This document shows, in pieces, positions 1 through 64,000 of a DNA stretch of 64,000 nucleotides; the first letter of the stretch is position 1; each line of letters opens with the position of its first letter. The DNA comes from Squalus acanthias. Taxonomy: Eukaryota. Under the pieces are notes generated by a model. The model ran no database searches. It saw only the letters and a program-made list of their open reading frames with translations, and was not told the origin of the DNA. The position numbers were made by a program, and so were the translations under genes. Where the stretch lies: positions 87,422,001 to 87,486,000 of the forward strand of contig CM059432.1 in assembly GCA_030390025.1 (NCBI GenBank), read 5' to 3'.

Positions 1-2011
1 ATGCAATCACATCCTTCCTATAGTGTGGCAACCAGAACTGCACACAGTATTCCAGCTGTGGCCTAACTAGCGTTTTGTACAGCTCCATCATAACTTCCCT
101 GCTCTTATATTCTATGCCTTGGCTAATGAAGGCAAGTATCCCATATGCCTTTTTAGCCACCTTATCTACCTGTCCTGCTGCCTTCAGGGATCTATGTACA
201 TGCACACCAAGGTCCCTCTGATCCTCTGTCCTTCCTAGGATCCTACCATTCATTGTGTATTCCCTTGCCTTGTTAGTCCTCCCAAAATGCATCACCTCAC
301 ACTTTTCAGGGTTAAATTCCATTTGCCACTGTTCTGCCCCTCTGACCAACCTGTCTATATCGTCCTGTAGCCTGAGGCTTCCCTCCTCGCTATTTACCAC
401 TCCACCAATTTTCGTGTCATCTGCGAACTTACTGATCATACCTCCTACATTCATATCTAAATCATTAATGTACACTACAAACAGCAAAGGACCCAGCACC
501 GATCCCTGGACACAGGCTTCCAGTCACAAAAACAACCTTCGACCATCACCCTCTGCCTCCTGCCACTAAGCCAATTTTGGATCCAATGTGCCAAATTGCC
601 CTGGATCCCATGGGCTCTTACCTTCTTGACCAGTCTCCCATGTGGGACTTTGTCAAAAGCCTTACTGAAGTCCATGTAGACTACATCAACTGCACTACCC
701 TCATCCACACACCTAGTCACCCCCTCGAAAAATTCAATTAAATTGGTTAGACATGATCTCCCCCTGACAAAGCCATGCTGACTATCCTTGATTAATCCTT
801 GCCTCTCCAAGTGAAGACTAATTCTGTCCCTCAGAATTTTTCCAATAATTTTCCTACCACTGATGTTAGGCTCACTGGCCTGTAATTCCCTGGTTTATCC
901 CTACTACCCTTCTTGAATAATGGTACTACGTTAGCTGTCCTCCAGTCCTCTGGCACCTCCCCTGTGGCCAGAGAGGTTCTGAAAATTTGTGTCAGAGGCC
1001 CTGCAATCTCCTCCCTTGCCTCACACAGCAGCCTGGGATATATCTCGTCTGGGCCTGGGGATTTATCCACTTTTAAGCCCGCTAAAACCGCTAGTACCTC
1101 CTCCCTCTCAATACTAATTTGTTCAAGTATATCACAATCCCCCTGCCTGATTTCTATGCCTACATCGTCCTTCTCCATAGTGAACACAGTTGCAAAATAT
1201 TCATTTAAAACCTCACCCACATCTTCCGGCTCTACACACAGATTGCCACTTTGGTCCCTAATGGGCCCTACTCTTTCCCTGGTTATCCTCTTGCCCTTAA
1301 TATACTAATAAAACACCTTGGGATTTTCCTTTATTTTGCCCGCCAGTGTTTTTTATGCCCCCTCTTCGCTCTCCTAATTTCTTTTTTAAGTATCCCCCTG
1401 CACTTTCTATACTCCTCTAGGGCTTCCACTGTTTTCAGTCCTTTGTATCTGCCAAAAGCCTCCCTTTTTTTCTAATCCATTCTTGTATATCCCTTGACAT
1501 CCAGGGTTCCCTGGGCTTGTTGGTCCCACCCTTGACCTTTACGGGAACATGTTGGCGTTGTACTCTCTCTATTTCCTTTCTGAAAGACTCCCACTGCTCT
1601 GATGTGGATTTTCCTACAAGTAGCTTATCCCAATACACTTTGGCCAGATCCTGCCTTATCATATTAAAATCGGCCTTCCCCCAATTTAGAACCTTTATTT
1701 CCGGTCCATCCTTGTCCTTTTCCATGACTACCTTATATCTCACCGAATTATGGTCACTGTCACCAAAATACTCTCCTACTGACACTTCTACCACTTGCCC
1801 GGCCACATTCCCTAGAATTAGGTCTAGTACCGCCCCCTCTCTTGTAGGACTTTCTACATGCTGGCTCAAAAAGCTCTCCTGGATGCACTTTAAGAATTCC
1901 GCACCCTCTAAGCCTTTCACACTCTGACTATCCCAGTTAATATTGGGGAAGTTGAAATCCCCTACTATTATTACCTTATTATTTCTACACTTCTCTGAGA
2001 TTTGCCTACAT
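1..2011 (-). mobile_element. CR1 LINE, 3' part of ORF2 (end of APE endonuclease plus RT), decayed; host element H, 3' half
   Basis: Minus-strand ORF pieces ICRQISEKCRNNKVIIVGDFN...SDHN, KSPGPDEI...NYRPVSLTS, QHGF...DFSKAFDKVPH; frameshifts and a deletion in the GVPQGS motif near 509. Confidence 0.93.
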
Positions 2012-5000
2012 ATAAGAACATAAGAACATAAGAAATAGGAGCAGGAGTAGGCCAATCGGCCCCTCGAGCCTGCTCCGCCATTCAATAAGATCATGGCTGA
2101 TCTGATCCCAACCGCCAATCTACTATCACAGAACCATCTCCTGAACCTAACAGAATTGGACACACGAAATAGGAGCAGGATCAGGCTACACGGCCCCTGG
2201 GCCCGCTACGCTACCCACAGGGCCATGACCGATCCGAACCTAGACTCATGTCCAAAATCCTGCCCGCTCCCCGTAACCCTTAATTCCCTTTACTTCTAGG
2301 AAACTGTCTATTTCTGTTTTAAATTTATGTAATGATGTAGCTTCTACAGCTTTTTGGGGCAGTATATTCCATGGACCTACCACCCTCTGAGTGAAGTAGT
2401 TCCTTCTCATCTCAGTTTTGAAAGAGCAGCCCCTTATTCTAAGACTATGCCCCCTAGTTCTAGTTTCACCCATCATCGGGAACATCCTCCCCGCATCCAC
2501 CCGATCCAACCCCTTCACAATCTTATATGTTTCAATAAGATCGCCTCTCATTCTTCTGAACTCCAATGAGTAGAGTCCCAATCTACCCAATGTCTCCTCA
2601 TATGTCCATCCCCTCATCCCCGGGATTAACCGAGTGAACCTTCTTTGTACTGACTCGAGAGCAAGTATGTCTTTTCTTAAGTATGGACACCAAAACTGTA
2701 TGCAGTATTCCAGGTGCGGTCTCACCAATACCTTGTACAACTGAAGCAATACCTCCCTATTTTTATATTCTATTCCCCTAGCAATGAAAGCCAACATTCC
2801 ATTGGCCTTCTTAATCACTTGCTGCACCTGCATACTAACCTTTTGAGTTTCGTGCACCAGGACCCCCAGATCCCTTTGTACTTCTGTACTTTCCAGTTTC
2901 TTGCCATTAAGATAATAACTTGCTCTACTATTTTTCCTGCCAAAGTGCATAACCTCACACTTTCCAGTATTGTATTCCATCTGCCAAATCTCTGCCCACT
3001 TACTTAGCCTGTCTATGTCCCCTTGCAGATTTTTTATGTCCTCCTCACTCACTACTTTCCCTCCCATCTTTGTATCATCTGCAAACTTTGATATGTTACA
3101 CTCGGTCCCCTCCTCCAAATCATTAATATAGATTGTAAAGAGTTGGGGACCCAGCACTGACCCCTGCGGAACACCACTAGTTACTGATTGCCAGTCTGAG
3201 AATGAACCATTTATCCCAACTCTCTGCCTTCTGTTAGATAGCCAATCCTCTATCCATGCCAGAATATTACCCCCAATCCCGTGATTTTTTATCTTAAGCA
3301 ATAATCTTTTGTGTGGCACCTTGTCAAATGCCTTTTGGAAGTCTAAATACACCACATCCACTGGTTCCCCTTTATCCACTCTGTATGTTACTTCCTCAAA
3401 GAACTCCAGCAAATTTGTCAAACATGACTTCCCCTTCATAAAACCATGCTGACTTTGTCCTATTAAATTATGATTATTCAAATGACCCGTTACTGTCTCC
3501 TTAATAATGGACTCCAAAATTTTACCTACCACAGATGTTAGGCTATAGTTTCCAGCCTTCTGTCTACTGCCCTTTTTAAATAAGGGTGTTACATTAGCAG
3601 TTTTGCAGTCTGCCGGGATCTTTGCTGAGTCCAGGGAGTTTTGGAAAATTATTACCAATGCATCCACAATCCCTACCGCCACTTCCCTCAAGACCCTATG
3701 CTGTAAGCCATCAGATCCAGGTGATTTATCTGCCTTGAGTCCCATTATTTTACCGAGTACCACTTCCTTAGTGATTTTGATCATGTTTAGCTCCTCCCCC
3801 CCATAGCCCCCTGTTTGTCCAGTGTTGGGATATTCTTTGTGTCCTCTACTGTAAAGACTGATACAAAATATTCATTCAGTGTATTTGCCATCTCCATATT
3901 TCCCACCATTAATTTCCCGGTCTCATCCTCTAAGGGACCAACATTTACTTTAGCCACCCTTTTTCTTTTTATATTACTATAAAAACTCTATCTGTTTTTA
4001 TATTTTTTGCTAATTTACTTTCATAATCTATCTTCCCTTTCTTAATCAATCTTTTTGTTATTTTTTGCTGTCTTTTAAAGTTTTCCCAATCCTCTATTCT
4101 CCCACTAGATTTGGCTACTTTATAGGCCCTTGTTTTTAGTCGAATACTATCCTTAATTTCTTTACTTAGCCACGGATGACTGTCTTTTCTTTTACACCCT
4201 TTTCTTCTCAGTGGAATATATCTTTTTGGAAGTTGTAAAATAACTCCTTAAATGTACACCACTGATCATGTATCATCTTACCCTTTAATCTATTTTCCCA
4301 ATCCACTCTACTCAATTCCGCTTGCATACCTTCATAGTCTCCTTTATTCAAGCTTAGCGCGCTTGTTTGAGATCTAACCTTCTCACCCTCTAATTGAATA
4401 TGGAATTCAACCATGTTATGGTCACTCATTCCAAGGGGATCCTTTACTAGGACATTTTTATTTAATCCTGTCTCGTTACACAGAACCAGATCTAAGGTTG
4501 CTTGCCCCCTGGTCGGTTCAGTTACATACTGCTCAAGAAGCCCATCCCTAATACACTCAATGAACTCATCCTCAAGGCAGCCCTGCCCAATTTGATTTGT
4601 CCAATTAATATGATAGTTAAAATCCCCCATAATTATAGATGTTCCCTTATTACAAGCCTCAACTATTTCCTGATTGATACTCCGTCCAACAGAGTTGCAA
4701 CTGTTCGGAGGCCTATAGACTACGCCCACTAGTGTTTTTTCCCCCTTATTATTCCTTATCTCCACCCAAACTGTTTCATTATCCTGATCTTTTGACCCAA
4801 TATCATTTCTCTGTATTACAGTGATTCCTTCCTTTATTAACATAGCCACCCCACCTCCCCTTCCTTCCTGCCTGTCCTTCCTGATCGTTAAATAACCTGG
4901 TATGTTTAATTCCCAGGCATTGTCACCCTGCAGCCATGTTTCTGTAATGGCCACAAGATCATACCCATATGTAGTTATTTGTGCCATTAACTCGTCTATT

Positions 5001-5370
5001 TTGTTACGAATGCTACGTGCATTCAGATAGAGAACTTTCAAATATGTTTTGTGACACTTAGTTCCTGCTTTTGCCCTTTTTATTACTTTACCTTTTACTC
5101 CATACCTTCTGCCCCTTCCTGACACACTCTGGTTTTAAATTTCCCCACTGCTACCTAAGTCTATGACCTTCTCTGTTGTCATTTTTATTATTTGTTCTCT
5201 AGGAACCTCCCCCCCACTAGTTAGTTTAAAGCCCTCTCTACAGCTCTAGTTATATGACCCGCCAAGGCTGTAGTCCCAGCACTGGCCAAGTGAAGCCCGT
5301 CCCAAAGGAACAGCTCCCTCCTGCCCCAGTACTGGTGCCAGTGTCCTAGGAAGCAAAACCCATTTCTCCC
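2012..5370 (-). mobile_element. CR1 LINE, 5'-truncated (end of ORF1, frameshifted ORF2, 3' UTR); inverted near-identical sister of 24173-28281
   Basis: ORFs 4208-5125 (APE) and 2246-3784 (RT; GVPQGSVLGP, FADD); GAACATAA tail at 2012-2035; reverse complement matches 24173-28281 except for the MITE present only in the latter. Confidence 0.95.
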
Positions 5371-5449
5371 AAAAGAGAAGACTTAGAGGAGTCCTGATAG
5401 AGGTCTTTAAAATTATGAATAGGTTTGACAGGGTAGATGTGGAGAAAAG
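5371..5449 (+). mobile_element. CR1 RT C-terminal fragment (host element G, 3' half)
   Basis: Encodes KRRLRGVLIEVFKIMNRFDRVDVE; collinear with the CR1 at 62813-62888. Confidence 0.85.
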
Positions 5450-7535
5450 AGCCTAGAAATTCGAAATGGCTAAAAACCGGTCGGTGCCTCCGTGGGCCAG
5501 AGTTAACGGCCACTGAAATTGATGGCACTGGCCAGACTGGTAAATTGGCACTGGTTGCTAATTTACATCAGCCCAGCACTAAACTTACCATGCAATGCCA
5601 TTTTCGTGGCATTGGTCCTGGCAGGAGGCCCAATGTAGCGCGTCATTGCAGCAAGAACAGCCTGCTCATAAAGCAAGGCTGTCAATTTAGAGAGAAGTTT
5701 TGTCCCTTAAAAGGGATCTGATGCCTTCTAAAATGAAAAAAATAAAAATCATTTAAAAACAGGCAGTTTTTAGCCCTTACAGCTCAACTGCCGTCTGAAA
5801 AAAAATTAACATTTGAAAAATAAATCTCAAATGGGTGTCTTCAGCTCTTAAAGCTGAGTTGCCTTCCGCACCTAACAAAAATGGGAAAAGTGCTTCAGCA
5901 CTAACACAAATGGCTCAGCAAGCCAGGGAAGGGGCACCCAGGGTCTCACACGCAGCACTCCAGCTTTGTGCAGGGGATCAACACTGCAAGAGAGGTCCTC
6001 TACCCACAGGGGCCAGGAGGCCCTCCAGAAAGTACGATGTGGGACCAGATCACCGAGACTGTCACTGCCAGCAGTGTCGCCCCCACCACCTGGCTCCAGT
6101 GCCCAAAGGAGTTTCATGACCTCAGAACAGTGGTCAAGGTCAGTGAATGCATCTTCAAAAGCCGTCTCCTACCAACTGCACCATTAGCCTCACACACTTC
6201 TCAATGCACGACTCCGCCCCCTGCCCAATCACTCACCTACCAACAATTTGTACCAAACACAAGGCACACCTCCCATTCCTAGCTTAATCTCATCCCCATT
6301 CTTGGCAGGTGCATGGCTGAGCCCTTGGCCAGCGGCAGGGCAGAAAAGATACGTTATCCTCCTTCTCACATGCACCTCTTGCTTTCCCGCCCTCCCCTCA
6401 CCACAACTCCACCCTTGTGCTTTCCACATTTCACACACCCAAGAAATCCAGCCAGCCCAGCCAGTGGTTGACCAAGAAGAGGGAGAGAAAAGAAAAAGAA
6501 AAGAAGAAGAAACAACACCATCACTTGATTTGACACTCCCAGCCACTAGCTCCTCAAGGTCGACCAGCAGGGCCATTTGCAGTCTCCCCCACTGAAAGTC
6601 AGCAGCCTTCCACCACCCATGCTGCAGCTACTAGGGTAGTACAGCATGACATCAGTAGGATGGGCAAAGGCACACACAAGACAGTCACTAAGAGAATGCA
6701 TAAGGGTGAGGAGTTGATTTCTTGATGTCATATTGGATGGATAGATGTATAAAGTTGGATTGGAAAGTTTGCTTTGTGGTGGCTTTTATTTCAGCATTGT
6801 GGCCAAGAGGACGCTGTGATGGTCAGTAACAGAGAGAAGGTAAGGTGTGGGACTAATGTTGAAAGTGGAATTGGAGTTGTGGTCACTGGTACCGCAGGCG
6901 GATGATTCGATCCCGGATATCCCGACCAGGAAGGGGCTGTCTGGGTTGCATCCTCCCTTCTGTTTCCTTGTCTCTGGCTTCCTCCTCTTCTGCGTCTTCT
7001 TCTGCGAATTCCTCTTCTGCGTTTTCCTATTCCCTCGGCGAGTGGATGCTGTAAATCGGAAATAAAAGCATAAAATGCTGTAAATACTGAGCAGGTCAGG
7101 CAGCATCTTGACCTGACACGTGAACTCTGTTTCTCTCTCCACAGATGCTGCCTGACCTGTTGAGTATTTACAGCATTTTCTGTCTTCTCAGAGGCCTTCC
7201 TTTACCATCCAATGCTTGAAAATGTCCAGCAGCACTCCCTGCACACTTAAAAAACTTTTAACTTGTATTGCACCAAGTCACTATTTCAATAAAATATTTT
7301 TAAAAATCCAGTCCAAATGCATAAATGCAAACTTATCTGAAAGATGTGTGTGTCTCTTTAAGAGGTGCTGACAGTGTCTCTGTCAGTCTACTGCACGCTC
7401 ACTTTTCAGCGCGAGCTTAGAACCCAGTGCTAAACTCAGCGCTAAGGTCCAAGTTCGCAGAGCATGATGCTAAGTCAGCTTGCACGCCGACTGGCTTTTT
7501 CTCAGCTGCCATTTCTTCTCAGTAAGTGGAATTTC
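5450..7535 (+). mobile_element. Decayed PIF/Harbinger element (Myb/SANT gene remnant on +, possible transposase C-terminal remnant on -)
   Basis: TIR-like GCCTAGAAATT at 5451; MAQQAREGAPRVS...WDQITETVTASSVAPTTWLQCPKEFHDLRTVVK followed by a GT donor near 6139; homologous to 33670-35620. Confidence 0.7.
7043..7183. repeat. Head-to-head inverted Penelope pseudo-LTR remnant (hairpin with arms of about 37 bp)
   Basis: AAAATGCTGTAAATACTGAGCAGGTCAGGCAGCATCT (7072-7108) is inverted at 7143-7179; same sequence as the Penelope terminus at 15055-15092. Confidence 0.8.
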
Positions 7536-7551
7536 TGTTGTCTGAACTAAT

Positions 7552-9201
7552 GGCCAGTATTTGCCGATGCCTACGGGTGTGTACGGGCTGTGTACACACC
7601 CGTAGGGCCATCGGAAATGCCGGTTTCAAGCATGCGAAAAGCATGTGCTGAAAACCGGCATTTCCGATCTGTCAAAATGCTCTTGAGAGATCGCACGCCT
7701 GCCCTGGAGAAGGGCCTCTGCGGGGGGAGAGTTCCGCTTTCTGCAGAACCTCCGCCCGCAGAAAACCCTTAGAAATCTTACGCCTGGTAAAAGCAGGCGT
7801 AAGGCCTGCTTTTACCAGCATAAGAGTTGAAAAAAAGTTAAAAAAAAAAAAATGTTCTCACTCATTTATAATTTTAAAATACTTTTAAAAAAGGTAAGTT
7901 TATTTTTAGCCCCGTAAAAAACTTTAATTATTTTTTTCAAAAAATTAATCTTTTGTTTAAAATATTTAATTTATTGTTATTTTAACTCATTTTAAAAACG
8001 TGATTTAAAAAAAAATATTTAGGGGTAAAAATTCAGTTGGTTGCGCCTCCCGTTAGCGCCTTAAGAGGGCGCTAATGGGGCGCAAAGCCGCTGACGCCCG
8101 GGCGCAGCGATGTTTGCGCCGCTCGGGAACTTAACTTGACATTGTGCGGCGGCGCTAAAACTTACCGCTGCGACCACCTGCGCGCGCAGATTGTGACGTC
8201 ATTCCATGGTGCAACGCCCTTGTGGTGCCCCGGAGCGGAAATTGAGTGGCGCCCCCTGCCTTACCGCCTGGCGCATCCAACGACCAGAAGACTGGAACGC
8301 TATCAATCGCTGTGGGGCTGGGGGGGGCGCTATTTAAAGGGGGCCTCTTCCTGCCTTTTATTGTTGGTGGCATTTTTGAACTACGCATTCTGAGAGAGAG
8401 AGGGAGAGACTTCTGGAGAGATTCAACGTTGTGTGAAGGAGTTTTGGGTACTGAGCAGCACTTTGCAGGTTCATTTTGATTTGCCATTCCTTGTATCGAT
8501 TTAGCAGAGACTGTGGGAGCTGCACTCTGAGCTCTTTGCCTGGTACTCTCCATTGTTCTTTCCAGCACATTTGATGTGCAAGTCTCTCCAGGCCGAGATT
8601 CAAGGCTGCAATGAACAGGATGTGGATGGAAAGCAAGATTAACCATCCCCTTTAAGAACTGGCCCGTGCCATTGTGTGTGTGTTCCATTGCTGACTGACA
8701 TTACATGAGCTTCGCCAGCGCTCTGAGTTAGCGCCTCACTCCTTGGCCTTTGCGCCTTAAGACAGGTGTGCAGCGCCTGCTTTAGCGCTCCACTCACCTC
8801 CCGGGGCGGTAAAAGTGAAGTTTCCAGTCAGTGCCGATAATTAGCGCCAAGCGCTAATATTTGCGTTCAGACAATATTTGCGCCCCAAATGGGGCGCGAC
8901 CTAATTTTATTCCTTAATGTTTTAGTGTGTTTTTGGGGTGATCTCCATTCATATATTTGACAGGTCTGTCAAAAGTATGAAGGGAGATTCCCTTCTCCTA
9001 TTGGCTGGCCTGGCCCACGTGATCCCAGGGACGCTTGCGAACTGCATGCGCCCCTGGGATACCTGGGCCCTGCGCATTCCAACTTTGGAGAGGCCCAGGA
9101 GCGGAAGCGTTCGGACCTCGGGAGCCCTCAGGTAAGTTCGTAGATTTTTTTCCGATAGGAGGCATCCGCACGCAGGAAGCCTCCATCAGAAATTACGGGC
9201 C
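7552..9201 (+). mobile_element. Non-autonomous Harbinger-type element (family M1) containing a nested M2 copy
   Basis: TIRs GGCCAGTATTTGCCGATG / CATCAGAAATTACGGGCC; AAT TSD at 7549-7551 and 9202-9204; second copy at 60802-61485. Confidence 0.88.
8022..8913 (-). mobile_element. Non-autonomous Harbinger element (family M2) sharing both ends with the autonomous element 43610-47773
   Basis: Starts GGGGTAAAAATTCAG; TTA TSD; removing it restores TATTTAATGTTTT as in the empty M1 copy near 61212; inverted copy of 48036-48931. Confidence 0.93.
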
Positions 9202-9752
9202 AATAGTTTAAACAAAAAATTTAACTTTAGCTAGTCAGGTCTTGCATGCCTCGTGAAACCCGCCAGCCAATACAAGGCGAGGACTGCTGGATCCTGGAGG
9301 TAAGTGCCTTTACACTTAGCTCCTGGATACAGCGTCCCTGCCTAACCCACCCGCCGCCCCACCCCCACCCCCGATCGGAGACCCCCCACGAGGCCTCCGA
9401 TTCCCCCCCCACACGGCCACCAATTCCCCCAACCCGCCAGGCCTCTGATCCCCCCCCTCGGCCACCAATTCCACCCTCCCCCCCCATAGGAGTATGTCAG
9501 CAGCATGCCTTAAGCTTTATTCAAATAAATTTGCTTCTTTCTCTGAGCACATTGCTAGCGATTTCTGCAGACATTCCCCGGCGGAGCCTCCGGAGAAACC
9601 GCCATAAACAGCTAAAAAATGGCCATTTACACCATTCTCCAGGGTTTTTGCCAAAGTTACAGAAGTTTGGCACTGGTGGAGGTGCCGACCTACGGGGTGA
9701 GACATTAACCTGGGGGCCCCACTCGTCTGTAAAAGTACTCAAAAACACATTA

Positions 9753-10186
9753 ACCAACTTTTATCAAGCTGGATCTCTTTTCTCGAGAAAAGAGAGGACT
9801 GAGGACTGAATTGATAGAGATCTTTAACATTATGAAGGGGTTTGATAAGCTAGACATAGAGAAGATCTTTCCATCTGTGGGTGAATCCAAAACTAGTGTT
9901 TATGAATATAAGATAGTCAATAATAAATCCACTAAGTCAGCCCGAAGAAACTTCTTTACCCAGAGAGTAGTGAGAATGTGGAACTCGCTACCCCATGGAG
10001 CAGTTGACGCGAATGGCATAGATGCATTTAAGGGGAAGCTTGATAAGCACATGAGGGAGAAAGGAATAGAATGATATGTTGGTAGGCTGAGAGGAAGTAG
10101 GTTGGGATGAAGCTTGTATGGAGTATAAACACCAGCATAGACCAGTTGGGCCGAATGTCCTGTTTCTGTGCTGTAAATTATATGTA
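9753..10186 (+). mobile_element. CR1 3' fragment
   Basis: LIEIFNIMKGFD...RNFFTQRVVRMWNSLP followed by a CR1-type 3' UTR. Confidence 0.85.
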
Positions 10187-10442
10187 AGATCGGAAGAACC
10201 CTGTGGAAACTCTCCCCTATGGTGTTGTATATTTGTCCCATCTCTGACCACTAGATGGCTCTGGACAATGTTAACACATCATTACACATCCCAGCAGGAC
10301 TCAATGGCCTAGAAATTAGTTTAGGCCAGCTTTGAAACACCAAATGGGCACAGGAAACTATCCCTGCACCCAAAAACAGAGGCCCAAGAAACACGAGAAA
10401 TGGGTCCTCAGGCCTCAACTACATAACTGCAGCGAGTTGCCA

Positions 10443-12290
10443 TACATAGAAACATAAAAGATAGGAGCAGGAGTAGGCCATTCAGCCCCTCGAGCCTGCT
10501 CCGCCATTCAATGAGATCATGGCTGATCATCCAAATTCAGTACCCTGTCCCTGCCTTCTCCCCATATCCCTTGATCCCTTTAGCTTTAAGAAATATATCT
10601 AACTCCTTCTTGAATATATTTAATGAATTGGCCTTTACTGCCCTCTGTGGTAGAGAATTCCATAGGTTCACCACTCTCTTGGTGAAGAAATTCCTCCTCA
10701 TCTCAGTCCTAAATCCTTATCCTTAGACTGTGACGCCTGGTTCTGGACTCCCCGGCCATCGGGAACATCCTTCCTGCATCTAGTCTGTCTAGTCCTGTCA
10801 GAATTTTATAAGTTTCAATGAGATCCCCTCTCATTCTTCTAAACTCCAGTGAGTATAAGCCCAATCGACCCAATCTCTCCTCATACGTCATTCCTGCCAT
10901 CCCAGGTATCAGCCTGGTGAATCTTCGCTGCACTCCCTCCATGGCAAGAACATCCTTCCTCAGATAAGGCGAGCAAAACTGCACACAATACTCAAGATGT
11001 GGTCTCACCAAGGCCCTGTACAACTGCAGCAAGACATCCTTGTTCCTGTACTCGAACCCTTTCACTACGAAGGCCAACATACCATTTGCCTTCTTAACCG
11101 CCTGCTGCACCTGCATGCTTACCTTCAGCGACTGGTGCACAAGGACACCCAGGTCTCGTTGCACTTCCCCTTCTCCCAATCTATTGCCATTCAGATAATA
11201 ATCTGCCTTCCTGTTTTTGACACCAAAGTGGATAACCTCGCATTTATCCACATTATATTGCATCTGCCACGCTTCTGCCCAATCACCCAACCTGTCCAAA
11301 TCATCCTGGAGTTTCTCGGCATCCTCCTCACGGCACACACGCCCACCCAGCTTTGTGTCGTCTGCAAACTTGGAGATATTACATCTCGTTCCCTTGTCTA
11401 GATCATTAATATATATTGGCCCAGAAATTAAAGACTGAGTGTTGACGCGGGGGTAAGGCTTCCCCGCGATCTCTCACTCCGCGTTGGCTTTTTCAGTTCC
11501 AGCTCGCACGAACTTCATGTTCTGGACAGCTGCTGTGCAGTGCTTGCGTATCCCACCGGCGTAGTGAATTCGTGCGAGCTGTGGGATCACGTGACTCAGT
11601 TAGAGCCAATGGCAGCACACCATCTTCCATTCATAAGTTTCACATAAGTGCTGTGAAACCTATGAATCTTACACACCCCCAAAATAACAGCTAAACCTCA
11701 ATTAAATTAAAAAAAAAACCATCACATTAATAAAATAAGTATAGTTAAATAAATTAACCATTTTAAATAAAAAATTAAATTTTTGAAAAAATTTTAAATC
11801 TTTTAAAAAGTTATAAAAATAAACTTACCTGTCTTTAAAGTCTCTAAAAAAGATATACCTGTTAAAAAAAATTCAAAATAATACTTAATTCACTACTTAC
11901 CTTGTTAAAAGTGGGTCTTACTCCTCCTTTTTTCATTTCTAAAATCTTCAGTACTTACCTGCGCATCCAAACCACTAAGTGCACAGCGTGCGCGCAGCCT
12001 GTAGCGCGCACACGGTGCACCGAGGACCCGCCCCCTTTTCCATTCACCAAGTGCCGGTTTTCAGCGCATGCGCAGTGCATGCAGAAAACCGGCAATTGGA
12101 GAAAGAATACGCGAGAGTACGCAGTGCGTACTCTCGCGTAGTAAGACTAATTTTTGGGCCATTGTCAATAGCTGGGGTCCTAGGACCGATCCCTGCGGTA
12201 CCCCACTAGTCACTGCCTGCCACTCGGAAAAAGACCCGTTTATTCCAACTCTTTGCTTCCTGTCTGCCAACCAGTTCTCTATCCAAGTCA
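10443..12290 (-). mobile_element. 5'-truncated CR1 interrupted by an M3 MITE
   Basis: RT C-terminal ORF 10709-11338; GVPQGSVLGP near 12175-12205; ACATAGAA tail at 10443-10460; same family as 15996-18668. Confidence 0.92.
11418..12160 (-). mobile_element. Non-autonomous Harbinger-type element (family M3)
   Basis: TIRs GGCCCAGAAATTA / TAATTTTTGGGCC; ATT TSD; splits the CR1 RT at LLTI|IYIND; inverted copy of 26638-27376. Confidence 0.93.
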
Positions 12291-12929
12291 ATGCCGGTGC
12301 CTATCGCGCCTCCACAGACAGCTTGCCCAACTGAAGAATCCAATTTTGGGCCATCTGCCTTGCTGGCAGCAGCCTTCAAATAAGTCCCGGGGTGGGGGAG
12401 TTGGAGGAAAGCTGGAGAGGGCCAATCGGGGTCAACTGCAACCAACAGGAGTGCTATGGAGCCGGGAGAAAGCACTACATCCACTTGTATGACCATAAAA
12501 CAGGCACAATGAGGTACAATTTCTACCCCAATAACTTCAGGAGAACTAAAAAGAAAATTGAAAAGAAACTTTACTTTTGTTCTGTCTTTTTCCCATACAA
12601 ATCAGTCTTTTCTCCCTATTATCTTTTCTTTCATATTCTCCAGTTTTACTTTATTTTACATTATTTCTGATCGATATGCAATGTCTTAACTTTCATTTTA
12701 CATTTATTCTTAATTACATCATGTGAATATTAAATGTACCTGTTGCCCTGTGCCTGTCGTGTGCCAGCATCCATTCTGAAGCTGGGACATACATGGATAA
12801 AATCTTCCTTTATTAAACCAACTGGGTCAGACTTATGATTTTGTGGGAGTCAATGTTGGCCATTCTGACAGAACGTGTCACAGCCTAGGAAGCTGAAAGC
12901 ATCAAAATAAGTATTCCCAACAGCAAACG

Positions 12930-14278
12930 ACTACAGATCTGGACACGCACTCTGAAAATCTCCACCGGAGAACGGTCCAAGCAGCAGAAGCGTTACTTGA
13001 GCACGCCGATTGTTTGTTCGATCATGTTTCTCATAGCGACATGGCTCTTGTTGTAGATTCCTGACAGGACTCATGAGCCATGGCCGGAGGGGATATCTTT
13101 TGTCGCCCAGTAGCCATCCTGTAACTAAACGGCCTGTTGCAATAAAGGTGGCACCGAGGACTGGCACAGGATGGAAGAGTCATTACTGTTGGCAGGATAC
13201 CGGGCACAGACCTGCATGATGCGCTGCTTTTAGTTGCAAACCTGCTGGACATTGATAAAGATGACAAGTTGGTGATAGGGAGCATGCAAGGCAATGTGGC
13301 TGCAGTCAATGGCACCTTGTACCCTGGTGAAGCCTGTCATGCAGGTGAAGCCTAGTGCTCTTTCAACCTGCTTCGCTCTGTCGATGGGGAACGAGATGTA
13401 GGTGTTCCTCCTGGTGTAGAGAGCCTCACTGACTTCCATGATACAGCGGTGGACAGCGAACTGATATGTCGCTGATATCACCTGTTGCAGCCTAAAAGGA
13501 GCCCCTGGTATAGAGGTTAAGGGCTGCGATGACCTTGACAGCCACAGGCAGTGCTGTCCATGCCCTGTTACAAGGTTCAAGTTGTGGCTACAGCAGGTGG
13601 CATAGCTCGGTGACAGCCGCCTTAGTAAAGCGAAGGCACTTCATACACTGCTCCTCAGTAAAGTTAATGTAGGAGAACTGCTCTCTGAATACCCGCTGTG
13701 GGAATGGCCTCCTGCACAATGGCCCCCTCCTCCTCCCTCTTATGGCAGCTGTTCCTGCTCTAGGCTGTCTTCCTTGCTGCTCCTCCACATCCTCCAGCCC
13801 GAAGACAACACTCTGAGACCGCCCATGACTGCAGTCAAACTATTTATGAGATAGCGAACAACAGCGCATCATCAGCAAAATTTTGTTCTTAGCAAACAAA
13901 CAGAACTTTCTAGAATCAAAAACCAACCCAAGAAACATCCAGAAGTTAACCAGTAGCCTCAAATGACAAACCAGCAACGAACCTGTAAGTTCTGCATAAT
14001 TTCTTTAAAAGGCACTGGCGAGTTCAGCACGTGGCCAGTCAGGCACTGGGGCATACCAAAATCGGGCAAGGGTCCTGAAAGAAGCACAGGACCCTAATTT
14101 AAATAACATATTCAGCATTTTTAATACTTCTGGTGTGTGCTCCTGATGCCAACAGAGAAGCCTGATCCAATGCGCCGGACAGCGCATTTCTGGCTGGAAA
14201 TGTGTGCAAGATTTCTGCCTGCCATTTTAGAGGCTTAGGCACCCGTTAAGCACCCAAAATACGTCAAATTTCTAGGCC
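12930..14278 (-). pseudogene. Harbinger transposase pseudogene with element terminus
   Basis: Fragments RVFREQFSY..CLRFTKAAVTELCHLL, VQGAIDCSHIAL, GWLLGDKRYPLRPWLMSP; frameshifts; TIR-like AATTTCTAGGCC at 14267-14278. Confidence 0.88.
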
Positions 14279-15108
14279 ATAGTTTAACATCCAGTTATCA
14301 GTGCTCAGTATATTAAAATAATCAACCTAGTGGCAGTTGTCATCTAGAAACAGCAACATATTTTAAAAATTTACAAAATGTATTTTTTCCAACTGTTTCC
14401 TGTTACATTTGGTTGAACTCAATGCAAAATTAGTAAATTTCAGGGGTTTTGGTCTAAAGATTCATAATAGGACTATTCCTTACCGCACTTTATAGAAATA
14501 TTGATCCAAGCATAATCATAGTTTAAGCATAACATTTCTTGGCTAAATAGTTACCACATTTATCATTATTTGACTGTATACTTTCATAGACAAGAAAAAT
14601 GTAGTAATGATCACTAATTCATTGCTCCCTATAGACATTGGGCAATGGTTCACATAACTTTTGATATCTGGGCAAAAATATACAGAAAGTCCAGTGGCTG
14701 GTGCGTCATAGTAATTCGATGTTCATTCATGCCTATATAGAAATTCAAATACAGAAGCCTTCTCAGCTGTGTTATTCAAGTTATTATAAATTTTCTAGTT
14801 ACGCTAGAATCAGTTTTACAAGATTACATTTATATATAAATGTGCACATAAAACCAGATGATCTTTGCTTGAAAATAAAGTGAAACAGTTCAGCAGTTCA
14901 GACAGATGCACAACATATGTTATACACAGAACTCAAACATGCTGTAATAGTTATACAGATCCACCACATTCTAGATCCTTCAACTACTGGAAACAGTCTA
15001 TTTCTAGCTACAAAAAGAAAATACTGCAGATGCTGGAAATCTGAAATAAAAACAGAAAATGCTGGAAATACTCAGCAGGTCAGGCAGCATCTGTGAAGAG
15101 AGAAACAG

Positions 15109-15145
15109 AGTTAACGTTTCAGGTCGATGACCTTTCGTCAGAACT
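15109..15145 (-). ncRNA. Minimal type I hammerhead ribozyme motif in a Penelope pLTR
   Basis: AGTT-CTGACGA-A-AGGTC-ATC-GACCT-GAAA-CGTT-AACT: CUGANGA and GAAA cores, stem II, stem I AGTT/AACT, palindromic ACGT stem III. Confidence 0.75.
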
Positions 15146-15995
15146 GGAAAAAAGCAGGAAATGGAACAGATTTTTAAGCAAGTGTAGGGGCTGGGAAAGG
15201 GGGGAGGGATGAAAGAACAAAAGGAAGGTCTGTGATGGGATAGAAGGCAGGAGAGGTTAAGAGACATTAAGAGATATTCAAGGCAAGAGGAGATGGTAAT
15301 GGGACAGGTTAAGAAACAAAGGATGGCTCTAGATGAAGTGTAAATTGCGCTGGCAGAATGAAAGACAGCTGCCCTGTGGGAGAGAAGAAAAGACACAAAC
15401 AAAAGGTGTGGATAAAAAATATATACATGATAGGGGCCGAGGTTATGATCTGAAATTGTTGAACTCTATGTTGAGTCCAGAAGGCTGTAAAGTGCCTAAT
15501 CGAAAGATGAGGTGCTGTTCCTCGAGCTTACGCTGAGCTTCAGTGGAACACTGTAAGAGGCCGAGGACGGTGAGGTCTGAGTGGGAGTGGAGCGGAGAAT
15601 TAAAGTGACAGGCGACCGGAAGCTCAGGGTCCCCCTTACGGACTGAATGGAGGTGTTACGCAAAGCGGTCACCCAATCTGCGTTTGGTCTCCCCAATGTA
15701 GAGGAGACCGCATCGTGAGCAGCGAATACAGTATACTAAATTGCAAGAAGTACAAGTAAATCGCTGTTTCACCTGGAAGGGGTGTTAGGGGCCCTGGACA
15801 GTGAGAAGGGGGGAGGTATAAGGGCATGAGTTGCATCTCCTGCACTTGCACGGGAAGGTGCCAGGCGAAGGGGAAGGGGTGTTGGGGGTGATAGAGGAGT
15901 GGACCAGGGTGTCACGGAGGGAGCTTTGGAATGCTGAAAGGGGAGGTGAGGGGAAGATGTGTTTGGTGGTGGGATCACGCTGGAGGTGGCAGAAA

Positions 15996-18668
15996 AAATA
16001 GAAACATAGAAGATAGGAGCAGGAGTAGGCCATTCGGCCCCTCTAGCCTGCTCCGCCATTCAATGCGATCATGGCTGATCATCCAAATTCAGAACCCTGT
16101 CCCTGCTTTCTCCCCATATCCCTTGATCCCTTTAGCCTTAAGAAATATATCCAACTCCTTCTTGAATATATTTAATGAATTGGCCTCTACTGCCTTCTGT
16201 GGTAGAGAATTCCACAGGTTCACCACTCTCTGGGTGAAGAAATTCCTCCTAATTTCTGTCCTAAATGGCTTACCCCTTATCCTTAGACTGTGACCCCTGG
16301 TTCTGGACTCCCCGACCATCGGGAACATTCTTCCTGCATCTAGTCTGTCCAGTCCTGTCAGAATTTTATAAGTTTCAATGAGATCCCCTCTCATTCTTCT
16401 AAACTCCAGCGCGTATAAGCCCAATCGACCCAATCTCTCCTCATACGTCATTCCTGCCATCCCAGGTATCAGCCTGGTGAATCTTCGCTGAACTCCTTCC
16501 ATGGCAAGAACCTCCTTCCTCAGATAAGGCGACCAAAACTGCACACAATACTCAAGATGTGGTCTCACCAAGGCCCTGTACAACTGCAGCAAGACATCCT
16601 TGTTCCTGTACTCAAACCCTCTCGCTACGAAGGCCAACGTACCATTTGCCTTCTCAACCGCCTGCTGCACCTGCATGCTTACCTTCAGCGACTGGTGCAC
16701 AAGGACACCCAGGTCTCGTTGCACTTCCCCTTCTCCCAATCTATTGCCATTCAGATAATAATCTGCCGTCCTGTTTTTGACATCAAAGTGGATAACCTCG
16801 CCATTATCCACGTTATATTGCATCTGCCATACTTCTGCCCAATCACCCAACCTGTCCAAATCATCCTGGAGTTTCTCGGCATCCTCCTCACAGCACACAC
16901 ACCCACCCAGCTTTGTGTCGTCTGCAAATTTGGAGATATTACATCTAGTTCCCTTGTCTAGATCATTAATATATATTGTGAATAGCTGGGGTCCAAGGAC
17001 TGATCCCTGCGGTACCCCACTAGTCACTGCCTGCCACTCGGAAAAAGACCCGTTTATTCCAACTCTTTGCTTTCTGTCTGCCAACCAGTTCTCTATCCAA
17101 GTCAATACCTTGCCCCCAATCCCATGTGCCTTAACTTTACATGCTAATCTCTTATGCAGGACCTTATCGAAAGCCTTTTGAAAGTCCAAATACACCACAT
17201 CTACTGGTTCTCCCTTATCTATTTTACCAGTTACATCCTCAAAAAATTCCAGTAGATTAGTCAAGCACGATTTACCTTTTGTAAATCCATGTTGACTTTG
17301 TCCGATCCTGTCACTGTTTTCCAAGTGCTCTGCTATTACATCTTTTATAATGGACTCTAGCATTTTCCCCACTACCGATGTCAGGCTTGCCGGTCTGTAA
17401 TTCCCTGTTTTCTCTCTGCCACCTTTTTTGAATAGTGGGGTAACATTAGCTACCCTCCAATCCATGGGTATTGTTCCAGATTCCATCGAATGTTGGAAGA
17501 TGATCAGCAATGCATCTACTATTTCTAGGGCCACTTCCTTAAGTACCCTAGGATGTAGATTATCAGGCCCTGGGGATTTATCGGCCTTCAATCCCGTCAA
17601 TTTCCCTAACAGCATTTCCCTGCAAATACTGATTTCTTTCAGTTCCTCCCTTTCATCAGACCCTATGTTCCCCGACATCTCTGGGAGGTTATTTATGTCC
17701 TCCTTTCTGAAGACAGAACCAAAATATGTATTTAATTGGTCTGCCATTTCTTTGTTCCCCATTATAAGTTCCCCTGATTCTGACTGCAAGGGACCTACGC
17801 TTGACTTCACCAATCTTTTTCTCTTCACATATCTATAAAAGCTTTTACAGTCAGTTTTTATGTTCCCTGCACGCTTCCTCTCATATTCTATTTTCCCCTT
17901 CTTAATTAATCCCTTTGTCCTCCTTTGTTGAATCCTAAACTGCTCCCAATCCTCAGGTTTACTGCTTTTTCTGGCCAATTTATATGTCCTCTGCTTGGAT
18001 CTTATGCTATCCCTAATTTCCTTTGTTAGCCACGGTTGAGTCACCTTTTTTGTTTTATTCTTATGCCAAACTGGAATGAACAAATTCTGTAATTCATCCA
18101 TGCGGTCTTTGAATGTTTGCCATTGTCTATCCACCGTCAACCCTTTGAGTGACATTCCCCAATCAATCCTACCCAACTCGCGCCTCATACCATCATAGTT
18201 TCCTTTATTTAAATTCAGGACCCTAGTCTCTGAGTCAACTACTTCACTCTCCATCTTAATGAAGAATTCTATCATATTATGATCGCTCCGACCCAAGGGG
18301 CCTCGTACAACAAGATTGCTAATTAATCCTTTCTCATTACATAACACCCAGTCTAAGATGGCCTGATCTCTGGTTGGTTCCTCGACATATTGGTCCAGGA
18401 AACCATCCCGTAAACACTCCAGGAATTCCTCCTCCACAGTATTGTTACTAATTTGGTTAGCCCAATCTATATGTAGATTAAAGTCACCCATGATGACTGC
18501 TGTGTCCTTATTGCACGCTTCTCTAATTTCCCTTTTACTGCCATCCCCAACCTCCGCAGTACTGTTTGGAGGTCTATATACCACTCCCACTGACGTTTTC
18601 TGCCCCTTGGTATTTCTCAGTTCTACCCATACAGATTCCACATCATCAGAGCTAATATCCGTCCTTAC
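15996..18668 (-). mobile_element. 5'-truncated CR1 with uninterrupted ORF2 (partial APE plus complete RT), inserted in Penelope
   Basis: ORF 16089-18818 is open throughout; its first ~50 aa are Penelope read-through; ATAGAAAC tail near 15998; Penelope resumes at 18669. Confidence 0.95.
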
Positions 18669-18901
18669 AATGGCGGAGGATGATCCGTTGAATGTGGAGG
18701 CTGGTGGGGTGAAAGATGAGGACAAGGGAACTCTAGCGTGGTTCCGGGAGGGAGGGGCAGGGGTGAGGGCAGAAGTGCAGGAGATAGAACGGACACAGTC
18801 AAGGGCCATGTCAACCACAGTGGAGGGGAATCCTCGATTGAGGAAAAAGGAAGACTTGTCGGAAGCACTGGTATGGAAGGTGGCATCATATTTCTAGCTA
18901 C

Positions 18902-19370
18902 TCTGTCCCATCCCTTTATAATTTTAAACACCTCTGTCAAAGCAGGGCCCACTCGCCTCTGTTCTAACAAAAAAGCCGTAATTTTTCCAGCCTTTTTTCA
19001 CATTTGTATTTCCTCATACCAGGCAGCATCCAAGTGAATATGTGCTGTACCCTCTCTATTGCCTCAACATTTCTTCCTGTAATGTGAAGCTCAGAACTGC
19101 ACACAGTATTCCAACTGTGGCTTACTGAAGTTTTATATAGCTTCACTATCACATCTTGACTTTTATATTCTGTACCTCTTGCCAAAAAAAACCAGTATTC
19201 CATTAGCTTTTTTTATGGCCTTATCCACTTGAGGTACTGCTTTTAATGTCTTAGCTACCTGAACCCCCAAATCCCTCTACTCTTCCATATCACCCAGCTC
19301 TCCTCCAGTCAAAGTGTAATTATTACTTTATTTTTAGCCAAAATGATCCATTTCACAGTTGCTGACACTA
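18902..19370 (-). mobile_element. Old CR1 RT fragment
   Basis: Degenerate ARGTEYKS..LYKTSV..., LTEVFKIIKGWDRV motifs. Confidence 0.75.
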
Positions 19371-19679
19371 CCGCTATCATAGGATCAACACAGGAAAAAG
19401 GCTGGGAAATTCCTCTCTGGTAGACCATGTAGGCCATAATCCCTTGTAATCACAGCTAGCCAACAACTTACTCTCTATTACTGGAAATATCCTCTTCACT
19501 GAAGAACTTGTCAAGTTTGTTTTGAACGGATAGCAGTGAATCCATACTCACCACATGTTTAGGTAGCTTGTTCCAGAAAGCAAAGAAAATAAATCTTTGC
19601 CTACAGAGTTTAAATGCATACCCACGAGTCATAGAAGTATACAAATTTACAGCACAAAAGATGGCTATTCAGCCCATCA

Positions 19680-20550
19680 ATTTTTTTATTCATTCATGGG
19701 ATGTGGGTGTCGCTGGCAAGGCCAGCATTTATTGCTCATCCCTAATTGCCTTTGAGAAGGTGGTGGTGAGCCACCTTCTTGAACTGCTGCAGTCCATGAG
19801 GTAAAGGTACTCCCACATTGCTGTTAGGGAGGGAGTTCCAGGATTTTGACCTAGCGATGATGAAGGAATGGCAATATATTTCAAAGGCGTTCTCCAAGGC
19901 AACCTTAGGAACACACGACAACGCAAAATCATCGAGCAGAAACTGATAGCCAAGTTCCGCACTCATGAAGACAGTCTCAACCGGGATCTTGGGTTTATGT
20001 CACGATACATGACGTGATCCGGACTCGAGTCGTCGTTGGCTTGTTCACAGATGTGATTCCCAGTAAAAAAGTAAAAATTTTCCCAGTAAAAAAGTAAATT
20101 TTTTAAAGCTTATCGTTTTACATACAGACGGCAGCTTTTGACACGTTAGACCCCCTGCGACTCCACCTCATTGTCTCAGTTGTATCTTGCTATGTCTTTG
20201 ATGTGGTACCTTCCTGGCTGACCTGATTAACTTTATCACACCTCGGCAGATAGTCAGGATGATTTAATTTAGTTGTCTGCAATTGTAAGGTACACATGCA
20301 TTGTTCTCTATCTATATATGCTTTGGCGATTCTGTATCTTTTTACTTCACCCGACGAAGGAGTAGTAATCTCCGAAAGCTTGTGATTTCAAATAAAACTG
20401 TTGGACTATAACCTGGTGTTGTGCGACCTCTCAATATATTTCAAAGTCAGGATGGTGTGTGACTTGGAGGGAAATTTGCAAGTGATGGTATTCCTATGTA
20501 CCTGATGCCCTTGTCCTCCTAGGTGGTAGAGGTCATGGGTTTGGGAGGTC
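19680..20550 (-). mobile_element. 3' end of a CR1/L2-group LINE, interrupted by Penelope
   Basis: KSWNSLPNSNVG..LQQFKKVAHHHLLKGN; homologous to 34110-34420. Confidence 0.75.
19887..20431 (+). mobile_element. Penelope-like 3' fragment (second family) with a hammerhead-like motif at 20347-20385
   Basis: QRKIIEQKLIAKFRTHEDSLNRD (GIY-YIG C-terminus); 15-bp TSD CAATATATTTCAAAG at 19872-19886 and 20432-20446. Confidence 0.82.
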
Positions 20551-20569
20551 CTTTGCTGGTCCTTTGCTA

Positions 20570-21110
20570 GGTTCATTCAAAACTAATTCCGCTCTCTCCT
20601 TATAGCCCTGTATCTTTCTCTGCTCAAACAATTATCATTTTTTTCCTTTAAAAATGTAATGGTATCTGCTTCAACTGTTCCCTGCGGCAAAGCATTCCAC
20701 GCTCCAAAATACTTCTGAATAAAGAAATTTCTCTTAACCTCTCCCACTTCACTCTCTTAATGACAAGTTTAAATCGATGGCCCCTTGTCATTGACTCCCC
20801 AACCACAGGAAATAGTCTTTCCCTATTCAAAACTCTTCAAAATCTCCTCTTAGCTTTCTCTGCTCCAGTGGAAATAGTTCCAGTATATCAAGTCTGCCCT
20901 CATAACTATGGATCCCCATCCCTGACACGAGACTGGTGAATGTACTCTGAACACTCCCTATGGCGTTACTGTCTATTCTACAATGGCACACCCGAAATTG
21001 CACTCAACACTCTAAATGTGACCTAACCCTTGCTCTGTACAAATATCCCATTATTTCATTACTCTTGTAATCTATACCCCTATTTATAAAACCCAAAATG
21101 CTGTCATCTC
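20570..21110 (-). mobile_element. Old CR1 3' fragment
   Basis: RERLFPVVGESMTRGHRFK motif on the minus strand. Confidence 0.7.
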
Positions 21111-21124
21111 TATCAATCTCAAAT

Positions 21125-21985
21125 AGTGGTATGGTAGCCTAGTGGTTATGTCACTGGGCTAGTAATCCAGCAGCCTGGACTAATGATCATGAGTTCAAAT
21201 CCCATCATGGCAGCTGGGGAATTTAAATTTAATTAAATAAATCTAGAATAAAAAGATAGTATCACTAATGGTGACCATGAAACTACCGGATTGTCATAAT
21301 GTCCTTTAGGGGAGGAAATCTGCCGTCCTTACCCAGTCTGGCCTATATGCGACTCCAGACCCACAGCAATATGGTTGACTCTTAACTGCTCTCTGCAAGC
21401 CACTCAGTTGTACCAAGTCCGCTACGATAAACAGTAATAAGAATAAAACTGGCCGGACAACCCAGCATCGATTGAGGCACCGATTCAGACACGACAAAGA
21501 CACACCCAATCCTGTAAAGTCCTCCTCACTAACATCTGAGGACTTGTGCCAAAATTGGGAGAGCTGTCCCACAGACTAGTCAGCAACAGCCTGACATAGT
21601 CATACTTACAAAATCATACCTTTCAGCCAACGTCCCAGATTCCTCCATCACCATCCCTGGGTATGTCCAGTCCCACCGGCAGGACAGACCCACCAGAGGG
21701 TGCGGCACAGTAGGGAGGGAATGGTCCTGGGAGTAATGTTCCCTGTAATTTTTTTTGGCGCCTCGCGGCCCCTTTAAGAAACCATTCAAAATACCATGCA
21801 AGCCGGCTGCGTGGGATCCAGGCAGCTTACATTGCCTGGGAGTCCTCAGCATTGACTCCAGACATGATGAAGTCACATGGTATCAGGTTAAACATGGACA
21901 AGGAAACTTCCTGTTGATTACCACCTACTACCTTCCCTCAGCTGATAATCAGCACTCCTCCATGCTGAACACCACATGGAAGAAG
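21125..21985 (+). mobile_element. LINE 5' part with a tRNA-like head followed by a decayed APE endonuclease
   Basis: A-box TAGCCTAGTGG 21135-21145; B-box GTTCAAATCC 21193-21202; then KVLLTNI*GLVPKLGELSHRLV..QQPDIVILT..TIPGY..HRQDRPTRG. Confidence 0.75.
21734..21834. mobile_element. Short hAT-type MITE
   Basis: 8-bp TSD CCTGGGAG at 21726-21733 and 21835-21842; termini TAATGT.../...ACATTG. Confidence 0.75.
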
Positions 21986-22810
21986 GGGGAGGGCGAACAG
22001 TCAGAGGTCGTGGTTCACATTGGTACCAATGACATAGGTAGAAAGAGGGATGAGGTCCTGCAACCAGAATTTAGGGAGCTAGGTAGCAGATTAAAAAGCA
22101 GGACCTCAAAGGTTGTAATCTCTGGATTACTCCCGGTGCCACATGCTGGTGAGTATAGGAATAGGAGGATAGAGCAGATGAGTGCGTGGCTAAAGAGTTG
22201 GTGCAGGAGGGAGGGCTTTAGTTTCCTGGATCACTGGGTCTGCTTCTGGGGAAGGTGGGACCTGTACAAGTCGGACGGGTTGCACCTGAACCGGAACGGG
22301 ACCAACATCCTTGCGGGGAGGTTTGCTAGTACTGTTGGGGGGGGGGGGTTAAACTAACTTGGCAGGGGGATGGGATACGGAGTGGAGCAATAGTAGGGGG
22401 TGATGCACAGCCAAATATAGAGGAAAAAACAAGTCAGCCTGGAAGGCAGAGCAAATATGTAACGGAAAAAGGAGTATGGCAAGGCTGGATGGCAGATGAA
22501 TTGAAGGTGTTGATGAACACATGGGAGTATGATATTGTTGCTATCACAGAGACATGGTTGAGGGAGGTGCAGGACTGGCAGCTTAATATTCCGGGGTATA
22601 GAATCTTCAGGTGAGACAGAGGGGGGTGTAAAGGAGGAGGGGGTGTCGCAATATTAATCAAGGAGTCAATTACTGCTGTAAGGAGGGATGATATCTTAGC
22701 AGGTTCCTCTAATAAGGCCATATGGGTAGAACTTAAAAACAAAAAGGGGGCAAGCACTTTGCTGGGAGTGTACTATAGGCCCCCAAAAAGTCAGGGGGAG
22801 ATAGAGGAAC
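21985..22810 (+). mobile_element. CR1 fragment: ORF1 SGNH-esterase end plus APE start (host element H, 5' half)
   Basis: VVVHIGTND...DGLHLN; then AITETWL...YYRPPKSQGEIEE, cut by the CR1 starting at 22811. Confidence 0.88.
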
Positions 22811-23368
22811 AGTGTGAGTCAGCAGAGAGTGCTGAGTTTGGGTAAGTGTGAGAGCTCTTTAATTGTTAGTTCTCTTTAAATCATTCTTTATAAGAGTACT
22901 TAAGCAGTTTAAGTGAAGGGGAAAAGTTAAATATTTGGGATTCTGTTGGTTTAAGAAGAGTAAAACAAGGTTACACTGCAGTAGGAGTAAATTGGCACAG
23001 CAGGCAGTGGAAACCAGTTTTCTATTCAATCAGCAGGGGTGACTCATTTGGCTGTAAACAAACAAACAGTGCTTGCTCGCACTAGCACTGGTCTTTTTAT
23101 ACTGAGTGCGAGTCAGCAGAGAGTGCTGAGTTTGGGTAAGTGTGAGTTCGGGTGAGTGGGGTGTAGGGTGCTCTTTTCAAACTTTAACTCTGGGTTGTAG
23201 TTAATAAGGCCTTTCTGGTGCAGAGTGACTGTTGGTAAACCATTTAACTGGTGTAATTTAGAGGGATTGATTTAATTTAAATCCAATTAATTAGAGGGGA
23301 TACTAGCATCTATAATCGGGCAGAGAGTGTCCATAACTAACAATAAAAAATGTAATTAATTACATAGA

Positions 23369-24322
23369 ATGGAGCAGGTGATGTGTTACTGTTGCGAGAT
23401 GTGGGAGCCGGTGGACCCCATTGAGGCTCACGGTGATTACATCTGTGACAAGTATCTGCTGCTGCAGGAACTCCAGCTCCGTGTTGATGAGCTGGAGTCT
23501 GAGCTTCAGACACTGCGACACATCAGGGAGGGGGAGAAGTACCTGGACTCTGTGTTTCAGGAGGTGGTCACACCTATGAAGTTAATTAATTCAGATGTAG
23601 CCCATGGTCAGGGACAGGACGGTGTGACTACGAGTGAGGCAGGTACGGGGATCCAGGAGGTAGTGTTGGAGGAGCCGCAGCCCTTGCTCTTGTCCAACAG
23701 GTTCGAGGCTCTTACTCCCTGTGGGGACAGGAGCAGGGACTGCAGGGAGGATGAGCAACCTGGCCACAGCACCGTGGAACGGGGGGCCATTCAAGAGGGG
23801 GGAGTAAATAGAAATGTTGTAGTGGTAGGGGATAGTATTATTAGGGGGATAGATAGAGTTCTCTGCAGCCGAGAACGAGAGTCCTGTAGGCTGTGTTGCC
23901 TGCCCGGTGCCAGGGTTAAGGACATCTCCTCTGGGCTGGAAAGAAACTTGCAGTGGGAGGGGGTGGATCCAGTTGTCGTGGTCCATGTTGGTACAAACGA
24001 CGTAGATAGGACAAGGAAGCCGGTTCTGTTAAAGGAGTATGAGCAGCTAGGGGTCAAATTAAAAAACAGAACCTCAAGGGTAATAATCTCTGGAGTATTA
24101 CCTGAGCCACGAGCGAATTTGGCTAGGACAAATAAAATTAGAGAGTTAAATGAGTGGCTCAAAGACTGGTGTGGGAGAAATGGGTTTTGCTTCCTGGGAC
24201 ACTGGCACCAGTACTGGGGCAGGAGGGAGCTGTTCCGTTGGGACGGGCTTCACTTGGCCAGTGCTGGGACTAGAGTCCTGGCGGATCATATAACTAGGGC
24301 TGTAGAGAGGGCTTTAAACTAA
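23369..24322 (+). CDS. CR1 ORF1 protein (N-terminal Cys motif/leucine zipper plus SGNH/GDSL esterase domain)
   Basis: Open 317-aa frame; CxxC...CxxY, LQELQLRVDELESEL, VVGDS, HVGTND, DGLH. Confidence 0.9.
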   Translation: MEQVMCYCCEMWEPVDPIEAHGDYICDKYLLLQELQLRVDELESELQTLRHIREGEKYLDSVFQEVVTPMKLINSDVAHGQGQDGVTTSEAGTGIQEVVLEEPQPLLLSNRFEALTPCGDRSRDCREDEQPGHSTVERGAIQEGGVNRNVVVVGDSIIRGIDRVLCSRERESCRLCCLPGARVKDISSGLERNLQWEGVDPVVVVHVGTNDVDRTRKPVLLKEYEQLGVKLKNRTSRVIISGVLPEPRANLARTNKIRELNEWLKDWCGRNGFCFLGHWHQYWGRRELFRWDGLHLASAGTRVLADHITRAVERALN

Positions 24323-24417
24323 CTAGTGGGGGGGAGGTTCCTAGAGAACAAATAATAAAAATGACAACAGAGAAGGTCATAGACTTAGGTAGCAGTGGGG
24401 AAATTTAAAACCAGAGT

Positions 24418-27400
24418 GTGTCAGGAAGGGGCAGAAGGTATGGAGTAAAAAGTAAAGTAATAAAAAGGGCAAAAGCAGGAACTAAGTGTCACAAAACATA
24501 TTTGAAAGTTCTCTATCTGAATGCACGTAGCATTCGTAACAAAATAGACGAGTTAATGGCACAAATAACTACATATGGGTATGATCTTGTGGCCATTACA
24601 GAAACATGGCTGCAGGGTGACAATGCCTGGGAATTAAACATACCAGGTTATTTAACGATCAAGAAGGACAGGCAGGAAGGAAGGGGAGGAGGGGTGGCTA
24701 TGTTAATAAAGGAAGGAATCACTGTAATACAGAGAAATGATATTGGGTCAAAAGATCAGGATAATGAAACAGTTTGGGTGGAGATAAGGAATAATAAGGG
24801 GGAAAAAACACTAGTGGACGTAGTCTATAGGCCTCCGAACAGTTGCAACTCTATTGGACGGAGTATCAATCAGGAAATAGTTGTGGCTTGTAATAAGGGA
24901 ACATCTATAATTATGGGGGATTTTAACTATCATATTAATTGGACAAATCAAATTGGGCAGGGCTGCCTTGAGGATGAGTTCATTGAGTGTATTAGGGATG
25001 GGTTTCTTGAGCAGTATGTAACTGAACCGACCAGGGGGCAAGCAACCTTAGATCTGGTTCTGTGTAACGAGACAGGATTAATTAAAAATGTCCTAGTAAA
25101 GGATCCCCTTGGAATGAGTGACCATAACATGGTTGAATTCCATATTCAATTAGAGGGTGAGAAGGTTGGATCTCAAACAAGCGTGCTAAGCTTGAATAAA
25201 GGTGACTATGAAGGTATGCGAGCGGAATTGAGTAGAGTGGATTGGGAAAATAGATTAAAGGGTAAGACGACACATGATCAGTGGTGTACATTTAAAGAGT
25301 TATTTTACAACTTCCAAAAAAATATATTCCACTGAGAAGAAAAGGGTGTAAAAGAAAAGACAGTCATCCGTGGCTAAGTAAAGAAATTAAGGATAGTATT
25401 CGACTAAAAACAAGGGCCTATAAGGTAGCTAAATCTAGTGGGAGAATAGAGGATTGGGAAAACTTTAAAAGACAGCAAAAATAACAAAAAGATTGATTAA
25501 GAAAGGGAAGATAGATTATGAAAGTAAATTAGCAAAAAATATAAAAACAGATAGAGTTTTTATAGTTATATAAAAAGAAAAAGGGTGGCTAAAGTAAATG
25601 TTGGTCCCTTAGAGGATGAGACCGGGAAATTAATTGTGGGAAATATGGAGATGGCAAATACACTGAATGAATATTTTGTATCAGTCTTTACAGTAGAGGA
25701 CACTAAGAATATCCCAACACTGGACAAACAGGGGGCTATGGGGGGGAGGAGCTAAACACGATCAAAATCACTAAGGAAGTGGTACTCGGTAAAATAATGG
25801 GACTCAAGGCGGATAAATCACCTGGACCTGATGGCTTACATCCTAGGGTCTTGAGGGAAGTGGCGGTAGGGATTGTGGATGCATTGGTAATAATTTTCCA
25901 AAACTCCCTGGACTCAGCAAAGATCCCGGCAGACTGCAAAACTGCTAATGTAACACCCTTATTTAAAAAGGGCAGTAGACAGAAGGCTGGAAACTATAGA
26001 CAGGTTAGCCTAACATCTGTGGCAGGTAAAATTTTGGAGTCCATTATTAAGGAGACAGTAACGGGACATTTGGATAATCATAATTTAATAGGATAAAGTC
26101 AGCATGGTTTTATGAAGGGGAAGTCATGTTTGACAAATTTGCTGGAGTTCTTTGAGGAAGTAACATACAGGGTGGATAAAGGGAAACCAGTGGATGTGGT
26201 GTATTTAGACTTCCAAAAGGCATTTGACAAGGTGCCACACAAAAGATTATTGCTTAAGATAAAAAATCACGGGATTGGGGGTAATATTCTGGCATGGATA
26301 GAGGATTGGCTATCTAACAGAAGGCAGAGAGTTGGGATAAATGGTTCACTCTCAGACTGGCAATCAGTAACTAGTGGTGTTCCGCAGGGGTCAGTGCTGG
26401 GTCCCCAACTCTTTACAATCTATATTAACGATTTGGAGGAGGGGACCGAGTGTAACATATCAAAGTTTGCAGATGATACTAAGATGGGAGGGAAAGTAGT
26501 GAGTGAGGAGGACATAAAAAATCTGCAAGAGGACATAGACAGGCTAAGTAAGTGGGCAGAGATTTGGCAGATGGAATACAATACTGGAAAGTGTGAGGTT
26601 ATGCACTTTGGCAGGAAAAATAGTAGAGCAAGTTATTGGCCCAAAAATTAGTGCCGCTACGCGAGAGTACGCACTGCGTACTCGCGTATTCTGTCTCCAA
26701 TTGTCGGTTTTCTGCATGCACTGCACATGCGCTGAAAACCGGCACTTGGTGAATGGAAAAAGGGGCGGGTCCTAGGTGAACCGCGTGCGCGCTACAGGCT
26801 GCGCGCACGCAGTGCACTTAGTGGTTTCAACGCGCAGGTAAGTACGGAAGATACTACACATAAAAAAAGGAGGAGTAAGACCCACTTTTAACAAGGTAAG
26901 TAGTGAATTAAGTATTATTTTGAATTTTTTTTAACAGGTATATCTTTTTTAGAGACTTTAAAGACAGGTAAGTTTATTTTTATAACTTTTTAAAAGATTT
27001 TAAATTTTTTCAAAAATTTAATTTTTTATTTAAAATGGTTAATTTATTTAACTATACTTATTTTATTAATGTGATGGTTTTTTTAAATTTAATTGAGGTT
27101 TAGCGGTTCTTTTGGGGGGCTATAGTATTCATAGCTTTCACAGCACTTATGTGAAAGTTATGAATGGAAGATGGTGTGCTGCCATTGGCTCTAACTGAGT
27201 CACGTGATCCCACAGCTCGCATGAATTAACTACGCCTGTGGGATACGCAAGCCCAGCACAGCAGCTGTCCAGAACATCAAGTTCGTGCGAGCTGGAACTG
27301 AAAAAGCCAACGCGCAGTGAGAGATCGCGGGGAGGCCTTACCCTCGCACGAAGGCTTCCTCACGATTTTTTGGGCCATTATCTTAATGGCAAGAAACTGG

Positions 27401-28047
27401 AAAGTACAGAAGTACAAAGGGATCTGGGGGTCCTGGTGCACGAAACTCAAAAGGTTAGTATGCAGGTGCAGCAAGTGATTAAGAAGGCCAATGGAATGTT
27501 GGCTTTCATTGCTAGGGGAATAGAATATAAAAATAGGGAGGTATTGCTTCAGTTGTACAAGGTATTGGTGAGACCGCACCTGGAATACTGCATACAGTTT
27601 TGGTGTCCATACTTCAGAAAAGACATACTTGCTCTCGAGTCAGTAAAAAGAAGGTTCACTCGGTTAATCCCGGGGATGAGGGGATGGACATATGAGGAGA
27701 CGTTGGGTAGATTGGGACTCTACTCATTGGAGTTCAGAAGAATGAGAGGCGATCTTATTGAAACATATAAGATTGTGAAGGGGTTGGATCGGGTGGATGC
27801 GGGGGGGATGTTCCCGATGATGGGTGAAACTAGAACTAGGGGGCATAGTCTTAGAATAAGGGGCTGCTCTTTCAAAACTGAGATGAGAAGGAACTACTTC
27901 ACTCAGAGGGTGGTAGGTCCATGGAATATGCTGCCCCAAAAAGCTGTAGAAGCTACATCATTACATAAATTTAAAACAGAAATAGACAGTTTCCTAGAAG
28001 TAAAGGGAATTAAGGGTTACGGGGAGCGGGCAGGAATTTGGACATGA
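24418..28047 (+). pseudogene. CR1 ORF2 (APE plus RT) with frameshifts, a stop codon and a MITE insertion
   Basis: ORF pieces 24418-25335, 25779-26096, 26112-26637, 27377-28047. Confidence 0.93.
26638..27376 (+). mobile_element. Non-autonomous Harbinger-type element (family M3)
   Basis: TIRs GGCCCAAAAATT / ATTTTTTGGGCC; ATT TSD; empty site seen in the sister CR1 near 2908-2922. Confidence 0.95.
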
Positions 28048-28281
28048 GTCTAGGTTCGGATCGGTCATGGCCCTGTGGGTAGCGTAGCGGGCCCAGGGGC
28101 CGTGTAACCTGATCCTGCTCCTATTTCGTGTGTCCAATTCTGTTAGGTTCAGGAGATTGTTCTGTGATAGTAGATTGGCGGTTAGGATCAGATCAGCCAT
28201 GATCTTATTGAATGGCGGAGCAGGCTCGAGGGGCCAATTGGCCTACTCCTGCTCCTATTTCTTATGTTCTTATGTTCTTAT

Positions 28282-28680
28282 GCAAAAAACTACCAACCTG
28301 TTGAATCTTTCTCGATAGCTGTAATCTCTCAGTTCTGGTACTGTCCCACACCTGTGGCTGTCTGGGTTGCATCCTCCCTTCTGCTTCCTCCTCTTTGGCT
28401 TCCTCCTTGTAAATCTTTTTTTGCACTTTCTCCATTGCTTCTATGTCCTTTTTATAGCATGGAGACCAGAACTGTGCACAGTACTCTAAGTGCGCCAGAC
28501 AGGGTCCTATACAAGTTTAACATAACTTCACTACTTTTGAATTCTATAACCCTAGAAATAAATCCCAGTGCTTTGTTAGCATTTTTAGTTGCTTTGCGGA
28601 CCTGTGATGCTGCTTTTAATGATTTTTTCATCTGTACTCCTGGATCCCTTTACTCTTCTACGCCATTCAGTTTCTTATTT
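28282..28680 (-). mobile_element. CR1 RT fragment (host element G, 5' half)
   Basis: Minus strand: KNANKALGFISRVIEFKS..LEYCAQFWSP..VPELRDYSYRERFNRL; collinear with 62480-62805. Confidence 0.85.
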
Positions 28681-29544
28681 TCTTAGGTGCCCAGTCTGCA
28701 AGTTTTCTAATTTCCTGGATTTTGCATTGGGAATAACAGTGAGGCTAATAGCGCTCACCGTTATTATGGAGTAAATCGGACAACAACTTTTGGAGTACAC
28801 ACATGCGCAGTTAAACGTGGAAATCTGGAAGTTGCAGTCCAAGTTATCCTGCTCCTCCACAGGCTGCGCTATACCGATAGACTCAGCATTGAAATCAATA
28901 TAAAGGTGTGAAGTTGTGGTACGTACCCACTAGTTATCCATTAAACATGACAGAAAAAGTTAGGGCTGGTGCATTTAGGTGTAAGTGAATTTTTAACAGC
29001 GTGATAAGTCATAATTAATGCCAAACAACCCTCTGGCCCTGAAAGTTTAATTTTATGACTGTGGCGTCTCATTCCTTCAGAATTTAATTAGTGTTGAAGA
29101 TTAAAAAAAAATGTAATTAAAATAATTTTTTTATTTTAATTTTTTGGTCTGTCTCTTTTATCTTTCTCTCTTAACCCCATCTTTCTTTTCCAATATTTAT
29201 TTTGCTTTCTTTACATGATTTAAATCTAATTTATAATTCCTGGCTTATACTTCCTGGTGTAGACTCTGTGTGGCTCAGTGAGGATTCTTCAATCTGTGTT
29301 ACATGTCCTGCGCACAGATGCCACAGACCTCCTGTAGAGGCCGCTGCGCTGGATCAGCTGCCCGATGACAGCAAGTCTGCTCAAAAGCCCGCAAAAACTC
29401 TCTGGGCAGCTGTCAGCATAGTGAACAACGAGCACCGTTCCTTCGCCGCTTACTGCACATTCTGGGCCAATGTCTTCTTGTATTATGTTGCATTCTTCCT
29501 CAGTGTTAGCTAGACCATCCATTTAATTTATAAAGAGAAATATT

Positions 29545-29913
29545 TGAATTTATTTAGCACCTTGCACAATCTCCCAAAGTGTTTTACAGCCAATGAAGTA
29601 CTTTTGAAGTGTACTCACTGTTGTAATGTAGGAATCATAGCAGCCAATTTACACAGAGCAATGTTCCACAAACAGCAATGAGATAATGACCAGATAATTT
29701 TTTTTTAGTGATGTTGATTGAGGGATAAATATTGACTAGGCACCAGGATAACTCCCCTGCTCTTCTTCAAATAATGCCTTGGGATCTTTTACATCCACCT
29801 GAGAAGGTAGACGGTAAATCAGTTTTTGTGCTCAAGTCTCTGGATTGGGACTTAAACCCACAACCTTCTGACCCAGAGTCGTGAGAGTGCTACCACTGAG
29901 CTACAGCTGACAC
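29545..29913 (-). mobile_element. tRNA-derived SINE (Deu-domain/SacSINE1-like by recognition)
   Basis: Minus-strand A-box TAGCTCAGTGG (29893-29903) and B-box-like GGTTTAAGTCCC; related 3' tail fragments at 32210-32295 and 49150-49240. Confidence 0.7.
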
Positions 29914-30299
29914 ATAACTAGTCAATCTCCTATGACATTGCACATGGGGAGTCAAAACCAGGTGAAGTAGGAATAGAAGCCAAGTAATATAATCCAGATG
30001 TAATTTAGTCCCCATTTTAAACTAATACATTCTGTCCTTATTTTTATAATCCCATTGCAAAACTGTGATTACACCTTCTTACTAGTGGTGGTGCCACTAG
30101 AGGCAGAAGGTACTCACAGTGTGACAAGCTTAGATAGGCAGTTTTGATTATAAATGTGGACATGGGCATTTATAATAGAAATATTTGACAGGAGGTACAC
30201 ACAGATGTAAAATTTTGATATGTAATATAGATAGATAGCAGTTGTAACTATAACACCAACACTGTAACAGAATATCACACTTTCTTTGTCAAACTGTTT

Positions 30300-31700
30300 C
30301 TCCTGAATTTCTCACAGTCCTTTATATCCTGTTCCTAATGACTGAATTATCCCACCTTTTTACACGTGTCATTTCTCTGCCAACTTGTGAATAGCTCTGT
30401 GATCTTTGTTTTTCTTCTCCTCAGCTGGCAGCATAGTGTTTTCAATTGTTAATATTTTAAAGCTATGCTCCTGTTTTTTCATTGCTATTCTCTGTTCAAA
30501 GGCCTGTTATCCAAAGATTTACTTTTTGGCCTGTGTACACAGTACAGTTCTTTGAGCCTGGCAAGGGACCGTATCATATATTGAATTCCAGCCATTTAGA
30601 AGCTGGGTTTAACCTATTGAAATTTCTCTTGTTCTATACCTCATTGAAGAAATCCGCAAATGCTATAATATTACTGAAATTGATACCTTACTTCCTCCCT
30701 CATCTGTTTTCTTTACTGTGAAAATGTAGTAATTTGACTGTGAAAGCATTGAGTGTTCTTAAGTTTGCTTGGATTTGAGGCTAAGTTGTGGTGAACTTGT
30801 CCCATGTTATAATTCATTTTTAGTTACTGCTTCAGCAGTCTTTTTGCAGGAAGCCTATTTGTCCCTACTGTTCTTCCTCTTACCAATATAGATGAATCTA
30901 TCTGCAGTCTCAAATTCCATTACATCACACAGCAAAATGCTTCCCTGATATCCACCATGTTCATGGTATCTCACCACCTTTGGGTGAGGCAGCACATTTC
31001 TTCGCTATTTCCCTTATATGAGAACCTGAATGAAGCAGTTGATGATGAGTAAGCCTGGTATGTGTTATTGAATGGGACACCAACATCATCCTGAACTGTC
31101 CTTGCACCACGTCAAAAGTAGAAATCAGTCAAATAGTTGACATGGAAACTCTGAGTCTTGGAACAGCAGCTGTTTTGCAGGTATTACCTGGAAGCTGATG
31201 ACTTGCACATTGGCTTGTATATCCAGGTTTGATTGGGTTGCAGTGAGGCAAGCAGTTATTGTTGAACCTCCAACTGGTGGAACCACCATTTGGTGTGATA
31301 TGGTGTGTATCATGGTGTGGGCAAGAGAATGTTGTCAATACGTTCATAAGGCAAGCTGTGCTGATCACTATGCTGCTCAGGAGAAGTTCTTGGTATCTGC
31401 AGTCCTCCCAGTCACAACTTAAAGTTGCATTTGTCAGTTGTCTACAAAAAATAATTTTGCAAGCTGCCTTTCAGCAGTTTCAGGCAGAGAAATCTTCCCT
31501 GTCATGGATCCCTTGCCATGGTGTTTGCTATGGGCATTGCCATACAAGATTGTATAATGTGGGCAGAACAGAAGCTGGAGGAAGATGAAATGACAGAGGC
31601 ATGCTGGATAAGGTTACACCAAGGAGAAAACGACCAACTAGAACTTTCCCTCCATCAGAGTCTACAGACCTTTATATATATCCTTTCAAACACAAAACAC
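30300..31700 (-). pseudogene. Possible highly decayed LTR-retrotransposon pol/integrase
   Basis: Weak resemblance only: LDIQANVQVISFQ...SEFPCQLFD to the Gypsy zinc-finger/integrase junction; many stops. Confidence 0.25.
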
Positions 31701-32556
31701 AATGAACAGACTAACTTCAGAACACTGGACTTCATATTGCAAAGTGGTTTTACTGTGCATATATATTTATATCAAGTGCATCTTATAACTATCGTGCTTA
31801 CCATGGTGAATCTCTGTGCTGCTCTTAAATTTATCTTGGTGCTATACTGAAGTGCCACCTGAGGGCCAGAGATGCACATGGTGCTTGGCTACATTGAGAT
31901 ATAATGAGCCCTTTGGGATCAAAGTGGCCTTCATCTCAGGGCTTCTGAGGCCCAGGAGGGCTGTTCAGCTGGCTGCAGGTGGGTGTGCAGCCTGGTCCTA
32001 TATCCTGACACTTGCATAAGCAGGGATCTGAGGGGGTTGGCTAGAAAGATGACATAATATGTCACTAGGAGAGAGGACAACATCATGAAGAGGGATTCCA
32101 GGCATTCCACTTGTTCTGTGTCCTGGATCAGCAGGAGGGAAAACCTAATGGTATCGGTTAAGTCCTGCAGAAAGTGAGAGATGTTGCCCAAAGCTTTTGG
32201 AAGACTCTTTCCTACATTACAACAGTACTTAATTGGCTGTAAACCGCTTTGGGGCGTCCTGAGGTCGTGAAAGGCGCTATATAAATGCAAGTCTTTTGTT
32301 TTCTTTTTTCAATCATTCTCCTTAAACAGCTGAGGGGCTGAGGTCAACACACCATTACCAACTGCAGGTAGTGCTGTATTGTGTCAAATCTTCTTTGATA
32401 TTAGCACTGAGAATGGTATAGAACTTTGCCGTGACCCCTGCTATCTGTCTTGGGTTCTCCCAAATGGTCCTTAGTGCTTCAGTGTGAGTATGAGGTCAAT
32501 TGATAATATCAATTGACACCCAGTCTAACAAACTAACTAACCACTTGAGAACACAA

Positions 32557-33218
32557 GGGGGTAACTTCGCCGGGGCGCTAATTTTAGTGCCCCGAAAAAG
32601 TTAGCGCCCCCGCGGCCGATTTTCCCAGGTAGCGCCATGAGAGGGAGGAGGTGCGCTACTGGAAGCAAGGCAATATCGCGGCGCTATGTGCCGCAGGTAC
32701 TGCAGGCGTTCCTCCCCTTATTAAAGGGGAAGGGCCTGGCACAGCGTGTCCCGGTGCCCAGCTGGGCCACCAGGAATCGGGAGTGCCGGCAAATGAGTCC
32801 GGCACTCAAGAGGAGTGCTGGGCTCACGGAGAGCAGCCGGCACCCCGCGGGGGAACTTCACGGGGGCCGGGGACAGCAACGGGAGCAGGTGCTGGCAGGC
32901 GGCCAGCAACAAAAATGGCCGCCCGCCACCTCACCTTTAAATAGCGCTGCCCCGGCCGCAGGTAGGCCCCCCCGACCCCGGCAGACATAGCGTCCGGCGG
33001 TAAGTCGGGGGGTGCCACCCAATATTACAGCCGGGGCGTGAGCGGGGCGCTGCGTATGGCGATGACGTCATCGCCAGCGGCGGAGAGCCACCGCTAACCT
33101 CCCGCTGAATTTCGCGGGAGGCGCTAGCGGCGCCGCACCCAGGCGCTAGTTGATTTGCGCCCCGTTAGGGCCCTCTTAGGACGCTAACGGGAGGCGCAAC
33201 TCAACCGAATTTAGCCCC
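32557..33218. mobile_element. Non-autonomous Harbinger-type element (GC-rich family M4)
   Basis: TIRs GGGGGTAACTTCG / CGAATTTAGCCCC; CAA TSD; right end resembles 47720-47773; related inverted copy at 59448-60096. Confidence 0.85.
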
Positions 33219-33669
33219 CAAGGAACTTTAAAGTCTCACTCTTTCTCTTCTGGTATTCTAATGTTTGAGCATAATATTTCAATTAAATTGCCTTTTTTGG
33301 CATTTATTTTGGATTGTGCCTTTTTTTTCCATTGTGATATAATATTTCTACCATAACAATGTGTTGAATCTGTGCAATATTGTTGCTCATAGTTAAATGT
33401 GACTGCACAAGTGTCCTTAGTTGCCCTTGTTTTTCAAGAATCAGCACTGATAATTCCTAAGCCTTCTCTTGCACAGCTTTCTTTCCTGTTTCTAGAGGAA
33501 GCCTCCCTTGTTTTTCTCCTGAATCATCCTCTTGTGTCTGAATGATGTCATCTGAGGTCTGTGAGGACTGAACTATTTCAAATCCAACTGATAGATTCAA
33601 CTGTAAAATCCAAGGCAAATTGAAACAATCAGTTATAAAATCTTCAATAATTAATCTCTCCAGGGTAGA

Positions 33670-35620
33670 GTTGTGGTGAGGGGAGGGCGAAAGCAAGAGA
33701 TGCATGCTTACACCATGCGCAGCTTGTACATCAGAAGATATTGTGAGATGCGGGGGAAGTGGGATGTGAGAAGGAGGATAGCATATGAGGATACCAGCAT
33801 ATGCTGCCCCTGCCCAGAATGACCAGCACCGTCTCCTCCCAAGGGGGTAAAGTAAAGCTAGGAATGTGAGGTGTTCCTTGTGTTTGGTAGAGATTGTTGG
33901 TAGGTGAGTGATGGGCGGGGGGAGGGAGGGTCGTTGGTCGTGCATTGAGCAGTGTGTGAGGCTAGTGGCACAGTTGGTAGGAGAAGGCTTTTGAAGATGC
34001 ATTCACTGATCTTGACCACTGGTCTGAAGTCATGAAACTTCTTTGGACACTGGAGCCAGGTCCTGGGGGCAACACTGCTGGCAGTGACGGCCTCGGAGAT
34101 CTTTTTTAAAAATTCATTCCTGGGATGTGGGCATTGCTGGCAAGGCCAGCGTTTATTGCCCATCCCTAATTGCCCTTGAGAATGTGGTGGTGAGCCGCCT
34201 TCTTGAACCGCTGCAGTACATGTGGTGAAGGTACTTCTATAGTGCTGTTAGGGAGGGAGTTCCATGATTTTGACCCAGCGACGATGAAGGAACAGTGATA
34301 TATTTCCAAGTCAGGATGGTGTGTAACTTGGAGGGGAACTTGGAGGTGATGGTGTTCCCATGCACCTGCTGCCCTTGTCCTTCTAGGTGGTAGATTTGCG
34401 GGTTTGGGAGGTGCTGTCGAAGAAGCCTTGGCGAGTTGCTGCAGTGCATCTTGTAGATGGTACAGTCACGGTGCGCCGGTGATGGAAGGAATGAATATTT
34501 AAAGTGGTGGATGGTGTGCCAATCAAGCGGGCTGCTTTGTCCTGGTTGGTGTCGAGCTTCTTGAGTGTTGTTGGAGCTGCATTCATCCAGGCAATTGGAG
34601 AGTATTCCATCACACTCTTGACTTGTGCCTTGTAGATGGTGGAAAGGCTTTGGGGAGTCAGGAGGTGAGACACTCACCGCAGAATACCCAGCTTCTGACC
34701 TGCTCTTTTAGCCACAGTATTTATTTGGCTGGTGCAGTTAAGTTTCTGGTCAATGGTGACCCCCAGGATGTTGATGGTGGGGGATTCGGCGATGGTAATG
34801 CCGTTGAAATTCAAAGGAGGTGGTTAAACTCTCGCTTGTTGGAGATTGTCAATGCCTGGCACTTGTATGGGGCGAATGTTACTTGCCACTTATCAGCACA
34901 AACTTGAATGTAGTCTTGCTGTATGCAGGCATGGACTGCTTCATTATCTGAGGAGTTGCGAATGGAACTGAATACTGTGCACTCATCAACAAACATCCCC
35001 ACGTTTGACCTCATGATGGAGGGAAGGTCATTGATGAAGCAGCTGAAGATGGTTGGGCCTAGGACACTGCCCTGAGGATCTCCTGCAGCAATGTCCTGGG
35101 GCTGAGATGATTGACCTTCAACAACCAAAACCATCTTCCTTTGTGCTGGGTATGACTCCAGCCAGTGGCGAGTTTTCCCCCGATTCCCATTGACTTCAGT
35201 TTTACTGGGGCTCCTTGATGCCACACTCATTCAAATGGTGCCTTGATGTCAAGGGCAGTCACTCTCACCTCATCTCTGGAACTCAGCTCTTTTGTCCATG
35301 TTTGGACCAAGGCTGTAAAAAGGTCTGGAGCCGAGTGGTCCTGGTGGAACCACTCTGGTCCCACATTCTTCTTTCTGGATGGCCTCCCAGCCCTCTGTGG
35401 GTGCAGGACCTCTCTTCAACTTTTGACCTTTTGCACAAAGCTGGAGTGCTGCATGCGAGACCCTGGGTGCTCTTTCCCTGGCTCGTTGAGCCATTTCTGT
35501 TAGCGCTGAAGCTATTTTACAATTTTTTACATGCAGCAGGCAGTTCAGCTTTAAGAGCTGAAGTCGGCCTAGTTTGGGATGATTTTTAATGTTTTTTTCA
35601 GAAGGCAGTTCCCTTTTAAG
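33670..35620 (-). mobile_element. Harbinger Myb/SANT gene remnant split by a LINE
   Basis: MAQRARERAPRVSHAAL (35494) continues as ISEAVTASSVAPRTWLQCPKKFHDF (34100); homologous to 5830-6430. Confidence 0.8.
34103..35352 (-). mobile_element. 5'-truncated CR1/L2-group LINE (RT plus 3' end)
   Basis: GDPQGSVLGPTIFSCFINDLP..MFVDECT, IYKAQVKSVMEY. Confidence 0.85.
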
Positions 35621-38039
35621 GGCTTGAGACCAATGTTCCCACTAATTCTTTTTGTATTGAGTGGGCCACGAACTCCTTTGAGCGCGACCTTTTTGTCCGT
35701 GGGCAAGTTTTACAACTACACCTTTTACAACAACAACAACTTTTACACAACGACAGCAACAGCAACCACTTAAAAGCATATATACAGTAATGCCATATTG
35801 CCACCCCACCATCTCAAATCATGAGACAATCAGACAAACTCTTAAAAATCATGAAATCAGTTGCTTTTTCTTGATTTATAAACCTTATTAGTGGCTTTAT
35901 TTAATCTTTAGCAGGTCACAGCTCTTACAAAAGCTATATTACACATGTCTCATGTTAGAATTTGCTTTGTCAGGTGCCCCATCAACGTTAATCATCTCGG
36001 GGTAATTGTCCGATTAGGATATGCTAATATTGGAGATTAGTAGGGACAGTGGTGGAGTAAGAAGAAGCAGACGGGTCAGCAACATCCCATGTGAGGTGTT
36101 AATAGCAGATTGGCCAGAACAATGGAGGCACTGAAGCTAACACATTAACAACTATTAGCAAGGCCACATTAACTATCTGAGATTGTCCAGGTCATCTCCT
36201 GTTCCTTTGTAAATTCAGTCAAGAAACATCAGGTTAAATTGATTAGCAGTTAAAAAAATCAAGATGGCCATTATGTCAAGGTCTGGAGGTTTGGTGAGAA
36301 GGAACCTTACTTCAATATACATTCTGGCCAAAGTCTCACACATCCCATGCTACCTCAATCAGGTTAGACAGACACGATTTGCTTTCAACAAATCCGTGCT
36401 GGCTGTCCCTTATTAATCGATCTGAACTACAGGAGCAGATTTAACGTCCCATCCCAAAAACAAATAGATCGGATATAATGAAAGGAAAACACTTGATGAA
36501 CCAAATGAATTGTTCTGTTAAGTATTCTCATTAGTACACCAGACATTAGCAATAATTTTTTTCCAACATTTGTTGGGAGGTGGTGAGAAACTAAAACTGC
36601 CGTTAACGTGCACTCAGTGCTAACAGAAACCCGTATGAGACTCATGCCTCACGCCTTTCGTACCCTCAATTATCTCTTAGGTTATACCCGCACTTTTCAT
36701 TGAAGTGCGCCCAAAACCACTTTCCATGGGAGCAAAAGCGCTTGTAGAACTGCCACCTAATTTAAGATTAAAAAGTGCTTCCCTCCTCCTCCCGCCTTGG
36801 TATTGTTCGGCTTTAAACAGACACTCATTCACATCAACATTTCCAGTTCAGGACCGACTTCTTGGGTTACACATCCACAGCTCACCTTTGTCTGCATTAC
36901 ACCGCATGAATTGAAACATGAAACATAAAAAAAAGTTTGCCTGAAGAGGTTCACCAAGACACTCACTGTCTAGAGAGCAGGATAATTTTTTTTTGAAAAA
37001 GTTAACCTAAAACTAAATATATTCCAAATATAAGATAATAAAAATATAACTGTATTCACTATCCTGCCGACCGTGCACATTGAGATCCTCAACTTTCTCC
37101 GATCAATAACCGGCTCCCGCTGTGTGTTGTTCCAAAGTGTGGCCAGAGACTGCCTTCCTGTGCAGAGCATGCGAGGAGCAGGTCCAGGAAACTGAGTGGG
37201 GGCGAGCGCAGGCCTCAGCAACACTGAGTGTGCATCTCAGGCCCCGAATCAGAGCCGCCAGGCCCTGCGGACGTGTGGCGAGGGCCCCGGCACCATTAAA
37301 TCGCTGCTCCAGCACCTCCCCTATCCTACCCGCTGTTTCCTGGTTTCTTCACCCGTTTCCACTGAGTCCGACTCTGTTTCTCTCTTTTGAGAATGCACCG
37401 TGGCCCTGGGCAGCATGCGCACTGTCAGCGTGGAAATCAGCATGGTGGATAGAGCGGTTGTTGGGGCGCAGAGAATTGTGGGTCCTGCAGCCACCATTCG
37501 TCAGCAGTTGTCCGAGACAATGCTCACCGGGTTCCAGGGCTCTGTATGTTAGCAAATGCTGTTCCAATTCGGATCGGCTGTGTGAGGTCCCAAACGACTC
37601 TCCCTGTGAGGATTCCCGGGTTATTCTCTCATCGCTGTGATTTTTTCCCGCTTGTTGGGTATTGGGCCCTTCCCCTTGCTCCGGCTGCCCAGCTCACTGC
37701 ATGTCCTGTGAATTTAAGTGTGTGGGACCTTCCAGCTGGCTGCTCAACCGTGCACCTGCGCACCTTACAGGGACCATTGCTCGAGCCTGCTATCTAAAAT
37801 GACAGCCTTGCTTTAAGAAAAGGCAACCTCGCTCCAGGGTCGCTACAGCCGCACTACATTGGGCCTCCTGCTGAGTGCACAGCCTGAAGCAGCGGGTTGG
37901 TCACTCGGATGTGCGCTGCAATCATTCAAATCAGTAGACAGCACCAAAATAATGGTGTTGCCTGTGCTCTTTTTACGGGCGTGACCAAACCTCGCCCCAC
38001 GTTGGCACCGACCATTTTCTGGCCTTATCAAATGTCTAG

Positions 38040-38270
38040 GCATTAGTTTTTCCTTGTTGTTATGATCTAGAATGCACTGTCTGAAAGGGTGGTGGAAGCA
38101 AATTCAATTGTAACTTTTATAAGGGAATTGGATAAATACTTGGAAAGGAAAAATTTGCATGGCTATGGAGAAAGAGCAGGGGAGTGGGACTAATTGGACA
38201 GCTACTTCAAAGAGCCGGCGCAGGCACGCTGGGCCGAAGGGCCGCCTTCTGTGCTGTATGATTCTATAAT
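38040..38270 (+). mobile_element. CR1 3' fragment
   Basis: Degenerate C-terminal RT codons followed by a CR1-type 3' UTR ending TGATTCTAT. Confidence 0.7.
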
Positions 38271-38785
38271 TCAAGCCTCATTGCTTTGTTACATTGTGCA
38301 ATTCCCTATTAAAAGCTTGGTTTGAATCTGCCCGTATTTCCAAATTATGGCCATTGAGTGGTTCTGCACTAAATAACCTTGGTTAGTTCATACATACTGC
38401 AGGCACAGTGTGCAAATGATGGAGGGGGTGGATACTGATTTCAGTGGCAGGAGCACTAATGAAGTGTACTGCTGTGACCTGGATGGCGATGAGCTTCTTG
38501 AGTGCTGTTGCAGCTGCACCCTTCCAGACAAGTGGTGATTATTCCATCAGACTCCTTATTTAAGCCTTGCAGTGGAAAGGCTTTGAGGGTTCAGGAAGTG
38601 AGCCACTTGGCAGGGAACTTGGTGATGATGGTGCCATTGAAGGTCATAAGGACATGGTTGGGCTTTCTCTTGTTCAAAATGATCTGCTCTCATGCATATT
38701 ACTGGTCATCCTGCAACTGGGGTTGGCTTCTCCTCTTTCTCTGCTCCTGCTACACCAGGTGCCTCTTCCTCATCCTGCTTACCTC

Positions 38786-38821
38786 TACCTGACGAAGGGG
38801 CAGCAGCGCCGAAAGCTCGTA
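38786..38821 (+). ncRNA. Minimal hammerhead ribozyme motif in a Penelope pLTR fragment
   Basis: TAC-CTGACGA-AGGGGCAGCAGCGCC-GAAA-GCTC-GTA; downstream sequence matches 20390-20431. Confidence 0.6.
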
Positions 38822-39129
38822 ATTTTAAATAAAACTGTTGGACTATAACCTGGTGTTGTGCGACTTCTCATTTTTGTCCACCCCAGTCCAACACCGGCAT
38901 CTCCGCATCATGACATCCTGCTGCATGAGAGAGAGAGCGTGCTTACTCTTCGTGTGTTGGATGTTACATAGCTTTGCAATACAATGATTATTTTGGACAC
39001 CTTTGTTGAGAATGGAGGGACACCCAAATAGTCCAAATGGTGAGCTCCACAGTAATTCTGGTTGTTTTTCTAATTCTGTTCTTTTGTTATTTGGGGGTTT
39101 CTCATTAGGTTCATCAGCCATGGCTGCAG

Positions 39130-39600
39130 AGAATAGCCCTGGTCTGCTAACAGCTATCTGTTCAGTTTATTTAAGCCTTCAAGTAATACGGGCACAATGG
39201 ACTGCCGCATAATGAACCCATCATGGGTAATTCCTCGATAATGGGCATTTAGTTGCATTATGATGTTTCTGCTGTCAGACAATATCAGGATATTAAATGA
39301 ATGGAAACCTATTCTGTTCATATAGGCAACAGGATTGATGTAAGGAGCCCTGATGGCCATGCGGGAGCCATTTACTATGCCTTTGGACTTTTTTTTCAAA
39401 CCTTGCCAATTGGTGATACTTCTGTGCTGGTGCCTCCTGTAGTACAGTATTGCTCCTTGTAAGCATAGCGGCTATCACTTCCTTCATACCAGCTGGTCTT
39501 GCCGATTCCCCCTTGTGGTGGCTTGGAAGGATCCAAGAGTATAAATACTTAATGCGGTGGTAACCTTCGCAGATAGGGTTAGCTGTCCCTATGGTTGAAA
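39130..39600 (-). pseudogene. Old Harbinger transposase remnant
   Basis: MAIRAPYINPVAYMNRIGFHSFN...NAHYRGITHDGFIMRQS. Confidence 0.75.
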
Positions 39601-40498
39601 TTGTCTGTGGGTCAACTTGGAGCTCTGTGACAACCCCTGTGCTGAACTGGAGATGGCAAAGACTGATCTCTGATTTGTGAAAGCAGGAGCATTGAGGTGT
39701 TTAATGCAGGCCCTGATGGGTGTGGACATAATGGGGCAGGTTTTCCTGTTCTTGAACCTGGTTGTATTGGATTGCCTGGTTGCAGTGCAGAAAGGAGGAT
39801 CAGGTGAGCAGGACCACACGCACACACGTAAGGGAGCCTGCCTGGTTTTTCATTTGTTAATTTAAATGGACGGTAAACTCCCTGTCGAGCTGCTCACTGG
39901 CTTTCTGTAGCTGACATTGTGGTGTATTTTCCTCCGTTCACTAATGTTAGCAATAAAGTTCATGTGTGTGTAAAGAGTTTTTTTTCTATATTAGAAAATG
40001 GAGGAAAATATCAACTGTATGAGTCCTTGCAGAAGAGCGAGCCCAGAAATGACAAGTCTTCACCAGGAAGGAAAGAAGAATCAAACTACAAATATGTATT
40101 TTATCTCTTTTAACATTTTTTATCATACCTAAGTGAGGAGGAGTATGTTAAGGATTTTATAACTAGTGCTGTTCTCATATGTGCTTGCACCAAATTTCAT
40201 GGCATTAAACCAAATGCATTAAAAAGTACACAGCGAGATTTAGCACAAGTATGTCAAGCATTGTATGGGATTGGCACCAGTTAGAAAATATACCCCATAT
40301 TCCTTATCCAATAATCTTAAAGTCAAATTCCTATTATGTATTCCCTGGTTTTGCTCTTTTAATCTAGAAGAACACGAGGACCTGCTTATCTCACATGCAT
40401 CTTCATGATAAGAAAATAGTTAGGGGAAAAATTCATCCCCTTAGCTCCTCCCGTTAGCGGCAGCAGATGGTGCTAACGGGGCGCTAGAGCATTATCGC

Positions 40499-40531
40499 CG
40501 AGGCGAGGCGAGGCGAGGCGAGGCGAGGCGA
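40499..40531. repeat. (CGAGG)n microsatellite
   Basis: About 6.5 tandem pentamers. Confidence 0.9.
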
Positions 40532-43500
40532 ATCCAGCGCCACACGCTAAATCTCACAGCCCGTAACGCTGCCAGTCGCAGTTATCGCCGGGAGCCTCAA
40601 CGCCAGGTGGATCGTGACGTCAGTGAGTGTGCAATGCTCACTGAGCGCCCGATCTGCAAAATTGATTGTCGCCACCTACCTTAGCGCCTTGAGTAAACAG
40701 CGACAGGGAGAGTTGGCGTGAAGCAGCAGGAAGTCGGTTCCAGGGACGTTATTTAAAGAGATCATCAGTAATGAGCCGCAGCTGTAGGTTAGTGGAGTTT
40801 CAGCGGTTTCTTGTCAGTTTCACATAGTCCAACAGTTCCATTCAGTAATTTCAAGGTTATTTTGTATCAGGAGTGTTGTGGCAACTAAAAAGTAGCTACA
40901 TTTATTCTCAAAAAAATCTAACTGCTACACTTGGTTACATTAATGGGGGCTATACAGGTAGTCAACCTCGCCCTCCAGGATCTACGGCAGAGGAAGCGGA
41001 AGCAGCGAGAAAGACTGGAACATGTGCCCAGAGGGAGGAGGAGGGCCATCTGGGCTGTCAACAGGAGACCTTACCCTCCGAGGGTATTCCGAGAGCACTT
41101 CTCCTATCTCCAATTAAGCGAAGAGCAGTGTATTAGAAGGCTCACTTCACCAAGGAGGTGGTCACAGAACTCTGCCACCTCCTGCAACCAGACCTCCAGC
41201 CTCAGATCAGGGTGACCACAGCTCTCCCAGTGACAGTCAAGGTCACCGTTGCCCTCAATTTCTTCGCCAGCGGATCCTTCCAGTCTGCAACAGGAGACAT
41301 AGCTAACATCTCGCAGTTTGCCGTCAACTGCTGCATCCGGGAGGTCAGAGAGGCTCTCTACAGTAGGAGAAGGGGCTACATTTCTTTCCCCATCACCAGA
41401 GAGAATCAGGACAAGCGTGCATGTGGCTTTGCCAGGATAGCGGGATTCCCCTTGGTGCAGGGCGTGATTTACTGCACCCACGTGGCTTTGCGGGCACCGC
41501 ATAGCAATCCTGAGATCTTACGTAACCACAAAGGCTACCACTCACTTCATGTGCATTTGCTGTGTGACCACAGACAGCGAATCCTCAATGTCAATGCCCG
41601 CTATCCTGGCAGCAGTGGCTGCAGCAGGGCTGGTGGAAGGCTGCTGAGTGTCCGTACGGGAGACTTCAGATGGCCTGGCAGGACGCCCTTGACCAGCTCC
41701 AGGCCTGGAAGGCCCGGCTGTAGACTGCACCACCTCAGCATGGGCGGCAGCAGTCTGGGCTGGCTAGATGACAGGCAATGACAAGGGCAATGGCGGAGTG
41801 GCAGTGGTGGGAGCAGGAATGCTGTCATCCTGAGAGAGGACAGCAGCTTCCTGCTCCACTGACCCACTGCCACTCCCCTGGCGCAGCACCTCAGCATCCC
41901 TAGCAATCTGTTGGAGCACAGATTGCTGGCCTGCTGCGACAGCATGAAAGCCCCGGTCGATGGTGGTAGACCCAGCCATGGTGGTAGCAGTCAGAGCTTG
42001 CGTGGCATCAAGCTGAGATTGCATGCGAGCAGTCTGAGATTGGAAGCCACCAACCATAGACTGCATTCAGAACTAAGACATTGCATCGCTTCTGCCTGTG
42101 CTGCAATAGAAGCTGCCAGATCGCCCATCACACGCAGCACTAGGTCTGGGTTGCCAGTCTCTCTGGGAGTCCACCATCCTTTGCAGACTGGAAATGATGG
42201 GCTCCATGGTGTGCACAGAGCCTTGTGAAATGTTGGAGGCGGACTCCTCCACACTCATTGCCATTGCACCTATCATCTCGGTGTGCATGCCCATCACCCT
42301 TCTTCTAAAGCCTCCCCATCGAGGTCCTCATCTGAGTCCTGTGCCGCAGAACTCGCGCGCGAACGCACCCTCCAGGGAGCTGGCCCCCGAGCTACCCTTT
42401 CCCCCTGGCCTTGCTGCAGCCCACTCGTCCCCGGTGCCTCACCCTGTGCAGATCCCACTACTATACTAGCCTCTAAAAAATGCGTAGTGCCAGTATCTGA
42501 GCTGGTGCCTGCGGGTGAGACATGCAGTGACGCGGTGTGTTCTTCCTCCTCCGCTTCTCGCGCCTCGCTCTCAACGGTGCCCTCAAGGACAGGCTGCTCA
42601 GGTGCTTGCTCATCATCTGAAAGTTTAAAGGCACAAGAGTCGGGTTAAGGAGAGGGGAGGGGGGCAGGAAGGGAGAAATGCATGCATACAGCATGATTAG
42701 CTGGAAAGTGCGAATCGCTTGTGGGGTGAGGGGGAAGTGGGATGTAAGAAGAAGGAGTAGGGATGAACATACCGTTGTTGTCCCCAATGGGGTCAACGTC
42801 GCTGGTGGCCACGGCGCCCACCACCTGGTGCCCAATAATCTGCAGAACTCTATTCTCCAGCGCAGACAGTGGTTGGGTGTTGGCTTGTCCCCTGCCTGTG
42901 CGTTCCTGCTCCCTCTTGTTGTGAGCCACCTTGGCCTGCAAGAGAAAGGAAAGTGTGTGAGTGAGTGTGGAGCAATGTGTTTGGGTGATGTGCCTGTCAT
43001 AATTGAATAGCTGTCATTGTGTGCAAAGTGTGAGATGTGGGTATGAGATTGTTGGTGAGTGAGTGCTGGGGATGTGGTGCTCTGGGCAGTGTGTGAAGAT
43101 TGTGGTAGAGATGGTGGTATGTAGCATTTGTTGAAGCCTTCACTCACCCTAACCACCCGAGTGAGGTCATTAAATTTCTTCCTGCACTGTGTGTGGGTCC
43201 TGGGGACCACAGTGCTGCCCGAGATGTGCTGCGCTTGCTCCTTCCATATGGTTCGGAAGACTTGCGGCGAGGTCCTCCTGCCAGTTGCCGGGTAGAGCAC
43301 CGCCCTCCGTCCCTCCACAGCGAACACCAAAGCCTCCAAAGCTTGATTGCAGAATCTGCGAGTTCTCTCCCTGGGGTGTGGATCTGCCATGAGTACAGCT
43401 GCTTGAGTCATCCGGCTCCTTCTACTTGCCCTGCTTCTGCTTGCTGAGGCTGCTGCACAGCCAGCAATGCTGAGAATGAGGTTACAGCAGCATCAATAAA

Positions 43501-43968
43501 CCTCCCCTTTAAATACTGAAAAAAGCCTGTGGCAATGATGGCTTGCGATTAAACTGCACCCGATATTGGTCCATCCTTTGAATGTAACGCCAATGAGCTT
43601 GGGCTTTAAGGGGGAAAAATTAGGTCGCGCCCCATTTGGGGCGCAAATATCGTCTGGACGCAAATATTAGCGCCTGGCGCTAATTATCGGCACTGACTGG
43701 AAACTTCACTTTTACCGCCCCGGGAGGTGAGTGGAGCGCTAAATCAGGCGCTGCACACCTGTCTTAAGGCGCAAAGGCCGAGCAGTGAGGCGCTAACTCA
43801 GCGCGCGAGCGCAGCGCAGCTGCTGCCAGTTAGCGAGGGAACACAGACACACTGGCGCTGGCCAGTTCTTAAAGCGGGGGGGGCCAACTTGCTCCCCAGC
43901 CACACCCTGCTCATTGCAGCCTTGAATCTCGGCCTGGAGAGACCTGTGAATCCATTTTGCTGCCAAGG

Positions 43969-45788
43969 ATGGAGAGGGTGAGAGAACGAGCTCATCGCTT
44001 CACCGAGCGGGCCTTGGATGCTCTGGTTGGCGCGGTGGAGCGCAGAAGATGTATACTCTTCCCTGAGAGTGGCAGGAGGCCTTTGCCACGCGAGTTCAGA
44101 AGAGTGCGGAGGGAGGTGGCTCAGAGCGTCTCCTCCAGGAGCATGGTGCCCAGGACCCATACTCAATGCCGCAAAAAGTTCAACGACCTCACTCTGGTCG
44201 TCAGGGTGAGTGGCTTTTTCTCAATACCTCTCCATCCCTCCATCTCAACCTCACTCTATGGCCAGAGGGTCTTAAAACCCCAATGCACAACACTCATCCA
44301 ACACCTATGGCCCTTTCATGAAACACACACACACATTCCACACTTTGCATACAGTAAGGGCTATTCACCTATGGGAGGCACATCAGGCAAGACCATGGCT
44401 GCATACAGTAAGGGCTATTCACCTATGGGAGGCACATCAGGCAAGACCATGGCTGTATATTTACTCAGATGCTGTCCTTTTTCTTACAGGCCAAGCTGGC
44501 GCATAATCGGAGACAGCAGCAACGGACAGGTGGAGGGCGGCCTCAGCTGCAACCCCTCAGCGATCTTGAGGAGTGCGTCCACAGGATTGTGGCAAGCCGG
44601 GTGATCGGTCCCGTCGCCACTGGAGACGCCGACCCCGTTCTGGACAGCAATGGTAAGGTCATCACCTTTTTGTCCTCTGTCCTTCCACTTGTCCCTCACA
44701 ACACCAGCCTTTGACACTTTCAATCCAACTTGCTAACTCGCTGCACTTATTCCTCCCTTACTGCCACCCTGTCCTCACGCTAAAGCCACTCTTGTACCTC
44801 CCTGCTTTCAGATGGTGATTCACCAGCTGAGGAGACGGGCCCTGAAGCTGCCACTGGGAGTGATGCTGCAGCTGAGGAGGAAGAGGAAGCCGGAGCATCA
44901 GTGCCAGCCTCTCCCGAGGAAGCCCATGCCCACACTGGGAACACGCCTTCCCTGGAGGGGAGCAGGGGGGAAGGGTCTGATGAGGGTGAAGCTCCAGGAC
45001 CCAGCGGGCTGCAGCAACGCCATGGGGGTAGGGAAGAACGGGGGCCTTCTCCCCAGAGGGAGAGTATGCCAGACACTCCTACTGCAATGGACGCAGAGGA
45101 GGAGCGGCTGATCGCAGAAATGAACACCCAGGCGGTGGGCATGCACACTGAGCTCATGGGTGCAGTGGGAAGGGTGCCCGAATGCATTGAGTCACTGGCA
45201 AGGAGTGTGGAGCACTTCGCTGTAGCACAGGCGGATGCCACACTAACGCTTAGTGCTGCAATTCAGTCACTGGCTGCCGTGATCCCATCTCTGACTGCTC
45301 TCATGCAGACTCAGATTGAGGCCACGCGAGCACAGACTGCTGCCAACCTCGATGGTTCGTTCACATGTCCCTGGGGCTGTCACCGCGCCGCAGCAGGCCA
45401 GCAATCTGTTCTCCAGCAGATTGCTTCGGATGCTGAAGTGCTGCCCCATGGGAGTGCCAGTGTGTCGGGCGAGCAGGGAGTTGCTGTCCTCTCTCACGAT
45501 GACAGCATTCCTGCTGCCAACACTGTCACTTCTCCACTGCACTTGCCACCGCCTGTAGGACAGACTGCTGCCGCCCATGCAGAGTTGGTGCAGTCTGCAG
45601 CCGGGCCCTCCAGGCCCAGAACTGGTCGAGGCCGTCCTTCAGGGGCATCTGCAGTGTCAGGGTCTGACGAGCAGCAGCCTTCCACCAGCCTTGCTGCAGC
45701 CACTGAGGTCCCATTACGGAGGAGCAGTAGGGTTAGAAGGGGGGAAGTGCGCAAGGGAAGGAGATCACCCTCGAAGGGCAAAAAGTAG
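43969..45788 (+). CDS. Harbinger Myb/SANT-like DNA-binding protein; exons 43969-44205, 44490-44652, 44812-45788 (458 aa)
   Basis: GT-AG introns in phase 0 and 1 join into a stop-free frame; RFTERALDALV...TQCRKKFNDL, RTGGG motif, basic C-terminus. Confidence 0.88.
44346..44453. repeat. 54-bp tandem duplication in Myb intron 1
   Basis: TGCATACAGTAAGGGC...AAGACCATGGC twice. Confidence 0.9.
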
Positions 45789-46100
45789 GAGGTGTGACAA
45801 AATGCTGGTCATTTTTTTATTAAAGGTCGAGGTTCATGGTCCAACTTTTGTTTAGTGTTTTGGACATTATCTCCAGGTTGTGAGAACCAGTTATGTTATT
45901 GACTGTTTTTTTGTGTTTATTTCTATGAGTTTGTCATGAGGAATTGACACACACAGAGTTTGTAAAATAAATAAGTTTCTGTATTCAAAATATACATGGT
46001 TGGTGGTTGGAATTATTGGTGCCTTGGCCGGCTTAGGGGTTGCGTGCTGGGTTCATTAATGTTGTTAGCAATGGCAGAAGCCATTTCCACAGCAGGGGCC

Positions 46101-47261
46101 CTAGAAGCGGCTTGCTATTAGCCGTTGACGGACGGCCCTTGCAGTTTCACCATTGTGGGCCGCCCTCCCGCCTTGGTGCTGCTGATGATCATCCTCCTCG
46201 TCCTCTTCCTCCTCTTCCTCCTCCTCCTCTGGTGGTGCTCCAAGGCCTGGTGGCATTGGCTGGGTCCTGAGGATTGCCATGTTATGCAACATGCAGCACA
46301 CGACTACGAAGTTGGATACTCGCTCAGGCGAGTACTGCAGGGCTCCTCCAGAATGGTCGAGACAGCGGAACCGTTGCTTCAGCACGCCGATTGTGCGCTC
46401 AATTATGTTCCTGGTAGCTTGATGGCTCTCATTGTACCGCAGCTCAGCAGGGGTGTTGGGCGTACGGAGCGGTGTCATCAGCCAGGTGCTCAATGCATAC
46501 CCCTTGTCCCCGAGAAGCCAACCAACTGGCTGATGCGGTGCCTCGAAAAGTTCTGCCACAGTAGTCTGGCGCAGGATAAAAGCATCGTGGCAGCTGCCAG
46601 GATAGTGGGCATTGACAGCAAGTATCAGCTGTCTGTGGTCACAGACCAACTGAACATTCAAGGAATGGAACCCCTTTCTGTTCCGGAATTCCTCGGCATT
46701 CTCATGCGGAGCACGCAAAGCCACATGCGTGCAGTCAATGGCGCCCTGCACCATGGGGAAGCCCGCTACCCTCGCAAAGCCCAGAGCGCGGTCACGCTGC
46801 TTGTCTGGGGTCATGGGGAAAGAGATGAACTCTCGTCTCCTTTTAAAGAGGGCATTTGTGACCTGCCGGATGCAGCAATGCACCGCGAACTGGGAGATAT
46901 TGGCGAGGTCCCCAGCAGCAGCTTGAAATGAGCCAGTAGTGTAAAAGTTGAGAGCCACTGTGACCTTCACTGCCACCGACAGAGACGTCCTGGACCTCAG
47001 TTGAGGCTGCAGATCTGGCTGCAGCAGGTGGCAGAGCTCAGTGACCACCTCCTTGCTGAATCGCAGCGTTCGCAAACACAGCTCCTCAGACATATGAATG
47101 TAGGAGAGCTGTTCACGATATATCCTGGGAGGGTAAGCTCTCCTGTACATACGCCTGTTGGCCCTCCTCCGTCTGGCCATCATTGCCACTCTCTCTCTGC
47201 GTCTCTGTATCCTCCGATTCAGCTGGAGCAGGACGACGCCCCCAATCAGTGCAGCCCCCAT
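46101..47261 (-). CDS. Harbinger (HARBI1-like) DDE transposase, 386 aa from the first ATG
   Basis: Open frame with GAIDCTH, NRKGFHSLNVQ, PGSCHD, LLGDKGY, RNIIERTIGVLKQRFRCL, CCMLHN. Confidence 0.95.
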   Translation of the reverse strand: MGAALIGGVVLLQLNRRIQRRRERVAMMARRRRANRRMYRRAYPPRIYREQLSYIHMSEELCLRTLRFSKEVVTELCHLLQPDLQPQLRSRTSLSVAVKVTVALNFYTTGSFQAAAGDLANISQFAVHCCIRQVTNALFKRRREFISFPMTPDKQRDRALGFARVAGFPMVQGAIDCTHVALRAPHENAEEFRNRKGFHSLNVQLVCDHRQLILAVNAHYPGSCHDAFILRQTTVAELFEAPHQPVGWLLGDKGYALSTWLMTPLRTPNTPAELRYNESHQATRNIIERTIGVLKQRFRCLDHSGGALQYSPERVSNFVVVCCMLHNMAILRTQPMPPGLGAPPEEEEEEEEEDEEDDHQQHQGGRAAHNGETARAVRQRLIASRF

Positions 47262-48035
47262 ATTCTCTTTGCAAGCAAAGTAATGAAGGACAGCAACTAA
47301 AGTACCAGCGAAGTTAGGATCAGTAGGCAAAACTACCTCACAAAGCGTTGAATCAATGCAGAAGTCTCTCTTTCTCTCTCTCCGAATCTCTCTCTCTCTC
47401 TCAGAACGAGTGGTGCAAAAATGTCGACCACAGAAAAAGACAGGAAGAGGCCCCCTTTAAATAGCGCCCCCCCCCAGCCCCACAGCAATTGATAGCGTTC
47501 CAGTCTTCCAGTCATTGGATGCGCCAGGCGGTAAGGCAGGGGGCGCCACTCAATTTCCGCTCCGGGGCGCCACAAGGGCGTTGCACCATGGAATGACGTC
47601 ACAATCTGTGCGCGCAGGTGGTCGCAGCGGTAAGTTTTAGCGCCGCCGCACAATCTCTAGTTAAGTTCCCGAGCGGCGCAAACATCGCTGCGCCCGGGCG
47701 TTAGCGGCTTTGCGCCCCATTAGCGCCCTCTTAAGGCGCTAACGGGAGGCGCAACCAACTGAATTTTTACCCCATAGACTTGAATTAGGACTCCAATCAT
47801 TTTTTTGAGCAGCGAGCACGAATTTTGCGTGCAGTCTAAAGCATTAGCACCTGGCACTAATTCTCCAACTTTTCTACTGATACCGCCCATTCCGGGGCTA
47901 TAATGAATTTGTAGCCCATAAAGTCTTTAGCTAGTCATTTTGGCTGATATCCCACTGAGGCAGGGAATGCTTTCTAGGCTTTTTCAAACATTTCTTGTGG
48001 ATATTGGGGTACACCCACATGGCGACAGACATGTG

Positions 48036-48931
48036 GGGGTAGAAATTAGGTCGCGCCCCATTTGGGGCGCAAATATCGTCTGGACGCAAATATTAGCGCC
48101 TGGCGCTAATTATCGGCACTGACTGGAAACTTCACTTTTACCGCCCCGGGAGGTGAGTGGAGCGCTAAAGCAGGCGCTGCACACCTGTCTTAAGGCGCAA
48201 AGGCCGAGGAGTGAGGCGCTAACTCAGAGCGCTGGCGAAGCTCATGTAATGTCAGTCAGCAATGGAACACACACACAATGGCACGGGCCAGTTCTTAAAG
48301 GGGATGGTTAATCTTGCTTTCCATCCACATCCTGTTCATTGCAGCCTTGAATCTCGGCCTGGAGAGACTTGCACATCAAATGTGCTGGAAAGAACAATGG
48401 AGAGTACCGGGCAAAGAGCTCAGAGTGCAGCTCCCACAGTCTCTGCTAAATCGATACAAGGAATGGCAAATCAAAATGAACCTGCAAAGTGCTGCTCAGT
48501 ACCCAAAACTCCTTCACACAACGTTGAATCTCTCCAGAAGTCTCTCCCTCTCTCTCTCAGAACGCGTAGTTCAAAAATGCCACCAACAATAAAAGACAGG
48601 AAGAGGCCCCCTTTAAATAGCGCCCCCCCCCCCAGCCCCACAGCGATTGATAGCGTTCCAGTCTTCTGGTCGTTGGATGTGCCAGGCGGTAAGGCAGGGG
48701 GCGCCACTCAATTTCTGCTCCGGGGCGCCACAAGGGCGTTGCACCATGGAATGACGTCACAATCTGCGCGCGCAGGTGGTCGCAGCGGTAAGTTTTAGCG
48801 TCGCCGCACAATCTCAAGTTAAGTTCTCGAGCGGCGCAAACATCGCTGCGCCCGGGCGTTAGCGGCTTTGCGCCCCATTAGCGCCCTCTTAAGGCACTAA
48901 CGGGAGGCGCAACCAACTGAATTTTTACCCC
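48036..48931 (+). mobile_element. Non-autonomous Harbinger element (family M2)
   Basis: GGGGTAGAAATT / AATTTTTACCCC; GTG TSD; ends nearly identical to 43610-43800 and about 47430-47773. Confidence 0.95.
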
Positions 48932-50054
48932 GTGGTGTTCCAACAATTCCAGCTGTGTTAATACTGAACAGCTATGGCAGTGGAAACAGGTTTACTAATT
49001 CCTAATATTTAACAGTATTTTGGACTTCCTATTGTTATGCATCTCATAGTACATTGATTATATGCAATCTCTGCTGTGACTACTCTTGGATGTTGAAGGA
49101 ATTGCACCTGTCTAACCAGCATTGTTTCATAGTATTGCTTTTCCTCACATAATATCAGTCACTGCACTTGAGATGTAATTCATTGTGTGAAGGTCTTGGA
49201 GACAATTTGATGTAGTAAGATACTATATAAATGCAAGTATTATTATTACAACAGCAGGTTCCCTTAATAAAATGTGCTCGTTGCTTTAGTTTTTTCGTAG
49301 TTATGTTTTATTAACTTGAACACTGTCACAACACATTTCCACACATATATTAAATAAAATTCAAAGTGCTCCAGAAATAGCTATGTAAAGAAAAGGACCT
49401 AGTAACTCAACCACAATGTTTCCAGATCAACACATATGTTTCATCCCAGCAGTGTGCAACATTTCCCTATAGTAATGAATTGTATTTGCAAGAAAAATCT
49501 TTGTTGGTAGCACACAAATCTAATTCAGTCAAAGTTTCTGCTTTGCCTTTGGCTTCGTCTGCAGTTGTGCTCCCACCTGAAAGATTCATATCGCCGAAGT
49601 ACTTGAACAAATGCCTGACACAAAAATAGGCCAACCATTCCGTGCCCAAAGCCTTCGTCTACAGTTGCCAACAGAATCACATCTAACGGAATAGATTTAA
49701 CTATTTTATAGTAAAAATGAGCCTTTTGAGAAGCAATATTCTCAGGATTCTATATGGGGGTCGTGCTGGTTCACAGTACTCGTAATATACTAGACTAACC
49801 CTCAACTTTAGACCATGAACTCAGCGGAATGTTTGCCAAAGTGTCTGATTGCTAACAAATCAGAAGCATAACAATAGTATTTGATGTTGCAGCTTGAGAG
49901 ATGCCGACCCTGAAATGGAGGTGCATTCTGAAATGGACTCCCGCATTCCGATATCCAAGGATGCTGACCCCGTCAAAAACCTCGGGGTCAGCTACTTTAC
50001 ACAATGCTGTGTGGGACAAGAACACAAGTCCCCCCAGCAGCAGGCTCGGGGCCC

Positions 50055-50667
50055 CGGTCGCCTGTTACTTTAATTCTCCGCTCACTCCCACTCAAACCTC
50101 ACTGTCCTCGGCCTCTTGCATTGTTCCACTGAAGCTCAGCGTAAGCTCGAGGAACAGCACCTCATCTTTCGATTAGGCACTTTACAGCCTTCTGGACTCA
50201 ATATAGAGTTCAACAATTTCAGATCATAACCTCGGCCCCTCTCATATATATATTTTTTATCCACACTTTTTGTCTGTGTCTTTTTTCTTCTCTCCCACAT
50301 GGCAGCTGTCTTTCATTCTGCCAGCGCAATTTACACTTCATCTAGCGCCATCCTTTGTTTCTTAACCTGTCCCATTACCATCTCCTTTTGCCTTGAATAT
50401 CTCTTAATGTCTCTTAACCTCTCCTGCCTTCTATCCTATCACAGACCTTCCCTTTTGTTCTTTCATCCCCTCCCCCCTTTCCCAGCCCCTACACTTGCTT
50501 AAAAATCTGTTCCATTTCCTGCTTTTTTCCAGTTCTGACGAAAGGTCATTGACCTGAAACGTTGACTCTGTTTCTCTCTTCATGGATGCTGCCTGACCTG
50601 CTGAGTATCTCCAGCATTTTCTGTTTATATTTCAGATTGCCAGCATCTGCAGTATTTTCTTTTTTGT
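50055..50667 (+). mobile_element. Penelope-like 3' fragment plus pLTR
   Basis: Inverted copy of 15012-15620. Confidence 0.88.
50531..50567 (+). ncRNA. Minimal type I hammerhead ribozyme motif
   Basis: AGTT-CTGACGA-A-AGGTC-ATT-GACCT-GAAA-CGTT-GACT. Confidence 0.72.
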
Positions 50668-51228
50668 AAACAGTAACTATAGCCAGGCAGAATTTACATA
50701 CTGTCTGTTCAATTCAAAAAAACTGTCAATCAAGAATATATCTGAACAATAGTACAAAAGCAGAAAACTGCCCTTGCTCCCAGGCTCACCAATAACTGTC
50801 TCCTTAGGAGAAAACAGATGGCAGCTGCATGTGAGATTGCAGAAGCCATCTGTCAATTCTCCCGATCAGATGAGGCTTCACAGAAACATCAAATCTTGTC
50901 ACCTGCAGATACATATAAACAGAATAAAAATATTTCTCACTACATTCTCTCACCTGTCATACTTACCTGTGCACCATTGCACCCATCACACTACCTCTGC
51001 AGCTGTCATTTGCACACTTACACTGCAGCAGACCCGCAGCAGTTAATTGGCTCTAATCCCCTTCCTGCCGCTCGGAGACGGGTCCCTGCGCGAGTTGGGG
51101 ACCCGCCTCCTGGGAAGATGGTTCAGAGGCGGGTTGGGAGCGGGGTTGGGACCCGCTCCCAATTTTTCCCATTTTCCCAGCAGTCCTGCCTCCAAACCCG
51201 CCTCCTCAGGGCTGGTAAAATCCAGCCC

Positions 51229-51620
51229 AATGTTTCAGGTCTGTGACCCTTCGTCAGAACTAGAAAAAGTTAGAGATGTAACAGATTTTAAGCAGGTGCA
51301 CAGGCAGAGAAAGGGGGGAGGGGAGGAAAGAAGAAAAAGGAAGGTCTGTGATAGGGTGGAAGGCAGGAGTGGTTAAATGTTGCAAATGGGGATGGCAGAA
51401 TCATCAACAGCTGCCACCTGAAAAAATAGGGGCAGAGGTTAGAGTCTGAAATTGTTGAACTCAATGTTGCGTCCAGAAGGCTGTGAAGTGCCTAATAGAA
51501 AGATGAGGTGCTGTTTCTCGAGCTTATGTTGAGCTTCATTGGAACAATGTAAAAGGCCGAGGACAGAGAGGTCAGAGTGGAAGTGGAGCGGAGAATTAAA
51601 GTGACAGGCGACCGGAAGCT
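51229..51620 (-). mobile_element. Penelope-like fragment; hammerhead motif truncated by a Harbinger-type end (AAAATCCAGCCC at 51217-51228)
   Basis: ELPVACHFNSP...KLEKQHLIF; CTGACGAAGGGTCACAGACCTGAAAC on the minus strand. Confidence 0.8.
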
Positions 51621-54600
51621 CTTCTTTTCTTTTCCCAGAGAGCAGTGAGCCTCTTGAATACATTGCCAGCTTGTGTGCTGTGTGCTGACTCTCTGCAAGC
51701 CTTCAAGAGGGAGCTGGACCAGTTCTTGGCTGTGGCAGAGTTCGCTTCATATAAAGGGTAAATGGATTAACAGTTAACATATGTATGGTCAATGTGATCT
51801 CCTGGACTGAGGATTGGAGAGGATTTATCCAGATTTTTCCCCCTCCTTATCGGCCCCGGGTTTTTTTCTGTACGGGGTGGGGTGGGCATAGGAAGTGTCT
51901 AGTCATGATGCTCCAGGCATCATGAGTGTGGGGCAAGCTTGAACGACCAGCTGGTCTTTTCCTGCCCATTATTTTCATATGTTTGTATGAAGTGCTTTTC
52001 AGACCACTTTCCGTTAAAAGAGCAGAACGCACGGGACAATATTGCAATAGTTGGTACACGAAGGTTTTATGTTACGAACCCTAAGCAATGCTATCGTTTA
52101 ACTACATATTATGCAGTAACAAGTGCACTCTATATCATAGGGAACACAAGGTCTACTTACGGGAATGACCAATGACAATGAATACAAGAGAATATCTAAT
52201 ATAAATCCCCCAAATTGTTACAGCGCATCACAAAAGGAAGCAGACACTGATGAGGAGTAAGAAGTAGAATTAAGCGAGGTAATCAAAGGCTTGATCAAAG
52301 AGACTTTTGAAGGCGGCGAGTGATGTGGCAAGGTGAAGGGCTTCAGGAAGAGAATTCCAAAGTGTGAACCCATAATGGTCGAACGCTCAACCACCAATGG
52401 ACATTAAGTAATAGCCGGAAGAATGAAGGGTGTAAACTGGGTTGTAGTATTGGAGAAGGTTACAGAGACTGGGGAAGCAAGGTCAAGAAGGGATTTGTAA
52501 ATGAGGCAAGGATATTGAAGTCAATGCACTGGTGGATGTGGAGCAGTTAGGATGATCGAGTGTTCGTTCTGCTTCATTTTCCATGAGCTTAGTGTTGCCA
52601 CGTAGCTCTCAGCAATTTCACGTCTTGCGGCAGCGGTCAGTCTACCTGGCTGTGCCTGAACTGCCTTTGGATTAGCAGTTGCATGGTTTGTGCCCTCCAT
52701 GTTATATTTATAATATTGAACGTTCCTGAAATCACCCCACTGTAACACGCTAGGTTGTACAGTCGTTGGCTCACAAGAGGCCAGACTGTCACCTGGTTCA
52801 GTGAATCATCGCCAGTGTAGGACATAGTCTTCCCATCCACTTATTATATTTCTGGCACTTGTGAGCCTGCATAATACTTGGCTTGCTCAGTCATTTGACT
52901 TAAGTTTCTAGTTTCTTGGTTAAGCAATTATATTCTTAAATCATCTATAAAAGCTTCCAGAAAAATGATTCCTTAACATCTCAATCAAACGATGTTACAT
53001 TCTTTCCCTCTAATCACAATTTCCATATATCCTTCATTTCTATGGATAAAGTTTTAAATCCCATTTACATACTTCTGGCATGAGGTTAGAAGCAGAATTG
53101 CTTGTTTTGCTACATCATTCTGTACACTTTAGTTTAGATTTATTTGAGAAAATGCAGTAAGTACCCTATCGCTGAGTGGCATTACCAACATGTCTGCTCC
53201 TACTTCTCTCCTTCACTTTATTAAAAATTGAAACTTCCTTAAAAATCTGTTAATGCTGTTCCTTTCCTTAAAATTTGGAATGAGGTCATATTTAATAAGG
53301 CTGTTTTGTACTGAATTATGGGCTGAATCAACTGGATGCTCACTCACCAATCTTGTATTCATTACCCCTCGCTCTGCTAATTTGAGTGCTCACCTTTTCC
53401 ACTGCTTCATGTCTGTGCTGCTCATCCATGTGCTGATATTTATGCTTATTTTCTTCAGCTTTTCCTTGTACCTGTACTGCTCCTTTTCCTCCTGCATTAC
53501 TACTCTAGACATTCAGCTTCACATCATTGCTGGTTTTCCTCCACTACCAGTTGAGCTAATGTTATCAATTTCTACTTCTTTCTGTGTTCTTGTGTTCATT
53601 GTATTTGCTGTTTGCTTCTGAAAATTTGATTTAAACATTAATCTCTTCTGCTCTGAAAATCTGTGGGGTGGCGGGGGGTGGGGGGGCGGGGGGGTGGGTG
53701 TCGGGTCTTGGCGTAAGTGCCTAGATGTGCCCACCACTGCTGACCCTGCCAAAGTTCACTCATTTAGTCGGAGGTCCCTTCATTTGCCTGGCATTATGGG
53801 TACCTGCACCAGTAGGGGCGTATTTAAGGTGCCCACGATTGTATTCATGTCAGTGAATCCAGTGATGCATTTTGCTTCTAAACATCAATTCATCTTCAGG
53901 GGTACAGGCCTCAATCCTGGCCCCAGATTCTTAGGCACTAGTTTAGGACCCACTGTATCTGGGCCTCATTTATGGCCGTTCCACTGAAGTACACCCACAG
54001 AAATATTGGTGGGAGTATACTGGAAGAGTTGCAGATTTTCAGCCCCCTTGTTTGGTCTCTGCATGAGATTTATTTCACTTTAATAGCTGCCACCAATTGT
54101 TACAATTTGGGGTTTTCCCCAACAATTTTCTTGTGCTTCTGGAGAAACTACACTTTCAATAAGCAAATTGAACCTCTTATGATCCACAACTTATGCTTTT
54201 CTTCTCTGCCAAATAAGGGTTAGTGTAGCCCAGGTATAACAATGAACAAATTACTGTATATCGCTTACTGGAGAATACACGGGACACCAACTGTTGGGCT
54301 GCTTTCTTGTTCTTTTTCGTCTTGTTACTTTAAACGCCAGATTACACACACTTAGTTGTAGCAATGCAGGATCAGTCTTTATTGAAACCCCATACTATCC
54401 ACAACCAGTATAGGCTCTGTGAGACATCACACTTTATGGGCTGGATTTTGCCAGGCCCGAGGAGGCGGGTTTGGAGGCGTGTCAGGTGGGAAAGTTGCTA
54501 AAAATGGCGGTGGGCTCCGATCCCGCCTCCAGCCCGCCTCTTAGCAACTTTCCCAAAAGTGGGCTTTCAGACCCCATTTTGGGATAGGCCCTTAAGACCC

Positions 54601-54945
54601 TTAACAACCACTTAAGTGCCTCTATAATGCCATTTTGAGAGTCCTTTCTGAGTTTAACACTTTTCCCCCGTGCTGCACGTCTCCTCTGGAACACGCCAGT
54701 TAATCCTGGCGGGCTCACAAGTGGATTGCTTACTAACAGCTGCAGCTCCACCATAAAAAAGGAGTTTTCAACAATGATCATTTGCAGGTGGCAGAACTTT
54801 GATTTCTCAGGTCTGGGAGAACTTTTAGCAGGCTTACTCATTGTGGAAGTTTTGAAGCTGAGATCCATCTCCAGTGGGATCTCCTGGGAAACCCCTCTCC
54901 CCACCTTGACTGAGCGCTTCCTCAACTGAGGTATATACCTGCAGC

Positions 54946-56191
54946 ATGGGAACCATTTATTTTCTTTCCTCCTGGACCTCAGATTCGGACGAAGACCAGC
55001 CGCAGCAGCAGCAGAACCCGGAACAACAGCAGCACCAACAGCAGGAGCAACAACAGGTGCGCCAACCTGCTGCTCACCCACCTGAAGCTGCACAGGCCAG
55101 AAGGCGCCAGCGCAGGGAAGCACGTCGCTGCAGGAGATACCCCCAAAACAGGGTTTACAGACAGAGGATGAGCTACCTCAACATGACTGAGCAGCAGTGC
55201 CAAAGGAGGCTCAGACTTTCGCGAGAGGTAGTGGGTGACATCTGTGCAGTGCTGCAGCAAGACCTGGAGCCCAGAGGAGCGGGTGGACACCCCTTACCAG
55301 TGGCCGTCAAAGTCACCACCGCACTCAACTTTTTTGCTTCAGGCTCATTCCAGGGATCAACAGCAGACATCAGCGGCATCTCCCAGGCGGCCGCACACAC
55401 CTGCATCACGCAGGTAACCGATGCCCTCTTTGCCAACGCGCACAATTACATCAACTTCTCTAAGGATCGAGCAAGTGTAACCGCGCGTGCGGTTGGATTT
55501 GCTAATCTGGCAGGCTTTCCAAGGGTGCAGGGCGTCGTTGACTGCACACATGTGGCCCTTAAGGCACCCCATCACAATCCAGGTATTTTTGTCAATCGCA
55601 AGGGCTTCTACTCCCTCAACGTGCAGCTTGTGTGTAACCACAATAAGGAAATTTTGCATGTTTGCGCCAAGTACCCTGGCAGTTGCCATGACTCCTTCAT
55701 CCTGCGGCAGTTTAGTGTTCCTCTGCTCTTCGGTCTGCCAGACCAACTTTGCGGATGGCTACTTGGAGACAAGGGCTATCCCCTGAAGACGTGGCTAATG
55801 ACGCCGTTGAGGAGCCCATCCAATGAAGCTGAGGAGCGCTACAACTCCAGCCACATTTCCACCAGATCCATAATCGAGCAAACTGAAGATGCTGAAGATG
55901 CGATTCAGATGCCTTGATAGATCAGGTGGAGCCCTGCAGTACTCAGCAGCCAGGGTCTCCAGAATCGTCGTGGTCTGCTGTGCACTTCACAACATGGCAC
56001 AGCATCGTGGCTTGCAGCTGCCTGAGGTAGAAGTGGCTCATCGCATAGCCTCCTCAGATGAGGATGAGGAGGAGGAGGAGGAGAGCGACAATGAACAGCT
56101 TGCGGAGGCGCATCAACCAGCGGCAGCAGCACGTGAGCACATTGCTGCCCGGGATGCAAGGGATGCACTCATCTTGGCCAGATTTGCTTAG
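54946..56191 (+). pseudogene. Harbinger transposase with a single frameshift near 55883
   Basis: GVVDCTH, LLGDKGY, RSIIEQT, then a shift to MLKMRFRCL...CCALHN; CTGAAGATG is duplicated at the break. Confidence 0.9.
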
Positions 56192-56449
56192 CCTGCTCAA
56201 TCAAACACATTTGCCCTGCACCTTCTTACCACACCATCGACAATGGGCAAGAACCTGCGGCTTCCTATCACTCTGACCACTATACTGACAATTGGAAGTC
56301 ACCCTAAGCCCTCAATTTGGGAGTCCCATTTGCGAAATGACACAGCCCACAACTTCAACAGTTTGCCATCAAGTTATTTTATCACATAAATTCACGGATG
56401 GCTTTTCAAAAATAAACACAACAGAACACCCAAGTGACTACCCTTGCGA

Positions 56450-58457
56450 CTACTTGTGCTTTATCTTCCTCTTACGCGTGCTCCTACGTGGTGCTTCCCC
56501 TGTGGCTTCAGCAGATGTGGAGACCCCTTGCTCACTTTCTTGCTGCTCCTGCCTCGACACCTTTGGTGGGCGTCCTCTGGGGTTGTGAGCCTGTGAGGGC
56601 TCGGCAACAGTCTGCTGCTCCTGCGGCTGTGCAGGGGCTGAGACGCCGATCTCAGTTGGGTGAGGACTCTGGTGGGGCTCTGACCGAGGGCTCTGCAGTG
56701 GCATGGTCGTGTGAGCGCTTGGAGAGGAGTCCCCACTTCCTTGTTCTCTGCCACCAACATCCCTCTCATGGGTCAGCCCCACTTCAAAGCTAGCAAGTGG
56801 CTTGACAGCACCTTGCTGCACTTCACAGGGGCCATGAGGACCCGTTTCTGCACTGTAATTCCTACTCCAGAGGACTTCCATGAAGGTCTGGTTTCTCTGC
56901 TCAATAGCTGACCATTGCTCCTCAAGAGATGTAAGTCTATTCTGAACAATGACCATGTTTTCAAGACTCTGGCGACTAAGCTCCTCCATGGCCGTAGCCA
57001 TCCTCTCCTCTACTGTAGCCATCCTCTCCTCTACGGTAGCCAGCCTTACCACGGAGATAGCCATCCTTTCCACGGAGGTTGCCATCCTTTCCGTGGTGAT
57101 GCGTTCATGCGCCACTGCCTCCACAAAGGCTCTGCTCATGTTAGCGATGGACTCCTCCATTCGCTCCACACTCGCAGCGACCCTGGAGACAAAACCTGCC
57201 AGAGACTCCTGCACCTGTTCCTGGAGTTCCAGCACCGCTCTCCTTCTGGATGGACCTGGAGGCACAGGGTCGACATGCAGCTGAGCCGAGCTGGGAGAGT
57301 CCTGCGCCCTCCGACGAGGACTCTCCACTGCTGTCCCTGTCTCCACCATCTGCTGATGCTCACTTGTGAGCTGTGATACACCAGGTGACAACACTACTGT
57401 ATGTCCCGAAGGTCCCACCGAGGTGTGAGTGTCTGCGCTGGTGCTGGGTGCGCTTAATTCTGCTGACGCTGCGCCCTCAGAGGTTGCAGCTTCCTCTGAG
57501 GAGTCTGGTGGCTCAGGCTGTTCCTCCTGAACAGTGGGGAGGGGGGCTGTCGATGGTCCTGTGCGGGAGTAAAGGAAAGAGTTAGGCATGTGAGATAAAC
57601 GTTGCATACACATTGAATTATGCAGATTATCATAAGTCAATCTGTTACAGCATTAGAATCAAGATCAGTCACTCATGCAATGTCAATGAGAGAGATAAAA
57701 AACTATTCTGTCACCAGCTTGCTCTGATGCACCCATCTGTCCGTCCCCCACTTGCACATCCTCCTCCACTCCCATGATCTCCAGGGCTGCCTCCTCTGCA
57801 CTGGTGAGCTGGCCTATTGAGGGTGGCCGTCCTCCTGTCCTCGCCCTTTCCCTCTTATTGTGGGTTCTCTTTTCCTGCAATGAGGGTCACAAGTGGAGTT
57901 TGAGTGAGAATGAAGGAGTGAGTGTAGACAATCCATAGCATAGATGCTTAGAAGGACACAAAGATGGAGTGAGGTCCCAAGACCAAGGGCCCTCCCTGTG
58001 TGTTGTAAGTTGTTGTCATAGCATCACAGTGATAGGAAGTGTGAGGGCTGCATAGTCGAATAGTTAAGTGAATGTGAACATACAGAGAGAGGGAATGGTT
58101 AAGGGTGCAGGGATGTAAGGGTCAAGTGGGATGTGGAGGAGGACGTTGACAAAGCAGAGTGCTGGTGAGGAGAGGCGATGGGGATCAGATTGAGGGTGAT
58201 GGGAACGGAATACTCACTTTTCCTGTGCGGAGAAGGTCATGAAATCTCTTTCCGCACTGCAGCCAGGTTCTGCTGCACATTGAAATGGCACTGACCTCCT
58301 GTGCCACTTGCAGCCACACAGCTTTGGTCTGTTGGGGAGGTTTTATCCTCCCAGAAGAAGGAAACAGCACTTGCTTATTAGCTCTTGCTCCCTCCACCAG
58401 AGCTTGGAGGGAGTCCTCATCAAAGCGGGGTGCGCACTTGGGTCTTGAGCTTGCCAT
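56450..58457 (-). CDS. Harbinger Myb/SANT-like protein; exons 58457-58218, 57874-57715, 57558-56450 (502 aa)
   Basis: GT-AG introns in phase 0 and 1 give a stop-free frame; APRFDEDSLQALV...RTWLQCGKRFHDL, RTGG, heptad repeats, RRSTRKRK tail. Confidence 0.85.
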
Positions 58458-59447
58458 GGTTGCACCAAAATCCTTCAGAATTCTCAGTAACAAAGTAGTT
58501 AGGCAGAAAATGAACCAAGGCTGCTTGTAGGCCTTAAATGCAGCTGCATAGATGACGTCATCAGCGGCGAGTTTCAGAACCAAAAGACTCATTGGGCCAG
58601 GGGTTCCCACACACTGGCAATCAAGTGCCCAATTAGGACAAAATCACTCAATTGTCCCGCCTCACATCGGAGGCGGGGCGGGGTGGGACCCGCCGACCAC
58701 CTGACCCGCCCCCAGCCCGCCCCCAATGACAAAATCCAGCCCAGTGCACAGGTCTTTTCATACTACACTATTCCAGTATGAAAACGAGCTGCTGAACAGT
58801 GGTTCAGTCACATCTCTTACAACAAATGTCATCTTTGATCACTACATTCCATGCATATCACCAATAAATCATAGTGCATCAAAGATACATACAAATGCCA
58901 ACAGAATAACAACATAAACCCAACAAACATGCACTTCCATAAACAGAAGTGACCTAATTTCTATCATAAATTCTTCCCATTCCTAGTGACAAGTGACTAA
59001 GCTGACATATTCCAGACCATTACAGATATGGCTGAATGACTCTTACACACTCTACTATTTCACTTCCTGTGAAGATATCCTTGCTTTAAAATACTCTTAC
59101 ACAATTTACAACCCACGCTCAGCAGAAAGCCATTTTAACTTTTAAGTCATCGTGTGCTGGTCTCACAGACGGCCCAGAAAGAAAAAAATAAGAGCTCATG
59201 GTATTGGGGGTAATATATTAGCATGGATAGAGGATTGGCTAACTAACAGAAAACAGAGAGTTGGGATAAATGGGTCATTTTCAGGTTGGCAAACTGTAAC
59301 TAGTGGGGTGCCACAGGGATCAGTGCTGGGGCCTCAACTATTTACAATCTATATTAATGACTTGGATGAAGGGTCCAAGTGTACTGTAGCCAAATTTGCT
59401 GATGATACAAAGATAGACGGGAAAGCAAGTTGTGAGGAGGACACAAA

Positions 59448-60096
59448 GGGGGAAAAATTGGGTTGCTTTGCGCCTGGGTGCGGCGCCGCAAACGCCTCCC
59501 GCGCTATTCAGTGGGAGGTTACCGCCGGTGGTAGCTTGTAGCACCCCATGGTGCTGCGCACGGTGATGACGTCATCGCCGTGTGCAGCGCCCCGGCCGCA
59601 AACTTCAGTTGCGCCCCCTGACCTATTGCTGGACGATATGTCCGACAGGGTCAGGGGGTGTTTTTGCGGCCGTGGCCGCGCAAATTAAAGGGCAGGTGCC
59701 AGGTGGCCATTTTTTTTGGGCCGCCTGCCAGCACCTGCCCCCTTTTGTCTCCTCAAGTGGGGTGCCGGCCACGATCGGTCAGCCCGGCACTCCTCTTGAG
59801 TGCCGGGCTATTTTCCTGGCACCCCGTTCCCCAGTGGTCCAGCAGGGCCCCGGTGCGGCCCCTCCCCTTTAATCAGGGGAGGGAGGCCTGTAGTACCGCG
59901 GCGCAACGTGCCGGCGCGCATGGCTCTGTTGCACGTAGCGCTGCGATATTGAATGGTAGCGCCCCAGGAAGGAGGGGGAGCGCTTCCAGTAGCGCCCCGC
60001 CTCCTGCTTGGGGTGCTACCCCTCAATTTACGGCGCGGGGCGCTAACTTGTTCGGGGCACTACGCCCCAAAGGGGGCGCGACCAAATTTTCCCCCC
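59448..60096. mobile_element. Non-autonomous Harbinger-type element (M4-related)
   Basis: GGGGGAAAAATT / AATTTTCCCCCC; splits CR1 EEDT|SLQ; imperfect TSD. Confidence 0.85.
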
Positions 60097-60801
60097 GAAC
60101 AGTCTGCAAAGGGATATAGATAGGTTAAGTGAGTGGGCAAAAATTTGGCAGATGGAGTATAATGTGGGAAAATGTGAGGTTATCCACTTTGGTAGGAAGA
60201 ATAGAAAAGCAAAATATTATTTAAAGGGAGAGAGACTACAGAATGCTGCGGTACAGAGGGATCTGGGTGTCCTCGTACATGAAACACAAAAAGTCAGCAT
60301 GCAGGTACGGCAAGTAATTAGGAAGGCAAATGGAATGTTGGCCTTTATTGCAAGGGGGATGGAGTATAAAAGTAGGGAAGTCTTGCTACAACTGTACAGG
60401 GCATTGGTGAGACCACACCTAGAGTACTGCGTACAGTTTTGGTCTCCTTATTTAAGGAGGGATATACTTGCATTGGAGGCTATTCAGAGAAGGTTCACTG
60501 GGTTGATTCCTGGGATGGAAGGGTTGTCTTATGGGGAAAGGTTGAGCAGGTTGTGCCTATACTCATTGGAGTTTAGAAGAATGAGAGGTGATCTTATTGA
60601 AACATATAAGATTCTAAGGGGGCTTGACATGGTAGATGCTGAGAGGATGTTTCCCCTCGTGGAGGAATCTAGAACTAGGGGGCATAGTCTCAGAATAAGG
60701 GGTCGCCCATTTAAGACGGAGATGAGGAGGAATCTCTTCTCTCAGAGGGTCGTGAATCTTTGGAATTCTCTACCCCAGAGAGCTGTGGAGGCTGAGTCAT
60801 T

Positions 60802-61485
60802 GGGCCGGATATTCCGATCCCTGCGGGTGTGTACACGCTGTGTACACACCCGTAGGTACATCGGAAATGCCGGTTTCAGGCATGCCAAGCACATGCGCTG
60901 AAAACCGGCATTTCCGATCTGTCAAGAATGCTCTTGACAGATCGGACGTCTGCCCTGGAGAAGGGCCTCTGCGGGCGGATAGTTCCGCTTTCTGGAGAAC
61001 CTCCGCCTGCAGAAAACCCTTAGAAATCTTACGCCTGGTAAAAGCAGGTGTAAGGCCTGCTTTTACCAGCGTAAGATTTGAAAAAAGTACTTTAAAAAAG
61101 GTAAGTTTATTTTTAGCCCCCGTAAAAAACTTTAATTATTACATTTTTGTTTAAAATATTTAATTTATTGTAATTTCAACTAATTTTAAAAATGTGATTT
61201 AAAAAAAAATGTATTTAATGTTTTAAAGTGTTTTTGGGGTGATCCCCATTTATATATTTGACAGGTCTATCTGTCAAGTGTATGAAGGGAGATTCCCTTC
61301 TTTGATTGGCTCCCCATGGCCCACATGGTCCCAGGGACGCTTACGAACTGCATGCACCTCTGGGATACGTGGGCCCTGCACATTTCGAGTTGGAGAGGCC
61401 CAGGAGCGGAAGTGTCCGGACCACGGGAGCCCTCAGGTAAGGGCGTAGATTTTTTCCAGATCGGAGGCCTCCGCACGCGGGTTTT
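60802..61485 (+). mobile_element. M1 MITE copy with the right TIR lost
   Basis: Homologous to 7552-8021 plus 8917-9175; splits CR1 AESL|NIFK. Confidence 0.88.
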
Positions 61486-62414
61486 AAATATATTCAAGGC
61501 TGAGATTGACAGATTTTTGAACTACAGAGGAGTCAAGGGTTATGGGGAATAGGCAGAAAAGTGGAGTTGAGGCCAAGATCAGATCAGCCATGATCTTATT
61601 GAATGGTGGAGCAGGCTCGAGGGGCCGAATGGCCTACTCCTGCTCCTATTTCTTATGTTCTTATGTAACATTTGAGGTACTCAGGTAATGTGAACCCTCA
61701 TTCCCACACCCACGATGTCCTTTCATCAGCTCAAAGCTGGAAAAGTATCACATTGCTAGAGTACAATGCATATAACCACAACCTACTTTGTCATATTTAT
61801 TTATAGATAAAATATATTGAAGCAAAGCTATAGCAAGATACCAAACAGCGCAATACTTATGCAACAGGATGTTAATAAGTCCACAAAGGGTTTTCAGGAA
61901 GGTGCTTTTCAAATCTTTTAGTGAATTGGGCCTTGGGCCTCCTTTGAACCGAGTTTCTATTACATACATGTAATGGCTAGGCTAATAGAAGACTGAAGAC
62001 CCTGAGAGGGATCCAGCATTCTATGAGAATCTTTTTCTTTGATGAAAAATAATCTCTTGGTCTTAACAAAAGTGCCTAGGCAGAAACCCAGCACATCAAA
62101 CAATGTGTCAATTGTTCCAGAAACAACACTCTTATTATTATTATGCATACCCTCACACTTGTTCTTGACACCTTGAACTCACATTTTGCAAGATGAATTC
62201 ACAGAGTAGTAACGTGCAGGCGGTCCACGGGCTCAAACAGGGCTGCATGTAGTGACACCGCTATTCCCAGCCAGAATGGAGATGAGTGGGTAATTCCCCC
62301 GTCAATCACCCCTGGAGATCACACTGCTGTAAGTGGACCGGGATTGAGTTTACGCGCATAATTCTCCACTCACTCAATTTTGCTGGAGAAATAATCAATT
62401 TTTAATATTTATAT

Positions 62415-63115
62415 ATATGGATAAATGTAAGGTGATGCACTTTGGTAGGAAAAACAGAAACACCATAGAAAATATGAAACTGAATGGGATAGAAGAGCAA
62501 AGGGATCTAGGGATACAGGTGAACAAATCATTCAAAGCAGCATCGCAGGTCAGCAAAGCAATTAAAAATGCTAACAAAGTACTGGGATTTATTTCTAGGG
62601 GTATAGAATTCAAAAGTAGTGAAGTTACGTTAAACTTGTATAGGACCCTGGTCAGGCCGCACTTAGAGTACTGTGCACAGTTCTGATCTCTATACTATAA
62701 AAAGGATGCAGAAGCACTGGAATAGTACAAAAAAGATTTACAAAAATCGTACCAGAACTGAAAGATTACAGCTATCGGGAAAGATTGAACAGGTTGGAGC
62801 TTTTTTCTTTAGAAAAGAGAAGACTTAGCGGAGACCTGATAGAGGACTTCAAAATTATGAATGGGTTGGATAGGGTAGATGTGGAGAGAATCTTTCCACT
62901 TGTGGGAGAATCCAAAGCTAGGGGCCATAAATGCAAGGTAGTTACTAAGAAATCCAATAGGGAAATAAGGAGACATTTCCTTACTCAGAGAGTGGTTACA
63001 ATATGGAACTCGCTACCACAGGAAGTGGTTGAGGCAACTCGCTTAGAAGCTTTCAAAAGGAAACTAGATGAGTACATGAGAGAATAGGGAATAGAAAGAT
63101 ATGCTGAAAGGCTAA
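62415..63115 (+). mobile_element. CR1 3' fragment
   Basis: KCKVMHFG...LEYCAQF, LEKRRLSGDLIE...WNSLP. Confidence 0.88.
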
Positions 63116-63150
63116 TTTGTGCACTTGGAGGTATTGAGACTCAAGATCAG

Positions 63151-64000
63151 GATGGGTGGCACCATGGCTGCCTTAGATTAGACCTCGGACAAGGAGCAAG
63201 ATGACCATCAGCAGCAGCAATAGCCTGCTGTGGAGAGAGCTGTAGGTTGTCAGCACAGATGGGAGCAGCAGCAGAGGGGTCGAGGTCGTAGGAGGCACTA
63301 CCCATGTAACATGGTGTTCAGGCAGAGGCTCAGCTTCCTTGACTTCTCAGAAGAGCAGTGCTTCCGGAGGCTGAGGTTGTCATGTCAGGTGGTGGCAGAC
63401 ATCTGCAGCCTCCCAGAAAAAGATCTGTTTCCTGCTGGACCTGGCAGCCACACATTACCAGTGGTTGTGAAAGTGACCACTGCTCTCAACTTTATTGCCT
63501 CCCAGATTTTTCCAGAGCGCTACCAGAGACATGGCCAGGATCTCCTAGTCGGCTGCACATAAATGCATAAGGCAGGTGACTGATGGGTTATTTGCCAGGG
63601 CCGACAATTATATCAATTTCGCCTGTGATGACACTAGTCAGAATGAGTGGGCGCCCGAGTTTGTGTCTCTGGCTGGCTTCCCGCAGGTGCACGGCATTGT
63701 CGACTGCACACATGTGGCAATCTGCACATCCCTCGATCAACCAGGAGTATTCGTAAACCGCAAGGGATTCTATTCAACCAATGTTCAGTTGGTGTACAAC
63801 CACAACAAAAGGCTTATGCAGGCATGCGCAAAATTCCCTGGGAGCTGCCATGACGCTTTCATCCTGTGGCAGTCCAAGCTCCCCAATCTACAATCAGACT
63901 TAATGGGTGGCTGCTAGGAGACAAAGGATACCTACTTCAAACTTGGCTGATGACACCAGTGAGGAACCCCACCAATGAAGTCCAGGAGCGGTACAATGAA
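63151..64000 (+). pseudogene. Harbinger transposase pseudogene (runs off the window)
   Basis: FRQRLSF..RLRLS, GIVDCTHVA, NRKGFYSTNVQ, PGSCHD, LLGDKGY; stops and frameshifts. Confidence 0.9.

Follow-up and report, generated by a model that had tools for sequence, protein, structure and literature searches.

Tourist-like MITEs, mPing, and the short variants of Harbinger-Snek are described, in the accessible parts of the respective papers, as having short terminal inverted repeats, a 3-bp target-site duplication, and no coding capacity (PMC2836001, PMC8437027). Such 3-bp duplications are typical of PIF/Harbinger elements, and what lets some non-autonomous elements amplify is a question that has been raised for mPing (PMC2836001). 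The element designated here M3, which lies in the 64-kb stretch of Squalus acanthias DNA analyzed in this work (the window), resembles these elements in all three respects and, as with mPing and the Harbinger-Snek variants, autonomous two-gene relatives are found in the same genome, recognized here by the Pfam domains DDE_Tnp_4 and Myb_DNA-bind_5. M3 differs in being longer than the 100-500 bp of MITEs and in having a conserved internal splice donor and promoter-like motifs, features that the available text of these sources does not describe.

M3 and its homologs in the window

M3 is a non-coding, non-autonomous Harbinger-type element of 739 bp (26638-27376) that is inserted in a CR1 LINE copy (24172-28281), in a window rich in CR1-type LINEs and Harbinger transposons. 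Its ends, its second copy, and the two copies of the M1 family are as follows (D4 is the splice donor of M3 at 26965).

26635..26637, plus strand: left target-site duplication ATT; a single ATT is present in the empty CR1 site at 2891-2940 (minus strand)
26638..26653, plus strand: left terminal inverted repeat, starting with GGCCC and matching the right end at 14 of 16 positions
27361..27376, minus strand: right terminal inverted repeat
27377..27379, plus strand: right target-site duplication ATT
11418-12160, minus strand: second M3 copy (M3b), with 92.7% identity, located in a different CR1 and flanked by a 3-bp duplication
7552..9201, plus strand: M1a, with a nested M2 (about 8022-8910), donors at 7894 (equivalent to D4) and 9132, and the duplication AAT
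60803..61481, plus strand: M1b, truncated at the right end, with donors at 61101 (equivalent to D4) and 61437

Target-site duplications of 3 bp flank all three complete M3 and M1 copies (ATT and ATT, AAT and AAT, AAT and AAT), and M3 itself is present in the 64-kb window in two copies. The CR1 copy at 2012-5371, which is 98-99% identical to the host copy, has an empty site; since M3 entered one member of so similar a pair at a later time, its insertion is young. No internal open reading frame of at least 150 aa was found in M3, two CR1 frames merely entering the element ends. A search of Rfam gave no match at the gathering score (the sole match had E = 0.77 and 18 bits versus a cut-off of 76), and two pattern scans of a metagenome collection gave 0 matches. 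Of the 24 public runs listed (four organism codes), 20 contain M3 whole or in part and 12 contain at least half of its words, counts that are not evidence of expression.

The initial annotation regarded M1 as otherwise dissimilar to M3 and saw in it a second family with the same donor trait. The two proved to be collinear over their whole length (z = 22 and 15 versus local shuffles; ~58% identity), so M1 cannot count as an independent second family. M1 and M3 are best explained as diverged subfamilies of one non-autonomous Harbinger lineage. Both are chains of palindromes, with double changes in 17 of 63 and 9 of 53 predicted pairs, where the structure was predicted from the same four sequences that supply the changes, and one double-sided palindrome change separates the two M3 copies (27135/27157). 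Such covarying palindromes may stem from structure, from paired binding sites, or from correction by template switching. The segment that directly follows M1a (9202-9720) is GC-rich, carries GAG/GTAAGT at 9300, and resembles M3 weakly on the minus strand, its z of 3.5 being the top value outside M1 and M3 among 36 comparisons.

Four autonomous or decayed Harbingers are present in the window (43610-47773, 54438-58742, about 40420-43609, and 12900-14278). Elements B and C encode, according to Pfam, a transposase (DDE_Tnp_4) and a Myb-like protein (Myb_DNA-bind_5) in convergent genes, and the transposase frame of element B is open over 386 aa. The MITE M2 (48036-48931 and about 8022-8910) derives from element B by a clean internal deletion that leaves both arms joined, and has an outward-facing GCG/GTAAGT ~145 nt inside its right end. 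Another MITE, M4 (about 28700-29468), has GC arms, an A/T core, a GGGCC/AAT right end, and no strong donor, and gives z = 0.1 versus M3. The search for the parent of M3 among nine segments of the four autonomous or decayed elements yielded no alignment (top z of 2.8 in 18 comparisons). The M3 type of terminus is also found on the decayed transposase-bearing element at 12900-14278, whose end, GGCCTAGAAATT, resembles the M3b end, GGCCCAGAAATT. Two more termini of the GGCC type, at 10306-10443 and 12296-12352, lie around the M3b-bearing CR1, which makes this region a nest of at least three insertions.

A same-strand cluster of splice donors

The plus strand of M3 contains CAGGTAAGT at 26835 and 26965, AAGGTAAGT at 26893, and CAGGTATAT at 26935. 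These four sites had been listed in the initial annotation as a cluster of U1-binding donors that are preserved in the second copy; their positions and strand are correct, and all four are indeed unchanged in M3b, on its minus strand. The sites at 26835, 26893, and 26965 hold up as candidate donors. The one at 26935 matches only 8/11 of the donor consensus complementary to U1 and is preceded by a T tract, so it is better viewed as an acceptor. The two donors that distinguish M3 are the following.

26835..26843, plus strand: donor D1, CAG/GTAAGT, 10/11 of the consensus; M3 only, with CAG/AAAACC at this place in M1
26893..26901, plus strand: donor D2, AAG/GTAAGT; M3 only, in the right arm of a palindrome whose M1 version is intact and whose M3 version has decayed

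D4 is common to M1 and M3 and, judging from the alignment, is shared between them by descent; another donor, located ~70 nt inside the right end, is found in M1 only. The decay of the palindrome at D2 is evident from the predicted DNA folds, which have energies of -20.5 and -25.7 kcal/mol in M1 versus -2.8 and -2.7 kcal/mol in M3, and the M1 palindrome arm homologous to D2 reads AGC/GTAAG or AGC/ATAAG.

The expectation that three MAG/GTAAGT sites on one strand would be unusual was borne out: three shuffling schemes, each with 20,000 trials, reproduced them 0 times, and the window has only one MAGGTAAGT in its 60,186 bp outside M1 and M3. When D4 is excluded, D1 and D2 together still give P = 0.0012, and the two sites of M1b give P = 0.0006 (5,000 local shuffles each). 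The motif was picked after the sequence had been seen, a point in favor of a reading without any function, in which a slowly changing, CpG-free A/T segment, self-correction of palindromes, and exchange between subfamilies would have produced both the cluster and the invariant block around D4. After a post-hoc correction that admits any non-simple 8-mer occurring three times within 140 bp, the frequency was 0.23% (global) or 0.73% (local) of 3,000 shuffles, and a corrected chance below 1% argues against that reading. It gains from the comparison of the two M3 copies, which are identical over 136 nt around D2-D4, a run that clustered differences would yield by chance with P = 0.14; similarly, the absence of changes in 36 nt has P = 0.11 at the non-CpG rate, and retention of the sites in the second copy does not by itself amount to constraint. 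It loses from the recurrence of independent sites on a single strand: AGGTAAG occupies four distinct positions across the two subfamilies, all on one strand, and is found 0 times on the other. Origin by one local tandem duplication, which the initial annotation had named as a possible refutation, finds no support, as no tandem repeat spans the donors and only 1 of 12 comparisons of donor flanks, a T-rich one, reached P < 0.05. Being above chance and lacking a tandem repeat, the cluster is regarded as real and not as a simple duplication, and a wholly functionless origin is considered improbable. Accessibility of the donors in local RNA folds was low throughout (0.003-0.043) and gave no clear signal.

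The donor trait is not general to the Harbinger MITEs of the window. M2, M4, and two M5 copies contain no donor scoring at least 9, and this absence from four other MITE copies confines the trait to one lineage. A general excess of donors in non-coding Harbinger DNA was also considered, given 10 strong donors in 10,820 bp, whereas CR1 sequence has 7 in 19,045 bp and other DNA has 1 in 23,969 bp; it was rejected because 9 of the 10 belong to M1 and M3. A donor scoring 11/11 is located at 50966 on the minus strand (within 50686-51229), followed after 13 nt by another donor and accompanied by a pyrimidine tract plus CAG/GT. It lies 264 nt in from a Harbinger terminus that is related to element C, and GC boxes and a CCAAT motif are found upstream of it, a layout that echoes M3; the homology of this 51229 remnant to element C spans only about 130 nt. 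The search for a host gene in the window returned many weak exon candidates, with none identified. The window also has a CpG-rich stretch at about 37100-37900 that may be a host promoter and, at 53397-53530 on the minus strand, an exon-like segment that ends with AAG/GTGAGC.

Promoter-like arm, intron-like core, and the D4 block

Upstream of and between the donors, M3 has the following features.

26638..26837, plus strand: GC- and CpG-rich left arm with three palindromes, GC 0.57 and CpG observed/expected 1.23; probably promoter-like
26665..26683, no strand assigned: inverted pair GAGTACGCA and TGCGTACTC close to the terminus, putative sites for Myb-like binding, with a homologous palindrome in M1
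26697-26701, 26723-26732, and 26762-26769, plus strand: putative CCAAT, NRF1-like 10-mer, and GC box, respectively
26838..26937, plus strand: predicted 100-nt intron from D1 to the acceptor at 26937
26917..26943, plus strand: T tract and CAG/GTATAT, a candidate acceptor with 10/15 pyrimidines and no competing AG; the M1 segment is absent or unrelated
26938..26967, plus strand: predicted 30-nt non-coding exon
26966..26982, both strands: invariant 17-nt block (17/17 columns in 4 copies), with D4 on plus (26965-26973) overlapping an AATAAA on minus (26973-26978)
26968..27143, plus strand: A/T-rich core that D4 and the CAG at 27143 delimit as a predicted intron of 176 nt (M1b, 164 nt), with six poly(A) hexamers on minus
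27184..27206, minus strand: E-box/AP-1-like site and CCAAT, in the same arrangement in M1

The CpG observed/expected ratio of the left arm compares with 0.26 and 0.49 in the CR1 flanks. The GC box described in the initial annotation is present in this arm at 26762-26769. The NRF1 motif described with it is a perfect NRF1-like 10-mer in the second copy only, the corresponding 10-mer of this copy (26723-26732) being GCACATGCGC. All three motifs of the left arm (CCAAT, NRF1-like, and GC box) are candidate sites for the factors after which they are named. The CACGTGACTCA and CCAAT reported for the opposite arm were found as well and correspond to TGAGTCACGTG (27196-27206, plus strand) and ATTGG (27184-27188), read on the minus strand. 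Taken together, a promoter-like region is followed by a conserved donor on the same strand, and at the sequence level this promoter-plus-donor layout fits the proposal that M3 could be a portable promoter or exon donor.

The predicted D1-to-26937 intron lacks a good branch motif where one would normally lie, and from D2 the same acceptor is only 42 nt away, too short for an ordinary vertebrate intron. In recursive splicing, a ratchet point consists of a pyrimidine tract and AG that are directly followed by a strong donor; at 26937, a pyrimidine tract and AG directly precede a donor, but the regenerated donor is only an 8/11 match. The acceptor at 27143 is invariant in 7 of 8 columns, but it lies within a covarying palindrome and has a competing AG in M3. 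Introners, in which splice sites at the element ends allow the whole insertion to be spliced out, were considered as a class for M3 and rejected, its donors being located 200-330 nt inside the left end.

The poly(A) hexamers bear on the suggestion that U1 loaded onto the donors suppresses premature polyadenylation in host introns and so makes insertions tolerable. Strong same-strand donors adjoining an A/T-rich core are what this suggestion would predict. However, the donor strand has no AATAAA or ATTAAA to mask in any of the four copies (opposite strand, 6, 8, 4, and 5), and all six hexamers of this copy lie on the minus strand, where the best donor is a 6/11 match. As the hexamers are opposite the donors, the donors cannot shield them, which is the main argument against the idea, and the lack of strong donors in the four other MITE copies of the window adds to it. 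The hexamer asymmetry is itself not significant in this M3 copy (P = 0.11 versus local shuffles) and modest in M1b (P = 0.014). U1 shielding fares poorly as an explanation, and we consider it very improbable. Evasion of HUSH through the donors was likewise weighed and is disfavored, as the protection conferred by introns is, in the available text of a review, unrelated to splicing or to the splicing machinery being recruited (PMC7619638).

Constraint was assessed in an alignment of four M1 and M3 copies from two lineages, in which 343 of the 643 columns free of gaps show no variation. The D4 block exceeds every other unbroken stretch of such columns (P = 0.00035 for at least 16 nt by column shuffling), and a 17-nt run was reached in 0 of 120 neutral simulations at similar divergence, which assume uniform rates; four copies from two lineages are also a thin sample. 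The left terminus has only 4 of 12 invariant columns and is thus less well kept than the D4 block. Conservation beyond background is thus seen for one donor, D4. Other well-kept blocks include the palindrome arm at 26731-26744, the ATTGG (5/5), and the E-box (5/6), the last two of which resemble host-factor sites.

A need at the level of DNA would be the simplest account of constraint in a non-coding transposon, and the donors may represent a repeated motif with a GTAAG core that is recognized by the Myb-like protein, the transposase, or a host factor, their likeness to splice sites being incidental. GTAAG is in excess on both strands (4+1, 5+2, 3+1, and 4+2 sites versus 0.3-1.0 expected per strand), D2 is homologous to an M1 palindrome arm in an element built as a chain of covarying palindromes, and a Harbinger Myb-like protein binds a 9-bp subterminal motif, according to the accessible part of the source (PMC9710019). 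This combination makes DNA-binding sites a serious alternative, if an unlikely one. The form preceded by AG is found on one strand only (3, 3, 2, and 2 sites versus 0), a point against this reading. The D4 block reaches past the U1-pairing positions, as a DNA motif might, but the antisense AATAAA accounts for this extension. Finally, the termini of M1 and M3 have diverged whereas D4 has not, a pattern that would fit an invariant host reader better than an element protein that co-evolves with its sites.

A predicted 5'-end module and its described counterparts

The reading to which we assign about even credence is that M3 and M1 carry an RNA-polymerase-II 5'-end module inherited from their parent element. 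This module would comprise, on one strand, a CpG-rich promoter-like arm, one or more short non-coding exons, strong donors, and an A/T-rich intron-like core; D4 would be its ancestral donor, D1 and D2 the donors specific to M3, and the right-end donor the one specific to M1. U1 would read the donors on RNA begun in the left arm, and the donors could license elongation and join the left arm to downstream exons. In mouse cells, early elongation is protected by a strong 5' splice site on the sense strand also when no splicing takes place, as described in the available text of PMC12211998, and by analogy such donors could therefore be useful to a promoter.

The proposed source of this module is the 5' untranslated region of a gene of the parent. 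The relic 5' UTR intron that the initial annotation offered as a mundane alternative is plausible and comes close to the reading preferred here. By a preset test, a predicted 5' UTR intron was found in only one of three transposase arms, where the chance rate was 12%, and the donors of these arms are weaker (7-7.5) than those of M3.

That the constraint on D4 acted solely in autonomous parents is a real, if lesser, possibility; that it acted on the non-autonomous lineage too is doubtful. M1 and M3 are collinear without a break, which suggests that they share a non-autonomous ancestor; D4 would then have been kept without a gene to serve, although two parents deleted at similar points would cancel this argument. 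It also appears quite unlikely that the non-autonomous lineage was itself selected as a miniature polymerase-II transcription unit. Under such selection, donors would have been gained repeatedly on one strand and germline transcription through the CpG-rich arm would have been sustained, which could keep the element unmethylated and accessible to the transposase. M3 would then be a DNA-level parasite tuned to a host RNA-processing checkpoint.

If the donors are merely inherited from the parent or are DNA-binding sites, the present analysis would amount to little beyond a useful annotation of a family not described before. If the proposed module is active, it would offer a cis-feature through which to test why certain non-autonomous elements are able to amplify. 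No report of a conserved donor cluster in a Harbinger MITE was found in full-text literature searches that covered a minor part of the subscription papers.

Three further described systems come close to M3 in one respect or another. Promoter-proximal 5' splice sites that block Restrictor resemble the arrangement in M3, with its sense donors near a CpG-rich promoter-like region and its antisense poly(A) signals; in the accessible part of the source, they are known from mouse host genes and not from transposons (PMC12211998). Several zebrafish DNA transposons (DNA-X-6_DR, hAT-N38_DR, and others) are, like M3, non-autonomous, and serve as testis-specific alternative promoters and first exons (PMC9341505). 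M3 differs in that the zebrafish cases are single-locus ones, for which the available text describes no family-wide conserved donor and makes no mention of Harbinger elements (PMC9341505). Along with these zebrafish elements, the closest likeness in working is to the ERVL/MaLR LTRs (MT, ORR1, MT2, and MLT), in which a promoter is followed by a positionally conserved donor that is able to splice to downstream exons (PMC5538554). As far as that source could be consulted, those are retrotransposon sequences, proven at the RNA level, with one donor and no acceptor, whereas M3 is a DNA transposon with internal donors and candidate acceptors, recognized from its sequence. Should the predicted module be active, an abundant lineage of DNA transposons would be scattering promoter-plus-first-exon cassettes in a vertebrate genome, much as the MaLR LTRs do in mammals.

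Follow-up and report, generated by a model that had tools for sequence, protein, structure and literature searches.

A full-length, probably decaying copy of an abundant elasmobranch PIF/Harbinger-type family

Introduction

The two proteins of the Harbinger superfamily, a Myb/SANT protein and a DDE transposase, bind each other. Harbinger3_DR from zebrafish is a reconstructed element (PMC2836001; PMC3016246; PMC9392472), and natural copies have been described for Harbinger-Snek of the sea kraits, with 269 apparently intact copies in Laticauda colubrina and a single one in L. laticaudata. In the L. laticaudata copy RNA reads cover the two genes, and horizontal transfer was reported for the family (PMC8437027). 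Within the PHIS groups, target site duplications (TSDs) are given as TWA for PIF/Harbinger, CWG for NuwaI and C|TNA|G for NuwaII, and 88 PIF/Harbinger and 11 NuwaI families were classed as potentially active because both of their ORFs were intact (Han et al., 2015; PMC4482050). Harbinger is reported as absent from the elephant shark, in a survey that called for other cartilaginous fish to be analysed (PMC9179366). A literature search that did not extend to most subscription journals, Repbase or Dfam yielded no study in which a native vertebrate copy was assayed and none dedicated to the Harbinger families of elasmobranchs.

Here we describe a 4,164-bp PIF/Harbinger-type element with two convergent genes, located at 43610..47773 of a 64,000-nucleotide stretch of the Squalus acanthias genome (hereafter the window). 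An initial annotation had presented it as a potentially active two-component Harbinger and considered a naturally intact copy to be of biological and tool interest, the characterised vertebrate example having been reconstructed from a consensus; apparently intact, transcribed vertebrate Harbingers are, however, already published (PMC8437027), which weakens that premise. We consider it probable that the locus is a full-length insertion of an abundant elasmobranch family in which decay of this particular copy has begun. The anatomy of the element, its nesting, its 3-bp target, its abundant near-identical relatives, the residues specific to this copy and their conservation are observed, whereas the loss of Myb function, the identity of the binding sites and the age are inferred.

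Results

Structure and insertion site of the element

Both terminal inverted repeats (TIRs) are where the initial annotation had placed them, at 43610..43621 (Myb end, forward strand) and 47762..47773 (transposase end, reverse strand); they are 12 bp long, differ by one mismatch and, as in PHIS elements, are short and start with G, the termini reading GGGG. The insertion site was resolved with contigs from four of the 23 listed sequencing runs (X2, X7, X11 and X12). Empty-site joints from 43608 to 47776 (14 contigs in X2, three in X7 and one in X11) omit 4167 nucleotides, i.e. the 4164 of the element plus 3, and hence the TSD is 3 bp long, with TAA (43607..43609, forward strand) as the target triplet. 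These empty sites are read as paralogous, the host being itself a repeat from which an orthologous empty allele is indistinguishable. At the right-hand TSD position (47774..47776, forward strand) the main copy displays ATA instead of TAA and so lacks the perfect duplication expected of a fresh insertion. All three insertions examined in the window gave triplets, namely TAA (main copy, left), TAA (M2a) and GTG (M2b), the last two being the short derivatives described below.

The element is nested in an older, decayed Harbinger. To the left this host occupies 40423..43609, with a frameshifted transposase on the forward strand from 40943 and a Myb gene on the reverse strand from 43392; to the right its remaining end covers 47777..47880, a limit that is approximate and was placed from the empty-site joints and a drop in depth near 47885.

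The element has two subterminal arrays of the motif GCGCWAA, six copies in both orientations on the left (43641..43796; 0.32 expected) and five on the right (47637..47742; 0.34 expected). None of 2000 first-order Markov simulations reached six on the left, none of 2000 reached five on the right, and a search of the element body found no copy of the motif. These arrays are most likely the sites bound by the Myb protein. The observed/expected CpG ratio is high only in these motif-rich ends (0.90 and 1.04). It amounts to 0.56 over the whole element, against 0.45 for the window, and to 0.40 in Myb exon 3, equal to that of the Myb region of the decayed neighbour; the high CpG retention noted initially therefore applies to the ends, and we dropped it as a sign of youth elsewhere.

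Two open genes with altered conserved residues

The Myb/SANT gene lies on the forward strand and comprises three predicted exons with GT-AG introns, which together encode a stop-free protein of 458 amino acids. Exon 1 (43969..44205; 79 codons) carries the trihelix domain, scoring 25.3 bits against PF13873 (cut-off 21.7); predicted exon 2 (44490..44652) has AG/GT borders and keeps the frame, and predicted exon 3 (44812..45788) encodes an acidic low-complexity region and a basic C-terminal tail, with AATAAA at 45966. The splice model is a prediction, and is supported by homologues that read through its first junction. The transposase is encoded on the reverse strand by a single exon with an open frame (46101..47261; 386 amino acids) and belongs to DDE_Tnp_4 (PF13359; 136 bits against a cut-off of 24.8; E=1e-39). 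With its TIRs, its transposase and a second, separate trihelix gene as in PHIS elements, the identification as a two-component Harbinger stands. Both genes had also been called intact, which holds for their reading frames but not for conserved residues at which they differ from the family.

Foremost among these is codon 47 of the Myb gene (44107..44109, forward strand), which reads Arg in this copy and Trp in the family. At 44107 the family letter accounts for 100% of the depth in all four runs (63 contigs in X2, 26 in X7, two in X11 and seven in X12). A search among longer proteins returned one Myb homologue and a representative library 33, of which 32 were aligned (P0129 was omitted, its match spanning only residues 3-39); Trp occupies this position in 31 of the 32, the exception resembling a spurious helical match. 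In the structure model of exon 1 (three long helices, pLDDT 84.5) residue 47 lies in the middle of the helix formed by residues 40-56, and the conserved aromatic core of the domain is incomplete in this copy. The best fold matches of the domain are the Zeste DNA-binding domain and the GT-1 trihelix, both weak (TM about 0.7, E>0.001), and a search of solved structures with the Myb sequence to place Trp47 gave no match. A second difference, Leu in place of Arg at codon 76 (44194..44196, forward strand), falls in the last helix of the domain, the family letter representing 0.98 of the X2 depth and Arg being present in 26 of the 32 homologues. The conservation of these residues suggests that the Myb protein of this copy would have lost its function or its DNA binding.

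The initial annotation had already cautioned that exon 1 reads RVRREVA where relatives have a Trp (TIWKEQA, AVWLQVA). The letters were correct, and the loss of Trp proved to be specific to this copy, and divergence from the consensus at essential residues is the first of three signs that the annotation had itself named, taken together, as evidence against activity. That the copy is nonetheless naturally autonomous and active, the Trp-to-Arg change being tolerated, would agree with its complete anatomy and open frames, with the near-identity of the inner parts of M2a and M2b (see below), which points to fairly recent work of the family machinery, and with a model of the Arg-bearing domain that is still a trihelix, though the alignment that shapes this model consists of relatives with the Trp. 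Against this stand the Trp in 31 of 32 homologues, the second altered Myb residue, the neutral-looking spectrum of changes, the imperfect TSD and an Arg allele at zero depth in four of four runs, from which it follows that the copy has left no abundant progeny. We regard activity of this copy as very improbable, and its description as potentially active is not upheld.

In the transposase the acidic residues D176, D226, D252 and E288 are all present. The alignment places D176 at 46736-46734, D252 at 46508-46506 and E288 at 46400-46398 (reverse strand), with conservation among homologues of 97/117, 92/114 and 77/117 respectively; the second Asp of the catalytic triad we take to be either D226 or D252. 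The structure model (pLDDT 86.5) matches TnsB, piggyBac and integrases weakly, and solved structures yielded no match by sequence and none by fold at E<=0.001. Its best database match, from Pristiophorus japonicus, is 66% identical over 90% coverage; no database protein exceeded 66%, and the family is not represented there. Codon 65 (47067..47069, reverse strand) encodes Thr in this copy and Arg in the family, whose letter makes up 100% of the depth in four of four runs; 74 of the 93 homologues with a residue at this position have Arg. Three near-fixed nonsynonymous transposase differences occur among the variants listed, R65T and the mild changes V47I and A108T, with Thr at position 108 in 15 of 108 homologues. 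A236, where 89 of 114 homologues have Pro, may be private to the copy or family-wide.

Because conserved residues of both proteins are substituted, the copy is most likely non-autonomous. Its ends look competent for mobilisation in trans. One could also suppose that only the Myb gene is defective and that the transposase still functions in trans with the Myb protein of other copies, as the four acidic residues are in place and two of the three near-fixed transposase changes are mild; a split of the two functions between elements has been suggested for a Harbinger family of Caenorhabditis inopinata (10.64898/2026.05.26.728016), and solo-ORF variants are reported in sea kraits (PMC8437027). R65T and A236, both at positions conserved among homologues, and private changes that bear no sign of purifying selection speak against such a half-functional copy, which we judge unlikely.

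Abundance of the family and decay of the copy

The element is an interspersed, multi-copy repeat. At 90% identity or more, 49,322 X2 contigs matched the stretch, and 10,147 did so at 99% or more, whereas the unique flank was covered by one contig at a depth of 10. Dividing the lowest listed site depth by 31 and by 10 gives at least about 400 copies, and one contig with a depth of 25,000 (possibly a ceiling) against the flank depth of 10 gives about 2,500; summed contig depth is not copy number, and both values are orders of magnitude only. The family is thus abundant, at a rough hundreds to thousands of copies, and of low divergence, the two properties whose verification the initial annotation had proposed. 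Among the 23 listed runs, 19 (seven organism codes and one blank) contain 0.48-0.78 of the words. In X12 (organism E) the host element, the raised ends and the element appear in proportions like those of X2 and X7, at very low depth, a pattern suggesting that this run contains DNA from the shark itself or a near relative, and not that one element was transferred; horizontal transfer is unsupported by the four runs examined. Contigs of X11, guessed to be RNA, cross intron 2 (44641-44835) and the border of exon 1 with intron 1, cover both element ends and include one empty host site, and no splice joint was found among 15 of its 44 joints; X11 behaves like DNA and is silent on expression either way. 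A domesticated host gene of the HARBI1/NAIF1 type was also considered and is ruled out by the TIRs, the target duplication and the high copy number.

The copy lies about 0.25-1% from the family, long contigs differing from it at 17 of 1673 positions (X11) and 17 of 1862 (X12). Among 40 of 262 variants, 32 of them inside the element and together a partial, non-random sample, ten differences are near-fixed in the family (at least 0.94 in X2), comprising eight nonsynonymous, one synonymous and one non-coding change. Eight nonsynonymous out of nine coding differences are consistent with neutrality (P=0.21), and variants segregating among family copies of the transposase were four synonymous and one nonsynonymous (P=0.026 under neutrality), the contrast between private and segregating transposase changes being non-significant (Fisher test, P=0.21). 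The nonsynonymous-rich differences of the copy would fit neutral decay. Retention of both frames, the four splice sites, the catalytic residues, both TIRs and the 11 motifs counts against decay. Open frames are, for their part, expected at this divergence, as the probability of no stop across the frames is 0.8 at 0.3% divergence and 0.48 at 1%, indels being ignored. With a rate of 7e-10 per generation, measured in another shark species (PMC10587355), ten differences in 4164 bp would correspond to about 3.4 million generations (range 1.7-17), an estimate that borrows a pedigree rate, ignores the faster decay of CpG and may count differences that predate the insertion. At shark mutation rates a copy diverged by 0.25-1% would not be young.

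Assembly errors in an otherwise family-like locus would also produce damaging letters, and at 44107 and 47068 the letter of the window has zero depth even in X2, a run that includes a contig agreeing with the unique right flank over 150 of 150 positions. Contigs do, however, drop rare or single-copy variants inside high-copy repeats, so the missing Arg allele proves neither that the change is single-copy nor that the assembly is free of error at this site. At the other eight near-fixed sites the letter of the window is seen at some X2 depth, four of the ten changes are of the CpG-decay type, a biological signature, and the flank is without errors; assembly error is accordingly a highly improbable source of the changes.

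Short derivatives sharing the ends

Two non-coding relatives, M2b (48036..48931, forward strand; 896 bp; TSD GTG/GTG) and M2a (8022..8913, reverse strand; 892 bp; TSD TAA/TAA; left TIR eroded), retain both ends and both promoter regions. Overall they are 97.98% identical, and their inner parts match at 177/177 and 166/167 positions, so the machinery of the family worked fairly recently. The near-identical ends noted initially are borne out, the outer ends of M2b matching the element at 188/192 and 327/340 positions (96-98%). The inner parts are only 67-76% like the element and have no match in the host Harbinger, by which we rejected a direct deletion product of either one; as the initial annotation had proposed, M2 is a deletion derivative of a predicted sibling element that shares near-identical outer ends with the family. 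Its supposed Myb-like start, MESTGQRAQSAAP, is such for the first nine codons only, SAAP being the antisense of a transposase start, and the string thus spans the deletion junction (near 48423/48424 in M2b). Loose ends of M2 type occur at 43947 in 37 X2 and seven X7 contigs. M2 is non-coding, multi-copy and homogeneous in size, with shared ends and a 3-bp TSD, like Tourist-like MITEs; at about 895 bp it exceeds the usual MITE size.

It is conceivable, if doubtful, that the family, as distinct from the main copy, still has native, working two-gene copies that transpose in the shark lineage today with M2 as a passenger; the same tentative reading would make M2 the core of an older sibling with ends of the current family.

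Discussion

We return to the reading that we prefer, a full-length insertion with decay begun. As is established for the superfamily, the Myb/SANT protein would bind the DDE transposase and carry it to the nucleus and to the element ends, where it would recognise repeated subterminal motifs on both sides, here most likely the GCGCWAA arrays. The transposase would cut at the GGGG termini and insert the element at a 3-bp target whose surroundings are weakly palindromic, and non-autonomous derivatives with the same ends, such as M2, would also have been moved by the family. The copy described here presumably inserted at TAA near the end of the older Harbinger and then accumulated unselected substitutions. 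In the Myb trihelix, Arg took the place of a nearly invariant Trp and a conserved Arg was replaced in the last helix; in the transposase, a conserved Arg of the N-terminal helical region was exchanged as well.

The copy itself is of little weight, since many insertions lie as near to the consensus and this one can probably not move itself; it may be seen as an ordinary new member of an abundant Harbinger family, elsewhere in which a working copy is possible. It does show that two open ORFs plus TIRs overstate activity in slow-mutating genomes, where millions of generations pass before frames are interrupted. The family is of modest weight, in that the superfamily is here abundant and of low divergence in an elasmobranch genome and that many sharks and rays have annotated relatives. 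Were the family active, it would provide a native, non-reconstructed vertebrate Harbinger pair and a recent, large elasmobranch Harbinger burst, and an active full-length copy bearing the Trp would be a native two-component transposon targeting a short motif, which would have some value as a tool and in structural studies.

Among described systems, Harbinger3_DR and its non-autonomous partner Harbinger3N_DR share with this locus two genes, short TIRs, a 3-bp target and a partner with the same ends, a likeness of features. They differ in their target, reported as CWG in a 15-bp palindrome (here TAA, TAA and GTG), and in their origin, since the element described here occurs in nature with changes of its own and is not a consensus. 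Harbinger-Snek is likewise a high-copy vertebrate family with full-length, solo-ORF and short non-autonomous forms (PMC8437027); unlike in Laticauda, transfer is unsupported here and relatives occur across many sharks and rays. The PHIS groups (PMC4482050) agree in their two ORFs, a length of about 4.1-4.5 kb, TIRs of <60 bp starting from GGG and a 3-bp TSD; judged by their sequence, the TSDs found here do not point cleanly to a single group. M2 resembles Tourist-like MITEs such as mPing (PMC2836001) in being non-coding, with both ends kept and 3-bp TSDs, and differs from them in its greater length, its two promoter regions and its mosaic make-up of ends at 96-98% and inner parts at 67-76%. 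Also close are elasmobranch proteins annotated as 'putative nuclease HARBI1' (Pristiophorus japonicus, the best match at 66%, and many more in Heptranchias, Heterodontus, Scyliorhinus, Carcharodon and rays) and, for the Myb protein, as 'myb-related transcription factor, partner of profilin-like' (43-58% among the top matches). The automatic name HARBI1 suggests the host gene, whereas the locus described here is bounded by TIRs, shows a target duplication and exists in many copies.

Structure of the element and its insertion site

The PIF/Harbinger-type insertion at 43610–47773 (4,164 bp) carries 12-bp terminal inverted repeats (TIRs), with one base different between the two ends, and two convergent genes separated by AATAAA signals on both strands. 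The transposase ORF (47261–46101, minus strand) is a single exon of 386 amino acids that matches DDE_Tnp_4 (E = 1e-39), and all four acidic residues (D176, D226, D252 and E288) were kept in an alignment with 120 homologues. Its alignment-based model (pLDDT 86.5) gave weak fold matches to TnsB, piggyBac and retroviral integrases. The transposase 5′ leader (47262–47345, minus strand) has, immediately before the ATG, a GT…AG stretch that is possibly a short intron of the UTR. The Myb/SANT partner gene, on the plus strand, is predicted to have three exons (43969–44205, 44490–44652 and 44812–45788) with GT-AG introns and a stop-free spliced product of 458 amino acids. Exon 1 encodes the Myb/SANT domain, modelled as three long helices, and the nearest folds were the Zeste and GT-1 DNA-binding domains (TM ~0.7, E > 0.001). 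GCGCWAA, a putative binding site of the Myb protein, occurs six times in the left 250 bp, five times in the right 330 bp and nowhere in the body; either end's count was reached in 0 of 2000 simulations. Intron 1 contains a 54-bp tandem duplication (44345–44452; 53/54 identical), and contigs of two public sequencing runs, X11 and X12, both end at 44375, suggesting that this duplication is not private to the copy.

The insertion lies close to one end of an older, decayed, multi-copy Harbinger (40423–43609 plus 47777–47880) with a frameshifted transposase. The host also has an internal deletion, as its transposase gives way to Myb-gene sequence near 41620. Contigs from three runs pass directly from 43608 to 47776 with a single TAA, leaving out 4167 bases (the element plus 3); we attribute these empty sites to further copies of the host. 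At the element's own locus the right triplet reads ATA, and the target duplication is thus imperfect.

The copy compared with its family

The initial annotation proposed an intact and potentially active two-component Harbinger. Its frames, TIRs and catalytic acidic residues are indeed kept, but potential activity is not supported once this copy is compared with near-identical relatives in the sequencing runs, and that comparison decides the matter. Myb codon 47 opens at 44107, where the Trp-giving letter made up all the depth in four of four runs, and Trp occupies the corresponding position in 31 of 32 aligned homologues; Myb W47R is therefore private to this copy or to a very small lineage, which bears out an early caveat about a missing Trp in exon 1. 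The comparison covered 40 of 262 variant rows, 32 of these 40 within the element, and among the latter 10 near-fixed differences were found in run X2. From family to copy, these comprised W47R, R76L, R108C, P166A and R321W in the Myb protein, V47I, R65T and A108T in the transposase, one synonymous and one non-coding change. Conserved residues are again affected at Myb residue 76 (Arg in 26 of 32 homologues) and transposase residue 65 (Arg in 74 of 93). Eight of the nine coding changes are nonsynonymous, compatible with neutral drift (P = 0.21), and four of five transposase variants segregating among family copies are synonymous (P = 0.026); the direct contrast of private with segregating changes did not reach significance (Fisher P = 0.21). 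At this divergence, open frames are to be expected. Indirect support for a functional reading of W47R comes from two papers, one terming aromatic residues essential (PMC9392472) and the other describing a single substitution in the Myb-like fold of rice ORF1 that left no detectable excision (PMC2836001). This copy is thus probably non-autonomous through private decay.

The copy has diverged by no less than 10/4164 (0.24%), a figure that rises to about 1% when long contigs are the reference. At the epaulette shark mutation rate of 7e-10 per generation (PMC10587355), 0.24% corresponds to about 3.4 million generations (1.7–17 over the interval of that source), a crude figure that is probably too old, since CpG sites mutate more quickly and the insertion may be younger than some of the changes. 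The estimate argues against a fresh insertion. The high CpG retention first noted holds for the element ends only (observed/expected 0.56 for the whole element vs 0.45 for the window).

Abundance of the family

The element's top homologues were all shark or ray proteins (best 66% identity), which points to an elasmobranch genome as the most likely source. Of 23 listed runs, 19 contained 0.48–0.78 of the sampled words. At ≥90%, 49,322 X2 contigs mapped to the stretch, whereas the unique flank had a single contig (depth 10). Though depth is no copy number, this suggests a family of hundreds to thousands of copies. In X2 and X7, depth over the element ends was ~2.5–2.7 times that over the body; full-length copies are therefore no more common than end-only derivatives. 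The family is abundant and of low divergence, and is a better target than this copy; it may include working copies, a prospect we consider rather unlikely.

M2 and other derivatives

Two non-autonomous elements, M2a (8022–8913, minus strand; target duplication TAA) and M2b (48036–48931, plus strand; GTG), are 97.98% identical overall and match at 343 of 344 positions in their inner parts. Their sequence contexts agree with the motif A-N-N-Y/R-N-N-T at four of four positions (that of the element at three). As first reported, M2 ends are nearly identical to those of the element: the outer ends of M2b match at 188/192 and 327/340 positions, falling to 137/180 and 130/195 further in, and this sharp step points to a recombinational exchange of ends in M2 or its parent. 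Derivation from a sibling element was likewise correctly proposed, the centre of M2 being a junction at which the first nine Myb codons of a sibling run straight into the start of a sibling transposase in antisense, which makes M2 a deletion derivative. M2 retains the region equivalent to the transposase 5′ leader. M2-type loose ends were found in 37 X2 and 7 X7 contigs. Joints from 43883/43889 to 47313, in low-depth contigs, mark a rarer direct internal-deletion derivative of the element's family (~740 bp), distinct from M2.

Other repeats in the window

The window contains the remains of several Harbinger families. A two-gene relic at 55138–58427 (transposase on the plus strand, 58% identity, frameshifted near 55883; Myb gene on the minus strand) keeps the Trp in its Myb gene; further transposase relics (33–57% identity) lie at 12919–13839, 39079–39582 and 63314–64000, and Myb relics at 5962–6671 and 34011–34130. 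The end of Myb exon 3 (45672) was joined to different upstream sequence, resembling the relic at ~6570 (6554–6632), in 110 X2, 26 X7 and 14 X11 contigs, and a conserved C-terminal 'QQPST' stretch is common to the element's Myb protein and a sibling family. Two short elements (59448–60095 and ~32560–33220) with related G-rich termini and GCGC-type subterminal motifs are probably non-autonomous Harbingers of sibling families. A long inverted pair (2012–5371 and 24172–28281; 98–99% identity over several kb) resembles two recent insertions of a putative LINE.

Comparison with known systems

Open-licence literature yielded neither a study of elasmobranch Harbinger families nor an assay that used a native vertebrate Harbinger. 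Harbinger is described as absent from elephant shark by authors who want more cartilaginous fish examined (PMC9179366). Transposition needs both proteins and Harbinger3_DR was rebuilt from consensus (PMC2836001; PMC3016246), in agreement with the initial annotation. Apparently intact vertebrate copies are, however, already in print: PMC8437027 counts 269 in Laticauda colubrina, as well as one in L. laticaudata that is covered by RNA reads. Pleurodeles has an expanded, transcribed Harbinger set (PMC5741667), and 88 plus 11 families across eukaryotes have been termed 'potentially active' (PMC4482050). A spontaneous Harbinger insertion is reported in a nematode (10.64898/2026.05.26.728016), and the insect Spy element provides a native tool from the PHIS superfamily (PMC11304231).
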